Positions 1-64,000 of a stretch of 64,000 bases of DNA are shown piece by piece (the stretch's first letter is position 1; the number at the start of each line of letters is the position of its first letter). This DNA is from Trypanosoma brucei. Its lineage: Eukaryota. The translations under genes were made by a program, and so were the position numbers. Location of the stretch: contig CM000208.1 of the NCBI GenBank assembly GCA_000002445.1, positions 1,664,001 through 1,728,000 of the forward strand. The letters are read 5' to 3'. Below the pieces are notes generated by a model. The model did not search any database and had not been told where the DNA came from. It saw nothing but the letters and a program-made list of their open reading frames with translations.

Positions 1-1365
1 GTTGTGAACCGACTACGGCGTTTAATCTTGTTGATTATTTCTAAACTTTTTCATTTGCTTCGCCTTCCACCATTTGCTTGGCATTCCCCCCTTAGTATTC
101 ATCGGTTTAAATTCTTTCGTTTGTTGGTTTCTCCGTCAAACTGCCATAGGGCGGCACGCCAATTCGTATATATATATATCTTAAGCTACAATTTTTGTCT
201 TTGCTGCTGTTGTTTTTTCTTTTCCACTGCTTCCCATGCTTAACTTTCTTCGTGGCATGCTTGCCATTCCCCTCGGAGCAAGTACAGACCTGTGAAGAAG
301 TTTAGGAAAAGCCCGAAGATAATAAGGGGAACAAAACGAGTGGCATGGCGAGGCAGGCAAATATGTTAGCTCAGAAGAAGTGTGGCGGCACACCTTTTGT
401 GGCTATTTGCCCACTGCAACAGGCATTTGCTTCACTCACCATTTAAAAGAAACCATGTATCAAAAGTCCTATCATTTGTGTATTCGTGCTTTTTTTTTTT
501 CGGTTTTCGGTTGTTGTTGTTTTTTTCGCCGCGCGTTTTTTGCCCTTGCTGTTTTATCGTCTCTCTCCCCTTCCTTTTCCCCCCTTTTGGTCACTTACCG
601 CCATGAGTAGCAAGCAGACGAGGAAATGAAATCCCATCTTGCACTTGCGTATTTCTCTTCGCACGTTCCATGTGTTCATGAAGTTCACATGCGTTTCTCT
701 TTTCACACCCGGTCATATATATCTTTGAACACCCCTTTGTTAAACTTTTTATGTTATTACCTGTGGTGGGTTTGGGAAGTGAGAAAGCGGGAGGGGAAAG
801 GAACGACTGTAAAATAGTGCCTTGGGGGGGGGGGGCTCTGTGTTGATGTGTCCCTTTTCCTTTTCAGCCTTTTTTTTGCCTTTTCCGCGCATAAAATGTA
901 AGGTGCCCAGGGGCGCATTTTCATCGTTCCCGCCCCACGCATATGTGTGTCAGTTGTGCTAGTGGGTCTGCGCGTAAATGCTAGGATGTGGATGTGGATT
1001 TTCAGATGTACCCATATCTGTTCACTCTTGTTTGCTTGTTTTCACTATATATATATATATATACATATATATGGGTGCATGTATATTTGATTAAAGTGCC
1101 TCGTTCTGTTTTACCCACACCCCGAATTTGTTTGTGCCACTGTCTTCCCTCTTCTTATACCCTTTGCCAATGCTGAAACTTTTTCTTTTACTTTCAATGT
1201 GCCCACCTTCTTGTACACTGTGTGTACTTTCAAATGTGTTCCTGCGTGCGTTATATATGTCATTGTTTTCATGTTTCCTTCCCCTCTATACCCCTCCGTT
1301 TCTTTCTTCTTGTGTTTCATCTGCTCACATATGATTTGTAGTGCACGTGGGGTTGCGGTTTCCTG

Positions 1366-3603
1366 ATGCCCTCCTCTCAGTGGGTAATTTGTTTAGCATC
1401 CATCCGGTTTGACATCGACATAGGCCCTGTCGTGGATCACGTTGCTCCCCATGACGTTTTAACTGAAGAGGGGAAGCGACTCCTCACGCAGGCCAGTTTT
1501 CCTGACTGCAATCCGGAGTACGGACACGACCTTATCTTCTATTTTCAAATGAAGGAGGACTCTCTTGGTGCAAGCAATACACATAGGAAGGACGCTGAAG
1601 GTTCGAGGAATGGCGCCAACACATCTGTGTCCACAACCGTAAAGGACCCTACCTTACGCACTCTAACCTCGGCGACAAATATTTATGGAGCAACTTACTT
1701 CCGTCAAAAGAATGATGCGTCGGTGCCGCGTGGCTACGTCCAGCAGGCCTTCGTATTGTTGTCTCGTTTGCCTTACTTAGTTGTGCATGAGCTCATTCTG
1801 CGCGTTGTAGCTCCTCGCCTCTGTCAGTGTTGTCCGTTCTCGCCTGACACGGAGGTGAAACCGGTGCTGAGTGCTCTGTCGGCCGTACCGTTCACGGCTT
1901 TTGAGCTGGACCCTCTCTTTAATCCCACTCAGTGGTCGCAAGAGGGTGTGTTGGAGCGGGCCCTAGAGGAGATTGGGGGCTGGCCGACGCCCCATCCGCA
2001 CGTTCAGTATGACGTCACGCTCCTTGGTCAGTCTTTCTCATTTATAACGGTAACACGACGGCTGCAAGCACTGGGTGTGCAACGACCAGTAGGTCCACGC
2101 CGGCATGTGATGAATTTAGATGGGCGTGTTGTATTTTTAGGAAATAAGCACCAATCAATGTGCGAGTATAGTATGCTTCCGCTTTACACGCTTCTGAATG
2201 AGCATCTCAGCAATCTAACTCGCATATGGGAGCTCATACTTTCGCATGAGCCTCTATTTATTTGGAGCAATACACCTTCAATGGCATCTGGTGCTGCAAT
2301 AGCTGTTGTATCTCTCATTGAGCCGGTTGTATATAACGGCCTTTTACGTCCTTACTTGACGGTGCAAGATGAGTCGTTTGCCTACCTGAGCCAGTTGGGA
2401 AAGGCAGAACCGTTCTCACGGAGCGATAGTGTTGTTGTGGCGTCCACAAACCCGTTCTTTTTCCGCGCGTTTGATGGCTGGCGGAACCGACTGACTGTGA
2501 TGGACAGACTGGCTCGTAGCAGTGGAAGTGCGAAGGTGGTGGGAGGGGAAACTGTTGGTAGCGGAAACGATAGTGATCCCGCAGTGCACGACGACAACAC
2601 TGTCCCTGTTGTTTCTCGACAGAATAGTGGGAGTGCGTGCCCCTCACCCATACCGGATGGCAACCCGAGCGGGTGCATTCCTTCGCCCGTTTCACCGTTT
2701 GTCCTCACGTACGAAAGTTTTCACCCCACCCTGACCGCCGCCAAAAAATCGGTGGCGCGTAGTGCATCCCCCTCTCAACGTGCACACACAGCTCTCCCGA
2801 GCGCGCGGGGTGCAAGTTCTTTCACGTCACCGTTCTCGTTTTTAGTTGACCACCGTACGCAAACCGCCGTTCTGCTCAGGCGATTGGAACAGGCGTCACA
2901 TTTGAATGCAGAGGCTCAGCTGGCTATGCTGAACATGCACAATCTGGATGCTTGTGGTTGCTCAGACGACAATGTAGCCGACGGCTCTGAGGGTGGTGTA
3001 GGGGCTGTTGGGAGCGGTGACCACGGAGGTGGAGCGAACAACTTGCGCCAGTTTTTCCAGCATAATATTGCCGATGATATAGTGAGAAAGTTCTTCGTGA
3101 CGCTAACGCAGGAATTTCTCATGCCCGTGCGCGCCTGGTTCCAGGTGGCAACGAGCAATTTCAACCTTTTTCATCTGTGCGACCCTGCCATCTATGCGGC
3201 TCTCTCGTCCGAGTCGTTTTTGCAGTTCCTCAAGAACAGCAGAGAGGGCATACCCTCCTTCCTTTCCCATCACCCGTACAAAAAATACAGCGGTATGTAC
3301 AAGCGCTTTGCTAGGGGTTGTTTGTTTCAGTCGTTCCTTTTAAAGTTAGTGGATACAAAGATACGACGTGAACTGGAAGAACTGCAGCTGGATGTTTGGG
3401 CCGCTGAATATACGACGGAGAGGGAACGAGTGGAGATGATTGTTTCGCTCCTGAAGCTTGTGGAAAGGGAGGTGGCGCATTCCCTGGATCCTGATGTTGT
3501 ATTTGTCACCTCAGCGGTGTCGTTGCTTGTGGGGATGGCAACATATGTTAGCGAGTCGCTGCGAGATGAGCTGATGGCTGCGATAAGTAGGTTGAAGCCC
3601 TGA
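1366..3603 (+). CDS. DENN-domain protein, DENND6/Afi1 (FAM116)-like
   Basis: 745-aa ORF. The N-terminal block 'WVICLASIRFDIDIGPVVDHVAPHDVLTEEGKRLLTQASFPDCN...DLIFYFQ' matches the uDENN core of DENND6/Afi1/AVL9 proteins (W.hC.cvv.FD.e.G..vE..yP...LT..EK....lSFPDsN...F.F). It is followed by 'YFRQ..D...RGY.Q.A.VLLS.LPY'. Family assignment is from motif recall only. Confidence 0.55.
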   Translation: MPSSQWVICLASIRFDIDIGPVVDHVAPHDVLTEEGKRLLTQASFPDCNPEYGHDLIFYFQMKEDSLGASNTHRKDAEGSRNGANTSVSTTVKDPTLRTLTSATNIYGATYFRQKNDASVPRGYVQQAFVLLSRLPYLVVHELILRVVAPRLCQCCPFSPDTEVKPVLSALSAVPFTAFELDPLFNPTQWSQEGVLERALEEIGGWPTPHPHVQYDVTLLGQSFSFITVTRRLQALGVQRPVGPRRHVMNLDGRVVFLGNKHQSMCEYSMLPLYTLLNEHLSNLTRIWELILSHEPLFIWSNTPSMASGAAIAVVSLIEPVVYNGLLRPYLTVQDESFAYLSQLGKAEPFSRSDSVVVASTNPFFFRAFDGWRNRLTVMDRLARSSGSAKVVGGETVGSGNDSDPAVHDDNTVPVVSRQNSGSACPSPIPDGNPSGCIPSPVSPFVLTYESFHPTLTAAKKSVARSASPSQRAHTALPSARGASSFTSPFSFLVDHRTQTAVLLRRLEQASHLNAEAQLAMLNMHNLDACGCSDDNVADGSEGGVGAVGSGDHGGGANNLRQFFQHNIADDIVRKFFVTLTQEFLMPVRAWFQVATSNFNLFHLCDPAIYAALSSESFLQFLKNSREGIPSFLSHHPYKKYSGMYKRFARGCLFQSFLLKLVDTKIRRELEELQLDVWAAEYTTERERVEMIVSLLKLVEREVAHSLDPDVVFVTSAVSLLVGMATYVSESLRDELMAAISRLKP

Positions 3604-4140
3604 TGATGCGGGGGAGCGGGAGGGTAAATTGTAAGGAAGTGTATGTGTGAGGCCAGAGCAGGACAATAAATATTGCTAATGTAAGGGCGCAAAAGTGCAT
3701 ACGAGTAGGTGCTTCTATTTCCCCCTCCTTTTTTGCCCCTCTTCTCTTTGACCATTGTTTTGCGTTAAATTTTGCTGTTCTTTTTTTTTTTCGTTGTTCT
3801 TGTTTCACTTGTATCTGACCTAATATGTTGGTGTCGGCTGAAGGAAAACTGCTTGCCAGAAGGAAAGTTCATTCTGTTTGAGCTTCCCTCCTTCTGAATT
3901 AGTGGTCTGCAGCCGCTGGTAAACCCCTTCAACTCTTTCTCTGCACGAGCCATGAAGAATATATATATATACATATATATCAATATGTATATGTTGCAGC
4001 CATAATGTGTACTAGCATGGAAGCGTTCGCTTGCCTACTTGGAAGTATGTTGGGGGGAATTGTTTCCCCGTGTTGGCCTGGTGTTTTTTCATCCTCTTTT
4101 TTGTTTGTCCTTTGTTCATATAACTCGTTTTGTGTTAGCG

Positions 4141-4162
4141 ATATATATATATATATATATAT
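4141..4162. repeat. (AT)n microsatellite
   Basis: 'atatatatatatatatatatat'. Further (AT)n/(TA)n runs are at ~1046-1072, 3956-3996, 18776-18796 and 25636-25655. Confidence 0.9.
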
Positions 4163-4921
4163 CTTTCGCCATATTCAAGTGAGACAATGTGCGAAAGAAC
4201 GGATGGAGGCGTGGGGAGCCGATTCTGTCTGACCGTTGCTTGCCTTTACCTTTCCTTGCTTTTCCACATGTAAACGTTAACTACCACCCTTTGTGTCTTT
4301 CGTTACTTCACCCTTGCATTTCCTCGCCTTAGGTGTGGACATAAGGAGGGTACCGCGACAGAACATAGGGGAGTTTTTTTTTGTGCATACGTATATCTGC
4401 GTTTGTGTCCTCCTCTCATCAACCGCAATGCCACAGAAACGGCATACCACTTCTTAGGATTCCCTTCGTGACGCGAATATGCGAAGGGGTCCCTTTTTAT
4501 CTAACCGCTTGTGTGGTTCCGTGCTTGTGCGAAACCATAGGGGTATAGGCGGCGCATGGGGACCGAACTGCCCACAGAGGTTATGGAAGGGAGGAATAAG
4601 TGAATGGACATGGACGGATTCATCAAAATTATCTGCCAGTAGTTTACCACCCGTTCACCACAGTTAGTTGCATCGACCACCCATCAATGCTTTGTACAAG
4701 AAGAGCATCTTTCCCCTTTCTTTTTTGTCCGACTCGGAAGGTGAAAGAAGATTGAAAAGAGACAATATTGACAGCCATAGAGGGCTTGCAGCGTGGGATA
4801 GTGTGCGCACTGGGGGTGTACAAGTGGGTACGCAAAAAAATATTTCCCCCTCCCTCGAAATTTTGTTTCTGGCGTTTTCGTCACGCCTTTTTTTTTTTGT
4901 ATTTGAGGGTGCTGTGCATAC

Positions 4922-5968
4922 ATGTTACTTAGTGATGAGCACCTGGCATTGCTGGCGAAGTACTACGCCACGGTAGAGTTCACAGGTGAACAGAAGGACG
5001 CGCTCATAGAAAAATACTGGGAGGCAAATGAAGCTGAGCGCAAGGCCATCGCGAGGGCCTACGCATCGCTCTTTGCCAATGACGCCGACTTCATTCAGCG
5101 ACTGCTTGCCCACTACGATATGCATGTTAGCCCGCATGTGAGTCAGGGTGCGAGCAGTTGCAATGAGAACGGTGAACCCTGCAAGAGTGAGGCGGAGTTA
5201 TCGGCAGGCGCTCCCGCTGAACAGGACGGAAACGGCTCCAATAACGGCAGTCTACCGGCGCGGCCGGCGAAGCCGTCGAAAGGGCCAAGTGGCCAACAAC
5301 TCACGTACTCTCAATTGGTTCTGCGTACGGCAATACAGGACCAGTATTCCAAACTTAGTGGTGACGGCCCCTTTCCGATGGCCTTCGGTTTGGTTTTGTC
5401 CGAGGAGGAGCGCCGTGAAGTCATAGATTTGTACTCTCTGCAATTCCAATACCCCGATCAACCAGAGCTGCAGCGTCTTGTCATACTCCCCCAAACGCAT
5501 TCCACTCGTACCAGGCGTCGTGCGAAAGGGAGCTACACATGGTACCTACGCTCGCTCAACACTAACGAAATGGTGTGCGCCGTGACAATTATGGCACACC
5601 ACTATGAAACGCACCACTTCGTCGAGGTGCCGCTGTTCGCAACTGGGGTTGGGTATAAGAAGCATGGCTTCGGCAGGCTAATGAACGCAGCACTGCTGCA
5701 GTGGTGTGTAGAGACGGGGTTCGAGTTTGTGATGATATCCGCTGACGTTAAGGCGATTCCTTTTTGGTCCCATCTTGGCTATAAAACTATGGAAAAATCT
5801 GAACTCACACGTATTGTCTTCTATTATGAGCACAACTGTTATAAATTTAAGGGTGCTGAGGTTATGATTCGGTACTGCCGTACGTGGCCTACGGACGGAG
5901 TAAAAGAGGCATTGGCTCGAGTGCAGAAGGTGATCGTGTCGGGACATGTGGGTTTAATGGATGCCTAG
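4922..5968 (+). CDS. hypothetical protein with C-terminal GNAT (acetyltransferase)-like domain
   Basis: 348-aa ORF. The C-terminal region contains a GNAT motif-A-like 'YKKHGFGRLMNAALLQW' (R/Q-x-x-G-x-G/A) and a downstream 'FEFVMISADVKAIPFWSHLGY'. The N-terminal half is not recognisable. Confidence 0.4.
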   Translation: MLLSDEHLALLAKYYATVEFTGEQKDALIEKYWEANEAERKAIARAYASLFANDADFIQRLLAHYDMHVSPHVSQGASSCNENGEPCKSEAELSAGAPAEQDGNGSNNGSLPARPAKPSKGPSGQQLTYSQLVLRTAIQDQYSKLSGDGPFPMAFGLVLSEEERREVIDLYSLQFQYPDQPELQRLVILPQTHSTRTRRRAKGSYTWYLRSLNTNEMVCAVTIMAHHYETHHFVEVPLFATGVGYKKHGFGRLMNAALLQWCVETGFEFVMISADVKAIPFWSHLGYKTMEKSELTRIVFYYEHNCYKFKGAEVMIRYCRTWPTDGVKEALARVQKVIVSGHVGLMDA

Positions 5969-5984
5969 GGCGATTCTCCTTGCA

Positions 5985-6006
5985 TGTGTGTGTGTGTGTG
6001 TGTGTG
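5985..6006. repeat. (TG)n microsatellite
   Basis: 'tgtgtgtgtgtgtgtgtgtgtg' immediately 3' of the stop codon at 5968. Confidence 0.9.
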
Positions 6007-6487
6007 CAGATGTTAATCATAATTACACGACAAAAGGAAAGTCGGGCCTCATTTGTTGCTCTCTATCTCTTTGTGCATTGGTTTGCGTGCGTAAAGTGTT
6101 ACCTCCCCGGCTAAGTGTGTTTGCTGTTTGGCGGGAGCAAAAGAAAAAAAGGAAACGAAACCGGTAGCGATGCATTGATACGTGTGTGTGTGTGTGCTCA
6201 CACTCGCGCATTGTGCACCATTAAGTATTTCAAGATATACGAATACGTATATGCGAACTCGTATAGGATAGTTGTTAATTCTGGCCCCTTCTATCTATAT
6301 TTTTTGTTTGTTACTTTTCTCCTGCACTCTTGTGTTATCATAGTGTTGTATTTTTACACATTTCCCCTTCCTAATTGCAGCACTTGTGACCCCGTGGCAG
6401 TGTGCCTGCTTACGTGTGTTGGTGCCCCATCAACTCTGTGAAGGTGAGAGTGCAGAGCGAAGGGATAAAAGTAAACAAGATAAAAGG

Positions 6488-6545
6488 GTGATAAAAGAAA
6501 AAAAAAGAAAAAAGGGAGGGAGGAAGAAAAAAAAGAAAAAGGTTA
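6488..6545. repeat. polypurine (A/G-rich) low-complexity tract
   Basis: 'gataaaagaaaaaaaaagaaaaaagggagggaggaagaaaaaaaagaaaaaggtt'. Confidence 0.8.
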
Positions 6546-6787
6546 CCCAAGGTAACCGTGAGGAGAGTGGAAGGAGGGAGTGTAAGAAGAAAAGTACAGG
6601 AAAGACCGCAATTCCACTCACTCGGACAAAACCCTCAAATACGTACCGCGCATTTGTCCATCCGCACGGGCCTAGCGGAGCCAAACAAACAAACGAGGGT
6701 GAGACAGGTAGTAGAGATCCAGGTTAATAAACTGTAATTTGTACCAAACGAAAGGCGCACGAGATACCAAAGTAACGCTGAAGGAGG

Positions 6788-7612
6788 ATGAACTCTATGG
6801 ATGATGCGGCAATTGTAAATCACGTTATTAACAACAGAAACAACTACTACCGTATTTTGTTTTTGGAACGCACTGCCACCAACGAGGAGATAAAGGCAAA
6901 CTACAAGAAGATGGCCTTGAAGTGCCATCCGGACAAGAACAAACACAAAAATGCGAGTGACGCATTCAAACTGCTAGGCACCGCAAACAGCGTCCTCTCA
7001 GATCAGGCGAGGCGACGAATTTACGATTCCCAGGGTGCTGAAGCCGTACGGCGGCACGACAATGGCGGGATGGGCCACAGGGCACCTGGACACGGTGCAT
7101 ATTACAACGCTAACGACCTCTTCGAGGAGTTTTTTGGGCGTGCTCATCGTATGCATACTGAGCGGCCGTTTGCACACGAAGCTGAAGTACCCGTTAATTT
7201 ACTGATGGCGCTGCCGTTGATCTTCTTCGTGATTCTGGCGTTACTCATCCAGTCGTCTCTTACTGACTTAAGTGATTATTCAAATCCCCATATGCGCAGG
7301 GGTGGTGGCGGTGGTGATGGCATAGATACCTTCAGTTTGACGCCAGACCCCGAGCGTGGACATGTTGTGGAACGTTTAACGGCTCTGAAGGGAGCGCGGG
7401 TGAAGTATTATGTCAAACCGAAGTGGAACGAGCGGGCGTCGCGTGGGAGTGCTGACGTGCGTCGAATGGAAAGGAACGTCGTGCAACAGCAGCAAGAATC
7501 TCTGGCTCGTCGCTGTGAGGCGGAGTCGCTCTCCTACAGAGCACGCGGGCGAAAGGAAACGCCCCCGGTCTGCTCCGAATACGAGTCTTTGCGTCAAGCC
7601 ATGCACCGTTAG
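6788..7612 (+). CDS. DnaJ (J-domain) protein with a single predicted transmembrane helix
   Basis: J-domain 'YYRILFLERTATNEEIKANYKKMALKCHPDKNKHKNASDAFKLLGTANSVLSDQARRRIYD' contains the HPD tripeptide. A hydrophobic segment 'LLMALPLIFFVILALLI' lies mid-protein. Confidence 0.8.
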   Translation: MNSMDDAAIVNHVINNRNNYYRILFLERTATNEEIKANYKKMALKCHPDKNKHKNASDAFKLLGTANSVLSDQARRRIYDSQGAEAVRRHDNGGMGHRAPGHGAYYNANDLFEEFFGRAHRMHTERPFAHEAEVPVNLLMALPLIFFVILALLIQSSLTDLSDYSNPHMRRGGGGGDGIDTFSLTPDPERGHVVERLTALKGARVKYYVKPKWNERASRGSADVRRMERNVVQQQQESLARRCEAESLSYRARGRKETPPVCSEYESLRQAMHR

Positions 7613-8087
7613 GCGCGCACTTCACTCCGGTGTGTTTGCAAGGGACGGTTTCGGCGGGTTGGTGTTACGGTCCACACACACACAAGAGACTTTTGTGTGC
7701 GTGGGTGATCTTGTGTTCTGCTTTTGTATTAAACCTAATGTTGTGCACTTTGCATTTCTTGTTGAACTATTTGAATGTGTGTCTCAATCCCTACAAACGA
7801 CCCTCGCTACCATTTTGTCGCCGAATTTGCTTCCCTTTGCCCCCGCCCATGTCTTCCTCGTCATCTGATCACGCACAACGGCAATGCTTCTGTGTAGCGT
7901 CCGAGCTTCGTCCTTCGCCTCCGCAAAATATAGTAATAATAATTATTATTACCACGCACGGCCTTTTTCTTTTGAACAATCGTGTATCATAGAAGTTTTC
8001 AAACACCTATAGAAAGGACACTACACCAGGTGGAGTGATCTCCCATAGAACACAGCCAGCTTCCATTGTATAGAATTTGCCTTATGG

Positions 8088-9539
8088 ATGCCTCACTGCC
8101 CGCGGAGTCCACTGCGAACCCACACGGCTCCCTCGCTACCCCACGAGCAACCGGGTTCTTACACCGCAACTGTTACCTTACATGGTGAGCGGAGGGTAGC
8201 GGATGCATATGCATCTGAAGTTTGTTGGGGCGGCCAGACTGGCACAAGATGGGGCAGCACACACCGTGGGGTTGAGCAGGCTGACGTGTGGAAAACCGCA
8301 TTATGCCCACAAGCGGCATTTCAGAGAAGGGCGTTGTCCCTACTTGGTGAGGGTCATACGGGAACACGCCATGGCCTCCTAAAAGAGCCCCATTTGCGGT
8401 GCTGTGATGCAGGTGAAACCGCACGTCCTACGAGACATATTGAGCGCCACCGTAGTCCCACGACGGTTGGTGGCGATGCAGTTCAACAGCTTGGCACAAC
8501 ATTATGCCATAGTAGTTATTGCCGAATGCCTTCGGTGAATCCTCCGGCAACCGCGTACGAACGAGCCCTTGCAAAGCATGGGAAGCGACTCCTAGCTGCG
8601 GTCCAGAGGGAGCAGAGAAGAAAATTAGAAGAACAGCGGAATCGTCAAGTGCTTGAGCGCCGCAAGGCTCTTTACGAAAGGTATACCAAGTGGAATCGGC
8701 AGTCGACTCATAAGAACGGCTCGGAGCAAACACCAGCGGCGGCTTCCCGCTGTGAAGAGGTTGAGGCCCGGCAGCACAGTGCGCTCACAGTTACCATCGG
8801 CGCTTCTGAAACTGTTGGAAGTTCGCCTTCATCACTCCCAGGTGGGGGGACTTTAGAGACGACGTTACAAGCAACCAAACATTTGCTACTTGAACATACC
8901 ACAGAGGTTGTGGGTTGCTCTACAGCTCCGTTCAATGAGCCTGTTGGGGGAAAACATAACCAAATGCCGCGCAACACCATGTACCCCAAGGAACTACAGG
9001 AGCCACAGAACCATAATTTGGCAGAGTGCGAGTGCTCAACCTCGTTCATGGCGTACTTAGCGGGGAGGCTTTCACCGAGGAGACGCTGCGGGGGTAGTAG
9101 GTTTAATCCCGGATCTGGTGGCAGAGGCGACTTCATCCACGTGTGTTGGCCTCACTGCTTCACTCCACCGCGCCCCTTACCTTGCAGACAAGTTCCACAC
9201 GAATGGGGAAGAAACCTTGTTGCTTCCCTTGCAACGTGTGGTGACGCCGATGGTGAGGGACTGCGGTGGGGATTGCCGTCTCCATTGAGTTGCGTGCTTC
9301 CGGATGATATCCATCAAACTTCGCTGCGGCGCTCTCCTCGCACTGCTGAGGCAACCGCTCTTTCGCAGCGGTACTGCACATCTTTGGATGGTAGTGTAAA
9401 CGAATGTGCTGGGGAAGAACGGCATCTGCTCACCTTCATGCGACCAATGGACCAACCACGCCCCCTCTTGAGTTACCACAGACCGAAAACAATATGTGAG
9501 GATCAAGGAGGCGCTTATGCTGCTTCGGCATGCCCTTAA
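8088..9539 (+). CDS. hypothetical protein (long ORF in an otherwise gene-free 3.7-kb gap); true start may be an internal Met
   Basis: A 483-codon open frame is very unlikely by chance at ~50% GC. Its coiled-coil-like middle is 'YERALAKHGKRLLAAVQREQRRKLEEQRNRQVLERRKALYERY'. The N-terminal composition is odd (P/H/R/T-rich) and there is no recognisable domain. Confidence 0.4.
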   Translation: MPHCPRSPLRTHTAPSLPHEQPGSYTATVTLHGERRVADAYASEVCWGGQTGTRWGSTHRGVEQADVWKTALCPQAAFQRRALSLLGEGHTGTRHGLLKEPHLRCCDAGETARPTRHIERHRSPTTVGGDAVQQLGTTLCHSSYCRMPSVNPPATAYERALAKHGKRLLAAVQREQRRKLEEQRNRQVLERRKALYERYTKWNRQSTHKNGSEQTPAAASRCEEVEARQHSALTVTIGASETVGSSPSSLPGGGTLETTLQATKHLLLEHTTEVVGCSTAPFNEPVGGKHNQMPRNTMYPKELQEPQNHNLAECECSTSFMAYLAGRLSPRRRCGGSRFNPGSGGRGDFIHVCWPHCFTPPRPLPCRQVPHEWGRNLVASLATCGDADGEGLRWGLPSPLSCVLPDDIHQTSLRRSPRTAEATALSQRYCTSLDGSVNECAGEERHLLTFMRPMDQPRPLLSYHRPKTICEDQGGAYAASACP

Positions 9540-10469
9540 AGGTGTGGATGTGGTTACGCTTCCAAATTCGTTTGTTACCAGTGACAGTTTAACCAAGTTT
9601 TGGACTTTACTGCTGGAGAGTTGAGGAAGAGGGAACTGTAATTTTTTTTTACCTGTGCGTGCCGAGTGGTATATGTGTACGTATGTTTACTTCCAGCCTG
9701 AGCTGGCGAAAAGAGCAAATTGAGTCGGAATATGTAGTGGTTGCTGGGTTCCTCCGCTTGAAGTGTAGTGGGAAGTTGTACCCTGGTTGACTGAGGACTC
9801 TCTCTCACTACGCCCTCATGAATCTTGTTTCCACATCGCTCATCCGCCTGGCGGTTGCTTACAACGTTCGCATATGGTCGTAGTTACGCCTTTACAGGGG
9901 ACGTGTGCACTTGCGCCCCAAGCGTTGGGGTGAATGGGAGGGACATGTTTTTTCAACTCAGTGTTTTGGGGGTAACATTGGCGACGGCATTGAATGTCAG
10001 GATGTTCCCTTGTTTCCTGTGTAATAACGGCATTCTGCGCTTTACTTTTGTACATGCCTTTTTCTTTGATTCCTATCCTGTTGCTGGAAAGCAAGCACTT
10101 TCTATAATTGCTGTTCATCCCGGTGCCACGTGTGCCCTGCATTTTTTCAAGGGGTCCCTGATCGATCCATTATAACAGCAGCAGTGAACTTGGAAAGAGG
10201 GAAAAAGGACAATGTGGCACGCTACGTACACCTTGGTCTGAACAGTAAGGGTTATATGTCGTGGACTTGCTGCCGGCGGTCGCGTGATGACCCAGTGGTG
10301 TCTACGATTAGGGGCTGAGCGTTAGCCAAAGCAAAGCCGCTTTCCGAATCTGTTGGCCCCTACAAGGGCTAAAGGTCTCACGAACTCGAAATGTTAGCCA
10401 TGAGCCACCTTTTTTTTTGTGTATTCGTTTCTTGGAAACTGCGTATTTTGTTGCGGTGCATACATCCAG

Positions 10470-10496
10470 TTGTGTGTGTGTGTGTGTGTGTGTGTG
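10470..10496. repeat. (TG)n microsatellite
   Basis: 13 TG units seen directly. Confidence 0.9.
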
Positions 10497-11309
10497 GATC
10501 GAAACCCACAAAAACGAAGTGAATTTCCGGGGTTTAGACTCATTTCTCTATTTTCAGAACGAGTATACGGGGTTGTGTTAGTTTAACCATTACTGGAATA
10601 TTTTTCCGTGCACACCCTACACTGTGGTATTGTTATGATGGGAAACGACAGCAATAACGAGATGGTGCCCTCATCCTTTTTGATGTGCCATTTTATGTTT
10701 ACTTTGCATGCTTATCAACAATCTGCGCACCTTTTCATGCCTTCCTCTTCTGCACCACTGCCCTTTCCGATTTTGGTCCGCGTCACGGTACTGCGTGCTT
10801 GCTTAAGAATCTTCGGTTGAGTGACAAGTGTTATTGTGAAACTACCGGACTGAATCCAACGCACCTATTCAACAACTCACGCGAAGGCTCACTCGTAATA
10901 TACGATGTGGGGGTAGTTGGAAGGGATGCGTATGTGGCCGTTTTTTGTAAGCGCAACCTGCGGCAGAGTGATGTGGCTACTTTGCCTTCTTGTTTCTGTC
11001 TTGCCACAGTATTTCCCCTCTTTTTATTTTTTTCGCACTGTTCTGTCCCTGAAGTTTCTCTCGCCTTACGTAAAGTTCACGAAGAAAAAAAAAGCAAAAG
11101 GTCTACTAATCTGTGAGGAAGAAGAAACAGGGGAACCTCCCATACTTTTTTAGGTGCGACCACTTCCCCACACATAGGGGAGACGGTGATTAACACCCAA
11201 ACAAACAGAAAGGTTGCAGATCTTTTATTTCTGTAGTATCCACGTGTTGCTCGCTGTTCCGCAACTTAGTGCGAGCTGTTTGACTGGAGCCTTCTTTGGA
11301 TAATCCAGG

Positions 11310-13016
11310 ATGGAGGAGACGTACAGTCCCTTTACGGGACGTCAAGGCCAGTACAATCAGGGCTACAATGGTGGAGGGCGACGAGATAGCCGCGGCGGTA
11401 TGGGAGAAAGAATAAAACCCGTTGACTGGGGGAATGTTTCTCTCGTTCCCGGAAACTGGAAGGTTCTCGATGGTAAGGCGATCAAAAAGGCAGGGGAGAT
11501 AAAGACATCCACCCCAGAAGCGGGACAACTCAGCGAGGAGGAGGCGACGAAATGGCGAGAAGAACATGTGATCACCATATTTGGTGATGATTGTCCTCCA
11601 CCTATGTCATCGTTTGATCACCTGTGTGGAATCGTTCCACCATACCTTCTAAAGAAGCTCACCGCCCAGAATTTCACTGCACCAACTCCCGTGCAAGCGC
11701 AGTCATGGCCCGTTCTTCTATCTGGTCGTGACCTTGTGGGGGTTGCGAAGACAGGCTCCGGAAAGACGCTTGGCTTCATGGTTCCTGCCCTCGCCCACAT
11801 TGCAGTGCAGGAACCCCTACGCTCCGGTGACGGTCCAATGGTTGTTGTACTGGCTCCCACCCGCGAACTTGCTCAGCAGATTGAAGAAGAAACAAAAAAG
11901 GTTATCCCCGGGGACGTGTATTGCGGTTGCGTTTATGGAGGAGCACCAAAAGGACCCCAGCTTGGGTTGCTGCGGAGAGGTGTGCACATTCTCGTCGCCA
12001 CACCAGGTCGTTTGATAGACTTCTTGGATATTAAACGCATTAACTTGCATCGTGTCACCTATCTCGTTCTAGATGAAGCAGATCGCATGCTTGATATGGG
12101 ATTTGAGCCGCAGGTTCGCAAAATATGCGGCCAGATAAGGCCAGACCGGCAGACAGTCATGTTCTCCGCCACTTGGCCACGTGAGATTCAGCGACTGGCA
12201 GCAGAATTTCAGAAGCAGTGGATACGCATCAGTGTGGGCAGTACGGAACTTCAGGCTAACAAGGACGTCACTCAGCGTTTCATTCTCACACAAGAGTTTG
12301 CGAAGCAGGACGAGTTGAGGAAGCTCATGCAAGAACATCGGGAGGAACGCGTGCTGGTTTTCTGCAAGATGAAGCGGACTGCGGATGAGCTGGAGCGGCA
12401 ACTAAGACGATGGGGCTACGACGCAATGGCTATTCATGGTGACAAGGAGCAGCGGCAGAGGGAGTTCATCCTAGCGAGGTTCCGTAAAGATCCACGATTG
12501 TGCCTTGTCGCCACAGACGTTGCTGCTCGAGGTCTGGACATCAAACAATTGGAAACTGTTATAAACTACGACTTCCCCATGCAGATCGACGACTACGTAC
12601 ATCGTATTGGCCGCACAGGCCGTGCAGGCGCGAAGGGAGATGCGTTTACGCTTATCACGAAGAAGGAGGCTCAAATAACACCTTCAGTGTTGAAGGAACT
12701 TATTGGGATCCTGGAGCGCGCACAACAGGAAATACCTGATTGGATGATCGAATGGAACGCGCAACAGCCGAGATACCAGGTGAAGCGGAATCGCGGTATG
12801 AACGGGTTTGGAAGACATCAAAGCGCCCCCTTCCTGCGTAACGGTCACCGCCCATCGTTCTCAGCGAACGGGAATTATAGTGCTCACGGAAATGGTACAT
12901 TTGGCCTTGGAAAGCACAACGACGACGCTGTTCCCTTCTCGTCATCCGCTATTCAATACAAGCGATTTGACAGTGACGACGAGGCGGAACCGTCCCGCAA
13001 GAAATACGCGAGATAG
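11310..13016 (+). CDS. ATP-dependent DEAD-box RNA helicase, DDX5/DDX17/Dbp2 subfamily
   Basis: Q-motif 'FTAPTPVQ', motif I 'AKTGSGKT', motif Ia 'PTRELA', motif II 'LDEADRMLDMGF', motif III 'SAT', motif VI 'HRIGRTGRAG'. The C-terminal tail is low-complexity and Gly/Asn/Arg-rich. Confidence 0.9.
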   Translation: MEETYSPFTGRQGQYNQGYNGGGRRDSRGGMGERIKPVDWGNVSLVPGNWKVLDGKAIKKAGEIKTSTPEAGQLSEEEATKWREEHVITIFGDDCPPPMSSFDHLCGIVPPYLLKKLTAQNFTAPTPVQAQSWPVLLSGRDLVGVAKTGSGKTLGFMVPALAHIAVQEPLRSGDGPMVVVLAPTRELAQQIEEETKKVIPGDVYCGCVYGGAPKGPQLGLLRRGVHILVATPGRLIDFLDIKRINLHRVTYLVLDEADRMLDMGFEPQVRKICGQIRPDRQTVMFSATWPREIQRLAAEFQKQWIRISVGSTELQANKDVTQRFILTQEFAKQDELRKLMQEHREERVLVFCKMKRTADELERQLRRWGYDAMAIHGDKEQRQREFILARFRKDPRLCLVATDVAARGLDIKQLETVINYDFPMQIDDYVHRIGRTGRAGAKGDAFTLITKKEAQITPSVLKELIGILERAQQEIPDWMIEWNAQQPRYQVKRNRGMNGFGRHQSAPFLRNGHRPSFSANGNYSAHGNGTFGLGKHNDDAVPFSSSAIQYKRFDSDDEAEPSRKKYAR

Positions 13017-13656
13017 GCGGAATCCGTTTTTCAACCGAAATCACGATACATGTTGAGCCAGCACCAGCAGTGACTGATGATGAAGGGGAAAATGGAAGAT
13101 TTTTTGATCAACAGCTAGTAAGTTAACGAGTAATACGCAATGAAAAGCGATCGAATTCCATGAATTGTTCCGGAAGTGAGAACAGTAGGTATATATATAT
13201 TTATATACGTAATGAATATGGAAGGAACTGGTAAAGGAAAGTAGTATCGTTCAACAAAGTAACCTTTAAAAAAATTGTAACGAAGGAAATGTGCACTTCT
13301 CTTCTTTGAGTGCAGGTGAATCGCTTGACGTTCCTCATTAAATACGGGGAAATGAGAATCTGTAGTGGATGAGTGTAAGCTCCGTCTCTGACAGAATCTA
13401 CCGGATTTTTGTGACGACACTTGCAAGAAGCTTGTCGATCCTCTTTTCATGTGTGTTGTAGACATTTCCCCACTCGGCTCTTTCTGCGCATCCTTTTTCA
13501 AATAATTACACTAAGACAAATGTTGTGCTATACAACAATAAGAGGGTGTTGCATCGCGCTTAAAAACGTTTGTGAACTCCATTGCCGCTCCTGCTATCAT
13601 GCTAATCCCTTTGTTACCCTAATTTACCATGAGATAGGGAGGCGCTACGTTAGCAT

Positions 13657-14418
13657 ATGAATACTATGCAGGGAATTATGAGAGATCTGCGGATGGTTAT
13701 GTCCCCCTTTCTTCTTGTTCTCGTTGTCGCAATTTCCACACCGGCCAGTGCTGCCCGTTTCTTGCTGCAAAACACTCAGCCAATATGCTTTGTTGAGGAG
13801 GTAGGAGAGGACACGCGGTTCTTGACGGGTGTTTACACGCGCAGTGACTCTCTGCCCTATCCACCTACTGTTAAAATGACCATCAAGTCACCGAGTGGCT
13901 CGGTGACGTGGGAGGGCAAAGTTGTGGCAGGAACAAACTCTTTCAGCGCTCCTGTCTCAGCTGGGTCCATTGGCAAGTATCAGATTTGTGTGAGTGTGAG
14001 CACATGGGGATTTAGGGCTTCAGATGATGGATCATCTGTTGTTATGGACGTTAACATTGACCAGAAAACAACTGTAATATCCAAGACGGAAGTGCCTATG
14101 CTGAAGAGACAGAATGTGGGGGGTATGGAAGTGTTCACTTTCCGAGACTTTGGGGGCCAACAAAAGGATATCTTGCGTCCACCAGAATACTTTAAACGCG
14201 TTGAAGGTGCGCTGTCGAAGCTGTTGATGCAGGTGAAAGACGTTAGTTCCGGTATTGATCACAACATTGAGCGTTTCTCACGCATGTTTACCACTTCAGA
14301 AAACACCCACAAGCGCATATGGGCGTTTGGTGTGCTTACCGTGCTGGTCACGATCGCCACCATATGGCTGCAGTTCCGCCTACTGAAGTCCACTCTGCGG
14401 GAGAAGAAGTTGGTGTGA
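13657..14418 (+). CDS. p24/emp24/GOLD-domain cargo receptor family protein
   Basis: N-terminal signal-peptide-like hydrophobic stretch and a luminal beta-rich region. A single C-terminal TM helix is followed by a short tail ending 'LLKSTLREKKLV', the characteristic p24 cytosolic tail with dibasic/KKxx-like signal. Confidence 0.65.
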   Translation: MNTMQGIMRDLRMVMSPFLLVLVVAISTPASAARFLLQNTQPICFVEEVGEDTRFLTGVYTRSDSLPYPPTVKMTIKSPSGSVTWEGKVVAGTNSFSAPVSAGSIGKYQICVSVSTWGFRASDDGSSVVMDVNIDQKTTVISKTEVPMLKRQNVGGMEVFTFRDFGGQQKDILRPPEYFKRVEGALSKLLMQVKDVSSGIDHNIERFSRMFTTSENTHKRIWAFGVLTVLVTIATIWLQFRLLKSTLREKKLV

Positions 14419-15143
14419 TGCCCTTATGATATGACTCCTTTCTCTTCTCCCGCATGGGGTTTGGAGACCGGAAGTGTACTCCTTTAACTCCTAAATAGCA
14501 AGTGAAGCGTGAAAGTAAGGAACGACGAAGAAGCCAAGGGGTGGAGTTATCATTTTTTTTTACCTTCTGGTGGGGCGTAGTTCCTTTAAAACTTGTGAAT
14601 TTTTCTTACCCGATGGTAGAAGTGATAGAACACAAGCGAAGAGGAAATGAGAGACGCGTAGCAAAAGGTTTATAAAAGGAGGAGACTGGCTCTGCCTTGG
14701 TTTGTGTGTGTGACGGCGGAGGGAAGAGGATGAAAAGGGGGAGCGTTGTTTCGTTATTTACGTTTTTTGCAATTTCCAGGTGTGTTTTTCTTGTTTCAAG
14801 AGGGAGGCTTAGGATACCGCAGAAAATGCGACACTAGACCTACTTGCCCACACGCCACAACGAGGGTGGAAGGCAGCAGTACAAAGGTAACACTTAACGA
14901 GCACGGACCAACTATGAAAAAAAAAACAAAGATAACACTGTTCGTCTTACAAGCGACTTCTCCAATGTCTGGTGTCACTGGGATACCTCTCCACCTCATT
15001 CGCCACCGCGATAAACTCATTTATCGAGCAGAACTTCAACACTTGGCTCTTTTAATTTCCTGATGAATTTATGGGACTTGATAGAAATCTAGGTTAGAGA
15101 AAACGTCGGTTATATTGCCGTGTCCAGTCTAAGGAAACAATGA

Positions 15144-15792
15144 GCGATGGGCGATATTTGGCTCTCATCTCTGTGTGATGACATCACTAAGCGTTTCTGA
15201 CGGAATTCGTATGCTGAACACATAACAAACGCAAATCACTCCACACTGATAACAGCTCCGCAGGCCCCAATCCCTTACCGTACATTCGCAATGAGGCAAA
15301 CGATGAAAAAATAAATGGATCGCTGACTCTGAACACATTATCTGATTGACAGGACATTTCTTTGACTATACCTCTGAATTGTGCCCCACTTCTCTCTCCA
15401 TTCCTCCCTCTTTCTGTTGGTTTCCCCCCCCCCCCCTCCTGCTGCTGCCACTACTATTCCTCCAGGTGTCTATTGCTCCTGGTGCATTACCATTAACTGC
15501 GGTATGATTACAAAGCAATTTTATCCTCACCCTGACGTGAGTGGTTCTGTGACGAGAAACCGATTGACAATAATACCAAGATCTGCTATGAGCCCGTGAT
15601 GTTGTGTGCAGACGCTGTATTAATCCCGCCCCGTATGGCAAACTCATGCCCGGGGCGATTCATGCACAGCGGAGATGCGTATTGTCTCACTTCCCCTTAT
15701 CGTAAAGTCCACTTTCTTTCCTGTTGCGTGCCTGTTTCAAATGTACGCCCGCGCGGTTTTGTGAATGAGGCTCCCCATTCCGCTGTTGTTGC
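15144..15792. repeat. 649-bp dispersed/direct repeat, copy A (upstream of BUD31)
   Basis: Near-identical by eye to 17156..17803, differing only in the length of an internal poly-C run. Flanking sequence differs on both sides of both copies. Confidence 0.85.
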
Positions 15793-16104
15793 GGGGTAAT
15801 CTGGTTTTGTGCGTGGCGGGTGCTTGCGCTGCGTTTAGTAGACGTTAACCGATGGAGTTGTTACAAACCCCCCATTTATTCGGATTCGCTATTCCGCAGG
15901 GCGGTGGTTTAGCTCTTCGAGCACATTTGTAGTGCGGGGCGGTGCTGTTACTGCTACTGAGGTGGCTCACTGCTTGTTTAACCACGGTGCCCACTTTTTT
16001 TTCCTTTTTTTGACACCTTAGCTCTCCTCTTCTTCACTTTCGCGTTCTTCCGTTTTCAGGTTAGGAGCTGTGTAGTAAACCAACGAGTATTTTTTTTTTT
16101 AGGG

Positions 16105-16830
16105 ATGCCGAAAATCCGCCCAGGAATGAAGCGGCCGCCACCGGGGTTTGAAAAAATCAATGACAAACTTGACGAATACGACGCAGAGATGCGACTGGCT
16201 CTTTCTGAGGACCCTTCCCAGGCTGAACTACCGGTGCCGTCCAAACGAAAGGACAAACAAAATAAGGTTGAAGCGACTAAAGACAAGCATGCTCAAAGTG
16301 TACAGCGCGGTGATGGTGGTGTAGCGGGCCACTCGGACGGCGAATTAGACAAACCGGAACCCCCCTTGTGGCGAGTGGCGCGAATCAATCGGGAGCGCAC
16401 ACGTTATGTGTTTAATGCGTGTTTCCGAGAGCGGATAATTGCGGAGGAGGTTCTCGACTACTGCTGTGAGATGAATTTCATTGATGCTGGTCTCGTTCGG
16501 CGCTGGTCACTTGCTGGGTATGAACGGCTGTGTTGCAATACTTGCTGCTTACCGGGAGCTGCTAGTGAAGCGGCTCGTATGGTGAATAAGTTTGCAAACC
16601 GTGACAAAAAAGATCGGCGCACTAATGGTAATGATGACACCGGGGGTACCTGCATTTGCCGCGTGCCCGATGAGAAGCGTCTGGCCAAGGCGTTCACTAG
16701 GTGTATGGTGTGTGGGTGCTCTGGTTGTGGTTCGGGGGGTAAGCGCAAGCACGACACCGAGGAAAAAGATAGTGTATCCGACATGAAAAAAGTACGCACG
16801 GACGACTACGAGGTGAAATCGGGTAAATAG
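16105..16830 (+). CDS. BUD31: BUD31/G10 family pre-mRNA splicing factor homolog
   Basis: N-terminus 'MPKIRPGMKRPPPGFEKI...LDEYDAEMR' matches G10 'MPKV.T..K.PP.G.E.I...L.E.D.KMR'. Further matches are 'RYVF...F.RE.I..E...YC', 'W...GYE.LCC..C' and 'TCICRVP', with a C-terminal Cys cluster 'CMVCGCSGCG'. It carries a large basic/acidic insertion between the N-terminal and Cys-rich parts. Confidence 0.8.
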   Translation: MPKIRPGMKRPPPGFEKINDKLDEYDAEMRLALSEDPSQAELPVPSKRKDKQNKVEATKDKHAQSVQRGDGGVAGHSDGELDKPEPPLWRVARINRERTRYVFNACFRERIIAEEVLDYCCEMNFIDAGLVRRWSLAGYERLCCNTCCLPGAASEAARMVNKFANRDKKDRRTNGNDDTGGTCICRVPDEKRLAKAFTRCMVCGCSGCGSGGKRKHDTEEKDSVSDMKKVRTDDYEVKSGK

Positions 16831-17155
16831 TGAAGGATTTGACATTTTTTTTTTCCCCCTCCCGGAAAGTCGTTGCACCAATTGTGAATGAACTTCTTAT
16901 TCTTCGTATGCCCCCTCCCTTTTGTTGGGGTACCCACAAACCCCATCTGTTTCAAAACGGAGCATCCTTTTGTGCCTTTCATTTGCGCACCAACTGCAAT
17001 GGTAAATATTCTTTCACTGCCCATTTTGTGTATGAGAAAGTAAGATTGCTGGCTGGTAGCTCAGTAGCTCAGACAAACTTGTCGCTGTCGGCCTGCAGAA
17101 CGGCTCACGCCGGTGCCACGTTCGGGCGGGGGAACGGTGAAATTGGCTTCATTAC

Positions 17156-17803
17156 GCGATGGGCGATATTTGGCTCTCATCTCTGTGTGATGACATCACT
17201 AAGCGTTTCTGACGGAATTCGTATGCTGAACACATAACAAACGCAAATCACTCCACACTGATAACAGCTCCGCAGGCCCCAATCCCTTACCGTACATTCG
17301 CAATGAGGCAAACGATGAAAAAATAAATGGATCGCTGACTCTGAACACATTATCTGATTGACAGGACATTTCTTTGACTATACCTCTGAATTGTGCCCCA
17401 CTTCTCTCTCCATTCCTCCCTCTTTCTGTTGGTTTCCCCCCCCCCCCTCCTGCTGCTGCCACTACTATTCCTCCAGGTGTCTATTGCTCCTGGTGCATTA
17501 CCATTAACTGCGGTATGATTACAAAGCAATTTTATCCTCACCCTGACGTGAGTGGTTCTGTGACGAGAAACCGATTGACAATAATACCAAGATCTGCTAT
17601 GAGCCCGTGATGTTGTGTGCAGACGCTGTATTAATCCCGCCCCGTATGGCAAACTCATGCCCGGGGCGATTCATGCACAGCGGAGATGCGTATTGTCTCA
17701 CTTCCCCTTATCGTAAAGTCCACTTTCTTTCCTGTTGCGTGCCTGTTTCAAATGTACGCCCGCGCGGTTTTGTGAATGAGGCTCCCCATTCCGCTGTTGT
17801 TGC
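17156..17803. repeat. 649-bp dispersed/direct repeat, copy B (downstream of BUD31)
   Basis: See copy A. The two copies are 2012 bp apart start-to-start and bracket the BUD31 gene. Confidence 0.85.
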
Positions 17804-18064
17804 CGCCTCTTCCCTCCCAAGAGTTGGGGTTGAGCATCATATGGTGGTTCTTGAGCAGTATTCTATCCCCCTTATTCCCTCATTCTTTCTTCCTTATCAT
17901 ATATGCCCGTTTTGTGTTATTTTGTAAATGTGGGTGTTCCAATGAAGTAATAACTCTAGAAGCAACCTGGGCGATCCGGGTTACCGTGTTGACTAAAACT
18001 ATCAGCCGTTGTTTTTGCCCACAGAAATCTTGTTGCAGGAGAGGGGTCCGAGTGGTTTTGAGGC

Positions 18065-18442
18065 ATGATGGAGGACGATGAGGGTTTGGATGGGCAGCAG
18101 GAAGTGAGGGAAGTTGTAAAGGAGCGTCCCGTTAGGCTAACCAGCATTGTGCGGCATGACTGCTCCAAGTCCTTCGCTAACGATGTTCTTGAGATGGCCA
18201 ACGTCGTTCTTGACAACTTGCCTGCCGATCGTATGTATAAGGATGTTGCCACTCTCCTTAAGCGGCAGTTGGACGAAACTCAAAAGGGCACATGGCACGT
18301 CATCGCAGGGTCGCATTTCGGTGCGAATGTGACAAACGACGCAGAAACCATGGTGAACCTAAAGATCGACGATATGTATGTTCTTGTGTTTCGTTCTGGC
18401 CCTCCAGACCGTCCGCTAAATGCGAATGATGCAAAGGAGTAA
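18065..18442 (+). CDS. dynein light chain LC8 (DYNLL) family protein with N-terminal extension
   Basis: C-terminal 90 aa align to LC8: 'DVLEMANVVLDNL...MYKDVATLLKRQLDE...GTWHVIAGSHFGANVTNDAETMVNLKIDDMYVLVFRSG' versus canonical '...[22 protein letters not shown]...YFYLGQVAILLFKSG'. An acidic N-terminal extension of ~35 aa precedes it. Confidence 0.8.
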   Translation: MMEDDEGLDGQQEVREVVKERPVRLTSIVRHDCSKSFANDVLEMANVVLDNLPADRMYKDVATLLKRQLDETQKGTWHVIAGSHFGANVTNDAETMVNLKIDDMYVLVFRSGPPDRPLNANDAKE

Positions 18443-18965
18443 TCGACGAATGTATTTACTTGTTGAGTGTGCTCGCGTGATGATCGTTTGAAGTAGGCAA
18501 GGCGTTCGCCTGCTTGACGTTATCCATCGGCTGCGGGATTTTTCTTTTCTTTTTTCTCATTCTTTTTGACGCCGTTGCGTTCGGTGTTTTGGATGGACTT
18601 TGAACCAAGGGGATTAAACGGATTGCTAGAGTTAGAGAATCTTTCCCGTGCTGTACCACTTAAGTTACGCTTATACCTACTAGGGACCTTACAGCCTTTG
18701 TCCCGTGGAGCATGTACCGTATACCGGAGAACAAGGAAATGTGAGAACCCGTCTTTGGACACACGTACTGGGGTGCATATATATATATATATATAGTGCA
18801 TTTTTGTGAGAGCCTTTAACCCTCATCTTCCCTTTGACCGATTTCTCGCATTGCTCCGTTTGTGATATATCTTAGCTTTAAAGTTTTTAAGTTTAGCTGG
18901 TTGTTGGCGTTTGCTACAGGTGGGGGGAGTAGCATCATTCTCTGCAAAAGAGAAAACACCCTCCA

Positions 18966-21188
18966 ATGCAGCCACTACAGGCAACCGAACAGACAAAGAA
19001 GAAGCTGAAGTCGTTCGGTAAAAACCGGCGTGAGATTAGGGTGCGCACCACCTATGATGAAAAGGGCAACTGGATGGCCGTGAACAACCCGGACAAGCTG
19101 AGGCAAACGGAGTGCCCAGCTCTTGACCGTTACTATCGTGACCTTCAGCGGTTGTGTACGCCACAGGAGTGGGGCGATGAAATGGCGCTGTTCCGCCAAC
19201 CACTTCCCACTACATTTTGGATCAATGACACGGATCCCTTAGCCCCCGAAATTAGTCGCTATTTCGAATCGCTGCCTGACACAGTAGTCGAGGCTATTCC
19301 GTGGTACCCGATTCGCGGGATGGCGTGGCGTATAAAGGCTGGGAAGACTGAATTTCGGCGTCCCGAAATGAAGGAATTACGGAGTTTTTTAATTCGTCAT
19401 ACTGCCATTGGGACTGTATCGCGGCAGGAAGAGGTGTCGATGCTCCCGCCTTTCTTGTTGGACATTCAACCCACGGACAAATGCCTTGATATGTGCGCAT
19501 CCCCAGGCTCAAAAACAGCTCAAATTCTTGTTTCGTTGGGGCGGCATAAGGTTGTACCTCATGATAGTGATGCCTCACCCTTTCCGTTCGACTACGACAG
19601 CGAGGGGCTTGTGGTCGCTAATGATATTGACACCAAGCGAGCCAACATGCTGGTGCACCAAGTTAAGCGTATGAGGTTGCTATTCCCGTTTGCACTCTTT
19701 ACCAATCATGACGCACAATTCTTCCCCAATATGGTGTTGACCCCTGGAGAAGCGCAACCCCACACATGTGGACAGCAAACTACCGGCGATGATGGCGCCA
19801 CCGAGCTTCGGTTTGATAAAATACTTTGTGACGTTGTCTGTTCTGGTGACGGAACAATCCGCAAAGCTCCACACATACTCAAGATGTGGTCGCCCCGGGA
19901 GGCTATATCGCTGCAGAAGGTGCAGATTCAAATAGCATTGCGTGCCTGTCACCTTCTTCGCGTCGGCGGTCGCCTTGTCTACAGCACGTGCTCTATGAAT
20001 CCCATAGAAAATGAGGCGGTTGTAGCGCAGATTATCCACCGCACGAAAGGGGCTATGAAACTTATTGACTGCTCCTCGTTGCTCCCCGGGTTGCGGTTCA
20101 CCCCGGGTCTCCAAAAGTGGGTGGTGACGAACTCAAAGGGCAATGTGGTGGAAGCTCCATGCCAGGAAGCACACGAAGCACTCTTCCCGCCTGGAACGCC
20201 AGGGGCCTATTCGTCGGATGCGGTTGATGCTATGGACTTGCGCCTGTGTTTGCGACTGCTTCCTTCCCATTGCAACGGCGGCGCATTCTTCATTGCAGTG
20301 CTCAGCAAAGTTTCTGAGTTCCGCTTCCATAAGCATGACGAAACAACGCAGCCAGCTATCACGGTGCCGGCGCACTCTGCCCGCATTTTTGAACGCGAAG
20401 ACAACACATCAGTCGACACGGAAGTTACTCAGGATGGCCTCCCTTTAGGAAAAAGAGAAAGAGAGGAAAACGCACTCGACTTGGCCAAAGATGAGGTTCG
20501 CGGGAGAGGTGTTCCTCCGCAATTTGTTGCAGCTCCGGAGCCCATTATCAACGTCATAACGGACTTTTACCGTGTATCTAGCTTTCCGACGCGTCTGCTT
20601 GTCGTTCGTACAGCAAATGGGCAACGGGAGCTGAAACTTTCCGGTGGGTCTGTCTGCTCCATTGTTTCGCGCTCTGCTCTCGAGGTTTTGCAGCATAAGA
20701 CGGACACTCTTATTGTGGTAAGCGCTGGCCTTCGTGTTTTCGCCCACGAAAATCTTGACGGCGGCTGGCGCATTGCCAGTGAGTCGGCTGTTCTCTTTTC
20801 CAAACTAATGTCCCAGTCCCCGCGACGGCTGTGCGTTCACGTAAGTTTGGTGGAGCGCCTTTTGCAAGGAGGAAAGCTAAAAGACATTCCCTTTAATGAT
20901 ATTGAAGACGAGGCGGTACGTTTCCAGTTGGAGTCAATGGATATTGGCACTGTTCTGCTGAAAATTGAAGCCCCCGGTGCGGTCGGAGGTGTTCTTTACT
21001 CCGTGGCGCTGAGGGCACGTAAGCGGTTGCAGTTATTAGTGGACCAGGAGGACATCGTGGGATTGAGACTGCGGTTGGGACTCCCCGCGACGGAGGCAGC
21101 AAAGGTGGAGGATACCAACGCACAACAGGGGGAGGGTGGTGTTATACCTGCTGATTGCGCGGAGGAAGGGGCGGAGCGCATTCCTTAA
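18966..21188 (+). CDS. tRNA (cytosine-5)-methyltransferase, NSUN2/NCL1(Trm4)-like (NOL1/NOP2/Sun family)
   Basis: SAM-binding 'LDMCASPGSKTAQIL' and motif IV 'DKILCDVVCSGDGTIRKAP' (catalytic Cys pair region). 'RLVYSTCSMNPIENEAVV' is the TC-Cys nucleophile motif. The ~740-aa size matches NSUN2/Trm4 rather than NOP2. Confidence 0.85.
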   Translation: MQPLQATEQTKKKLKSFGKNRREIRVRTTYDEKGNWMAVNNPDKLRQTECPALDRYYRDLQRLCTPQEWGDEMALFRQPLPTTFWINDTDPLAPEISRYFESLPDTVVEAIPWYPIRGMAWRIKAGKTEFRRPEMKELRSFLIRHTAIGTVSRQEEVSMLPPFLLDIQPTDKCLDMCASPGSKTAQILVSLGRHKVVPHDSDASPFPFDYDSEGLVVANDIDTKRANMLVHQVKRMRLLFPFALFTNHDAQFFPNMVLTPGEAQPHTCGQQTTGDDGATELRFDKILCDVVCSGDGTIRKAPHILKMWSPREAISLQKVQIQIALRACHLLRVGGRLVYSTCSMNPIENEAVVAQIIHRTKGAMKLIDCSSLLPGLRFTPGLQKWVVTNSKGNVVEAPCQEAHEALFPPGTPGAYSSDAVDAMDLRLCLRLLPSHCNGGAFFIAVLSKVSEFRFHKHDETTQPAITVPAHSARIFEREDNTSVDTEVTQDGLPLGKREREENALDLAKDEVRGRGVPPQFVAAPEPIINVITDFYRVSSFPTRLLVVRTANGQRELKLSGGSVCSIVSRSALEVLQHKTDTLIVVSAGLRVFAHENLDGGWRIASESAVLFSKLMSQSPRRLCVHVSLVERLLQGGKLKDIPFNDIEDEAVRFQLESMDIGTVLLKIEAPGAVGGVLYSVALRARKRLQLLVDQEDIVGLRLRLGLPATEAAKVEDTNAQQGEGGVIPADCAEEGAERIP

Positions 21189-22089
21189 TAAAAAGGGAGG
21201 GAGGGAAAAGCAGTTGCAGTTTTGTTGTACACCAGCGACTTGCCCACGAATGAGAGCGCAACTGTGTGCACGTGTGTGTGATATCGTGTTCAAAACCGTG
21301 CGTGGCCACACTTGCGCGTAGTTGAATTGGTATAATTTAAGAATCGTAACATTAAGCGATTAAAGCTTTCAATGTGGACCCCTCATTCCTCTTCTTTCTT
21401 TGGACTTCTTTTCTCTTCCTGCTTTTATTCGTGTGGCGCAGTCGTGCGCTTAACATATCCGTCTGCGGGTTTATTTTGTTTCTGCTGTTGCCTTCGTGTT
21501 TCTCGCGAATTTAAGGCAGTCTGTGTTTAACTATGATGCCTCATTTCGGTTCTCCCGAATTTCTCTTTTCCATCTGTTTTCATTTCGTTCGGCCCCTGCT
21601 GTTTGCGAACGATGCGTGCCCATTTGTCTGCTCGCACACGCAAACAAGGAGTGTAGCGGGTGCAATTGTGGATACGGAGAACAGGTCCGGCCAGCCGTTT
21701 GATCTTTTTCGTCTTTTTGAATCGCCAAGCATATAAAAAACGGGAGCCTCAGGTGTTGAAAATTCTGCACGAGGCACAGTATATACACACATTTTATTTA
21801 TTTGTGCGCGCTCGCAAGCGGATCTAGGGGATAAGGTGCAAATCGCATCGAGTAAGTCACAAAGTAGGGGGGAAAGCGCAAAAACATCGAGTGAGGTGAC
21901 GGCCTTTGGTATCTGTTTACCCCCTTTTTGCTGAAGGAGGGAAATAGTTTCGAAGAAGAGACATTTCCTCTCACGATTGTGTACAAGTATACCTTACAAG
22001 CCATACAATAATTGAAGACTTGGGGATAGATAGATTTTTTTTTCGTTTTAGTTTCACGCACAAAACGGCTTTTCCGTTCCCGTCCAGGT

Positions 22090-23010
22090 ATGTCCACAGC
22101 GAAGAGTTTTCCGATGGCTCAACTTTCTACACGGGCTCAGTATAGCCGTATGCAACGAGAGTTTGTGCAGTTACAAAGGCAGGAGAATCCACGAAATATA
22201 AACTTTACCACTTCTTTAAAAAATCGCCACAAGAATCGCTATTTGGACATATTGGCCAATGAGGAGACAATATATCCACCGGTCCTAAAGGCCGTCGGGG
22301 CACAACCTGGGCGTTATCCCTATATCAATGGGAATTTAATCGATCTTGATTTGCCACATACGTTTGTCGCTTGTCAGGCTCCCGTACCGCAAGGTGTCCC
22401 TGACTTTTTAGAGACCCTCAGTGAGAAGAAGGTGGACCTTGTTGTGATGCTCACTAAACTACGGGAGGGTGGTGTTTTGAAGGCAGAGCGTTATTGGCCG
22501 GAAGAAGAGGAAGATTCCTTGTCATTTCCGGAATCTGGACACGATGCTATAAAGGTGACAAGGGATGCGGAGGCGTCGTACGAGGTTGATGCTGAGCTTG
22601 ACATCGTGCGTCGTCCGCTCGTTATCCATGTACCCGGTAAGCCAATGCATCGGGTGCTGCAAGTGCAGTACGTCGGTTGGCCCGATCACGGTGTTCCAGA
22701 ATCCGCAGCATCATTTGACGAGCTCTTGTCGGTAATCAAGAACTGCGTAACCACTTCCCCCATATTGGTACATTGTAGTGCTGGTATTGGTAGGACGGGG
22801 ACACTAATAGGTGCCTATGCCGCTCTACTTCACATTGAGCGCGGGATCCTTACTGATTCAACCGTATACTCTATAGTTGCAGCGATGAAGCAAAAGCGAT
22901 TCGGTATGGTTCAACGGTTAGAGCAGTATGCAGTTATCTATATGACTGTTCTGGGCCGGCTCGGTGTGGATATTAGTGGACTGGTGTCGACACTTAACTT
23001 AAAAGCGTAG
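22090..23010 (+). CDS. PTP1: protein tyrosine phosphatase (classical PTP, CX5R 'VHCSAGIGRTGT'); probable PTP1 ortholog
   Basis: PTP signature 'HCSAGIGRTGTLIG', WPD-loop-like 'VGWPDHGVP', Q-loop 'QRLEQYAVI'. The 306-aa size and synteny-style context fit the trypanosome PTP1 differentiation regulator. The symbol is tentative. Confidence 0.85.
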   Translation: MSTAKSFPMAQLSTRAQYSRMQREFVQLQRQENPRNINFTTSLKNRHKNRYLDILANEETIYPPVLKAVGAQPGRYPYINGNLIDLDLPHTFVACQAPVPQGVPDFLETLSEKKVDLVVMLTKLREGGVLKAERYWPEEEEDSLSFPESGHDAIKVTRDAEASYEVDAELDIVRRPLVIHVPGKPMHRVLQVQYVGWPDHGVPESAASFDELLSVIKNCVTTSPILVHCSAGIGRTGTLIGAYAALLHIERGILTDSTVYSIVAAMKQKRFGMVQRLEQYAVIYMTVLGRLGVDISGLVSTLNLKA

Positions 23011-23888
23011 TCGGCTGTGCCATAACTTACCCCTTTGCACATGTGTGTGTAGCGCCGCAACGTATCGTATTACTCGTTTGACGAACTGTTCTCCCCTGCT
23101 TTTTCTGTAACCTCTCAGACATGAAGAGTCACATTGGTGTGCGGGAGAGAAGAGGGCTTGACCCGTACAGCATGGCTGGATACTCCTCACGTGCCGTGCC
23201 GCGTGAATAAATGATACGGTAATGCGGAAGTGATAATGTTTGTGGAACGACTTGCCAAACATTGTCGGAGAATTCATGTGTTTTGACGTTAATACCAATA
23301 TCGGTCAACCTCCTTGTGTGTAATTTTTTTTCCCTCATTTTTCTGAAACCAGACCTCCAACGTTTGTTTAACGCTTTGTTTCGAGTGTGAGGAAAAAAAT
23401 AACAACAGAGGGAAGCCTTTGTTCTCTCCACCTCACTTTCTATTACTCACTTTTATTGGAGATATATATATTTTTTCTTTTCGCCCTCAGTCAGAGCAAA
23501 CGGCAACTGTAGGAGGAGATTCATTCCCCGTAAGGGACGGAGAGGGTGCTTGAATCCTCGCAGCCCTGCTATTTGGTGTCGATTCGAAACCTTGGTGTGC
23601 AAACAATAAAACAAACAGAAAACGTAGACTGAGGAGGGACGTGGAGCCCGTACGCCAAGGAGGTAAACCAAAAAGAGGGGGAAAATAACGAAGAGCAGGG
23701 ACAGCAAGAACACGTTTTGGGATTTCGAGGAATAAGTTCAATTTGGTGTCGGCTACGTTTGATCGTTTACGAAGGGTAGAAAAAAGTTCGTAGTAACGAC
23801 CGTACAACAAAAGGTAGCTGGGAAAAAATTGATTGAGTGACACGATTTTGTCATTGCGGCGGAAAACATTAATTCGATCGGCCACGAG

Positions 23889-25415
23889 ATGGCTGGTGCG
23901 GAACAACGACAATTTCACAGCGTAGAGGAAGTTAGCGTAGAGTTAGGTCGCGCATCACTGCATGCTTCTTGGGGTTTCAAGACATATGACGGTGTCTGCC
24001 CCCTTCGTGTACGTGATGTAGCAGCGGAGATTCCTGAAGGTGTAAGGCGCGGTGATGAAATAATTGTAATTAACGGAATCCGACCAGGGAGCTATGATGA
24101 GGGAATGTCATTGCTGCATCAGGCGCAGTCAACCGTTCAGCTATGCGTTCGTCGTAAAGTCAGTGGAAGTAAGTGTGCGACAACAGTTGATGAAGGTGCA
24201 GAACCGCGGGAGTGTGAGTATATTGGTATCGAGCGAAACAGCTGGCGCAATCGAGCCTCACTCCATTCGCTTTCCCCTAGCGCGGAATGGGAGGGCACTA
24301 TATCCCCACAGCAACAACAACGGAAACCTGCGGACCAAACTACTGCAACATCATGTCACCACTCAGAGTCGGGTGTGAGGACGTCTGCACAGCTTGCACT
24401 TGACAAGGTGCTTTTGGCTGCGTGTGGAAAAGACGCACATTGTGAGGACACAATCACTGAAGGTACTACCGACACGGAGGGGCCACCAAGTGGGCCGAGC
24501 AGGGCCCCACTTTCCATTAACAGTCAAGTTGCTGGTATATGGCGAGGCATTTTAACTAGGAAACGGAAGCGTCTTGATGACGCCTCAAGGGATAGCAAAA
24601 ACTACATGGACGTTTGTAGTGTGCTTCCCAAACTTACCCACCAGGTCATTTACGACTGCCAAAACTGCCCCTTTTCAATTGAGGAGGGTTTCGTACCGGA
24701 GTTTCACAAATCTGTCCAGTACATTATGACTGAAAGGGCGCTGTCCCAAAAGCACGCCGCCGGTGACGAGGACGGAGACGGGGACGCGAAAGTGATGCTG
24801 GCGCCGGTGAAGGATCGCTCCGACGAAGATTTGTCAGCGGTGATGGCACAGGTAGAGGCTAAGAAGGCTCAGTGCGAAAAGGAAGTGAGCCAACGCGACA
24901 CTGTTGCTGATGTACACCGAATGAAAAAGATGTTGAGCTCGCAGCAAAGTGGCATGCTGAAGGTGGTGGAAAGCCACCGTGAGAGCCTTCTGCAGAAACT
25001 GAGGGAAGATGTGGGTTGGTATCGAGAGACGGAGTGCAGCGCCCAGGACTTCTTTGCTTTGCACTCAAAGGCCATCTCATGGTGTAGGAAAGCGTCGATA
25101 AAGCAATCTCCCGTTGATTCTAAGGTGAAGTACCCCGCATTTCACCATGGAAACCGCGAGGGCCATAAGCGGCACGAGCACCCTCAACTGCTCCCACCAC
25201 CGCCACCGCCACCGCCACCACCGCTGTCACAGCCGCATTTTCCACCCCCACCGTTTGCAGCGGCCCCTTCTAGCGCTGCTGTTGTCCCTGTGAGTACGGT
25301 TTCACCCCGTGGTAGGGTTGGATACGTTGCTCCCCCAGGGTATGCCAGGCGGCTTCCTCAGCACCCTCCTCTTTTTGATGTACGAACGCTGAATGCGACG
25401 TTGTATCACCGGTAG
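23889..25415 (+). CDS. hypothetical protein with N-terminal PDZ-like domain and C-terminal poly-proline tract
   Basis: 'GDEIIVINGIRPGSYDEGMSLLHQAQSTVQLCVRR' resembles a PDZ core (GD.I..vNG.....eA..ll..a...v.L.v.R). The run 'LLPPPPPPPPPPPLSQPHFPPPPF' lies near the C-terminus. Confidence 0.5.
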   Translation: MAGAEQRQFHSVEEVSVELGRASLHASWGFKTYDGVCPLRVRDVAAEIPEGVRRGDEIIVINGIRPGSYDEGMSLLHQAQSTVQLCVRRKVSGSKCATTVDEGAEPRECEYIGIERNSWRNRASLHSLSPSAEWEGTISPQQQQRKPADQTTATSCHHSESGVRTSAQLALDKVLLAACGKDAHCEDTITEGTTDTEGPPSGPSRAPLSINSQVAGIWRGILTRKRKRLDDASRDSKNYMDVCSVLPKLTHQVIYDCQNCPFSIEEGFVPEFHKSVQYIMTERALSQKHAAGDEDGDGDAKVMLAPVKDRSDEDLSAVMAQVEAKKAQCEKEVSQRDTVADVHRMKKMLSSQQSGMLKVVESHRESLLQKLREDVGWYRETECSAQDFFALHSKAISWCRKASIKQSPVDSKVKYPAFHHGNREGHKRHEHPQLLPPPPPPPPPPLSQPHFPPPPFAAAPSSAAVVPVSTVSPRGRVGYVAPPGYARRLPQHPPLFDVRTLNATLYHR

Positions 25416-25786
25416 AGCGATGCAAGTTGACGAGTGCGCTGTGTCTTTTGGTTCCCCAGTCGCGGTCCTAATGATAATTTGGTACTTCCGGCGCAAGGTT
25501 TAAGGTGTTGGTCCTCTCTTCCACCCCTCTTTTGCGCGGTAGTGGACGGTTGCGGCATTTGTGGATGCTTCTGCTCTGACTTCATTTGCTTTTGTTTACC
25601 TGAAGGGTACGCGAGGGGTGTGTAACATTCTTAAACATATATATATATATATATAATGTACATGTGTACGTCCGTGTGTGGTATCGTGTGCGTGCTGTAA
25701 GGGAGCCCACGGGCTTTGCTTAAACCATTTTTACTTCTCACTAACGTGATATCGCTCCCTCTAAAGTCACATTCTTTGCGGGTTGG

Positions 25787-26977
25787 ATGGAAGCTGTTGT
25801 GTATGAGATCGAGCAGGACCCAGATACAAGGTTGCATCGGCTAAGAAATGCTATGCTAGCCTTCGTTTCTGTACCCATGGCTTCTCCTCCTGCAGTGGCT
25901 CTTCTCGTTTCTCTCTCCCTGGACGAACCCCCGGGTTCTTCACGCAAGCAGCAGGATCGGGCCACAACAAAAGCAACGGCGGTCGAGACCCAACTTCGGA
26001 GCGCGTGCGACGATCGAGCCGTGCTTCTGAAGTGGTTGCGAGCCGAGATGAACATCGTGTTAGATATTCCTGTAGCCGCTTCTTTTGAACCTAGTGGGGC
26101 GGAGCAACTCTCCGTACTCTCCACATGGCAACAAGACCAGCACCGGTCCCCCCTGCGTAAAGCGGATATCGTATTACTTTCGTTGCGTAATGTGGCACCG
26201 CTGTGGGATAATCACGAGACTAGTTCATCCCTGCTCGGTCGTCAGCGTGACGTCTGTGCCCCACACCTTGGGTTGTTTCTTCTTGCTCATCAGAGCCTAT
26301 TGCTTGATGTGACCTGCTGTGTCGGAGGTGGAAAGCTGGAGTTGTTATCCCCTGCGGCCTTCAGTCCACTTCGTGCACGGCACATCGCGAAAGGCCGCAC
26401 AGCAGCCGTAGCATTTTACGGCTGTTGGCTGTCGCTAGCAGCAACACCAAGCGGTTTTCACATCTTACAGAAGAGACTTCAGTCACTAAACGAGCACGTT
26501 CTTTCTGCTATGCAGTTGCCCTTGTGCTGTTCTTACGGCGGAAAAGTTGGCAACCTTCAGCATAATTTATCAACGGTACCCAGCCCAGCAGGGGCGGCGC
26601 GACCCCGTGAGGTCCACACGGTTTCCGCACCACTGCTGCCCACGCGTCCATTAAGGGACATATTCAGTCTTCTGGGTTTCCTATTGGCTTGCCCGCACGT
26701 TGACTATTACAGCGAGGCCACTAAGTTTTGTACTCGGGTGGCGACAAGGAGAAAAACTGCATTGGTAACAGAGAACAAGTGTTTCAGCGGCTGCGCGACA
26801 CACAGTGAGGAGGTGGTTAAGAGATATGACAGAAAACGGATGAGAGGCGTGATTCGCGCATCATTGTCCATGCGTTCAAAGCGGCAACAGCACTCAAGTG
26901 CTCCAGATAAAAAACAAACTTTCACACAGCTAATAACATCGGAAGAACCTCTGTGGTATGAAGACTGCGGGTCTTAA
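25787..26977 (+). CDS. hypothetical protein
   Basis: 396-aa ORF in the same orientation and spacing as its neighbours. No recognisable motif. Confidence 0.4.
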   Translation: MEAVVYEIEQDPDTRLHRLRNAMLAFVSVPMASPPAVALLVSLSLDEPPGSSRKQQDRATTKATAVETQLRSACDDRAVLLKWLRAEMNIVLDIPVAASFEPSGAEQLSVLSTWQQDQHRSPLRKADIVLLSLRNVAPLWDNHETSSSLLGRQRDVCAPHLGLFLLAHQSLLLDVTCCVGGGKLELLSPAAFSPLRARHIAKGRTAAVAFYGCWLSLAATPSGFHILQKRLQSLNEHVLSAMQLPLCCSYGGKVGNLQHNLSTVPSPAGAARPREVHTVSAPLLPTRPLRDIFSLLGFLLACPHVDYYSEATKFCTRVATRRKTALVTENKCFSGCATHSEEVVKRYDRKRMRGVIRASLSMRSKRQQHSSAPDKKQTFTQLITSEEPLWYEDCGS

Positions 26978-27257
26978 GAGGGGGTCTCCACAGCACCCAC
27001 TACTTCATCTCTCTGAGATCATATACGCTGTCTCGGATTTTGTCTCCACTGCGGTTTGTTGTTGTTTTTGTGGATGGGGTGACTATCCTCTTTTTCAGCC
27101 ATCCTCCTCACTCCATTGTCATTCTCTTTGTGTTTCTCGAACCTAAATAGAAAAAATACGTTGAGAAGGTGCGTATTTGCTTTTCGGTGAACAAAGGTTT
27201 GTATAAAATAAGCCCGCTTTCTCTTATACATAAGCCCCACTTACCCTTGTAAAAAAG

Positions 27258-28727
27258 ATGATGCAAGGATTTCCCTCCTTAGGGGAAAAGGACCCAGCTG
27301 CCAAGCCACCAGCAGAGGGAAAACCGACCTCAGCTTCGGGAGAGAAACAACCGAGCGAAGCAGTACAGGGAATACCGCTATACCAAGGTGATGGTGATGA
27401 TAAAGAAGGATTGAAACGTTTTGTGGTACAGGGGTATAAGGATGTGTGGGCTGCAATATTATACATTTTATGCATTTTCGCCATCGCTGGAATCGGAGTA
27501 CACGCAATGTGGTCGAGAGGCTCCTCCGAAGAAAAACAAGAGGTTAAAAAAACAACAGCAGAAAATGAGCCTTCAAATTCAAAGTCCCTTTGGAGTGTCT
27601 ACTTTCTTGTTGGTGTGGCTGCTGCCGCTTCCATCGGTGCGGCGTCCGTGTCGTTTCTACTGATGCGTATGTTTCCACGCAAGACAATTCTTTTCGCAAA
27701 CATTGCCGCCATAATTATAAACATCATTTCAGCTTTGCTAGCAATATTATCAGGACACATGGTAAGCGGTATCCTCATGATGACATTATGTGCCCTGCAC
27801 ATAATGTGGTTTTTCTTTGCACGGCACCGAATTCCTTTTGCTGCAGAACTTCTCAAGGCCTCTATCGATGTGTTGTCTGGCTACAAGGCGGTATATTTAT
27901 TCAATGTCATGTTATGTGTTGGTTGCACAGGATTACTTATGCTGTGGGCAAACGCTTTTATGTGGACGTATCAAAGAAGTCAAGCGCAAGATTCATCATT
28001 CTCCGGTATAATTTACCTTTTCCTTATGCTTTTCTTATTTTGGACATCGCAGGTGACAACTAATCTGATGCATGTAACAACTGCTGGACTTACTGCTACA
28101 TGGTACTTTGCTGGTAAGGAGAATATGCCAAAGAATCCCACCCTCGCCTCATTCAAGCGAGGTACCACCACAAGCTTCGGCTCCATTTGCTTTGGGTCAC
28201 TGCTTGTGGCAATTATCCGTCTCATACGGTGGCTCGTGTCAACCGCAGAAGACAGTGAACATGAAATATTACGCTGTGTATTCCTTTGTATTATTGGTTG
28301 TTTGGAGAGGCTGATGGAATACTTCAACACATACGCATTTGTTCATGTTGCCATCTATGGTTGTGGGTACATTGAAGCAGCGAAAATGACATGGGAGTTG
28401 TGTAAACAGTGTGTGTTTTCTGCCCTGTTCAATGACACTCTGATTGATGTAACACTCGGGCTACTTGCTACTTGTGGTTCGCTACTGGTTGGTAGTGTTT
28501 TTGGTTTTCTCTTAAAATCCTGGGCAGCATTCGCGCTTGGTTTTGCCGTTTCTATATTGGTTCACCTCCTCATATTCTCCCCCGTGGGTAGTGCTGTAAC
28601 CACCTTATTCGTATGTTATGCGGAAGTGCCTGAGGGCCTTGAGCACTCATCCCCTGACTTGTACGCGGCTCTTCAGAGAACTGACCAAAACGGCACATCA
28701 AATGGAGCAGCACCTCCACGTGTGTAA
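27258..28727 (+). CDS. CTL/Pns1-like (SLC44 / 'Choline_transpo' family) multi-pass membrane transporter, array copy 1
   Basis: Conserved family core 'ATWYFAGKENMPKNPTLASFKRGTTTSFGSICFGSLLVAIIRLIRW' and 'CLERLMEYFNTYAFVHVAIYGCGYIEAAKMTWEL...NDTLIDVTLGLLATCGSLLVG'. These match Pns1/CTL 'WYF.....P..P...S..R.....GS.AFGSL..AI...IR' and 'CL...L.Y.N.YA....AIYG..F...AK.....L..N.......D.V.D..L..G.L.V'. The protein has ~10 predicted TM helices. The substrate cannot be inferred. Confidence 0.75.
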   Translation: MMQGFPSLGEKDPAAKPPAEGKPTSASGEKQPSEAVQGIPLYQGDGDDKEGLKRFVVQGYKDVWAAILYILCIFAIAGIGVHAMWSRGSSEEKQEVKKTTAENEPSNSKSLWSVYFLVGVAAAASIGAASVSFLLMRMFPRKTILFANIAAIIINIISALLAILSGHMVSGILMMTLCALHIMWFFFARHRIPFAAELLKASIDVLSGYKAVYLFNVMLCVGCTGLLMLWANAFMWTYQRSQAQDSSFSGIIYLFLMLFLFWTSQVTTNLMHVTTAGLTATWYFAGKENMPKNPTLASFKRGTTTSFGSICFGSLLVAIIRLIRWLVSTAEDSEHEILRCVFLCIIGCLERLMEYFNTYAFVHVAIYGCGYIEAAKMTWELCKQCVFSALFNDTLIDVTLGLLATCGSLLVGSVFGFLLKSWAAFALGFAVSILVHLLIFSPVGSAVTTLFVCYAEVPEGLEHSSPDLYAALQRTDQNGTSNGAAPPRV

Positions 28728-29407
28728 AACTTCTTAAGCTCATGCATATAAGGAGGATATGTGTTTGTCTCTCTTCTGCAAAAACTTTCCCTCCCATACC
28801 CAATTTCGCACACTCGCACCGTGTGAAGAAGAGTCAAATATCTTTTGTTTTTGATTCACTATATATAATGCACTGAAGCGTGTGTTATGCATGCAAATAA
28901 ATTGATAACATCGCTGACTCTTCTTTTTGTTCTATTATATTACTCTGTTCGATTTGCTCTTGACTATTTTGTATTTTCTTTCCGTTTCATGTGATGGATG
29001 CGAGGGACATAACCACAACATATTGAATGTGTCGCGGTGTAAACTGCTCTGTTGTGAGCGATCGGTATTGTGTTAGTATTTTTGTTCCAAGTGTTGAGGA
29101 AGTTGAATAGAGTCCTGATGCAGTCCACTCATGCGGTAAGCAGTGATGCGCCTTAGTGTGAGAATTCCTTTGATACTGTGTGATTTGCACACTTCCATTC
29201 TTCTTCGTCACTGGAAGCTGTTGCTACTGCATACTAATGCATCATCATTTCCTATTTCCTTTCCTCTTCCATAATTTTCCATTTTCTCTGTTTTTTAATC
29301 AAACAAATAAGATATATTGCAAGTGTACGCAATTGCTATCCAGCAACAAAGGGCTATAGACACTATTATCTCAGTGATAAGGTATTGTTTATTTCTGAAG
29401 AAGGACG

Positions 29408-30880
29408 ATGAACAAGCAATACGGAACAGAAACAAATCGCTACGACTATGATGTGTGGCAGGAAAATCAGCGGAATTGTCGGCAGGAATGTTCACCACAA
29501 GCTGTGCCGCTACAAGGAATACCGCTATACCAAGGTGATGGTGATGATAAAGAAGAGCTGAAACGTTTTGTGGTACAAGGGTATAAGGATGTGTGGGCTG
29601 CAATATTATACATTTTATGCATTCTTGCAACTATTGGGCTTGGAATATATAATATTGTGAAGCCTGATGCTTCAGGAGAAGAAGAAGAGGAAAGTGTCGT
29701 ATCGGTTAAATCATCTAACCCGTTTTCTGGTGTGTTTAAAAGTGTTTACATTTGGATTGCCGTTGCTGGTGGAATTGCCATAGCTGTGGCGTCGCTTTCC
29801 TTTCTCTTTATGAGGATGTTTCCTCGGAAGATTATTATTGTGGCAAATGTTGTCTCGATTATCATCAATATTGGAGGCGCCGCTGCCGCCATTGTGATGG
29901 GGGTGCTTCCACTTGGCATTGCTTTACTCATTATGTGCGCTATGCACATACTGTGGTTTTACTTTGCACGGCACCGAATTCCTTTTGCTGCAGAACTTCT
30001 CAAGGCCTCTATCGATGTGTTGTCTGGCTACAAGGCGGTATATTTATTCAATGTCATGTTATGTGTTGGTTGTGCGGGGTTTACCATATTATGGGGGTAC
30101 GCAGCTGTTCCTTCACTAGAAACTGCCAGTAACAAAGGTGACAGTGGGGCACTAGCGGTTTTGCTACTTCTTTTCCTTATGTTGGTTTTTTTTTGGTCAT
30201 CTCAAGTTACTGGAAATCTGATGCATGTAACAACTGCTGGACTTACTGCTACATGGTACTTTGCTGGTAAGGAGAATATGCCAAAGAATCCCACCCTCGC
30301 CTCATTCAAGCGAGGTACCACCACAAGCTTCGGCTCCATTTGCTTTGGGTCACTGCTTGTGGCAATTATCCGTCTCATACGGTGGCTCGTGTCAACCGCA
30401 GAAGGTAGTGAACATGAAATATTACGCTGTATATTCCTTTGTATTATTGGTTGTTTGGAGAGTTTGATGGAATACTTCAACACATACGCATTTGTTCATG
30501 TTGCCATCTATGGTTGTGGGTACATTGAAGCAGCGAAAATGACATGGGAGTTGTGTAAACAGTGTGTGTTTTCTGCCCTGTTCAATGACACTCTAATTGA
30601 TGTAACACTGAATCTACTTGTTACTTGTGGTTCGCTACTGGTTGGTAGTGTTGTCGGTCTACTCTTCAGATCCTGGGTAGCATTCGCGCTTGGTTTTGCC
30701 GTTTCTATATTGGTTCACCTCCTCATATTCTCCCCCGTAACCAGTGCTGTAACCACCTTATTCGTATGTTATGCGGAAGTGCCTGAGGGCCTTGAGCACT
30801 CATCCCCTGACTTGTACGCGGCTCTTCAGAGAACTGACCAAAACGGCACATCAAATGGAGCAGCACCTCCACGTGTGTAA
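29408..30880 (+). CDS. CTL/Pns1-like transporter, array copy 2
   Basis: Same conserved core as copy 1. Distinct N-terminus 'MNKQYGTETNRYDYDV' and a unique TM2-4 segment. Confidence 0.75.
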   Translation: MNKQYGTETNRYDYDVWQENQRNCRQECSPQAVPLQGIPLYQGDGDDKEELKRFVVQGYKDVWAAILYILCILATIGLGIYNIVKPDASGEEEEESVVSVKSSNPFSGVFKSVYIWIAVAGGIAIAVASLSFLFMRMFPRKIIIVANVVSIIINIGGAAAAIVMGVLPLGIALLIMCAMHILWFYFARHRIPFAAELLKASIDVLSGYKAVYLFNVMLCVGCAGFTILWGYAAVPSLETASNKGDSGALAVLLLLFLMLVFFWSSQVTGNLMHVTTAGLTATWYFAGKENMPKNPTLASFKRGTTTSFGSICFGSLLVAIIRLIRWLVSTAEGSEHEILRCIFLCIIGCLESLMEYFNTYAFVHVAIYGCGYIEAAKMTWELCKQCVFSALFNDTLIDVTLNLLVTCGSLLVGSVVGLLFRSWVAFALGFAVSILVHLLIFSPVTSAVTTLFVCYAEVPEGLEHSSPDLYAALQRTDQNGTSNGAAPPRV

Positions 30881-31579
30881 AACTTCTTAAGCTCATGCAT
30901 ATAAGGAGGATATGTGTTTGTCTCTCTTCTGCAAAAACTTTCCCTCCCATACCCAATTTCGCACACTCGCACCGTGTGAAGAAGAGTCAAATATCTTTTG
31001 TTTTTGATTCACTATATATAATGCACTGAAGCGTGTGTTATGTATGCATTTTACCGGCTTCACCATGATAAACCACATACTTGATGTAGTAGGTGAAATT
31101 AGATGCCGCAGTATCTGGTCGTGTGTAGCAGTAAATATATTAATAAATAACGACTCTTTATTATCGTAACTGCGCAAAAAGTGTTTAACATGAGCGATAT
31201 TTTTTATGATACGTACGACATTATCGTGAGCGATCGGTATTGTGTTAGTATTTTTGTTCCGTGTGTTGAGGAAGTTGAATAGAGTCCTGATGCAGTCCAC
31301 TCATGCGGTAAGCAGTGATGCGCCTTAGTGTGAAAATTCCTTTGATACTGTGTGATTTGCACACTTCCATTCTTCTTCGTCACTGGAAGCTGTTTCTACT
31401 GTATACTAATGCATCATCATTTCCTATTTCCTTTCCTCCTCCATCATTTTCCATTTTCTCTGTTTTGTAATCAAACAAATAAGATATATTGCAAGTGTAC
31501 GCAATTGCTATCCAGCAACAAAGGGCTATAGACACTATTATCTCAGTGATAAGGTATTGTTTATTTCTGAAGAAGGACG

Positions 31580-33052
31580 ATGAACAAGCAACACGGAACA
31601 GAAACAAATCGTTACGACTATGATGTGTCGCAGAAGGATCGGCGAAATTCTGATTCTCGGGAGTGTTCACCACATGCTGTGCCGCTACAAGGAATACCGC
31701 TATACCAAGGTGAAGGTAATAATCAAGAAGGATTGAAACGTTTTGTGGTACAAGGGTACAAGGATGTGTGGGCTGCAATATTATACATTTTATGCATTCT
31801 TGCAACTATTGGGCTTGGAATATATAATATTATGCGGAAGGATTCTTCGATGAAGGATGTAGAAAGCACTAATACAACAGCAGAAAATGAGCCTTCAAAT
31901 TCAAAGTCCCTTTGGAGTGTCTACTTTCTTGTTGGCGTGGCTGCTGCCGCTTCCATCGGTGCGGCGTCCGTGTCGTTTCTACTGATGCAGAAGTTTCCAC
32001 GCAAGACAATTCTTTTTGCAAACATTGCTGCCATAATTATAAACATCATTTCAGCTCTTTTGGCGTATCGATCAGGCTATATTGTGGCTTCTGCTGTAAT
32101 GATGACATTATGTGCCCTGCACATACTGTGGTTTTACTTTGCACGGCACCGAATTCCTTTTGCTGCAGAACTTCTCAAGGCCTCTATCGATGTGTTGTCT
32201 GGCTACAAGGCGGTATATTTATTCAATGTCATGTTATGTGTTGGTTGCACAGGATTACTTATACTGTGGGCAAACGCTTTTATGTGGGCGTTTCGGAGGG
32301 TTAAATGGGAGACATCCGCTTCTTTCGGGTGGCCTCTGCTTGTGTTCCTTATGCTTTTCTTATTTTGGACATCGCAGGTGACAACTAATCTGATGCATGT
32401 AACAACTGCTGGACTTACTGCTACATGGTACTTTGCTGGTAAGGAGAATATGCCAAAGAATCCCACCCTCGCCTCATTCAAGCGAGGTACCACCACAAGC
32501 TTCGGCTCCATTTGCTTTGGGTCACTGCTTGTGGCAATTATCCGTCTCATACGGTGGCTCGTGTCAACCGCAGAAGACAGTGAACATGAAATATTACGCT
32601 GTATATTCCTTTGTATTATTGGTTGTTTGGAGAGTTTGATGGAATACTTCAACACATACGCATTTGTTCATGTTGCCATCTATGGTTGTGGGTACATTGA
32701 AGCAGCGAAAATGACATGGGAGTTGTGTAAACAGTGTGTGTTTTCTGCCCTATTCAATGACACTCTGATTGATGTAACACTCGGGCTACTTGCTACTTGT
32801 GGTTCGCTACTGGTTGGTAGTGTTTTTGGTTTTCTCTTAAAATCCTGGGCAGCATTCGCGTTTGGTTTTGCCGTTTCTATATTGGTTCACCTCCTCATAT
32901 TCTCCCCCGTGGGTAGTGCTGTAACCACCTTATTCGTATGTTATGCGGAAGTGCCTGAGGGCCTTGAGCACTCATCCCCTGACTTGTACGCGGCTCTTCA
33001 GAGAACTGACCAAAACGGCACATCAAATGGAGCAGCACCTCCACGTGTGTAA
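31580..33052 (+). CDS. CTL/Pns1-like transporter, array copy 3 (mosaic of copy-2-type N-terminus and copy-1-type middle)
   Basis: N-terminus 'MNKQHGTETNRYDYDV' is copy-2-like. The middle 'TTAENEPSNSKSLWSVYFLVGVAAAASIGAASVSFLLM' is identical to copy 1. The C-terminal half is identical to copy 1. Confidence 0.75.
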   Translation: MNKQHGTETNRYDYDVSQKDRRNSDSRECSPHAVPLQGIPLYQGEGNNQEGLKRFVVQGYKDVWAAILYILCILATIGLGIYNIMRKDSSMKDVESTNTTAENEPSNSKSLWSVYFLVGVAAAASIGAASVSFLLMQKFPRKTILFANIAAIIINIISALLAYRSGYIVASAVMMTLCALHILWFYFARHRIPFAAELLKASIDVLSGYKAVYLFNVMLCVGCTGLLILWANAFMWAFRRVKWETSASFGWPLLVFLMLFLFWTSQVTTNLMHVTTAGLTATWYFAGKENMPKNPTLASFKRGTTTSFGSICFGSLLVAIIRLIRWLVSTAEDSEHEILRCIFLCIIGCLESLMEYFNTYAFVHVAIYGCGYIEAAKMTWELCKQCVFSALFNDTLIDVTLGLLATCGSLLVGSVFGFLLKSWAAFAFGFAVSILVHLLIFSPVGSAVTTLFVCYAEVPEGLEHSSPDLYAALQRTDQNGTSNGAAPPRV

Positions 33053-33725
33053 AACTTCTTAAGCTCATGCATATAAGGAGGATATGTGTTTGTCTCTCTT
33101 CTGCAAAAACTTTCCCTCCCATACCCAATTTCGCACACTCGCACCGTGTGAAGAAGAGTCAAATATCTTTTGTTTTTGATTCACTATATATAATGCACTG
33201 AAGCGTGTGTTATGCATGCAAATAAATTGATAACATCGCTGACTCTTCTTTTTGTTCTATTATATTACTCTGTTCGATTTGCTCTTGACTATTTTGTATT
33301 TTCTTTCCGTTTCATGTGATGGATGCGAGGGACATAACCACAACATATTGAATGTGTCGCGGTGTAAACTGCTCTGCTGTGAGCGGTCAGTATTGAGTTA
33401 ATATTTTTGTTCCGTGTGTTGAGGAAGTTGAATAGAGTCCTGATGCAGTCCACTCATGCGGTAAGCAGTGATGCGCCTTAGTGTGAAAATTCCTTTGATA
33501 CTGTGTGATTTGCACACTTCCATTCTTCTTCGTCACTGGAAGCTGTTGCTACTGCATACTAATGCATCATCATTTCCTATTTCCTTTCCTCTTCCATAAT
33601 TTTCCATTTTCTCTGTTTTGTAATCAAACAAATAAGATATATTGCAAGTGTACGCAATTGCTATCCAGCAACAAAGGGCTATAGACACTATTATCTCAGT
33701 GATAAGGTATTGTTTATTTCTGAAG

Positions 33726-35243
33726 ATGACGCAAAAGGGGTACGTCGGAGTTCCTGAGGAACCATACAGGTCTAAATTTACTCCTGAGGTGGGACCTTAT
33801 TATGGATTTGAAGGAGAAGGAACACATGCTGTGCCGCTACAAGGAATACCGCTATACCAAGGTGAAGGTAATAATCAAGAAGGATTGAAACGTTTTGTGG
33901 TACAAGGGTATAAGGATGTGTGGGCTGCAATATTATACATTTTATGCATTCTTGCAACTATTGGGCTTGGAATATATAATATTTGTCAGCAGGGATTGCG
34001 TAGTTTAATATCTGCTGATGTAGTAAATATTTTTTGGGCTTGTAATGATGATAGTTGTATTGACTCGGTGTGTCTTTTCTTTCTTCTTGCTTTTGCTTTT
34101 TCAGTTATTGTATGTTTGTCCTCTTTGTCGTTGATGAAACGTTTTGCTAGCGGAATAATCAAGGGTTGCAACGTTATTTTGCTTATTTTTTATGTCGTTG
34201 CTTTCCTTTTTTCGGTATGGGCACTTAATAACGCTTTTGCTATTCCATGGTTTTGTATGCTGGTTGTGCATTTACTTTGGCTTTTCTTTGCAGGTCGGCG
34301 TATTCCTCTCGCTGCTGAGCTTCTGAAAAGCTCTTCTACTGTGGTATGTAACTACAAAGCACTGTGCGCAGTCAACGCCGTCCTGTTTGGTGCACATGTC
34401 TTTTTCAGTGTTATGTGGGCGTCTGTTATGAAACCACTATATGCGCAGCTGGCGAAGATGGAGTTAAATCCGAGCGCTGGTGGAGCTCGCAATGAGGAAG
34501 ATTTGACTCTCAACATTCTATTCCTAAGCTTGCTTGCTCTGCTGTTCGTCATGTTTTGGGCGACGCAGGTGACAACTAATCTGATGCATGTAACAACTGC
34601 TGGACTTACTGCTACATGGTACTTTGCTGGTAAGGAGAATATGCCAAAGAATCCCACCCTCGCCTCATTCAAGCGAGGTACCACCACAAGCTTCGGCTCC
34701 ATTTGCTTTGGGTCACTGCTTGTGGCAATTATCCGTCTCATACGGTGGCTCGTGTCAACCGCAGAAGACAGTGAACATGAAATATTACGCTGTATATTCC
34801 TTTGTATTATTGGTTGTTTGGAGAGTTTGATGGAATACTTCAACACATACGCATTTGTTCATGTTGCCATCTATGGTTGTGGGTACACTGAAGCAGCGAA
34901 AATGACATGGGAGTTGTGTAAACGGTGTTCTTGTGCTGCTTTGTTTAATGACAGACTGATTGATGTGACATTATTTGTTGCTTCATTTATTGGTTCGCTA
35001 CTGGTTGGTGTTATCGTCGGTCTTGTGTCTGCATCGGGAGGTGGATTTGCGTTTGGTTTCACCGTTTCTATATTGGTTCACCTTTTCATATTCTCCCCCG
35101 TGGGTAGTGCTGTAACCACCTTATTCGTATGTTATGCGGAAGTGCCTGAGGGCCTTGAGCACTCATCCCCTGACTTGTACGCGGCTCTTCAGAGAACTGA
35201 CCAAAACGGCACATCAAATGGAGCAGCACCTCCACGTGTGTAA
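33726..35243 (+). CDS. CTL/Pns1-like transporter, array copy 4 (subfamily B, divergent transmembrane core)
   Basis: The ORF-track start at 33642 reads through the conserved 5' flank. The first Met aligned with the other copies is at 33726 ('MTQKGYVGVPEEPYRSKF'). The 'GEGNNQEGLKRFVVQGYKDVWAAILYILCILATIGLGIYNI' segment is shared with copy 3. Then comes a divergent TM region with 'RRIPLAAELLKSSSTVVCNYKAL'. The invariant core and shared tail follow. Confidence 0.7.
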   Translation: MTQKGYVGVPEEPYRSKFTPEVGPYYGFEGEGTHAVPLQGIPLYQGEGNNQEGLKRFVVQGYKDVWAAILYILCILATIGLGIYNICQQGLRSLISADVVNIFWACNDDSCIDSVCLFFLLAFAFSVIVCLSSLSLMKRFASGIIKGCNVILLIFYVVAFLFSVWALNNAFAIPWFCMLVVHLLWLFFAGRRIPLAAELLKSSSTVVCNYKALCAVNAVLFGAHVFFSVMWASVMKPLYAQLAKMELNPSAGGARNEEDLTLNILFLSLLALLFVMFWATQVTTNLMHVTTAGLTATWYFAGKENMPKNPTLASFKRGTTTSFGSICFGSLLVAIIRLIRWLVSTAEDSEHEILRCIFLCIIGCLESLMEYFNTYAFVHVAIYGCGYTEAAKMTWELCKRCSCAALFNDRLIDVTLFVASFIGSLLVGVIVGLVSASGGGFAFGFTVSILVHLFIFSPVGSAVTTLFVCYAEVPEGLEHSSPDLYAALQRTDQNGTSNGAAPPRV

Positions 35244-35916
35244 AACTTCTTAAGCTCATGCATATAAGGAGGATATGTGTTTGTCTCTCTTCTGCAAAAA
35301 CTTTCCCTCCCATACCCAATTTCGCACACTCGCACCGTGTGAAGAAGAGTCAAATATCTTTTGTTTTTGATTCACTATATATAATGCACTGAAGCGTGTG
35401 TTATGCATGCAAATAAATTGATAACATCGCTGACTCTTCTTTTTGTTCTATTATATTACTCTGTTCGATTTGCTCTTGACTATTTTGTATTTTCTTTCCG
35501 TTTCATGTGATGGATGCGAGGGACATAACCACAACATATTGAATGTGTCGCGGTGTAAACTGCTCTGTTGTGAGCGGTCAGTATTGAGTTAATATTTTTG
35601 TTCCGTGTGTTGAGGAAGTTGAATAGAGTCCTGATGCAGTCCACTCATGCGGTAAGCAGTGATGCGCCTTAGTGTGAAAATTCCTTTGATACTGTGTGAT
35701 TTGCACACTTCCATTCTTCTTCGTCACTGGAAGCTGTTTCTACTGCATACTAATGCATCATCATTTCCTATTTCCTTTCCTCCTCCATCATTTTCCATTT
35801 TCTCTGTTTTTTAATCAAACAAATAAGATATATTGCAAGTGTACGCAATTGCTATCCAGCAACAAAGGGCTATAGACACTATTATCTCAGTGATAAGGTA
35901 TTGTTTATTTCTGAAG

Positions 35917-37470
35917 ATGACGCAAAAGGGGTACGTCGGAGTTCCTGAGGAACCATACAGGTCTAAATTTACTCCTGAGGGGGGACCTTATTATGGATTT
36001 GAAGGAGAAGGAACACATGCTGTGCCGCACAAGGGAATACCGCTATACCAGGTGAAGGTTAATATCAAAAAGGGATTGAAACGTTTTGTGGTCAAGGGTA
36101 TTAGGGATGTGTGGGCTGCAATTTAATACATTTATGCATTTCTTGCAACTATTGGCTTTGCGTGGTATAATACTTTTTCTCAAAATTTTTCTGAAATTAT
36201 ATAGGATAGTGTTGGAAAGTTATTCTGGCGCAGTTCTGACGAATGCTTTACTGTTTTTCTCTCTGTTCTTTTCTTTGTTTCTTCTGTCAGTTCAGTAATT
36301 TTATCCTTGTTTTCTTTATCGTTGATGAAGCGCTTTCCACATGATATGATCATCACGGCAAACCTTCTATTCTTTGCCGTGTGCATTGTTGGTTTTTTGT
36401 TGTCTATTCTTTGGGGAAATCTTTATTTACTTCTTTTATGTTTGGGTCTTTTTATTGTGCATTGGTTATGTTTTACGGAGTTGCGGAACCGCGTTCCATT
36501 CGCTGCTGAGCTTCTGAAAAGCTCTTCTACTGTGGTATGTAACTACAAAGCACTGTGCGCAGTCAACGTCGTCCTCTTTGGTATGTTTACCCTTTTTCTG
36601 GTTTTGTGGTGCTCCGCTTTCTCTGCACTGAGCAATGTGTTGAGTAAACAACCAGACCCGAGCAGTGGTGTGAGTGGTAAACGAGGCAATTCATTTTTGA
36701 TTATTTCTGTATATTTACTGCACCTAATGTTGCTGTTTGTCATGTTTTGGGCGACGCAGGTGACAACTAATCTGATGCATGTAACAACTGCTGGACTTAC
36801 TGCTACATGGTACTTTGCTGGTAAGGAGAATATGCCAAAGAATCCCACCCTCGCCTCATTCAAGCGAGGTACCACCACAAGCTTCGGCTCCATTTGCTTT
36901 GGGTCACTGCTTGTGGCAATTATCCGTCTCATACGGTGGCTCGTGTCAACCGCAGAAGACAGTGAACATGAAATATTACGCTGTATATTCCTTTGTATTA
37001 TTGGTTGTTTGGAGAGTTTGATGGAATACTTCAACACATACGCATTTGTTCATGTTGCCATCTATGGTTGTGGGTACACTGAAGCAGCGAAAATGACATG
37101 GGAGTTGTATAAACGGTGTTCTTGTGCTGCTTTGTTTAGTTGTTTTTTTGTTGACGCTATGTTGTGTCTATTTGCAGTACTAAGCGCCCTTCTTGTTTGT
37201 GCTGTTGTTTGTACTGCTTATGGTTTAGTCTTTGATTTATCGTTTGGTATTTTGCATATTACCGCTGAAATCTTCGTATTCAGTTTTGGTGTTTGTATGT
37301 TGGTTCACCTCTTCGTCTTTTCTTCCGTAACCAGTGCTGTAACCACCTTATTCGTATGTTATGCGGAAGTGCCTGAGGGCCTTGAGCACTCATCCCCTGA
37401 CTTGTACGCGGCTCTTCAGAGAACTGACCAAAACGGCACATCAAATGGAGCAGCACCTCCACGTGTGTAA
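35917..37470 (+). pseudogene. CTL/Pns1-like transporter, array copy 5, disrupted by frameshifts in the N-terminal third (probable pseudogene or sequencing-error-containing copy)
   Basis: The copy-4-type start 'MTQKGYVGVPEEPYRSKFTPE' (35917) runs only to 36126. The frame resumes at 36307 with a subfamily-B middle 'RVPFAAELLKSSSTVVCNYKALCAVNVV' and the invariant core. The 36000-36310 interval shows multiple substitutions/indels relative to copy 4. Confidence 0.6.
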
Positions 37471-38107
37471 AACTTCTTAAGCTCATGCATATAAGGAGGA
37501 TATGTGTTTGTCTCTCTTCTGCAAAAACTTTCCCTCCCATACCCAATTTCGCACACTCGCACCGTGTGAAGAAGAGTCAAATATCTTTTGTTTTTGATTC
37601 ACTATATATAATGCACTGAAGCGTGTGTTATGTATGCAAATAAATTGATAACATCGCTGACTCTTCTTTTTGTTCTATTATATTACTCTGTTCGATTTGC
37701 TCTTGACTATTTTGTATTTTCTTTCCGTTTCATGTGATGGATGCGAGGGACATAACCACAACATATTGAATGTGTCGCGGTGTAAACTGCTCTGTTGTGA
37801 GCGGTCAGTATTGAGTTAATATTTTTGTTCCGTGTGTTGAGGAAGTTGAATAGAGTCCTGATGCAGTCCACTCATGCGGTAATAGGAGTGACATTCCAAT
37901 GTTTGTACATTATTTGTGTCGTTTTAAATTTATTACGTCTTTTTTTTTTTTGTGTGTGTGTGTGCTTCTTGTCTTTCTGATGTTGTGGTGATGTCTTCTA
38001 TCTGTTTTTTTTTCAGTTTCTATTCATTGCTTAATATTGTTTTTTTACTTCTTTTTTATTGTTGGTGTAGATACGGATTGTAGAAGTCGTGTTGTTGGTC
38101 TGCCTGA

Positions 38108-38761
38108 ATGCGTGCGCTGTTTGGCGGTTTTGTCTTTGTTGTTGGTAACGATGTGCCGCAAGAGGTGCTTTCTCTAGTCGTTGCTTGTGGGGGTCGAGTG
38201 TGCAGGGAACTCACAGCTGCCACTACGCATGGCTTAGTTGTTGGACCTGAGTGCGGGGATTCTATTGATGTTGAACAATTACGCGGCCTGCGGATTCCAA
38301 TACTTCGAACTCATTGGATACGTGCGTGTGTAGCTGCTTTACGTATTTTGCCGATGAAAGGGGCAGCTGCTGCGTTCGACCCTTTTCTTTTTGATTCTTT
38401 ATTGTTTACAACTACGATGATGCGATGTGACCTGAAGGATCGTGTTGCTGCTCTTATTATTTTTTTGGGAGGTTCCTATTCTCCTCATCTTACCATCAGC
38501 ACTGATGTAGTGCTGGTTGGAGATGATGCGGTGGAGTCAATTAGTGGGAGTGATTGCGTTGTTGACGTTTCGCTTGTTGATAAGTCGCATCGTGGTCCCG
38601 CGAAACCTTTGGGTGCTGCAAATGCGGGCGTTAAGCGTGGTGTGCGTAGCTCAAAGTTAAAGCTGGCCGCAAGTCGCTCAATTCCATGTGTGAATTTGGT
38701 TTGGTTACAAAAGTGTATTTCCACTGGACAGGTGCATCTTCCCGTGACTGGGGGGTTGTGA
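38108..38761 (+). CDS. hypothetical protein with two BRCT-like domains
   Basis: The first module 'LFGGFVFVVGN....THGLVVG........IPILRTHWIRACV' and the second 'LFDSLLFTTT...DRVAALIIFLGGSY.......VVLVGDD......IPCVNLVWLQKCISTG' both follow the BRCT pattern. That pattern is a hydrophobic core, a G/GG turn, and a C-terminal W..xC. Confidence 0.45.
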   Translation: MRALFGGFVFVVGNDVPQEVLSLVVACGGRVCRELTAATTHGLVVGPECGDSIDVEQLRGLRIPILRTHWIRACVAALRILPMKGAAAAFDPFLFDSLLFTTTMMRCDLKDRVAALIIFLGGSYSPHLTISTDVVLVGDDAVESISGSDCVVDVSLVDKSHRGPAKPLGAANAGVKRGVRSSKLKLAASRSIPCVNLVWLQKCISTGQVHLPVTGGL

Positions 38762-39902
38762 TGGTGCCTAGGGCCATTATTTATTATTTTTTTTACATTA
38801 GATATTACCATAGATCTTTTAATTGTGCTTTCTGTTTCGTACGTTTTATTAAGTTTCTTTTTCATTTCGTAAGCTGGTGTTCTGTTTTGAACATGTACTT
38901 TGCGGCACAAAGATTATCGTTGAAGAAAGTGTGTTTTGTACTTTTCGTTAAGTTATTATTCTTGTTGAGAGCTTAGCGACGCGTATCGTACAGAAAGTTT
39001 GCTAACTTTTCCACCACTGGTGTTGATGAATGGAGCAGCCGGGCTTGTTTGCACAGGGGGTGTGATGTTGACGTGTGCCTAGATATTAGATTGTGGATTT
39101 TCCTAGAAAAGAGAAAGGTTTGTATGCGGTGGAAGTGTCTGATGCGCGGTTTCGACCAGCGGGCCGACATTTGACAGAAGAGATTCTTCAGAGCTATTTA
39201 TTCCCGATTGAAGAGTTTCAGTTGTTTTATTTCTTTTTTAAAGTTTCATCTCTCTTTTTCTTCAGTGTGCGGTTCCCTTCTTCTCAGTTGACTTTCGGTG
39301 ACTCTGTTTCATTGCGCCCTTCTCGGTTATGTTGCTTCGTGCATATCCGTTGTTTCTTTTTTCTCCCCTTCTCTTGTCATCTTGCTTTGACTAGTTTCAT
39401 TCACAGGAAGGTTGATAATCGTCTCCACCCCGTTTTTTTTTTTGTGTTACTCATCATTTCGGAGGGGAATTGCTCATGTAACGGGGTCTCCGTTTAAAAG
39501 CGCTTCTTTTTTTTTTAAAAAAAACTCTACATTTCCTTTTTGTATTGAATGTTGTCGTTGGTTTCAACTGCCTTTCTCTTCTGTATTGCTGGGGACTTTT
39601 ATTCGTTTGTGAACTTTTTTTTTGTTTTCGGGCCCGTTTAGAAGGAAAGAAAAAAGGGAACTATATTTCTGTGTAGGCAGACGGGCGGGCTCACCACCGC
39701 AGATTGAGGCCGCGGTGATTGGGACTTGGCAAGCACCCTAAGGAAAGGCTGTCAACAAAATAGTTGTAATAAAGCCGAAACATTTGTGTGTGTGCGTGAG
39801 AGAAGGGGGGGGGAAACAGAAGAGGAGGCACTTAGAACAATAGTAAAAGCATCGTAGGGGAAACGGGTGAGGGGTTTGTGATAACAGGACGCCGGCAACC
39901 AA

Positions 39903-41678
39903 TTGATAATGTCGACCGCGCCTCCCAATCTGTTTAGCACAGTGGCAGCCTACATGGACGCGATTCTCCCCGCAGACAACGCAATGAAGGTTTTGCTGGT
40001 GGACGAAGCCACCCTTCATATAATCTCCATGGTGCGCTCGCAGACATTTTTACTCAGCAGGGGTGTGTTTCTTGTAGCGCGCGTCGATAACCACTCGCAA
40101 CGAAAGTGCATGGGGAACATGCGCTGTGTTGTGTTTATCCGACCGCAAGTTCTTAGTGTTAATGCGGTATGTGATGAACTCCGCAATCCAAAGTATGAGA
40201 GCTATGCCATTTACTTCAGTGCAGCAGCTCCATCAGAGCTACTCGATTCCTTAGCTTGCGCTGATGTGAGGGGTGTCGTGAGGTCAGTCTGCGAGGTGTT
40301 CTGCGACTTTGTTACACTGAATGCCGATGCGTTTGTCACCGCTGCCCCTGTTCCCAATGTGTTGCTACCTGGATTTATGAACTCTGGGTCATTGAAACGT
40401 GTGGCTGAGGGCATTGCGTCCACCTTTGTGGCTCACCGACGGCGCCCATACGTGCGTTATGATCAGCGGAGTGCTTTCGCTCGGAGCCTGGCAACGGTGC
40501 TCAATGATGTTCTAGGAGAAAACATTGAACTGTATGATTACAAGAGCAAGGATACCGTGTTGTTGATACTGGACCGGAACAGTGATGCCCTTACGCCTCT
40601 CATTACGCCATGGACGTACCAATCCATGCTCAACGAGCACGTAGGCCTTCAGTACAACCGACTACACTTCTCTGCTGCTACGTCTCAGAACAATCAGGAA
40701 CAAAAAGGGAGCGAAGAGGGGGAGGGAGAGTACGTGTTTTCACCAAATGATGATTCCTTTTTTGCCGCGAATATGTTTGCAAACTGGGGGGATCTGTGCC
40801 AGAACGTAAAGGAATTTGTCGACAAATGCAAATCAACGATCAATATTGATCGGAATACGGCCACAATGGATGAAATAAAGGATTACGTGCAACGGATTTC
40901 ACACACTAAGAGCATGGCGGGCTCAGTGGAAAAGCACGCTACAGTTGTAACGCACCTTTCATCAGAGATTAAGAAGCGTGGACTGCTCGAAACATCGCTT
41001 CTCGAGCAACACATGATCGTTGCTAATGACCCAACGGGGCATTGGAACCGCCTCCAGGATTTTGTTTGCCAGCGCAACCGCGGCAGTGGCGACGGTGTGG
41101 CGACTGTCACCGACATCGTCCGCTTATGCTTGATTTATCACCTGAAGTATGAAAAACCCCACCAACCATCGCGTGTGACAGAGGTGCTAAGGGGCCTAGG
41201 GGCAAACTACGGAGATCTATTGCGCAAACTACGCCAGTACAACGGTGACAGGCCGACTGAAGAGCTCTTTGGTGCCACTGGCGTCATAGCAACAATAGTT
41301 AAAAGCTTTGTTGATTCGGAGAATATTTATACACAGCACGAGGCAGTGTTGAAACGAACGCTACTGCAACTCTTCAGCGGTCGGCTACCCGTAGAGCAGT
41401 ATCCGTATCTCGGCCCCTCTTCACCTGGGAACGCTGGTGCATCTTGTTTTCACCAGCCTCAGCAACCGTTCACGTTCAAACCGAAGGAAGTGATTGTTTT
41501 TATGTGCGGTGGATATACTTATTCCGAGGCGGCGGTAATTAATGCTATTAACACGGGTTCAGCATATACCGGCTCAGCCGCAAGTAGTCTTCCACAAGGT
41601 CCTGTGCACGCCTGCATCGGTGGGACTGGAGTCCTTAACAGTGAAACCTTCCTGAGCCTGCTAGCAGCGCACGCATGA
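39903..41678 (+). CDS. Sec1/Munc18 (SM) family protein, VPS45-like
   Basis: 'MKVLLVDEATLHIISMVRSQTFLLSRGVFLVARVDN' matches VPS45 'MKVLLMD..T..IVSMVYTQSEIL...VYLFE.ID'. 'LILDRNSDALTPLITPWTYQSMLNEHVGL' is the SM-family signature ('LDR..D..TPL...WTYQ.M.hE..gi'). The 591-aa size fits VPS45. Confidence 0.7.
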   Translation: MIMSTAPPNLFSTVAAYMDAILPADNAMKVLLVDEATLHIISMVRSQTFLLSRGVFLVARVDNHSQRKCMGNMRCVVFIRPQVLSVNAVCDELRNPKYESYAIYFSAAAPSELLDSLACADVRGVVRSVCEVFCDFVTLNADAFVTAAPVPNVLLPGFMNSGSLKRVAEGIASTFVAHRRRPYVRYDQRSAFARSLATVLNDVLGENIELYDYKSKDTVLLILDRNSDALTPLITPWTYQSMLNEHVGLQYNRLHFSAATSQNNQEQKGSEEGEGEYVFSPNDDSFFAANMFANWGDLCQNVKEFVDKCKSTINIDRNTATMDEIKDYVQRISHTKSMAGSVEKHATVVTHLSSEIKKRGLLETSLLEQHMIVANDPTGHWNRLQDFVCQRNRGSGDGVATVTDIVRLCLIYHLKYEKPHQPSRVTEVLRGLGANYGDLLRKLRQYNGDRPTEELFGATGVIATIVKSFVDSENIYTQHEAVLKRTLLQLFSGRLPVEQYPYLGPSSPGNAGASCFHQPQQPFTFKPKEVIVFMCGGYTYSEAAVINAINTGSAYTGSAASSLPQGPVHACIGGTGVLNSETFLSLLAAHA

Positions 41679-42090
41679 TGTGCCGCCCTCGCCTGTTTTG
41701 GCGGGGACATTGCGCCTCCGCATGGTGGTATGAATAAACGAAACCAAAATACGGTGCGCGGGGGGGGGCGCAAAACGGTGGGGATATGTTTTTGGTGAGC
41801 AAGCTGTCAGCTACAATCCTTGCTTTTGTTTTCCTTTCACGATCTATACAAGAATAAAATCCTTCAGTAACCGGATGCTGACTTGCGTTGATGGTGTGTA
41901 CGTGCATAGCACCTTCACTGTTTAATGGGTCATACCCCTTACCGTATCATATATATCCACCTTGTCCTTCCTGCTCCTTTCTCTTATGCGTTTCCATTCT
42001 GTCTTGTTGCTTCTGCTGCTGTTGACATCTCAACGTTTGGTCAGAGGGAGTAACTTACCCTCCAGCATCGTTGGTTGAGGTGGCGTACGC

Positions 42091-45000
42091 ATGCCTTCAA
42101 CGTCCTCAACAGCAATTTTGGTTGCGCCCAGGGGACCCACTGTGCGTGAGAAGGGTGATCAAATCCCATCATTAGTCGAGCTTCTTTTGGAGTTATCAAG
42201 TTCTGTAAGTGGCGATTTTGCTAGTGGATTCCAACGCGGCTGCCCCGCAGCAGCTTTGGGCACAGGGAACGTAACTTGTGTGAGTGCGGCCCATCCTTCC
42301 TCTACCTCCTCGGATGGTTCGTGGAGTAACTCAGTGCGCGTGCCGCGCAAGCGACGCCGACACGTGCTGGATGCATTCTTCGATACGGCCGCCTGTTGCC
42401 CGACATCGTCGCCCGCGCCCCTTCGCCGCCGCATACGTGAGCTATTCCGTAACGCGAAGCAGAATGTTCTTCACACAGCGAAAACCCACGCCTCCATGCT
42501 GGAGCTGCTTTGCTCTCTAATTGCCCCCTGTGTTGTGCGTAACTGCAGTGCGCCGAATGGAACGGACGATAGGGAGCTTTCGGAAGCAGAATTGATGCTG
42601 TATATCGTCCTTCGGACAAGCATTGCCGCCGCGCCCACGTGGCAGAAACCGCCCGTCGTTCCGCGCTGCTGGTTGTCATCGTCAATAACGGCAATCGTGG
42701 AGCGGTCAGTTGAGATACAACAAGCTCTGTGCTGGTCCTGTGACCCCGACCCCGTCGTGACTGCAGTTTTGGGTATAAATGCTGTTGAACACAGGCGTTT
42801 GGCACTAAGCTCATTTAATTTCTCCCAGTGGTTGAATGATTTGCCCTGTCACGTTGACGGTGTGAGGGGCGCTGCCGCTTCGTCGCCTAGTGAAGGCTCA
42901 AGGTTAACAGGATTCAGTCGTTATAGCAAGACTCACTGCTCTTGGGTTGCGGTGGAGAGTGAAGATGTGCGGCGGCTGTTTGAAAGGAAGCGGACGCACG
43001 TAATGGCTAGCGAGGAAGGGCCGGCAGCCTGCCAGTATGGGTGGTTAATGGAGGGTTCAAGCGCGTGTGGAACATCCCCACTGGATGTCGCTTCCCGTAG
43101 TATTGCAGACGATTTAACCAGTTCGTGTTTTTCGCTGTTCCGTGAGGTTTACCCGTCTCACTCACCCTTCTGTTCCCTCCTGTACGTCGCACTTCACAGG
43201 AGTGTTATTGGGCGGCAGGACCCTTACTTGCTGTTGTCCTTACGGCAAGAAAACTCGGATTACAAAGATTCACCTACGAACTCATTGTCACCTCCATTCA
43301 GGTCTCCACTACTACCGCGCGTGTTTGCTACACCAGGGGCGCCTTCCTCATCCTTTCCCTGCATCACGGTGAGCGCGGAGTTTCTTTGCTCGGTTCGTTG
43401 CAGCAAAGGATGCAAGGATCTGGGGGGTAAGGCTTCTCAGTCGTCAATCACCGACGGCACCGAAGCGTTTGAAGCCGCAAGCACGGTTTGCTCCAGGGGT
43501 GTCATGGCCATGTTGCAGTGGAGTTGTCGCTGTGGAACATTGTTCCTCCGACTCCTTCACCTTTGCGACGTTGCCGAACGTCCGGAGTTTCGAGTGGCCC
43601 TTGGATTGTACGGCAGGAGTGCCATCACCGCCTTACGCAGATTGCTTTTCCATTTGCAGCGCCTCGTGGTGGACATCTCTGAACGACCCGGAGGTCCACG
43701 CGGCGTATCATTTTCGGAGCTAGTGCTGGCGAGTCAACGCCTCCGTCCCGTGGTGGAGGATGTAATAACGCTGAGTGATATCTTTCACGTGCATGCCGAG
43801 GCTGCATGGGATCCCGATACTGCCATTAGGGAAATTTCGTCAGCCACACTACTTTCGGCACTTCATGGGCACTACCAGCGGCGGCTAACAAACAAACTCG
43901 GATGCGGTACCAGTCCTGGCGTCTCACGGGCGCAACCGGACGTTGTTGGGAATGTGTTCATCTCTGTGCTACAGCCACTGCACAAAACGCTGTGGATGTG
44001 GATTTGTAGGGGTGAGTTGCACGACCCCTTCGATGAGTTCTTTGTTGTTGCGTCGGCTGGTGCTCCGGGTTTGAGCTACTCTGTGGATGTCTCACCCCAG
44101 AGACTCCCTAGTTTCATTTCAGTGGAGGCTGCGCACAAAATTCTACATGCCGGCATTAGCCTCCGTGCTCTCCGTATTGCCACGCTTCATATCCAGGAGT
44201 GTGTGGAAAAAAACCAAAGGGGTCAACGGGGGTTGGTTGAGGATGTTGACGCTGCTGCCATGCTTCGGAGTAAGGTGGAAGATGCGGCTCGCATCAAAGG
44301 CTTCCTTCAAGACTTCATGAAGGCGCTTACTGGTTATCAGCGCTCTAAAGAGCTTTTGTCAACCCCAATGGTAGATTTGTTGCTGAAAGAAGGTGAGCTG
44401 CCGTACTGGCACACTTTTTATCGTGCCTGCAGTGGGATATTACTTCCCTCTTGTGGCGACGTGGCGAGCGATGAAGCTAAAAATGATGAACCCGAGAACG
44501 GCACCGCTGGTTGGGAGGGATCTTCTCTGGTGGTGCTCGAGGAGTCCCAACAGCCAGGTGAAGTTGGACCTAGCGGCTCATTTGGATCATCGGACCAAAG
44601 ATCGGTGAGCGTCGTTGGTGTAGAGGTCGTATCAATGAGTGCAAGCGTGTCACACTCGACCGGGGCTGCGTCGCCGCCACAGGGAACAATGTCGGTGGAT
44701 ACAACTTTTGCTACTGGAGCCGTAGGCAAAGGGGAAACGGGTGCGTCAACGACTCAGGCAACGTTGTGTCGTGAGTACGAATTGGGGTTGCTCCACCGCC
44801 AAACGAGGCAGCGGTTACAACAGTGGAAGGCACAGCGACAGTCCCTTAACTTATCTCGTGCCTCCGCCATATCAAGAACCGTTGATGAGCTGGCCGACTT
44901 CTATGAAAATGCGAGAAGGATCGGACCACTACGTTGTGGGGCTCCTGGCAGGTGGACTGAGGAGGAAAGTATCGGGATGGATGAGGGTGCCCCTGACCAC

Positions 45001-47274
45001 AACATACTTTATAGGATCGTGGAGCCCTTGCGACAGGTCCCCCTGATAAACGTCGAAGAGGATGGTGCTGTGGACAACCTTACAATCGCTTCCCCACTCT
45101 GCAACGTCTCCGCTGGCGAAAGTGGTACAGTCTCGGTTTCATGTTCTCTGACATCACTGGGTTGTGCGTCCAAGTCGAGGTTACCGCCCCGACGTAGCAG
45201 CCGCGGTGAAGTTATCGTAGGAGCGTCTTCTACCGGCTTCGGCCACTTGAGTGGATGTGGTTCTGTCCGTGGTGGAGGTGAAGCGGCGGTTGTGGCGGCA
45301 TCCGATCCGTTTGTGCACTCACCGGAGATGTATGTTGTGGCTGATATCAATGATGATGAGTACCTGATGAAACGCGCGGGGCCCCACGTCACCGACACAA
45401 GTGCAGCGGATGAGTTAATTGCTCTTCTTGATGCGAAGGAAGCGACGATTCGAAACTATGATATCTCAAGCGAAGAGTACCAGCGAGGGTGCGAGGCAGC
45501 GGCGCTAGAAATTCTCCGGTCTGTGGAACGGTGTGATGGTGGCAGCGTTGCAGGTGCCGGCCGCATTATCAGCAATGTTTGGTGGACTGACCCAACAGAT
45601 TGTGAAGAAGATGCTGCATATTTACAAAACAGTTATGAGGAAGGCAAAGATGGCCCCACTGTGGCTGACATCCCGTCGTTAAGTGCGTCACCAAACACCG
45701 CAAAGACCCTCACAGAGAGACAGGCAAAAAATTTGCTGCATTGTTCACATTACTATCTTTCACTTGGTCACTTTACAGCAAACTATTTGACGCACAAAGC
45801 AGTCCAAATATTGTTATTGGAGCCTTACGGTATTCTTTACAGGATGACGCGCCAATTTCTTGATGTTTGCCTCTTGCAGAGTAGTCGTGTCGCGGACCGC
45901 ATAACCGGATTGTGGCAGCAGGTGATGCGGGGGTCACTTGAAAAGGGACATTTTAACGCGCTCGGGGCATTGGCGACTTTGAACAATGCCTTTGTGGAAG
46001 AATGGGAGCATTGTGTACCCTACGGGAGCGATACCATACAGCTAAGAGTGGGTCTTGCTCCCGTCGGTGTTGAGAGGAACAGGAAGAGAGCCGTCGACGA
46101 GGTTGAAAGTGAGGTTGAAGGATGTAAGGATGAAGGCACAAGCGGAGAGTTAGTCCTCAGCGGCACAACGTTTCGTAGGCGGGCACGGAATCCATCAACA
46201 TCACGATCCCCAAAAGCTGACCGGAACGAAGAAGGTACCGGCAAAGGAGTGACGTCGGTTTTGGTACCGGATAATCCCTTTGACTTCATTTCCCGACTGT
46301 GTTTGTTCCAGGAGAGAGCAGACGTCAGCTTGTGGCCTATTCCGGAGAATGCAGTGTCTGCGTATGGTGATCTTTTCAGCACCCTGCTTTTCTGGAGCTC
46401 CGTGTCACAACTCATCACACGCGTATGGTGTATCGGCATTAAATCAGATACACCGGAAGTGTTTTTCTTCTGTAATGCATCGCGTTCGGTGCTAAATGCT
46501 GTGTCTCAACACGTATGGTACCTCGTCAGTGGCCGCGCCCGTGAGTACTGGTTGTCACTGAGGTGTGGTTCAAGCACTATTTACGCCTATAGAAGAATAG
46601 AAGATTTCACCACTGGCCACGCTGCCTTCCTGGAATACTGCTCCTTCGCCGCTATGCTAACTCCTATCTTTGCGAGTGCTAGGCGGCATGTGTATGAAAT
46701 GGTTCAACAGTTAGAGGAGGTAGAGCGACTGCTTCTCCTTGTCGTAGAGAGGAGGACGGTTGCACAAACTGCACAGGAAGAACATCTCCAGCCGGATTCC
46801 AACTCCCCTTCTGTGGAGGTGATTGGAAAAGGACAGTCCAACAAGAACAAGCAAAAAGTGAAAAGCAAAAGCAAGAAAACAACAAAGAAGGCTGGTCCAG
46901 TAGCTGATCGTCACTCAGAACCCCAACCTGGAAGTCCGAAGAAACCCAGGGAACGTCTCAAGGAAGGGTCAAAAGCCCCCCATGAAGTGAATACTAAAAC
47001 GTACCCAGTGGATTATCGGCGGAAGGTACGTGATACCATCCGCAGGCGCCTTCGCTCCTTCGCAGAGATGACGGGGGCGCTAATAGAGGGTCTGTGCTTC
47101 GCGCGGGACAGCATTGCAGATACGGGACAGAAGGATGTGAAAGTGACTGAAGATGAGGAGGAAGAGGAAGAGGGACTTCGGGGTAACGCGCAGGCGGTGG
47201 CGCGCGCCACCGCGTTGACATCTCTAATCCGACTGCTGGAGTCGATGTACGCTTCGATAAACAATAGAATTTAG
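42091..47274 (+). CDS. gamma-tubulin complex protein (GCP/Spc97-Spc98 family), large member (GCP5/6-like)
   Basis: GRIP1-type motif 'VLQPLHKTLWMWICRGELHDPFDEFFVV' (L..W...G.L.DP..EFFv) is followed by '...SFISVEAAHKILHAGISLRALR' (P.F....A.KIL..GK.ln.lr). 1727 aa with long low-complexity insertions and a basic, lysine-rich C-terminal region. Confidence 0.6.
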   Translation: MPSTSSTAILVAPRGPTVREKGDQIPSLVELLLELSSSVSGDFASGFQRGCPAAALGTGNVTCVSAAHPSSTSSDGSWSNSVRVPRKRRRHVLDAFFDTAACCPTSSPAPLRRRIRELFRNAKQNVLHTAKTHASMLELLCSLIAPCVVRNCSAPNGTDDRELSEAELMLYIVLRTSIAAAPTWQKPPVVPRCWLSSSITAIVERSVEIQQALCWSCDPDPVVTAVLGINAVEHRRLALSSFNFSQWLNDLPCHVDGVRGAAASSPSEGSRLTGFSRYSKTHCSWVAVESEDVRRLFERKRTHVMASEEGPAACQYGWLMEGSSACGTSPLDVASRSIADDLTSSCFSLFREVYPSHSPFCSLLYVALHRSVIGRQDPYLLLSLRQENSDYKDSPTNSLSPPFRSPLLPRVFATPGAPSSSFPCITVSAEFLCSVRCSKGCKDLGGKASQSSITDGTEAFEAASTVCSRGVMAMLQWSCRCGTLFLRLLHLCDVAERPEFRVALGLYGRSAITALRRLLFHLQRLVVDISERPGGPRGVSFSELVLASQRLRPVVEDVITLSDIFHVHAEAAWDPDTAIREISSATLLSALHGHYQRRLTNKLGCGTSPGVSRAQPDVVGNVFISVLQPLHKTLWMWICRGELHDPFDEFFVVASAGAPGLSYSVDVSPQRLPSFISVEAAHKILHAGISLRALRIATLHIQECVEKNQRGQRGLVEDVDAAAMLRSKVEDAARIKGFLQDFMKALTGYQRSKELLSTPMVDLLLKEGELPYWHTFYRACSGILLPSCGDVASDEAKNDEPENGTAGWEGSSLVVLEESQQPGEVGPSGSFGSSDQRSVSVVGVEVVSMSASVSHSTGAASPPQGTMSVDTTFATGAVGKGETGASTTQATLCREYELGLLHRQTRQRLQQWKAQRQSLNLSRASAISRTVDELADFYENARRIGPLRCGAPGRWTEEESIGMDEGAPDHNILYRIVEPLRQVPLINVEEDGAVDNLTIASPLCNVSAGESGTVSVSCSLTSLGCASKSRLPPRRSSRGEVIVGASSTGFGHLSGCGSVRGGGEAAVVAASDPFVHSPEMYVVADINDDEYLMKRAGPHVTDTSAADELIALLDAKEATIRNYDISSEEYQRGCEAAALEILRSVERCDGGSVAGAGRIISNVWWTDPTDCEEDAAYLQNSYEEGKDGPTVADIPSLSASPNTAKTLTERQAKNLLHCSHYYLSLGHFTANYLTHKAVQILLLEPYGILYRMTRQFLDVCLLQSSRVADRITGLWQQVMRGSLEKGHFNALGALATLNNAFVEEWEHCVPYGSDTIQLRVGLAPVGVERNRKRAVDEVESEVEGCKDEGTSGELVLSGTTFRRRARNPSTSRSPKADRNEEGTGKGVTSVLVPDNPFDFISRLCLFQERADVSLWPIPENAVSAYGDLFSTLLFWSSVSQLITRVWCIGIKSDTPEVFFFCNASRSVLNAVSQHVWYLVSGRAREYWLSLRCGSSTIYAYRRIEDFTTGHAAFLEYCSFAAMLTPIFASARRHVYEMVQQLEEVERLLLLVVERRTVAQTAQEEHLQPDSNSPSVEVIGKGQSNKNKQKVKSKSKKTTKKAGPVADRHSEPQPGSPKKPRERLKEGSKAPHEVNTKTYPVDYRRKVRDTIRRRLRSFAEMTGALIEGLCFARDSIADTGQKDVKVTEDEEEEEEGLRGNAQAVARATALTSLIRLLESMYASINNRI

Positions 47275-47659
47275 TCGCTGAAGATGAACACAGGAAAGGC
47301 TGAAGGAGGATTATTTTCATTCGTCCTTGCTTCGCTGGTCTTCCCATCCAGCCATTGGGGACACATTTTCTGGTCGTTTTGGGGCCTCTTACCAGTTGCC
47401 ATGCACTTTCTTTTTTTTTTTTTCACTGCTGTCTTTTGTCTGCGTTGATTGCTACAGATCATTGTATAGTTCATCTGAGTGAGGTGCCGCGTTTGTTCGT
47501 TTGTTTTCTTGATGGGATGTGTAAAGGGTGTTCCATATCACCTCCCTGAGCCCCTGTTCGTCCAGTGGAAGGGGCTACTCGAAGAATGTGGGTCTTTCTC
47601 TCGATCTTCCATTAAATTATGCCAGCACAATGCCATTGTCATTTTTACTCCCCTTTATT

Positions 47660-47700
47660 CTCTCAGTTCTTTCTTTTTTTTCCCACAGGTAAGTCATTGG
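47660..47700 (+). promoter_or_regulatory. polypyrimidine tract + AG (candidate SL trans-splice acceptor for the DRG gene / polyadenylation guide for the upstream gene)
   Basis: 'tctctcagttctttcttttttttcccacag' lies immediately 5' of the ATG at 47738. Confidence 0.5.
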
Positions 47701-47737
47701 CTCCCGTGATTAGCAGCAAGCTGCCGGGGCGGAGGTC

Positions 47738-48844
47738 ATGTCCAATTTGCAGAAGATAAATGACATCGAGGCAGAGATCGCGCGGACGCAGAAGAACAAA
47801 GCGACGATGGCGCATCTTTGCCAACTGAAGGCCCGTCTTGCACAGCTGAAGCGCGAACTCATCGCCTCTGAGTCAAAGAAAGGAGGCGCAAAGGGTGAAG
47901 GTTTTGATGTGCAGAAGACTGGAGACGCCCGCATCGGTTTCATCGGGTTCCCTTCCGTGGGGAAGTCTACTCTTCTCACTAAACTCACATCCACACATTC
48001 CGAAGTGGCAGCGTACGAGTTCACTACGCTCACTTGTGTGCCCGGTGTTGTGAGCTATCGCGGTGCGAAGCTTCAAATGCTTGATTTACCAGGAATTATT
48101 GAGGGTGCTAAGGATGGTAAAGGTCGAGGTCGACAAGTTATTGCTGTTGCACGTACCTGCTCCCTTATTCTTATTGTGCTTGACATCGCGAAACCGCTTC
48201 AGCACAAACTTATCATTGAGCGTGAGCTTGATGGATTCGGCATCCGCCTGAACAAGAAACCACCCAACATCGATATCCGGAAGAAGGACCGTGGTGGTAT
48301 TAGTATCTCTTCTACATGTCCATTAACCCACCTTGACAATGAAACCATTAAAACGATACTTGGTGAGTATCGCATGAGTAACGCGGACGTTATGTTGCGC
48401 GGGGATTATACGGCAGATGAATTAATTGACGCGATTGAGGGAAACCGTATTTATATTCCTTGTATTTATGTTCTTAACAAAATCGATCAGATCAGTATAG
48501 AGGAGCTTGATATTGTCTCCCGCATCCCACACAACTGCCCCATCAGTGCACACCACTCGTGGAACATCGATGGACTTTTGGAGTGTATATGGGACCACCT
48601 GAACTTCATTCGTCTCTACACGAAACCGCGTGGGCAGGTGCCCGACTACGACGAGCCGGTTATCCTCAAAAAGGCGCCACAACCCACGGTGGAGCGGTTT
48701 TGCCTGCGGTTGCATCGCCAGATGATGAAGAGTTTCAAGCACGCGTGGGTTTGGGGAGCCAGCGTGAAGCATCAACCGCAACGCGTAGGGAAGGACCATC
48801 TTCTTGAGGATGAGGATGTGGTGCAGGTTGTGAAGAAGGTTTAG
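47738..48844 (+). CDS. DRG: developmentally regulated GTP-binding protein (DRG, Obg-like GTPase)
   Basis: '[36 protein letters not shown]' is the DRG N-terminal helix. G1 'GFPSVGKST', G3 'DLPGII', a TGS-like C-terminus, and '[12 protein letters not shown]' is the DRG-specific motif. Confidence 0.9.
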
Positions 48845-48990
48845 GAGTTTCATTGGTTGTGTGAATGTGGAGAGGACGGAGGGATAACGAAAGGGCACAG
48901 CGAAGTTGCCATTCGAACTCTGAAGGTACGGAGAGCAAACACTCTTTCTGTTTTATCCCTCCACCTGCTTGTTTACTTGTTTGGGTACTT

Positions 48991-49027
48991 GTCTGTCTGT
49001 CTGTGTGTGTGTGTGTGTGTGTGTGTG
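48991..49027. repeat. (GTCT)n-(GT)n compound microsatellite
   Basis: 'gtctgtctgtctgtgtgtgtgtgtgtgtgtgtgtgtg' ~150 nt 3' of the DRG stop codon. Confidence 0.9.
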
Positions 49028-49794
49028 AAGGCGATGCGTGACTGGAATGTATTTTCCTAAACACTACTCGGTTATTACGGTTACATACAAAATGCTGAAA
49101 AAGAAATATATACATCAACAGGGAAGTAAACAATAATAAAAATAAAGGTGATGAAGGGTGGGAGAAAGAAAAAAAATAGGAGCACTGTCCTCACGAGGCT
49201 AGTTTAGTGCTCTTACCTTTTCTTTCCTTGTTTACGTATTATTCGTGGCTGGTGTAAAAAGAAGTAAAAAAAAGAACAAAGGAAGAGGACAGCAACTGCA
49301 GCTACCCTGCAAGCGAAGGAGCGCATCCGGCATCCCGCGACCGGTGAGTGTGCGCGGGTCGTTGTTTCGTGTTAATGTTTTCATTACTTTAGCCTGGGTT
49401 GAGCCAAATTTCTTTACTTTTTTTCTTTCCTTTTCTTCCCTTTGGTTAGCCCTCCCACGCGCTGGGATCGTTTCGGGGTGTCATTATCGACGCTAACCAT
49501 ACATCGTTCAGTCTCCCGGGAAGTTATAGGTTTTTGAATAGACAAAAAAACATATCAACAGAAGCAAGTGTTTAAAAGAGCAAACAAAAGAAGAGGGTCG
49601 AAAGGTGCTGAGGTGTAAGGAAGATTGTGTGTTTTTTTCACTCTTTTCTTCCGAAATACCATCGTCCCTCTTGTTTTATTTTTAAATATCCAACGGATTT
49701 CAACGCACCGTGTGTGTGCGCGCGTACTGGTGCTATACACGAGCTACATAGATAAACGCCGTGTCGCGCCGCGCTCCGCAATCGACTTTTTAAC

Positions 49795-50589
49795 ATGTTG
49801 CCCCCTCCCCACCCGAGGGAAGATGAAGATTTGACTCGACAAAGACATTCTCCAGCGCATATCATCGTTTTTGTGGGTCCAAGTGGCTGCGGAAAGTCAA
49901 CACTAGCAGATGAGATTATGAAAAGGTGGCCGAACCGGTTCGCCTTTAGTGTCAGTCACACAACTCGCAAGCCGCGTAAGAACGAAGTGAATGGGAAACA
50001 CTACCACTTTGTTTCTAAGGAAAAGTTTCTTCAACTGCTTGCCGACGGTTTGTTTGCCGAGCACAGTAAAAGCTTCACAAAAGCGAAGCGAAACACAAGT
50101 GACGATTGCGGGCCGCGGGGTTCTGGCGCTGAGGAGGACGACGAAGACACAGTCTACTACGGGACCTCAAAGATGGCGCTCCACGATGTTCTTTCCAACG
50201 GACGAATTGTTCTGATGGATACAGACATCAGTGGGGCTATTAAGATAAAGAGATACTGCGATGAGATTAACACACAACTTACGGGCAAGACTGAGCAATC
50301 CGTCGTGCAGTCGAATGCGGGTGTTATACGACGGTTGCAGTTGCACCTTATCTTTGTTAAATGCCCAAACCTGGAGGTGGGGGAGCAACGGTTGCGCAAC
50401 CGGGGAACGGAGACTTTGACGTCGCTTCAACGTCGCTTCCTGTCAAATAGGCAGTGTATTCAGTGGTACAATGCACACACCGGTTTCTTTAACCTCACGT
50501 TGGTTAATGATACACTGGAACGATGTCTAGAAGATCTTTTTTCCTACGTGAGTGGAAAGATACTTTGCTCACCGAGCAGTAAGTTGTGA
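49795..50589 (+). CDS. guanylate kinase
   Basis: P-loop 'VGPSGCGKSTL'. The GMP-binding motif 'SHTTRKPRKNEVNGKHYHFVSKEKF' matches 'S.TTR.PR.GE.nG.dY.FVs...F'. It carries an acidic insertion and a C-terminal extension. Confidence 0.8.
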   Translation: MLPPPHPREDEDLTRQRHSPAHIIVFVGPSGCGKSTLADEIMKRWPNRFAFSVSHTTRKPRKNEVNGKHYHFVSKEKFLQLLADGLFAEHSKSFTKAKRNTSDDCGPRGSGAEEDDEDTVYYGTSKMALHDVLSNGRIVLMDTDISGAIKIKRYCDEINTQLTGKTEQSVVQSNAGVIRRLQLHLIFVKCPNLEVGEQRLRNRGTETLTSLQRRFLSNRQCIQWYNAHTGFFNLTLVNDTLERCLEDLFSYVSGKILCSPSSKL

Positions 50590-51526
50590 ATAGCAAAGGG
50601 GGGAGTGTTTGTTTGTCGTGTTTAGTTGTCTGCGTTGTTATCATGTGGAAGAGTGAGCGAATATCACCTTTGAGGGGAGGGATAACGATGACTCACATTT
50701 CAATATTTCTTATCCGAGTATTCAATGTAATTTCCTGCGAAATGGTGGGTTGGAGGCGGAAACCAATGTCTAATTTTCTTCGTTTAAGACGTAATGATTT
50801 AAGTGGACAGAGGGGAGCGATTGGAGTTTTCGACTATATATATATTATATATATGCTTGTTCGTGTATGTGAGCGTATAAGCACGAGGAATCGTCATAAT
50901 GAGGGTGAAAGCTGGTTACCTAATTCCCATCCCTCCTCTTAATTGTGCATATAAAAATTAACCATGGCGGAGAGGGGTGCCGCATAATGACGTTAATTTC
51001 AATACCGTTGGTTACGGCATCGCTTTGACCCCGTGGCATAGGAGCTTATTTGCCGGACCGTGTTTTAACAATGGGGAGCTGGGGTGTCCACTCAGAAGTT
51101 GGCGGGGTAACAACTTTGCAATCTGCGTATTTCGTATTCTTCCCTCTGGGAGAAGGAAAGAAGGGGCCGTTTGGACTTCTGTTTTTTTTTCTGTATATCC
51201 GCTCTGGTTCGCTGTTGTTCTGCACGCCATGCTTTAAGCCTCGAGGGGCTGTATATTTTTCGCGGTTCATCATTTTCTTGTTTTCATTTTCTCGTCGTTT
51301 TGATTTTTTTTCTACTATCGCCTGCCTCCAAAGAAATCGTGTGAGTGGGCTGTATCCCGTACGTTCCACTTAAGTTTCTTCCCTCTTCATTTTGGATCTC
51401 TTCATATTGCTGTTTGTCCAATACTCTCCTCTTGGCACACATCCATCTCTTCGAACTAGCTGTTCACGTATTACGGTACGTATTCACAAAGTAAAATAAA
51501 ATAAACTACGCAAATTACCCCCGTCT

Positions 51527-52471
51527 ATGGGTTCGACGTCGTCCGCTTGTAGGAGACTGGAAACGGCATGCAGGACCGGTGAGAATGTAGCCGATGCCGT
51601 TGAGGCATTCCGAACGGATCTCCAGGAAAAAATAGAGCAGAATGACGAGCAAGCCAGTGGAGACATGATAAAGGAAGCCATGAAGGAAGCTGTTTTGCCA
51701 CATCGGTGCGATTCTGCTGCATTGGCCGTTGGCGCGGAGTTGCTAAAGTTTCTTGCACACTTCGATCACAAGCGAGACCGAAAAGCACTGGATGCTATTC
51801 ATGAAATGAACGCTGCCTTCATGACTATTCCTGAAAGTGAAATGACGTCGGGGTGGCGCAACGCTCAGGTAAATTTTCTTACCTCAGCGTTTCAGGCATG
51901 GATCCAAGGTGGAGGGCCAATTGTCATACGGGAGGAGTGCAGGGACACCGACATCGAACAAGAAGGAATAGTGTATATAAATGAAGAACTCTGCAGCGTT
52001 TTTCTACGTTTTTCTAGGTGGGATAAAACACTCACTACTGGTAACCGCAGTCACGCCCTGGCTGCTTCGGCCTACAAAATTAGTCACCAATGCGGGACCA
52101 AGCTGGAACTCGTTGCAGCTGCTGTTGAGGAGGTACAAAGCCTACTAAAGGAAGAAGAGAAGCCATTCCTTATCGCTCGCACAGTTTATGGCGTGTTGGC
52201 AGCAACTTCTGAAAACCCGAAAATATCATCGCAGTATGCACTAAAGTTGGCGGGGCAACTGCTGCGGGCGGATGCGTTGACCGCGGGCCCTTCCGCGATT
52301 TCTAGTTTCCTTCACGATATTCTGAAAATACTAGAGATAAAAGCATTGGCGTTGCAGGCAGATCGGGAGGCGGAGCTCTGTAAGGTAGTGGAAGTTCTCT
52401 GTAGGGTATACAAACGGAGCCTCATGTTGTTGGGTGACCTGAATTGGGTTGAACTAGTGAAACAATTTTAA
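51527..52471 (+). CDS. hypothetical protein (N-terminal 'MGSTSSAC' = possible N-myristoylation/palmitoylation site)
   Basis: 314-aa ORF. Gly2 and Ser6 fit the N-myristoyltransferase consensus, with Cys8 nearby. No other motif recognised. Confidence 0.4.
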   Translation: MGSTSSACRRLETACRTGENVADAVEAFRTDLQEKIEQNDEQASGDMIKEAMKEAVLPHRCDSAALAVGAELLKFLAHFDHKRDRKALDAIHEMNAAFMTIPESEMTSGWRNAQVNFLTSAFQAWIQGGGPIVIREECRDTDIEQEGIVYINEELCSVFLRFSRWDKTLTTGNRSHALAASAYKISHQCGTKLELVAAAVEEVQSLLKEEEKPFLIARTVYGVLAATSENPKISSQYALKLAGQLLRADALTAGPSAISSFLHDILKILEIKALALQADREAELCKVVEVLCRVYKRSLMLLGDLNWVELVKQF

Positions 52472-52859
52472 CTGTAGTGTTGAAAATTTGGACAAGTGAG
52501 TTTGATTGTGGAGTTCGCTGTGATACACTCTTCGGAGAGAAGGCAGAGGATAATAGAGCAATTCCACACACTAGGTTGATTTGCCTGTGGTGCAAACTAT
52601 ATGCCGTTGCTTTCTATTGACATTGTTCCCTACGAAGCACAATTTTTTTGTCATTTCTTTATTATCTTTCATGTTTTGCTGCACTTTACTGCTGTCAAGC
52701 TATCGGGGGTTTGAAACTATCCTTTGAGTTGGCCTTAGGTGGGAATATTCGGACTCACCCCACACCTCAAGCGAGGGTCTTGTCCTTCCAGTTGCCTTTT
52801 GGTAACGACAAACGAACATGTGTATCTTGGCGTGAGAGGAGTTCACAGTTATGGATACA

Positions 52860-52935
52860 TTTTTGTTCCACTCATTTTGCTCCTTCCTTCCGTTGTTTTT
52901 ATCGCTGTGGGACTTCCCTAACCCTAACCCTCAAT
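52860..52935 (+). promoter_or_regulatory. polypyrimidine tract, CCCTAA telomere-like motif and AG acceptor immediately upstream of BBS4
   Basis: 'ccactcattttgctccttccttccgttgtttttatcgctgtgggacttCCCTAACCCTAACCCTcaatagGT' is followed by ATG at 52940. Confidence 0.45.
52916..52931. repeat. interstitial telomere-like repeat (CCCTAA)2.5
   Basis: Exact 'ccctaaccctaaccct', 9 nt upstream of the BBS4 start codon. Confidence 0.7.
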
Positions 52936-52939
52936 AGGT

Positions 52940-54340
52940 ATGGAAAAGAAAGGATCGGGAAGGGGTGCCGGTGCGCGGGAGAGCAAATCATCCGCTGTTG
53001 CAGCAACTTGCAAGCACCAACACCCCTTGCCACCCTCGAAACCCGGTGGTGTTGAGGGAACAGGTGCCGTTGAGACGGGAACCATCAAGGAGGAAGTGGC
53101 TTCACGTGATAAGATACGGGAACGCCGCAACTGGCTCATTTATGAGCTTTACGTCCGACAGGAATACAGTCAGTGCTGTGCAGTTATTGATGCACAGTTG
53201 GCGGAGTGTAATGGCACATGCGAGTATGCTTTGTTCGTAAAGGGGTTGCTTACGAGGCGGAGTGGCGACTTGACGATATCATTCCAACATTTTCAGAAGG
53301 CGTTGACTCTTAATCCCGGGAGTCCCGCTTGTCTGCAACAGCTCGCTCAAACCTCCCTTCTGCTTGGCAAGTTTTATGAAGCGATCGAAAGTTTCCAGAG
53401 GGCTGAGGAGGCACGTGCAGCACGGGGTTTTAGGAAAGACTGGTCACTGCAATATGGAGTAGGTCTTTGCTACGAGTATATGAGGGAGTACCGGAAGGCA
53501 GAAGAGGCCTTTGTGAGCTCCATGCAGATACAGCGATTTGACTGCACAGTGCTGCGATTGAGTAAAGTTCTTGTATTACAGAAGCAGCACTCGCGCGCTA
53601 TTAGTTTGCTTGAAGAAGCTGTCTTAGGATCTCCTGACAATCCCGATATGCTAACGGTACTGGGTTTGCTTTATCTACGGGTAGACAGACCCGCAAAAGC
53701 CTTCAACTACTTGGGAAGATGCCTAATCTTGAACTCGTCCGACTCTAGGGCAACCATGGCGGCTGCGAGCATTATGCAAGAGAATGGAGAGTTTGGTGTG
53801 GCGCTAAACAAGTACCGAGTGGCCGTGCCAAAGCTTCCATCCTCTGCTTGCCTATGGAGCAATATTGGGATGTGTTTCTTTGGTCAGAAGAACATGCACG
53901 CGGCCGTCGCATGCCTGCGGAGGGCAGCCTCTTTGTCTCCATTTGAGTGGCGTATCGCATACAACCTAGGTCTCGTATTTTTACACCTCAAGCAGTACGC
54001 TTCCGCTTTTCACTACCTTTCTGCATCGACTCACTTGCACGGGAAGTATGCGTTGGCCTTCATGCACATTGGTGTCTGCCTTGCGCTAATGAGCGACTCG
54101 GACAATGCCTGTGCAGCGTATAATCGCGCGATTTCCATACAAGACGATCCACTTATTAGATTGAACTACTGCATCACTCTCGTTCACTGCGGGAAGGATG
54201 CAGAGGCTCGTGATCAGTTAGATAAGTTCATACAGATGAGGGAGCGAGGAAAGGAAAATTCTCAGCAGCATCCACAGCTAGATGTGGGACCAGTCGTTCC
54301 AAGGGCGTTAACCCTCCTTACGGCAAAGCTACGCAAATGA
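52940..54340 (+). CDS. BBS4: Bardet-Biedl syndrome 4 protein (BBS4) homolog, TPR-repeat BBSome subunit
   Basis: '[42 protein letters not shown]' matches human BBS4 '[42 protein letters not shown]'. '[58 protein letters not shown]' matches '[58 protein letters not shown]'. Confidence 0.9.
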   Translation: [466 protein letters not shown]

Positions 54341-54878
54341 TGAACGTAGGTGACTGCAAGTACAGTGGCGGTATGTGCGTGTGATTGGGAGAGCTATTCT
54401 CATTCGCTGGTGGTGGCACTGAAGAAAGGATCAATGGGGAAGAAGGAAACGGATGTCATACCATGGAGTTTAGGTGATGTGGCAAAGGTAAAGGACATAC
54501 GTCTGTTTGCTTGAGCAGGTCCTCGCGCACGTTGTCGTGCCCGTGAAGCCATCCAGGAAGAATTTCACGCGCGTATAGATACACAACCATATATCCCTAC
54601 TGGAGGATTATAAAAGCATGTTTAGGCTTATACGGGTGAAACGAAGTGAGGAGTGTGGCGGGGCAAAACGCAACTGCCTCCCAAACCCTAGTTTATTCCT
54701 TTTTTTAAACTGTCATCCTGTACCCTCTTCCACATACATAAACTGTTGTTTTCTTTTTGAATGGAACCGGTCGTTGTCGTGCAGCACAATAATTCGCTCG
54801 TTTACTGGAATATCTTTTGCTTTCCACATTACAACGGTGCAAGTGGCGGGAATCAACTAGTAAGGTCTTGTTGAAAAG

Positions 54879-55808
54879 TTGGAGAGGGATAGGGAACAAC
54901 GAAAGGCGATTCGTCAAAGGATGGAGCCACTGGAAAAGCTACAGAGTGAAATCGACCGTCTCAAAAGGGAGATTGCAGTGTTATCGTGTGCAGAAGACGA
55001 AGAGGCCCTCCGTGACATTTATGATGAGTTTCGTATGGATATTAAAGAGCACTACAGCAACTCTATTGGGGTGTATGTCTTGAAGTGCTTCACCGTGCCA
55101 ATTATTGTGGGTATCTGTGTTTTCCTATTTTGGCTCTCGTACGAAAACATTCGCTCGTGGTGGATGCGGAAGTCCGTGACAAAGGGGCTGAACAACATCT
55201 CTATTGTTGCGGATGAAATATCAGAACGCAAACTAACGCAGGCGGCGTGGAGGTCCACGCGCCGGCGTGTCTGCTTTTTCGTAGTGATCAAATGTTTTAT
55301 TGCCGTCACCTGTATTTTCTTCTTTGTTGGAATGCGTTTCCTCATGGAGGCATCAGTACGTGTTTGGTTGAGAAATGTACTTGTACCATCCATGGAAGAA
55401 AACGTGACGGCCTACGATAGCCCAGTGGGTACTAGCAACGATTTCAATCCCATGTCGGGAATCAGATATGAAGTCCACAACTTCCTGGCGTCTCTGCTTG
55501 GCCTTGACTGGGTAAGAGATTTGCAAAGCGTGTATCTGTTTTATCTTTTTGGACCCGGCCTCTTGGCTTTCGGCCTCGGTGTTATGCGCTCTGCTGCGAT
55601 TGATATGATGGCACTTGGCGAGAAATTCAGTTTGCCGTTGGATACACTCAAGATGTACCGCACGAAGAAGAAGGAGGTGTACGATCTGCAGATGCAAAAG
55701 CGTGTGGAGGAAGTGATGACCAAATTATATGCACTTGCCGATCCCTCTATCCCGTTGCTAGAGGAGGACAAGCGCGTGGACGACGAGGAGGAAATGCCGG
55801 GCGAGTAG
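54879..55808 (+). CDS. hypothetical membrane protein (N-terminal coiled coil, several TM helices)
   Basis: 309-aa ORF. 'LEKLQSEIDRLKREIAVL' is coiled-coil-like. Hydrophobic helices are 'FTVPIIVGICVFLFWL', 'FFVVIKCFIAVTCIFFFVGM' and 'LFYLFGPGLLAFGLGV'. Confidence 0.4.
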   Translation: MERDREQRKAIRQRMEPLEKLQSEIDRLKREIAVLSCAEDEEALRDIYDEFRMDIKEHYSNSIGVYVLKCFTVPIIVGICVFLFWLSYENIRSWWMRKSVTKGLNNISIVADEISERKLTQAAWRSTRRRVCFFVVIKCFIAVTCIFFFVGMRFLMEASVRVWLRNVLVPSMEENVTAYDSPVGTSNDFNPMSGIRYEVHNFLASLLGLDWVRDLQSVYLFYLFGPGLLAFGLGVMRSAAIDMMALGEKFSLPLDTLKMYRTKKKEVYDLQMQKRVEEVMTKLYALADPSIPLLEEDKRVDDEEEMPGE

Positions 55809-55848
55809 TTGCAGCCGCACTTATTTTTGTTTGGTGTTTCTCCGTTGT

Positions 55849-55873
55849 AGTTTGTTTGTTTTGTTTGTTTGTA
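55849..55873. repeat. (GTTT)n microsatellite
   Basis: 'gtttgtttgttttgtttgtttgtag'. Confidence 0.8.
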
Positions 55874-57334
55874 GAATCCCTTCACGGTGAAAATGTACTC
55901 ATCAGCGGCTGTCCATAAGTAAATAATGTGATATGTGCTCCTACACGGACGCGACAAGTTGTCGCTATTTTGGCTTTGTTCCTTCTTCTTTCATTTATGG
56001 ATGCTGACGAGCGGTGTGGGAGAAGTGAGTGAAGAGCAATCGCATGGGGGGAAAAAAGGGAACTGATGTATGCGGTTGGTAGAGGTGGATGTAAACGAGT
56101 GGAGTGGCCGTTTCTGTGTTCCAAAAAAAAAGTTACCGTAAGAAAAGTTTTGGTTTGTGCGCTGTGTTTTATCGTATGGGGCCCAACGGATAAATTCCTA
56201 CCAACTGGTACTGCGCAGTGCGAAAGAAGCATTCCTTTTCTCTTTTGTCTCATTGTAAAAAAAAAAAAAGAAACGAATTTACGTCAAGTTGTGTGTGTGT
56301 GTTTCTGTGTGCGTGCTTATTTGTTTTATATTCTTTCCTCTGTGGTACAGCTTTCTTTGCCTCCCTCTTGACGTTACGCTCGGGAGAGAAAAGGACTCCT
56401 TTCTTCCACAGCGTTTCCGGCGGTACCTTCCCTCATACATGAAGCAGGTAAATTTTATGTACCGACGGCCGGGTGCGGGTCGTGGTGATATACCTCTGAC
56501 CAGTAATGTGTTGTTATTGCGTTTGTTTTATTTTACTTTGTTTATTTGCTTCCCCCATTTAACTTCCTCTTTTCTTTTCTTTTCTTTTTACACCATCCAT
56601 GCTTCTTTTTCATTTCATTCTTATGCAAAAATTCCCTCGACAGGGGCTGTAGTAACATTCGCGATCTCGAGATTTAAAGCTTAATGAGGCTAATAGCTGC
56701 AGATGATATTATTTCTTTCGGTCAGTCTGTGTGCTAAGCTTTCGAGGAGGGGATATCGACAGAAAGTTATGCCTACATGGGTTTCTTGTGTTATATACAT
56801 GTTTAATTGGGCGATGTGCATGTTAAGATACTTCACCTTTACGCAGTTAATGAAATAAGAGGAACTGTGGTGATAATATTGCTGGTTTGGTGCCACGTTC
56901 CTATAGTCACTGGCGGCCGAATGCTGTGGAATGTTAAAACTCCGTTTGTGTAAGCGTACGTGTGTTTGTATTCGACTCTTAATGTGGTATCCAGAGTAAC
57001 ACAAATGCATAAAGGGTGTGGTGTGCAATTTGTTGCAGCACTATTACTTTCCTCTGCAACGAGGAGATGTCAACGTAAAATAAATAAATAAAATAGTAAG
57101 ACTAGATGCTAGCACACTACCACTAACAGTGTGCTTGGCGCACCGTTTCACACCCTTACAACTTTCTGGGTTTCTGATATTTCTTGCGCTTCTCTAAACT
57201 TTTTCTTTTGTGGAGAAGAGTGCCTTTGCACAACCAAAAGTGTGTGCGAAGGAGGGTCTAGTGGTGAAACGGCATAAACAGGTCGTAGCGGAGGAAGGGA
57301 AGGATAATTTGCGCTAAACTGTGGAAAGGGTGAC

Positions 57335-58297
57335 ATGAATCGTACGGGTGGGTCGGTATATGCACATGCGCTATCGCAGTTTGCTGTTTGCAGACAGCCA
57401 TGGAATGAATATATTGGCCTTCTCACAAAGCAGGACTCTACACCTTACCACACAGAACCGCAAGAAAAACCAGCATACAGGGGTCGCAAGCAAGGGCGGG
57501 AGGGATGGCTTTTTGGGCAGCAGGTGCAACTGCACTATCACCGCTTTCCCGACGAACAACTCATCACAAATCTCTCTCGTTGGCGCACCGGTGAGACGGT
57601 AGGAGATATTGCCATGCAACAGTTCCGCAATGCACAACCATTCGACATTGAAGATAAGGACCCACAAGGGGTGCAGAGACCATCACCTGAAGTTTATATG
57701 AAGCTTAACTACAAGAATCCCGCCACCATATCTCGTTTCTTAACTAGGACGGGTCACATGTACCCGGCTGACATTCTTCCACTCAACCCTGAGGCTGTAG
57801 TAAAGCTTCGCGTAGCGAAGGCGCAGGCCATTCGCATTGGCCTCTACCCACGCTTTGGAAACCCTTTCTGGTTTCGCTCGCAAAAATTCAGACCGAAGGC
57901 GTACCAGGAGAATTATGACCCGACGACGTACTCCACAAAGCGCACCGTTGAACATTTTGCGTATAACTGGGTCCAAACCGACCGCATACGGCGCTATTTT
58001 AGGGAACTTGAGGCTGTGCACACGAGCGGTTCTGCCAGTGCCCGTGGCAGTGGTGGTGGCACAACGGCAGAGCACAAGCAGCAGGATCAGTTTTACTCGC
58101 CCGAGAATCAACCGATTTCTCTGCATCGGAATAATATATCGTACATGGAGGATGTTGGGCGCTCAGTGAAGAATCCAACCGTACCGGGACTCATGTCGAC
58201 AAAAGGTATGAAGAAGAAGTTCCACAATCTGTATTCCTCAACATCGACGAAGCGCATGGGTTTCTCGAACCCGACACTGGGTATCAAGAAGGTGTAA
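57335..58297 (+). CDS. bS18-like (ribosomal protein S18 fold) protein, probably mitoribosomal
   Basis: 'LNYKNPATISRFLTRTGHMYPADILPLNPEAVVKLRVAKAQAIRIGLYP' fits the S18 signature 'i.YKN...L.rFi...GkI.prr.TgL..k.QR.L..AIKrAR.lgLlP'. It sits in a 320-aa protein with long extensions, typical of kinetoplastid mitoribosomal proteins. Confidence 0.5.
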   Translation: MNRTGGSVYAHALSQFAVCRQPWNEYIGLLTKQDSTPYHTEPQEKPAYRGRKQGREGWLFGQQVQLHYHRFPDEQLITNLSRWRTGETVGDIAMQQFRNAQPFDIEDKDPQGVQRPSPEVYMKLNYKNPATISRFLTRTGHMYPADILPLNPEAVVKLRVAKAQAIRIGLYPRFGNPFWFRSQKFRPKAYQENYDPTTYSTKRTVEHFAYNWVQTDRIRRYFRELEAVHTSGSASARGSGGGTTAEHKQQDQFYSPENQPISLHRNNISYMEDVGRSVKNPTVPGLMSTKGMKKKFHNLYSSTSTKRMGFSNPTLGIKKV

Positions 58298-58774
58298 AGG
58301 AGGTCTTATCCGCCTGTGTTTACACAGCTTTCGTCAAAACTCCTCCTATTTGATTATTTTCTGTTTGTTGAAATGATTACGTTTGGTGTCTTCATGCTGT
58401 ATACCTATATATATATAAATATATATTCTTTTTATAGTGACTGCTCCGGCTCTGTCAATCGTATTTGCCCATTTTATTCTGACACACTGTTCTCTTTTTT
58501 TTTTTTCGTAGTGATGTAGTAGTGGTATTTATGCGAAATTTTGACTTGTTGGGGGGACCCCTCATAGTAGCCACCACTGAATAATACACAGTACTCCAAA
58601 GAGGAGTAGAGAAGTTCGTGAATGATGCACTTTCATCTGTAAAACAAGGTCCACTATCTCAAATATGTGAACGGAAGTACAAGTAGGGAGCAAATGTAGC
58701 TGACTATTGCGGCACCAACATGTGTGCACGTAGCTTTGCAAGACCTACTGAGGGTTCGTAAGTGAAGCAATTTT

Positions 58775-58860
58775 TTTTTTTGTTGTTTCTCTTCTCTCCT
58801 CATTTCCTCATTACCTTTTTTTTCTTTCTGCACTTCTTCGTACTGCAAGGTGATGCCTCA
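58775..58860 (+). promoter_or_regulatory. long polypyrimidine tract (SL-addition/polyadenylation signal) upstream of the endonuclease V gene
   Basis: 'ttttttttttttgttgtttctcttctctcctcatttcctcattaccttttttttctttctgcacttcttcgtactgcaag'. The automatic ORF (58762) reads through this tract as 'FFFLLFLFSPHFLITFFFF', which is not credible protein sequence. Confidence 0.5.
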
Positions 58861-59004
58861 GTGTGCCCGCGGTTGCTTCTGTGGTGGTGTTTTTCTGTAA
58901 GGTCAAACAATCAACCCTCCGCCTCGTATTTTCCGGCGTCACGGCACCAGAAAGCGAACCTGTTGGGGTTCCTTGCGGGGTACATAAACACAGGAACTGA
59001 ACAT

Positions 59005-59955
59005 ATGGGTGTGGGAGAAATGAGTGAAGTTACCGCGACAAAGTTGGACATGTGGGCTTCCATGCAAAAAAGGTTGGCCGCTGAGGTGTGTGTACCCAAC
59101 ACCAATGGAATGGTGGAACTTTACGAGGAAGGTACTGAGTGTGTAAAGGCTCCACGCGACTCCTTCTTGCTTCCCCACCACCTTGTGGAAGAGTTTGCAT
59201 CTTCTGCAATTGGACCACAACTTGAACGCGATGAACGCCGTCGGGGAAGGCACTCCCCTCCCATTCTCCGCCACGTCGGCGGCGTTGACATATCCTTTAT
59301 TCAGGGAGGTGATACCGCAGTTGCTTGTCTTGCCGTGATGGAGTATCCGTCTATGAAAGTGTGCCGTACTTTTGTTCAGCGTTGTGAGGTCAAGGAACCA
59401 TATATAACGTCTTACCTCGCGTTCCGGGAGGCGGGCCCACTGGTGCAGTTGATTGAGAGCGTACGTGATGAGTTATTTGAAGAGGCATGTTTCCCCCAAC
59501 TTCTACTAGTTGATGGTTGTGGCGTGCACCATCCACTTCGATGTGGACTTGCAAGTCACTTGGGAGTTGTATTGGATATTCCCACCGTTGGATGCGCTAA
59601 GAAGTTCCTGTCGATAGATGGGATTACACGCGACTCTATGGATGCTCGTTTTGCAGAGGAACACACCGTAGCATCACGTCGATTTGAAGGTACATACCTT
59701 TCCAGTAGCTCGGGGGTGTGCGAGGCTTGCTTCGTACCTATAATTGGCGAGAGTGGAAGACTTTGGGGTTATGCGGCTACGCCCAACCGTCGAGTTAAAA
59801 ACCCCATTTTCATTTCGCCTGGGAACCGCGTCGGATATGCAGAGGCCGCAGCGCTGGCTGTTTCCATGTGCAAATATCGTGTTCCCGAACCCATCCGCGC
59901 TGCCGACTTGCACTCGCGTGAGTTTATCCGACGGATTCAACTAAATGAATGCTGA
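59005..59955 (+). CDS. endonuclease V (deoxyinosine 3' endonuclease, Nfi family)
   Basis: 'VGGVDISF' (catalytic Asp region), 'PYITSYLAFREAGPL', 'LLLVDGCGVHHPLRCGLASHLGVVLDIPTVGCAKKFL', 'PIFISPGNRVGYAEAAALAVSMCKYRVPEPIRAADLHSREFIR'. All are canonical EndoV blocks. The start is placed at the first Met after the polypyrimidine tract; 59020 is an alternative. Confidence 0.85.
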   Translation: MGVGEMSEVTATKLDMWASMQKRLAAEVCVPNTNGMVELYEEGTECVKAPRDSFLLPHHLVEEFASSAIGPQLERDERRRGRHSPPILRHVGGVDISFIQGGDTAVACLAVMEYPSMKVCRTFVQRCEVKEPYITSYLAFREAGPLVQLIESVRDELFEEACFPQLLLVDGCGVHHPLRCGLASHLGVVLDIPTVGCAKKFLSIDGITRDSMDARFAEEHTVASRRFEGTYLSSSSGVCEACFVPIIGESGRLWGYAATPNRRVKNPIFISPGNRVGYAEAAALAVSMCKYRVPEPIRAADLHSREFIRRIQLNEC

Positions 59956-60447
59956 GCGGCCACGGGACGTTGAACGCTTGTTTCTCATGTATTTTTGCGT
60001 GTAACAGTGGCGGGAAAGAAGAAGAAGAGGAGGCAGAATGGGGGTGTGGCTGAAGAGGTTGGTACCACTAGTTGATGTATTTGAACGCTCTGGGAAGGAG
60101 GGGGAAACACGTTGAGTCATCGCATCCCCCCTTTGCAGTTCTCCTTTTCACTATGTTTTTCCCCACATCCACTTCCGCAGCCAGGAATGGGGATACGCAT
60201 TTCTGGTGTGGTCGTTTTACATCGCTTTCCCTTTCCATGTTCTCCTCTTTGTGGGAACCCGGGGCAGTGTTTGATGGTGGCGTTTGTGCAAACCTACTAG
60301 TTAACTGAGGGTCATTTGTGCATTTATTTTCGAAACAACAACAACAACAAAAACATCAACACCACTTTGCTTTTAAAAAAAAAATGAAAAAATAAGGTAC
60401 ACGAAAAATTCCACAGAAACAGATAGCTTGCCCACGGTTGGTAGGGA

Positions 60448-61545
60448 ATGATATTTTTACTGTTCATAAGCTTTATTGGTTGGGTACTCTGGTCCCTGTA
60501 CTCCCTCTTGTCGTACCGCCGCGTGTCTGTAGCGGGGAAGACTGTGGTGATTACAGGCGGCTCCGTAGGCATTGGAAAGCACCTTGCGCTTCATTTCCTT
60601 CGGCTTGGCGCGACCGTGCATGTATGGGACGACAACAAGGAGAAACTGTCACAGTTGTCTAAGGAGGCACTGCTGATTCCCTCTCCTCGGCCAACCAAAA
60701 GTGCAAACTGTGACACAGAAGGGTTAACGGAAACGAGCGCAAACGAGCTTGAGGGTAACGACTGCTTGAAGACAGTTGTTGTTGATTTGTCCAATCGGTT
60801 TCATCTGCACCGTCTAGTGAAGCAGGTTGGAACCGTCCATATCGTCGTTAATGCGGCACTAAATGTGAGCAGCAAGGCGTTTTTGGACCATGCTGACAAC
60901 GCTATTGAACGCATCCTGCACGTCAACGCTTTGTGCCCCCTTATCCTCGCAAGAGCCTTCCTCCCGGCGATGTTGGAGCGTCGGGACGGGTACTTCGTCA
61001 CTATTACGGATGCGAACGGGTTGCTGGGAAACGCGTCACAGCCGGATTTCGCTGCCTCACAATGGGCGGCCGTTGGTGCGCACGAGAGCATCCAAATGCT
61101 AATTAGAGAAAATGGATGCTGCGGCAAGGTTCGTACGACATTGTTATGTCCGTACAATGTTGTGAGTAGTCAACCAACGTTACTACGGACACCATCACCG
61201 TTCTCTTCTTCTAGAGTAATGAACACAGCAGACGCGGCAAACACCGCAGAGGGGCAGTCAGTAAACACCATAAGGAGGTCTCGTATTCTGGGTTACTTCC
61301 TTTCAATCTTTAGGCGCCCTGTTACCCCGGAGGAGGCGGCAGAGGCCTGCGTTTGGGCCATCACACACGGTGTGGAACGGCTGTATATCCCGTACAGCCT
61401 GCTGTTCCTGACCCTTTTCAGGTTTTTACCGGTTCCGTGGTTTATGTGGGTGATTTCCCCGTCCACCCAAAGTACCAATGTAGAGACCAGCAAGGGGAAT
61501 TGTCCAAGCGAAAGTGACAGTAGCAGGAGTAGTTCGGAGAAATGA
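60448..61545 (+). CDS. short-chain dehydrogenase/reductase (SDR)-fold protein with N-terminal TM anchor; catalytic residues appear substituted
   Basis: Rossmann motif 'GKTVVITGGSVGIGKHLAL' (TGxxxGxG) and 'VVNAALNV' (NNAG-like). The position of the catalytic Y-x-x-x-K reads 'FAASQ' (61048..61062). The catalytic Ser region reads 'VTITDANG'. A hydrophobic helix at the N-terminus is 'IFLLFISFIGWVLWSLYSLL'. Confidence 0.7.
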   Translation: MIFLLFISFIGWVLWSLYSLLSYRRVSVAGKTVVITGGSVGIGKHLALHFLRLGATVHVWDDNKEKLSQLSKEALLIPSPRPTKSANCDTEGLTETSANELEGNDCLKTVVVDLSNRFHLHRLVKQVGTVHIVVNAALNVSSKAFLDHADNAIERILHVNALCPLILARAFLPAMLERRDGYFVTITDANGLLGNASQPDFAASQWAAVGAHESIQMLIRENGCCGKVRTTLLCPYNVVSSQPTLLRTPSPFSSSRVMNTADAANTAEGQSVNTIRRSRILGYFLSIFRRPVTPEEAAEACVWAITHGVERLYIPYSLLFLTLFRFLPVPWFMWVISPSTQSTNVETSKGNCPSESDSSRSSSEK

Positions 61546-62542
61546 GCAAGCAACTTCTGCTCCCACTACGTTGAGATCTGTCGTTGTTGTGTCTTTGGCT
61601 GTGATAATTTGGTTGGTCGTGCAATGGCTGGTGCAGTTGGTTTCGTATTTCAGTGTGGGTTTGGGGGAAATAGATGATGTTGCAGGACGTTTTTTTTTTT
61701 GTATTTACAAGTGATTGGGAATACTTCGACCAATATTTATCTCTTCCGACAGGGTTATCGACGAGAGGCGACGGGCATGAATCTTGTGGCCACGAGTAGT
61801 TGCTTTTTTATCCTTTGGTTGTCCTTAAGAGCGTATGTGGCAGTCTAAGTGCTCTTTCACTTTCGATTTGCATGGGCTTTTCAGCTCCACAAATTTCTTT
61901 TTCTTTTATATAAATGTCGGGGATCACATGGAGAAGGATGGCGACGATGAGCGATTGCGTTCGTATCCTGCGTTGGTGGTTATTCAATTTACAACTGGAT
62001 TTATGGCTAGTGCATGTACCCTGATGTGGCTCGTGGTGGCGTGGGAGTTGTTCACATTAGGGCCAATGAATTTGTTAATAGCCGTGCGCGGAAGCACGTA
62101 TCGTTTACTCCGATCTTTCGAGTGCATATGTGCTGTATTGCTGAAAAGGATGGATATGTGTTTGATTTAGGTTTAGATGGACTAGGGTCATTTCCGTACC
62201 GCGGTAGTTGGGGGGATGGGCTCTCACCTCACTTTGGAGTGTGTTTTATTGTTCTATCCTTTACTGATGCAGTGACTTTTTAAAATCCTTCCCCTATCGT
62301 TTTTCTTTTCGTTGCAGTTAGAGGTGAAGTCGCAGTCCTTTCGTTTGTTTTGCCGTCACGTGGGGTAAACATGAGAGAGCTGCGCACGGAGAGCTTGGTT
62401 GATGTTTGCCACGTGTTGTTTTCCCATCTGCGTGGGAAGCTAATACTTGGTGAAAGTGGGGTACATGAGCATGGGGAAAGAGGCATTAGGTATGGCATGT
62501 GTAGAGCTGCACTTTGGTGTATACTTGAAGCCCAGTCTGCGA

Positions 62543-62577
62543 GTGTGTGTGTGTGTGTGTATGTGTGTGTGTGTGTG
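62543..62577. repeat. (GT)n microsatellite
   Basis: 'gtgtgtgtgtgtgtgtgtatgtgtgtgtgtgtgtg' in the GAPDH 5' flank. Confidence 0.9.
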
Positions 62578-62725
62578 CTTTCTTTGTTAATTTTGGCTCC
62601 ATTTTTTCTTTTTCTTTTTTTTCATTGCATCCTTCCGAAACGTGTGCACTGGTGTCTGCACACACGTTTGGCACCTTGTGGCTGTGGGGAAGATTCCATA
62701 ATTTGACAGCTCCAAAAACAATTAA

Positions 62726-63748
<1,023 letters not shown>

Positions 63749-64000
63749 GAAAGTGGGCTTTTAGCCACTTCTTTTCTTTTTTGTTGCGTTTTACCCCCTA
63801 CTCATCAAGGTAAAATGCTCTCGCTTCAAACATTCAACCCGAAAGCAACCACGACGAGTGCCAATAGGAGATTGGCCGGGGGAAGCAGGAGGTACTTATA
63901 TCTTTTTCAATTCAACAAATTTATGGGGATATAACGCGCAATTTGTGGAGTTCTGTGACACAATTAAAAGGGGTCAGTTTTTTTTGTTTTTCTCTTGCAT

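What the first reader, a model, noticed from the sequence alone, without database searches (positions are those of the whole stretch)
33726..37470. Second transporter subfamily (copies 4-5) with a rewritten transmembrane core inside the same array
Copies 4 and 5 replace the copy 1-3 segment 'HILWFYFARHRIPFAAELLKASIDVLSGYKAVYLFNVMLCVGC' with 'HLLWLFFAGRRIPLAAELLKSSSTVVCNYKALCAVNAVLFG'. They carry entirely different TM2-TM5 sequences. Copy 4 also has an extra Cys-rich extracellular loop ('FWACNDDSCIDSVC') and a distinct post-core region ('KRCSCAALFNDRLIDVTLFVASFIGS...SGGGFAFGF'). Two functional classes, possibly with different substrates or localisation, are kept in one concerted-evolution unit.
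Basis: partly seen in the sequence, partly recalled or inferred. Interest (0 to 1): 0.5.

Follow-up and report, generated by a model that had tools for sequence, protein, structure and literature searches.

The report
Divergent paralogue pair in trypanosome CTL array
Two of five tandem "choline-transporter-like" membrane-protein genes of Trypanosoma brucei keep old, very different outer helices while sharing a DNA-identical central part with their neighbours; this kind of mosaic array is already documented, and nothing shows the two genes do a different job.

Summary
The window is T. brucei brucei TREU927 chromosome 10. The five copies are Tb927.10.6720 to Tb927.10.6760, all with Pfam PF04515 (CTL/SLC44). 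All the quoted copy-4 strings are at the stated coordinates.

Copies 4 and 5 share a distinct N-terminal tail, the AH1 segment and "KRCSCAALF". They group together in trees of the variable segments. Copies 1-3 group instead with a T. congolense gene. The M6-M8 core, the C-terminal tail and the intergenic DNA are DNA-identical or nearly so across all five units. So "two sequence lineages in one partly homogenised array" is real.

Four points in the finding are overstated or wrong.
- Copies 4 and 5 are only 14-51% identical to each other in M2-M5.
- Copy 2 also differs strongly from copies 1 and 3.
- The cysteine-bearing loop is a replacement shared by both copies, not an extra loop of copy 4.
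- Copy 5 as written here has two in-frame stops, inside a 270-nt tract that looks like a reference-sequence error. The T. b. gambiense orthologue is intact.

The rewritten part is the family's most variable periphery. Pocket helices M6 and M8 are identical. Different substrates are not supported: CTL proteins may not transport choline at all. The mosaic was already tabulated as array 103 by Jackson et al. (2007, 2010).

The parts
27258..33052 (+). Copies 1-3 (Tb927.10.6720, 6730, 6740), lineage A of the CTL array: CDS 27258-28727, 29408-30880, 31580-33052
   Evidence: PF04515 at 224-230 bits. Exact matches to EAN78086-88. Gene IDs taken from the Jensen 2014 supplement.
33726..35243 (+). Copy 4 CDS (Tb927.10.6750, 505 aa), intact lineage-B gene
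   Evidence: PF04515 at 232 bits. Exact match to EAN78089/Q38AT1. AF2 pLDDT 89 and pTM 0.89; Foldseek hit to Pns1 9f63, TM 0.83.
33726..33837 (+). Lineage-B N-terminal tail, shared by copies 4 and 5 (CDS nt 1-112)
   Evidence: Identical to 35917-36028 except for 1 nt. Keeps 11 of 12 family-conserved N-tail columns, against 8-9 in copies 1-3.
33838..33983 (+). Homogenised block covering the conserved pre-M1 motif and M1. The exact match with copy 3 begins at 33823, inside the preceding tail block
   Evidence: Exact runs with copy 3 (33823-33910 and 33912-33983, one mismatch at 33911) and with copy 2 (33886-33983).
33984..34547 (+). Copy-4-specific variable block 1: loop 1, M2, M3, M4, AH1, M5 and the outer half of M6
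   Evidence: 0-32% aa identity to copies 1-3, with AH1 at 58%. dS saturated, dN/dS 0.3-0.55.
34309..34377 (+). 69-nt island shared only by copies 4 and 5 (AAELLKSSSTVVCNYKALCAVN, AH1)
   Evidence: Exact match to 36500-36568.
34548..34917 (+). Homogenised core: cytosolic half of M6, AH2, M7, M8, AH3
   Evidence: 370-nt exact match with copy 5, 324 nt with copy 3, 230+60 nt with copy 1. 94-100% aa identity across all copies.
34918..35085 (+). Copy-4-specific variable block 2: M9 and the outer part of M10
   Evidence: M9 is 53-59% identical to copies 1-3 and 38% to copy 5.
35086..35916 (+). Homogenised 3' block: end of M10, C-terminal tail, stop codon, 3' UTR and intergenic spacer
   Evidence: 491-nt and 482-nt exact runs with copies 1 and 3. 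Intergenic alignment 94-100% identical between units.
35917..37470 (+). Copy 5 (Tb927.10.6760), a lineage-B reading frame interrupted in this sequence. The longest open ORF is 36307-37470
   Evidence: Stops TAA at 36124 and TAG at 36202. No protein in the NCBI record. Intact 517-aa orthologue CBH15737 in T. b. gambiense.
35981..36250 (+). Aberrant tract in copy 5 that holds both stop codons
   Evidence: 33 of the 36 differences from the gambiense orthologue lie here. They include 10 single-base indels that alternate strictly between deletion and insertion. Only 3 of 23 substitutions are transitions, against 33 of 52 in the background (Fisher p = 5e-5).
36147..36738 (+). Copy-5-specific variable block 1 (loop 1 to outer M6), containing the shared island 36500-36568
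36739..37108 (+). Homogenised core of copy 5
37109..37324 (+). Copy-5-specific variable block 2: M9, a 12-aa loop insertion and outer M10. The family motif FNDxL is changed to FSCFF
   Evidence: N408S, D409C, L411F; loop 435-449 at low pLDDT.
37325..37882 (+). Homogenised 3' block of copy 5. The repeat unit ends at about 37882, before the BRCT gene

Best explanation
Region 33726-37470 holds the last two units of a five-unit tandem array of CTL/SLC44-fold membrane-protein genes on T. brucei chromosome 10.

The array evolves by partial concerted evolution. Unequal crossing-over and gene conversion keep several parts identical at the DNA level: the spacers and UTRs, the M1 region, the cytosolic half of M6 through AH3, and the M10 end plus C-terminal tail. 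The N-terminal tail, extracellular loop 1, helices M2-M5 with the outer half of M6, and M9 with outer M10 have diverged to saturation. Those segments now behave as independent, stably inherited haplotype blocks. They may be too diverged to recombine, held apart by selection, or both.

On these blocks, copies 4 and 5 form an old lineage B, distinct from lineage A (copies 1-3). Lineage B is still under purifying selection and is predicted to keep the 10-helix bowl fold.

Shown here: the mosaic, its stability across three subspecies, the incongruent segment trees, the predicted fold, and the retention of conserved residues.

Inferred: copy 4 is a working paralogue with the same central pocket as its neighbours (M6 and M8 identical, one M9 neighbour changed from T to R) but different lipid-facing and outer helices and loops. 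It would therefore more probably differ in partners, lipid environment or membrane targeting than in ligand.

Copy 5 is the more aberrant and dispensable member. It has lost the M9 motif, and in T. b. equiperdum no separate copy-5 unit remains (only its 3' end, fused onto copy 4). It is interrupted in this reference sequence, most probably by sequence errors.
For: - Identity of the locus.
- Block map.
- The same haplotype blocks are present in TREU927, DAL972 and T. b. equiperdum.
- Copy number and chimeras differ between strains. Gambiense lacks copy 3. Equiperdum has a copy-4/2/5 chimera and no copy 5. Copy 1 carries a 64-nt conversion difference.
- Segment trees: Var1 (c1-3 + Tco P0007) bootstrap 72, c4+c5 100; Var2 83 and 72; the core clusters by species.
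- dS is 0 to 0.09 in the core, more than 1 or saturated in Var1. dN/dS is 0.3-0.55.
- Family-conserved columns kept: copy 4 keeps 7/9 in Var1 and 6/6 in Var2; copy 5 keeps 8/9 and 3/6.
- AF2 models: pLDDT 89 and 87. Best PDB hits are Pns1 and hCTL1.
- Jackson et al. list this array (no. 103, Tb10.70.0040: 4+4 annotated copies, 3 shared isoforms, 1 unique in each subspecies, PHI p<0.001, 4-6 breakpoints, 1557 sites) as a recombinant mosaic.
Against: - There are no copy-specific expression, translation or localisation data for Tb927.10.6750 or 6760. Splice-site read counts are the same for all five genes because the 5' regions are identical. Proteomics and TrypTag report only 6740 or 6730.
- The older age of lineage B rests on neighbour-joining trees with moderate support and long branches. 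Accelerated evolution after a brucei-specific duplication would give the same topology.
- Only two T. congolense proteins were available, one of them partial. P0010 is not demonstrably a lineage-B orthologue (bootstrap 36; not among the top local phmmer hits).
- dN/dS at saturation is imprecise.
- A confident AF2 model does not prove function.
Confidence: 0.6

Rival explanations
1. Copies 4 and 5 are redundant duplicates under relaxed constraint, drifting towards pseudogenes. They look like genes only because gene conversion keeps repairing their core, tail and UTRs.
For: - Copy 5 has two stops in this window.
- In T. b. equiperdum no separate copy-5 unit is left; only its 3' end survives, fused onto copy 4.
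- Copy 5 has lost 3 of 6 conserved columns in M9, including the residue aligned with pocket residue Asp432 of Pns1.
- Copy 4 lacks the conserved FPR motif, reading 'FASG'.
- dN is about 0.8-1.0 against copies 1-3.
- No proteomic or tagging record names 6750 or 6760.
Against: - Copy 4 is open and nearly identical in three subspecies (4 nt differences from gambiense).
- dN/dS is 0.3-0.5 rather than 1.
- All 14 family-invariant columns and 7 of 9 conserved Var1 columns are kept in copy 4.
- Hydrophobic helix periodicity and the predicted fold are intact in both copies.
- Copy 5 is intact in gambiense, and the damage in TREU927 is confined to one tract of unnatural character.
Confidence: 0.22
2. 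The variable blocks are kept different by diversifying selection on exposed parts of a flagellar-pocket or surface protein, for example antibody pressure or host or vector ligands. The array would then be a small repertoire of surface variants.
For: - The most divergent elements include the extracellular loop 1 (0-10% identity), the M5-M6 loop (15-aa insertion in lineage B) and the M9-M10 loop (12-aa insertion in copy 5).
- Tb927.10.6730 localises to the flagellar-pocket 'ring' in TrypTag.
- The Lister 427 orthologue of 6740 appears in the tables of the bloodstream-form surface-proteome study.
Against: - Membrane-embedded helices M2-M5 are as divergent as the loops.
- dN/dS is below 1 everywhere measured.
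- Each copy type is almost invariant between subspecies.
- The exposed loops are short.
Confidence: 0.1
3. The apparent second subfamily is an assembly artefact of a repetitive region in the reference genome.
For: Copy 5 does contain one tract that looks like a sequence error.
Against: Copy 4 and the variable blocks of copy 5 are reproduced in independent assemblies of T. b. gambiense and T. b. equiperdum, in the same order and context.
Confidence: 0.02

Closest known systems
CTL/SLC44 family: S. cerevisiae Pns1 (PDB 9f63) and human CTL1 (9qu3, 7wwb)
   Same: - Pfam PF04515 over the whole domain.
- Sequence hit to Pns1, E = 5e-29.
- Predicted 10-helix bowl with three amphipathic helices; TM-score 0.83 to Pns1.
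- Invariant residues are kept.
   Different: - Loop 1 is about 20 residues, not the large Cys-rich glycosylated domain of metazoan CTL1.
- The pocket residues are not those of Pns1 (Arg296 corresponds to Thr, His397 to Thr).
- The biochemical function of the family is unresolved. No choline transport was seen for CTL1, Pns1 or CherI, and a review reports no effect of CTL RNAi on choline uptake in T. brucei.
Variable tandem gene arrays of T. brucei with sequence mosaics and concerted evolution (Jackson 2007, PMC1855330; Jackson et al. 2010, PMC2854126)
   Same: This is array 103 (Tb10.70.0040) of those surveys. They record 4+4 annotated copies, 3 shared isoforms and 1 unique isoform in each subspecies, and significant recombination tests. 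This matches what I see: copy 3 is unique to brucei and copy 5 is annotated only in gambiense.
   Different: The surveys list the array as 'hypothetical protein' in tables only. They do not describe the A/B lineages, map the blocks on the CTL fold, or note the odd tract in copy 5. Equating Tb10.70.0040 with this array is my inference from chromosome, copy counts, alignment length (1557) and proximity to TbPTP1.
T. congolense CTL pair (P0007 and P0010)
   Same: This is a second African trypanosome with one conventional and one highly divergent CTL paralogue. Their core and C-terminal tail are homogenised within the species (core 88%, C-terminus 91% identity; core tree bootstrap 92).
   Different: Var1 of P0010 is no closer to copies 4/5 (22-23%) than to anything else. 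Orthology with lineage B is therefore unproven, and the divergent forms may have arisen independently.
T. brucei AQP2/AQP3 and THT1/THT2 tandem transporter pairs (from memory; THT is array 105)
   Same: Adjacent paralogues that exchange segments by recombination yet stay functionally distinct.
   Different: For those pairs, distinct function and regulation were shown experimentally. Here nothing functional is known for copies 4 and 5.

Membership tests
CTL / SLC44 (Pfam PF04515 Choline_transpo) | Full-length match to the family profile above the curated threshold | tested here: met
   Copy 4 scores 232.3 bits and the copy 5 ORF 218.4 bits, against a cut-off of 26.9; profile positions 2/3-326 of 326 are matched.
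CTL / SLC44 (Pfam PF04515 Choline_transpo) | Ten transmembrane helices forming a bowl, with three amphipathic helices (M4-AH1-M5, M6-AH2-M7, M8-AH3-M9) | tested here: met
   AF2 models of copy 4 (pLDDT 89.3) and of gambiense copy 5 (87.0) show these elements. Foldseek hits: Pns1 E = 1e-18, TM 0.83; hCTL1 TM 0.67-0.68. These are predictions, not experiments.
CTL / SLC44 (Pfam PF04515 Choline_transpo) | Family-invariant and nearly invariant residues retained | tested here: met
   The 14 invariant columns are invariant across all 84 aligned sequences, including copies 4 and 5. Copy 4 keeps 94 of 100 conserved columns. Copy 5 loses N408, D409 and L411 in M9.
CTL / SLC44 (Pfam PF04515 Choline_transpo) | Choline or ethanolamine transport activity | not testable with these tools
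   Literature only. No activity was found for CTL1, Pns1 or CherI in oocytes (PMC13160678). T. brucei CTL RNAi was reported not to affect choline uptake (PMC4010794 citing Macedo 2013).
T. brucei variable tandem array under partial concerted evolution (Jackson 2007/2010) | Head-to-tail same-strand paralogues with long DNA-identical tracts that extend into non-coding flanks | tested here: met
   Exact runs reach 491 nt and cross the stop codon into the spacer.
T. brucei variable tandem array under partial concerted evolution (Jackson 2007/2010) | Different segments of the gene give incongruent phylogenies | tested here: met
   The Var1 and Var2 trees separate lineages A and B, with T. congolense P0007 inside A. 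The core tree groups by species. Neighbour-joining only, with moderate support.
T. brucei variable tandem array under partial concerted evolution (Jackson 2007/2010) | Subspecies-specific copies or chimeras | tested here: met
   Copy 3 is absent from gambiense. Equiperdum has a chimeric copy 4 and no copy 5. Copy 1 carries a small conversion difference.
Decaying pseudogene (copy 5) | Disabling mutations in the reading frame | tested here: met
   TAA at 36124 and TAG at 36202, plus ten single-base frame shifts.
Decaying pseudogene (copy 5) | Damage spread along the gene with a natural mutation spectrum, and shared by close relatives | tested here: not met
   33 of 36 differences lie in 270 nt. 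The indels alternate strictly between deletion and insertion. Transitions are 13% against 63% in the background (p = 5e-5). The gambiense orthologue is intact.

The most novel reading that the evidence does not exclude
Lineage B (copies 4/5) is a functionally distinct class of CTL-fold protein that selection has kept from being homogenised since before the T. brucei / T. congolense split. It would share the central pocket with lineage A but carry a swapped peripheral module (N-terminal tail, loop 1, M2-M5, M9). That module would direct it to a different membrane domain, partner or lipid environment. The array would then be a natural domain-swap experiment on a protein family whose function is still unknown.
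Probability: 0.3. Interest if true: 0.45.

Novelty: already known. Interest (0 to 1): 0.25.

Why it matters
The result matters little for trypanosome biology as it stands. The genes are annotated, and the array is already listed among the recombinant mosaic arrays of T. brucei.

Three things are of modest use.
- The function of the CTL/SLC44 family is open again after the 2026 structural and transport study. An array with the M6-M8 part of the pocket identical and the peripheral helices very different offers ready-made chimeras for testing what the periphery does.
- The block map tells anyone doing RNA-seq, Ribo-seq, proteomics, RNAi or tagging which coordinates are copy-specific: 33984-34547 and 34918-35085 for copy 4. 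Everything else multi-maps.
- Tb927.10.6760 may be wrongly broken in the TREU927 reference.

Tried and rejected
- A database search with the copy-4 variable block alone returned no hit, not even the protein itself. This is a limit of the tool. I replaced it with a local phmmer run against the 133 proteins already fetched. There the copy-4 block scores no better against copies 1-3 (32-39 bits) than against environmental kinetoplastid homologues (up to 49 bits), and T. congolense P0010 is not among the top hits.
- The T. congolense locus could not be fetched: P0010 is not on record.
- Early literature searches for 'choline transporter-like' plus T. brucei gave nothing relevant.
- The searches for copy-specific expression data mostly failed. 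Antwi 2016 supplements had no hit. Vasquez 2014 lists only 6730. JBC 2026 has no supplement held. The id I tried for the Urbaniak phosphoproteome is not held. The Jensen 2014 read-count tables were cut; the splice-site table shows equal counts for all five genes, so multi-mapping cannot be excluded.
- Rfam found no RNA family anywhere in the window.
- I considered that the copy-5 tract was a patch copied from elsewhere in the window. Ten of its eleven 25-mers sampled occur once in the window; the eleventh, in the 5' part shared with copy 4, occurs twice.
- I rejected 'extra loop' and 'rewritten core' as descriptions.


Full report
WHAT THE LOCUS IS

All long ORFs of the window lie on the + strand. 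Copies 1-4 are exact matches to T. brucei brucei TREU927 proteins EAN78086-89 (UniProt Q38AT4, Q38AT3, Q38AT2, Q38AT1). The next gene is the BRCT protein EAN78090. A ribosome-profiling supplement gives the gene IDs and start coordinates: Tb927.10.6720, 6730, 6740, 6750 and 6760. These fit the window exactly at an offset of 1,667,366 on chromosome 10. TbPTP1 (6690) lies upstream and VPS45 (6780) downstream. All five copies match Pfam PF04515 along the whole profile at 218-232 bits.

CHECK OF THE OBSERVATION

Every peptide quoted for copy 4 is present at the stated place. A DNA alignment of the five CDSs shows a sharp mosaic. Alignment columns 901-1020 and 1441-1563 are 100% identical in all five copies, and the whole span of about 841-1200 is at least 83%, mostly 95% or more. 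Columns 241-840 and 1201-1440 fall to 20-70%.

The spacers between units are also 94-100% identical. The exception is a 206-nt copy-2-specific replacement in its 3' UTR. Exact-match runs give these boundaries for copy 4:
- lineage-B tail, 33726-33837
- shared M1 block, to 33983
- private block, 33984-34547, with a 69-nt island at 34309-34377 shared only with copy 5
- shared core, 34548-34917
- private block, 34918-35085
- shared 3' block, 35086-35916, running through the stop codon into the spacer

1. Copy 5 does not carry the quoted copy-4 string. Only its second half is shared.
2. Copies 4 and 5 differ strongly from each other: 43, 24, 14 and 51% identity in M2, M3, M4 and M5, and 38% in M9. 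Copy 2 is only 43-56% identical to copy 1 in the same helices. Copy 3 is a recombinant, with a copy-2-like tail, a copy-4-like M1 block and a copy-1-like body.
3. The cysteine-bearing loop replaces a loop of equal length. It is also present in copy 5, and most of its cysteines are predicted to sit in the first turns of M2.
4. Copy 5 is not open in this window. It has TAA at 36124 and TAG at 36202.

STRUCTURE

An AlphaFold2 model of copy 4, built on 84 homologues, has pLDDT 89 and pTM 0.89. Its only significant PDB matches are yeast Pns1 (9f63, TM 0.83) and human CTL1. The gambiense copy 5 gives the same architecture at pLDDT 87. Its 12-residue insertion forms a low-confidence M9-M10 loop.

The published Pns1 and CTL1 structures show ten helices in a bowl, with M1/M2 peripheral, M3/M4 a mobile hairpin, and the pocket lined by M6, M8, M9 and M10 (PMC13160678). 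On that nomenclature, the divergent blocks are loop 1, M2-M5, the outer half of M6, and M9 with outer M10. The cytosolic half of M6, together with AH2, M7, M8 and AH3, is identical or nearly so.

The rewritten part is therefore mainly the periphery, not the core. It is also the part least conserved in the whole family. Only 9 columns are at least 75% conserved among non-brucei homologues in the roughly 190 residues of variable block 1, against 58 in the core. Copy 4 keeps 7 of those 9 and copy 5 keeps 8. Copy 5 loses 3 of 6 in M9, where FNDxL becomes FSCFF. One of these is the residue aligned with Pns1 pocket residue Asp432.

AGE AND SELECTION

Synonymous divergence is 0 to 0.09 in the core. 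It is above 1, or saturated, in variable block 1. There dN/dS is 0.3-0.55, including 0.48 for copy 4 against copy 5.

Neighbour-joining trees by segment are incongruent.
- Variable block 1: copies 1-3 join T. congolense P0007 (bootstrap 72); copies 4+5 form their own clade (100).
- Variable block 2: the same, at 83 and 72.
- Core: sequences cluster by species (T. congolense pair 92).

So the A/B split looks older than the brucei-congolense split, while the core is homogenised within each species. Three caveats apply: branches are long, support is moderate, and only two T. congolense sequences were available. T. congolense P0010, itself highly divergent, cannot be shown to be a lineage-B orthologue. 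T. vivax has a syntenic array without a divergent type.

STABILITY AND TURNOVER

The same haplotype blocks are found in T. b. gambiense and T. b. equiperdum. Copy 4 differs from its gambiense orthologue at 4 of 1518 nt. Unit composition varies between strains.
- TREU927: 1, 2, 3, 4, 5.
- DAL972: 1, 2, 4, 5.
- Equiperdum: 1, 2, 3 and a chimeric copy 4, whose 3' variable block is part copy-2-like and part copy-5-like.

This matches Table 2 of Jackson et al. 2010 for array 103 (Tb10.70.0040): 4 and 4 annotated copies, 3 shared isoforms, 1 unique in each subspecies, 1557 sites, PHI p<0.001, 4-6 breakpoints. The array is also in the 2007 survey. The mosaic nature of this array is therefore already published, though only as a table row labelled 'hypothetical protein'.

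FUNCTION

No copy-specific data exist in the material I could reach.
- Tb927.10.6730 is listed among flagellar-pocket 'ring' proteins in TrypTag.
- The Lister 427 orthologue of 6740 was detected in the tables of the bloodstream-form surface-proteome study.
- 6730 is phosphorylated on both termini, which fits both ends being cytosolic.

None of these separates the copies, because the tails, core and UTRs are identical. The 'different substrates' idea is weak for two reasons. M6 and M8 are identical. And the family's transport role is itself in doubt: CTL1, Pns1 and CherI showed no choline or ethanolamine transport, and RNAi of the T. brucei CTLs reportedly left choline uptake unchanged (secondary citation). 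The 3' UTRs of copies 1, 3, 4 and 5 are essentially the same, so there is no hint of separate stage regulation for lineage B. Only copy 2 has its own UTR segment, which is conserved in all three genomes.

COPY 5 IN THIS WINDOW

Against the intact gambiense gene, 33 of 36 alignment differences fall in CDS nt 65-334 (window 35981-36250). Only 3 fall in the other 1220 nt. The tract contains ten single-base indels that alternate strictly deletion, insertion, deletion, and so on, with net length zero. It also contains 23 substitutions, of which 3 are transitions and 13 are A/T or G/C swaps. Elsewhere at the locus, 33 of 52 differences are transitions (Fisher p = 5e-5). No other 300-nt window in about 25 kb of comparison comes close: 27 differences against 11 or fewer.

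This is not how pseudogenes decay. A low-quality stretch in the reference is the simplest reading, though I cannot prove it. The NCBI record has no protein for this unit. The TriTrypDB v5 list used by Jensen et al., which excludes pseudogenes, still carries Tb927.10.6760 with a start at this ATG.

VERDICT

Its functional part is unsupported. The phenomenon, and this very array, are already in the literature. Interest is low to moderate.

Noticed in passing
window 35981-36250 (copy 5, Tb927.10.6760, CDS nt 65-334): This tract has ten strictly alternating single-base deletions and insertions, plus 23 substitutions with almost no transitions, relative to the intact T. b. gambiense orthologue. It creates both stop codons. 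It looks like a sequencing or finishing error in the TREU927 reference rather than real decay.
   Followed up: partly
window 31043-31248 (3' UTR of copy 2, Tb927.10.6730): A 206-nt segment is unique to the copy-2 3' UTR. It replaces about 187 nt that are identical downstream of copies 1, 3, 4 and 5. It is 99.5% conserved downstream of copy 2 in T. b. gambiense and T. b. equiperdum, so it may be a copy-specific regulatory element.
   Followed up: partly
window 31580-33052 (copy 3) versus L001: Copy 3 is a recombinant: copy-2-like N-terminal tail, copy-4-like M1 block, copy-1-like M2-M5. It is absent from T. b. gambiense DAL972, which has units 1, 2, 4, 5.
   Followed up: yes
L002:10001-11518 (T. 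b. equiperdum copy 4), nt 1286-1380: The 3' variable block is chimeric, part copy-2-like ('GLLFRSW') and part copy-5-like ('VCMLVHLFVFSSVTSAV'). No separate copy 5 exists. This points to an unequal crossover that fused units 4 and 5.
   Followed up: partly
window 27368-27431 (copy 1, CDS nt 111-174): Six clustered differences from the gambiense and equiperdum copy 1 turn 'GEGNNQEG' into the copy-2-like 'GDGDDKEG'. This is a short, subspecies-specific gene-conversion tract.
   Followed up: partly
window 32203-32655, 34352-34846, 36543-37037 (- strand): Antisense ORFs of 150-164 aa recur inside the homogenised core of copies 3, 4 and 5. They are probably a by-product of the repeated sequence.
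   Followed up: no
L003 (T. vivax, 4151-16680): T. vivax has a syntenic CTL array upstream of the BRCT and Sec1/VPS45 genes. The CTL copies are interleaved with a repeated 222-aa ORF that has no Pfam hit, and two CTL copies are truncated.
   Followed up: no
P0007 and P0010 (T. congolense IL3000): T. congolense also has one conventional and one very divergent CTL paralogue. Their core and C-terminal tail are homogenised within the species, which parallels the T. brucei situation.
   Followed up: partly

What the first reader, a model, noticed from the sequence alone, without database searches (positions are those of the whole stretch)
60990..61065. SDR-fold protein with all three catalytic positions apparently substituted (candidate pseudo-dehydrogenase)
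The 365-aa protein keeps the Rossmann dinucleotide-binding glycine motif (ITGGSVGIGK) and the NNAG-like 'VVNAAL'. By spacing, the classical SDR catalytic Ser region reads 'FVTITDANG' (Thr/Asp instead of Ser). The Y-x-x-x-K motif reads 'F-A-A-S-Q' (Tyr->Phe, Lys->Gln) within the otherwise typical context '...PDFAASQWAAVGAHESIQML' (compare 'YSASKFAVRGFTESL'). An N-terminal TM anchor suggests an ER/membrane protein. It could be a non-catalytic, NAD(P)-binding regulatory or scaffold subunit rather than an enzyme.
Basis: inference. Interest (0 to 1): 0.5.

Follow-up and report, generated by a model that had tools for sequence, protein, structure and literature searches.

The report
Conserved dead SDR-fold protein in trypanosomes
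This Trypanosoma brucei gene (Tb927.10.6870) encodes a membrane-anchored relative of lipid-droplet hydroxysteroid/retinol dehydrogenases that has lost its catalytic residues, yet is conserved, under selection and expressed across trypanosomatid parasites, so it most likely has a non-enzymatic role that nobody has studied.

Summary
ORF 60448..61545 (+) encodes 365 aa and is identical to T. b. brucei Tb927.10.6870 (UniProt Q38AS0). It is a classical SDR fold closest to human HSD17B13/HSD17B11 (SDR16C). An ungapped alignment puts the catalytic Ser/Tyr/Lys at D188/F201/Q205. Only Asn160 of the tetrad survives, and no shifted YxxxK exists.

This is not an error or a decaying gene. Of 164 nearest non-trypanosomatid homologues, 163 keep S-Y-K. 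Syntenic orthologues (downstream of endonuclease V) occur in Trypanosoma, Leptomonas and Phytomonas. All 17 family members aligned, including Strigomonas and unnamed assemblies, lack the Lys, the NNAG Asn/Gly and the nicotinamide-contacting Thr. Tyr is lost only in African trypanosomes, T. grayi and one unnamed sequence.

The gene is under purifying selection like its enzyme neighbours (dN/dS 0.27). Peptides were found in two proteomes, in organelle fractions, and the protein is not flagged as mitochondrial.

"NAD(P)-binding" is doubtful, because the glycine loop is intact in T. brucei but degenerate in 12 of 17 orthologues.

My best inference is a non-catalytic, membrane-anchored (probably ER or lipid-droplet) scaffold or regulator acting through the conserved SDR helix interface. 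No partner was identified. I rate it a new member of a known kind, of moderate interest.

The parts
60448..61545 (+). Coding sequence of the 365-aa pseudo-SDR (Tb927.10.6870 / Tb10.6k15.3880 / Q38AS0), stop codon included
   Evidence: ORF. Pfam adh_short 2e-23. Identical to the TREU927 protein P0014. Gene ID from the neighbours MRPS18 Tb927.10.6850 and EndoV Tb927.10.6860, and directly from Peikert 2017 Suppl. Data 8.
60448..60516 (+). N-terminal hydrophobic anchor, aa 1-23 (MIFLLFISFIGWVLWSLYSLLSY)
   Evidence: Kyte-Doolittle window-19 peak of 2.06. AF2 helix 2-22. Aligns to the N-terminal hydrophobic segment of HSD17B13. M1, I2, L4, W15 and Y23 are nearly invariant in the family.
60553..60576 (+). 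Glycine-rich dinucleotide loop TGGSVGIG (aa 36-43). Intact in T. brucei.
   Evidence: The central Gly41 is kept in only 5 of 17 orthologues (E/D/L/I/P elsewhere).
60628..60630 (+). Asp61 of the 'WD' motif at the end of strand beta2. By general SDR knowledge this is the acidic residue that contacts the adenosine ribose in NAD-preferring SDRs.
   Evidence: Invariant in 17 of 17 family members and 92% of active relatives.
60670..60765 (+). Lineage-specific insertion 1 (aa 75-106), predicted disordered
   Evidence: pLDDT 53-63. Mean top-residue fraction 0.23 in the family. Absent from active relatives.
60850..60861 (+). Degenerate NNAG motif, N135-A-A-L138
   Evidence: The second Asn is 0 of 17 and the Gly is 0 of 17 in the family, against 93% and 95% in active relatives.
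60925..60927 (+). Asn160, the only retained residue of the N-S-Y-K tetrad
   Evidence: 82% in the family, 100% in active relatives.
61009..61011 (+). Asp188 (GAT) at the catalytic Ser position
   Evidence: Ungapped alignment to HSD17B13/11. The family has C/D/N/S/A/M and others at this position. Active relatives have Ser in 99%.
61042..61110 (+). Helix alphaF (aa 199-221). It carries Phe201 (TTC 61048-50) at the Tyr position and Gln205 (CAA 61060-62) at the Lys position. It is among the most conserved blocks of the family (PD[YF]AASQWxxxGxHxS).
   Evidence: Lys is 0 of 17 (Q12, H3, R1, E1). Tyr is kept in 12 of 17. P199, A203 and G210 are invariant; D200, W206, H212 and S214 are in 16 of 17.
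61165..61323 (+). Lineage-specific, Ser/Thr/Ala-rich insertion 2 (aa 240-292), predicted disordered. It replaces the PGxxxT-type motif and the substrate-loop region.
   Evidence: pLDDT below 50 for 242-260 and 265-279. The motif P[YF][FY]IxTGMF is present in all active relatives shown and absent in all 18 trypanosomatid sequences. Thr240 is 0 of 17.
61396..61458 (+). C-terminal hydrophobic segment, aa 317-337 (SLLFLTLFRFLPVPWFMWVIS), with family-invariant P328 and W331
   Evidence: Hydropathy 1.83. AF2 helices 317-324 and 329-336. Conservation.

Best explanation
Tb927.10.6870 is a catalytically dead, membrane-anchored member of the classical SDR superfamily, closest to the SDR16C group (HSD17B13, HSD17B11, RDHE2).

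Shown:
- The fold and the N-terminal anchor are those of HSD17B13/11.
- The catalytic Ser, Tyr and Lys are D188, F201 and Q205.
- The catalytic Lys, the NNAG Asn/Gly and the nicotinamide-contacting Thr were already lost before Trypanosoma split from the Leptomonas, Phytomonas and Strigomonas lineages.
- The gene has stayed in one syntenic position, intact and under purifying selection as strong as on its enzyme neighbours.
- The protein is made, and it is found in organelle fractions without being flagged as a mitochondrial import substrate.

Inferred:
- The protein no longer oxidises or reduces anything.
- It sits with its Rossmann domain on the cytosolic face of the ER or lipid-droplet membrane.
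- It acts through protein-protein or protein-lipid contacts. The part under the tightest family-specific constraint is helix alphaF, which in classical SDRs forms the oligomer interface together with alphaE. This suggests it works as a homo- or hetero-oligomeric scaffold or regulator.
- Dinucleotide binding may persist in African trypanosomes, where the glycine loop and Asp61 are intact. It is not a conserved requirement of the family.
For: - Fold and family: Pfam adh_short 2e-23. Best PDB sequence hits are HSD17B13 and HSD17B11, E about 1e-20. The AF2 model has pLDDT 80.7, and the Foldseek top 21 hits are all HSD17B13/11, with target TM-scores 0.73-0.86. The nearest active relatives are annotated all-trans-retinol dehydrogenase or RDHE2.
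- Dead site: ungapped alignment, no alternative Tyr/Lys nearby, and 163 of 164 active relatives keep S-Y-K.
- Family-wide loss: K205 0/17, N136 0/17, G138 0/17, T240 0/17, S188 2/17, G41 5/17.
- Orthology by synteny (EndoV then SDR, same strand) in Leptomonas, Phytomonas, T. cruzi, T. c. marinkellei, T. vivax and T. theileri.
- Selection: dN/dS 0.265, against EndoV 0.245, glucokinase 0.208 and aminotransferase 0.303.
- Protein detected: Dejung 2016 S1 Table. Peikert 2017 found 4 unique peptides in organelle-enriched fractions, with the mitochondrial reference-set and ATOM40-importome columns blank.
- Conserved alphaF block and C-terminal LPxPW.
- Precedent inside SDR16C: the inactive DHRS3 Y188A mutant still binds and activates RDH10 (PMC7022914).
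Against: - No partner protein, localisation image or phenotype was found. The TrypTag and glycosome-inventory supplements held here contain no entry, and no paper text mentions the gene.
- No active SDR16C paralogue in trypanosomatids was identified among the named hits. The search tools could not address this properly.
- Loss of activity is inferred from sequence only.
- The conserved Asp61/Asp113 and the intact glycine loop in T. brucei leave room for nucleotide binding.
- The conserved Gln at the Lys position (12 of 17) could reflect a new function of the pocket rather than mere decay.
- alphaF conservation is partly ancestral to all SDR16C proteins, so it does not prove a retained interface.
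Confidence: 0.6

Rival explanations
1. Prozyme-type activator. The dead SDR forms a hetero-oligomer with an active, membrane-bound SDR of the parasite (for example a ketoacyl-CoA, ketosphinganine or retinol/sterol-type reductase). It controls that enzyme's activity or stability, as the AdoMetDC prozyme, the dead DHS paralogue and the PRMT prozyme do in T. brucei.
For: - Trypanosomatids use dead paralogues as obligate activators (PMC6221367, PMC3663545, PMC5201418, listed).
- Within SDR16C, DHRS3 and RDH10 activate each other, and a catalytically inactive DHRS3 still activates RDH10 (PMC7022914).
- Helix alphaF, the classical SDR interface, is one of the most conserved blocks.
- Purifying selection persists despite the dead site.
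Against: - No active close paralogue from a trypanosomatid appeared among the named hits.
- The nearest active sequences are about 30% identical and come from bacteria, metagenomes or animals.
- There are no interaction data.
- The known prozymes pair with recognisable paralogues in the same genome, and no such paralogue was found here.
Confidence: 0.15
2. NAD(H)-binding sensor or adaptor in African trypanosomes. The protein still binds the dinucleotide through the intact TGxxxGxG loop and Asp61 but does not turn it over. It would couple redox or nucleotide state to a membrane process. This is essentially the first reader's proposal.
For: - T. brucei, T. congolense, T. vivax, T. grayi and T. 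theileri keep TGxxxGxG.
- Asp61 is invariant, and Asp113 is kept in 15 of 17 family members.
- Gln, His or Arg at the Lys position could still hydrogen-bond the nicotinamide ribose (inference).
Against: - The NNAG Asn/Gly and the Thr of the PGxxxT-like motif are lost in every orthologue.
- Gly41 is replaced by Glu, Asp, Leu, Ile or Pro in 12 of 17 orthologues, including T. cruzi and Leptomonas.
- Binding therefore cannot be the conserved function of the family.
- The region after strand 6 is replaced by a disordered insertion.
Confidence: 0.2
3. It is still an enzyme, using non-canonical residues or a different chemistry. Examples would be Asp188 acting as base, or a non-redox reaction such as isomerase, lyase or acyl-transfer in the old pocket.
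For: The Gln at position 205 and the block P199-D200-x-A-A-S-Q-W are conserved more tightly than drift would predict. Divergent and atypical SDRs with altered motifs exist (general knowledge).
Against: - The residue at the Ser position is not conserved (D, N, C, S, A, M and others), and the Tyr position varies (Y, F, L, W).
- The cofactor motifs are degraded family-wide.
- The substrate-loop region is a variable, disordered, low-complexity insertion.
- No conserved polar residue replaces the lost triad.
Confidence: 0.08
4. Sequencing or assembly error, or a gene decaying into a pseudogene in T. brucei.
For: F201 (TTC vs TAC) and Q205 (CAA vs AAA) are each one base away from Tyr and Lys.
Against: - The protein is identical in TREU927 and in a second Trypanozoon record, and differs by one residue in T. 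b. gambiense.
- T. congolense and T. vivax share the Gln and lack the Tyr.
- The ORF is intact in the 17 full-length family sequences.
- dN/dS is 0.27.
- Peptides were detected in two proteomic studies.
Confidence: 0.01

Closest known systems
Human HSD17B13 / HSD17B11 (SDR16C3 / SDR16C2), lipid-droplet/ER-anchored 17-beta-hydroxysteroid/retinol dehydrogenases (PDB 8g9v, 8g93, 9av8, 1yb1)
   Same: - Best sequence hits (E 8e-21 to 1e-19) and best fold hits (Foldseek E about 1e-20, target TM-score 0.73-0.86).
- Same N-terminal hydrophobic anchor followed by the Rossmann core.
- Same 'WD' Asp, Asn of the tetrad, alphaF context (AAVGxHES) and C-terminal helices.
   Different: - S172/Y185/K189 are replaced by D188/F201/Q205.
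- NNAG is replaced by NAAL.
- The PxxIxTGMF motif is lost.
- There are two disordered lineage-specific insertions (aa 75-106 and 240-292).
- Only 23-26% identity.
DHRS3-RDH10 retinoid oxidoreductase complex (SDR16C1 / SDR16C4)
   Same: Same SDR16C group. Membrane-bound SDR subunits work as a hetero-oligomer, and a catalytically inactive subunit (DHRS3 Y188A) still binds and activates its partner (PMC7022914). This is the closest functional precedent for a non-catalytic role.
   Different: Both natural subunits of that complex are active enzymes with intact motifs. No partner is known here, and retinoid metabolism is not established in trypanosomes.
HSDL1 (SDR12C3), a vertebrate 'inactive but conserved' SDR
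   Same: A naturally inactive SDR with the catalytic Tyr replaced, conserved among species. Source: Meier et al. 2009, Chem Biol Interact 178:197, seen here only as a reference in PMC7064643. The Tyr-to-Phe detail is from my own knowledge.
   Different: It belongs to a different SDR family (12C). It keeps the Ser and Lys and the cofactor motifs (own knowledge), and it is restricted to animals.
Trypanosomatid 'prozymes' (AdoMetDC prozyme, dead deoxyhypusine synthase paralogue)
   Same: Catalytically dead enzyme homologues conserved across trypanosomatids and retained under selection (PMC6221367, PMC3663545, PMC5201418).
   Different: Those have a recognisable active paralogue in the same genome and a demonstrated heteromer. 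Neither was shown here.

Membership tests
Classical SDR superfamily (Pfam PF00106 adh_short) | Rossmann-type alpha/beta fold of about 250 residues, scoring above the Pfam gathering threshold | tested here: met
   83.4 bits against a cutoff of 26.6. AF2 model with beta-alpha-beta core. About 2000 PDB SDR fold hits.
Classical SDR superfamily (Pfam PF00106 adh_short) | TGxxxGxG dinucleotide-binding loop | tested here: met
   T36-G-G-S-V-G41-I-G43 in T. brucei. Gly41 is lost in 12 of 17 orthologues.
Classical SDR superfamily (Pfam PF00106 adh_short) | NNAG motif | tested here: not met
   N135-A-A-L138. The second Asn and the Gly are each 0 of 17 in the family, against 93% and 95% in active relatives.
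Classical SDR superfamily (Pfam PF00106 adh_short) | Catalytic tetrad Asn-Ser-Tyr-Lys (S...YxxxK) | tested here: not met
   N160 is kept. Ser is D188, Tyr is F201 and Lys is Q205. No shifted motif. It has the fold but cannot be filed as an active SDR enzyme.
SDR16C group (HSD17B11/13, RDHE2/SDR16C5-6, DHRS3, RDH10) | Closest sequence and structure similarity is to SDR16C members | tested here: met
   Top PDB sequence and fold hits are HSD17B13/11. Profile hits are named SDR16C6, RDHE2 or all-trans-retinol dehydrogenase.
SDR16C group (HSD17B11/13, RDHE2/SDR16C5-6, DHRS3, RDH10) | N-terminal hydrophobic membrane or lipid-droplet anchor preceding the Rossmann domain | tested here: met
   aa 1-23 hydropathy 2.06 and AF2 helix 2-22. 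Aligns to HSD17B13 residues 8-30.
SDR16C group (HSD17B11/13, RDHE2/SDR16C5-6, DHRS3, RDH10) | Monophyly with SDR16C in a phylogeny of SDR families | not tested
   No tree of SDR families was built. The assignment rests on best hits only.
SDR16C group (HSD17B11/13, RDHE2/SDR16C5-6, DHRS3, RDH10) | NAD(P)-dependent retinol or hydroxysteroid oxidoreductase activity | not testable with these tools
   The sequence predicts none. A biochemical assay is needed.
Trypanosomatid prozyme-type pseudoenzymes | Catalytically dead homologue conserved across trypanosomatids under purifying selection | tested here: met
Trypanosomatid prozyme-type pseudoenzymes | An active paralogue in the same genome | tested here: inconclusive
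   None was recognised among the named hits. The exhaustive library carries no names, and the T. brucei proteome could not be searched directly.
Trypanosomatid prozyme-type pseudoenzymes | Heteromer with, and activation of, the active paralogue | not testable with these tools
   Requires co-purification and activity assays, or multimer modelling.

The most novel reading that the evidence does not exclude
Tb927.10.6870 and its orthologues are a further trypanosomatid 'prozyme'. On this reading, an ancient dead SDR16C-type subunit is the obligatory membrane-bound activator or stabiliser of an active lipid-pathway reductase. It would extend the dead-paralogue regulatory strategy of these parasites from polyamine, hypusine and methylation enzymes to membrane lipid metabolism.
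Probability: 0.15. Interest if true: 0.65.

Novelty: new member of a known kind. Interest (0 to 1): 0.4.

Why it matters
Databases name this gene 'short-chain dehydrogenase, putative', and metabolic reconstructions would count it as an oxidoreductase. The evidence here says it cannot be one. I found no paper in the searchable library that discusses it.

A dead enzyme kept under selection across trypanosomatids (the clade sampled here spans Trypanosoma, Phytomonas, Strigomonas and Leptomonas) implies a real non-catalytic job. Trypanosomatids are the clade where dead paralogues acting as enzyme activators were first worked out, and those pairs are parasite-specific drug-target interfaces. If this protein regulates an ER or lipid-droplet enzyme, it would be another such interface.

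It also offers a natural experiment for the debated non-catalytic roles of its human relatives, HSD17B13 and HSD17B11, on lipid droplets. If it is merely a structural membrane protein, the finding is a useful annotation correction and little more.

Tried and rejected
1. Shifted catalytic motif. I scanned aa 140-240 for Tyr and Lys and found only K143, Y182, K227 and Y236. Rejected.
2. Paralogue inside the window. tblastn of the protein against all 64 kb found only itself.
3. Literature on the gene. Searches for Tb927.10.6870, Tb10.6k15.3880, Q38AS0 and guessed orthologue IDs gave 0 papers. The search 'pseudoenzyme + short-chain dehydrogenase + Trypanosoma' gave 0. The one 'T. brucei SDR + lipid droplet' paper concerns a different gene, Tb927.11.10020.
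4. Localisation. The TrypTag paper supplements, the glycosome membrane inventory supplements and the kinetoplastid structure-annotation supplements have no entry in the text held.
5. Third word-indexed homologue search with the 17-sequence profile.
6. AFDB50 fold search, intended to find T. brucei SDR paralogues by name. The library was not available.
7. Deep pairwise dN/dS (T. brucei against T. vivax, T. theileri and T. cruzi). Synonymous sites are saturated, so only the T. cruzi / T. c. marinkellei pair is informative.
8. NCBIfam. No curated family comes near its cutoff (best 80 bits against 287), so no equivalog assignment is possible.
9. The look-up of organisms for top active-looking hits, including P0058, which shares the N-terminal anchor. 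They were unnamed Logan or JGI contigs, or a mite (Sarcoptes). None is demonstrably kinetoplastid.
Full report
**What is in the sequence.** The finding lies in an ORF at 60448..61545 on the + strand that encodes 365 aa.
- ITGGSVGIGK is aa 35-44.
- VVNAAL is aa 133-138.
- FVTITDANG is aa 183-191.
- PDFAASQWAAVGAHESIQML is aa 199-218.

The quoted coordinates 60990..61065 encode Y182 to W206. Residues 1-23 are strongly hydrophobic (Kyte-Doolittle 2.06 over 19 residues) and are modelled as one helix.

**Identity of the gene.** The protein is identical to the T. brucei brucei TREU927 entry (UniProt Q38AS0, XP_822928). It differs by one residue (D180E) from the T. b. gambiense entry. All large ORFs of the window are on the + strand, as expected for a trypanosome polycistronic unit. 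The gene order at this end of the window is:
- 57335..58297, a weak Ribosomal_S18 match, consistent with Tb927.10.6850, which is named mitochondrial ribosomal protein S18 in PMC7568655.
- 59005..59955, endonuclease V. This is Tb927.10.6860; the cloning primers in PMC5561087 match it exactly and give the published 316 aa.
- This ORF.
- 62753..63748, GAPDH, presumably Tb927.10.6880 (that ID is the next in order and occurs in the Dejung table).

Peikert et al. 2017 list Tb927.10.6870 = Tb10.6k15.3880 = Q38AS0, 'short-chain dehydrogenase, putative', 40.2 kDa. That settles the ID.

**Is the catalytic site really gone?** Pfam assigns adh_short (2e-23). The best solved relatives by sequence are HSD17B13 (8g9v, 8g93, 9av8) and HSD17B11 (1yb1), at E 8e-21 to 1e-19. 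Across the critical stretch the HMMER alignment has no gaps: GHIVTVASVCGHEGIPYLIPYCSSKFAAVGFH of HSD17B13 against GYFVTITDANGLLGNASQPDFAASQWAAVGAH. This places:
- Ser on D188.
- Tyr on F201.
- Lys on Q205.
- NNAG on NAAL.
- The tetrad Asn on N160, which is retained.

An AlphaFold2 model built on a 37-sequence alignment has mean pLDDT 80.7. It puts D188 two residues after strand 180-186 and F201/Q205 in the first two turns of helix 199-221, which is the classical SDR geometry. Foldseek against the PDB returns HSD17B13 and HSD17B11 chains as the top 21 hits (E about 1e-20, target-normalised TM-score 0.73-0.86).

There is no Lys between residues 143 and 227, and the only Tyr residues in that span are Y182 and Y236. 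A shifted YxxxK is therefore excluded.

**More than chance, and not an error.** I aligned 164 single-domain-size homologues from the exhaustive profile search and the other searches, with trypanosomatid sequences excluded. Of these, 163 have S-Y-K, and all 164 have the Tyr and the Asn.

Within trypanosomatids the substitutions recur but differ in detail (Ser/Tyr/Lys positions):

| Species or sequence | Ser | Tyr | Lys |
|---|---|---|---|
| T. brucei | D | F | Q |
| T. congolense | D | L | Q |
| T. vivax | N | F | Q |
| T. grayi | C | W | R |
| T. theileri | D | Y | Q |
| T. cruzi and T. c. marinkellei | N | Y | H |
| T. rangeli | S | Y | H |
| Leptomonas seymouri | C | Y | Q |
| Phytomonas EM1 | T | Y | Q |
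| Strigomonas culicis | not S (placement ambiguous) | Y | Q |

Several unnamed assemblies are similar.

**Orthology and time of loss.** These are true orthologues. The gene sits immediately downstream of the endonuclease V gene on the same strand in L. seymouri, Phytomonas, T. cruzi, T. c. marinkellei, T. vivax and T. theileri, with GAPDH one or two genes further on in every locus whose fetched stretch reaches that far (L. seymouri, T. cruzi, T. vivax, T. theileri).

Counts in 17 family sequences, against at least 85% conservation in active relatives, are:

| Position | Kept in family |
|---|---|
| Lys205 | 0/17 (Q12, H3, R1, E1) |
| Second Asn of NNAG | 0/17 |
| Gly of NNAG | 0/17 |
| Thr240 of the P-x-x-I-x-T-G-M-F motif (the PGxxxT equivalent, which by general SDR knowledge contacts the nicotinamide) | 0/17 |
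| Ser188 | 2/17 |
| Central Gly41 of the glycine loop | 5/17 |
| Tyr201 | 12/17 |

So the Lys, NNAG and the Thr motif were lost before Trypanosoma separated from the Leptomonas, Phytomonas and Strigomonas lineages. The Tyr was lost later and repeatedly, in the African trypanosomes, in T. grayi and in one unnamed sequence (P0101). The glycine loop decayed independently in the T. cruzi/T. rangeli group and in the non-Trypanosoma genera.

**The gene is functional.** The ORF is intact in all 17 full-length family sequences aligned. For the one pair that is not saturated at synonymous sites (T. cruzi against T. c. marinkellei, dS 0.16), dN/dS is 0.265. That is indistinguishable from the flanking genes for real enzymes: EndoV 0.245, glucokinase 0.208 and aminotransferase 0.303. 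Across deeper pairs its amino-acid identity (45-53%) is close to that of EndoV (50-62%).

The protein itself has been seen:
- It was quantified through stumpy-to-procyclic differentiation. It falls in profile 85, significantly down at 6 h and 24 h and otherwise unchanged (Dejung 2016, PMC4765897, S1 Table).
- It was identified with 4 unique peptides (14.8% coverage) in organelle-enriched fractions. The columns for the mitochondrial reference set and the ATOM40-dependent importome are both blank (Peikert 2017, PMC5436138).

This fits a membrane protein of a non-mitochondrial compartment, but it is not a localisation.

**Anatomy beyond the dead site.** The family has two length-variable, low-complexity insertions that are predicted disordered (aa 75-106 and 240-292; pLDDT 39-63). 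The second replaces the region that forms the nicotinamide-contacting and substrate loop in active relatives.

The best-conserved blocks within the family are:
- Strand 1 plus the glycine loop.
- Strand 6.
- Helix alphaF (P199, D200, A203, W206, G210, H212, S214).
- A C-terminal hydrophobic motif, L-P-x-P-W (P328 and W331 invariant).

Several of these residues are family-specific: W206 replaces Phe, and H212, R122, E310 and W331 have no counterpart. In classical SDRs, alphaE and alphaF build the main oligomer interface (general knowledge). So the pattern reads as 'active site abandoned, interface and membrane elements kept'. That reading is an inference; I could not inspect model coordinates.

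**How it most likely works.** The shown steps are that this is an SDR16C-like fold with an N-terminal anchor, dead by all sequence criteria, old, selected and expressed. The inferred steps are:
- It sits on the ER or lipid-droplet membrane, like HSD17B13 and HSD17B11.
- It acts non-catalytically, as a homo- or hetero-oligomeric scaffold or regulator.

The SDR16C group supplies a direct precedent. DHRS3 and RDH10 form a hetero-oligomeric complex, and the catalytically inactive DHRS3 Y188A still binds and activates RDH10 (PMC7022914). A naturally inactive but conserved SDR, HSDL1, is also on record (Meier 2009, cited in PMC7064643). Trypanosomatids are known for dead paralogues that activate enzymes (PMC6221367, PMC3663545, PMC5201418).

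I found no candidate partner. The nearest active sequences are about 30% identical and come from bacteria, metagenomes or animals, where they are named all-trans-retinol dehydrogenase or RDHE2. The tools could not search the T. brucei proteome by similarity.

'Pseudo-dehydrogenase' is well supported. 'NAD(P)-binding' is only possible, and only for the African trypanosomes, T. grayi and T. theileri. These keep TGxxxGxG, and Asp61 is invariant. Family-wide, however, the loop is not conserved, and two other cofactor motifs are gone everywhere. Dinucleotide binding therefore cannot be the conserved function. 'ER/membrane' is plausible. 'Regulatory or scaffold subunit' is untested.

**Novelty and score.** Pseudo-enzymes of the SDR fold, and dead enzyme paralogues in trypanosomes, are both known kinds. 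This particular family, conserved across trypanosomatids and annotated everywhere as a putative dehydrogenase, is not discussed in any paper I could search. It is a new member of a known kind. It is a solid annotation correction with a testable hypothesis, but not a surprise to a specialist. Interest is 0.4.

Noticed in passing
Protein P0187 (320 aa, Logan assembly, organism unknown): It is the only one of 164 non-trypanosomatid SDR16C-like homologues that lacks the triad. It has Cys/Tyr/Gln at Ser/Tyr/Lys, and NNAG reads INCTDA. This looks like an independent second origin of a dead SDR16C-like protein with the same Lys-to-Gln change.
   Followed up: partly
Protein P0058 (327 aa, Logan contig of 1158 bp): An apparently active relative (NNAG and S/Y/K intact). 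Its N-terminal anchor, MFLLIFLLVIGYILWSIYFYIVYRPRSV, is strikingly like the trypanosome one, MIFLLFISFIGWVLWSLYSLLSYRRVSV. It could represent the active ancestral type from a related protist. The organism could not be determined.
   Followed up: partly
window 27258..28727, 29408..30880, 31580..33052 (+): Three tandem ORFs of 489-490 aa. The first two match Pfam Choline_transpo (plasma-membrane choline transporter-like) at E about 1e-67. The third was not scanned.
   Followed up: partly
window 62543..62577: A (GT)17.5 microsatellite in the intergenic region between the pseudo-SDR and the GAPDH gene.
   Followed up: no
window 58762..59955 versus 59005..59955: The mechanical ORF for endonuclease V starts at a GTG 81 codons upstream of the experimentally used ATG (59005). 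The published 316-aa TbEndoV matches from 59005.
   Followed up: yes
L003 (T. cruzi), L004, L001 (Leptomonas), L002 (Phytomonas), L006 (T. theileri) versus the window and L005 (T. vivax): There are local synteny differences. A glucokinase gene lies upstream of EndoV in T. cruzi, Leptomonas and Phytomonas, but not in T. brucei or T. vivax, where the ~320-aa gene that is MRPS18 in T. brucei directly precedes EndoV. An aminotransferase gene lies between the SDR and GAPDH in T. cruzi, T. theileri and Leptomonas, but not in T. brucei or T. vivax.
   Followed up: no
Proteins P0054, P0055, P0057, P0060, P0067: Several top-scoring hits are 500-1355 aa gene models containing two or three tandem SDR16C-like domains. 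They are either tandem gene arrays fused by gene callers or genuine multi-domain proteins. I excluded them from the motif census.
   Followed up: no
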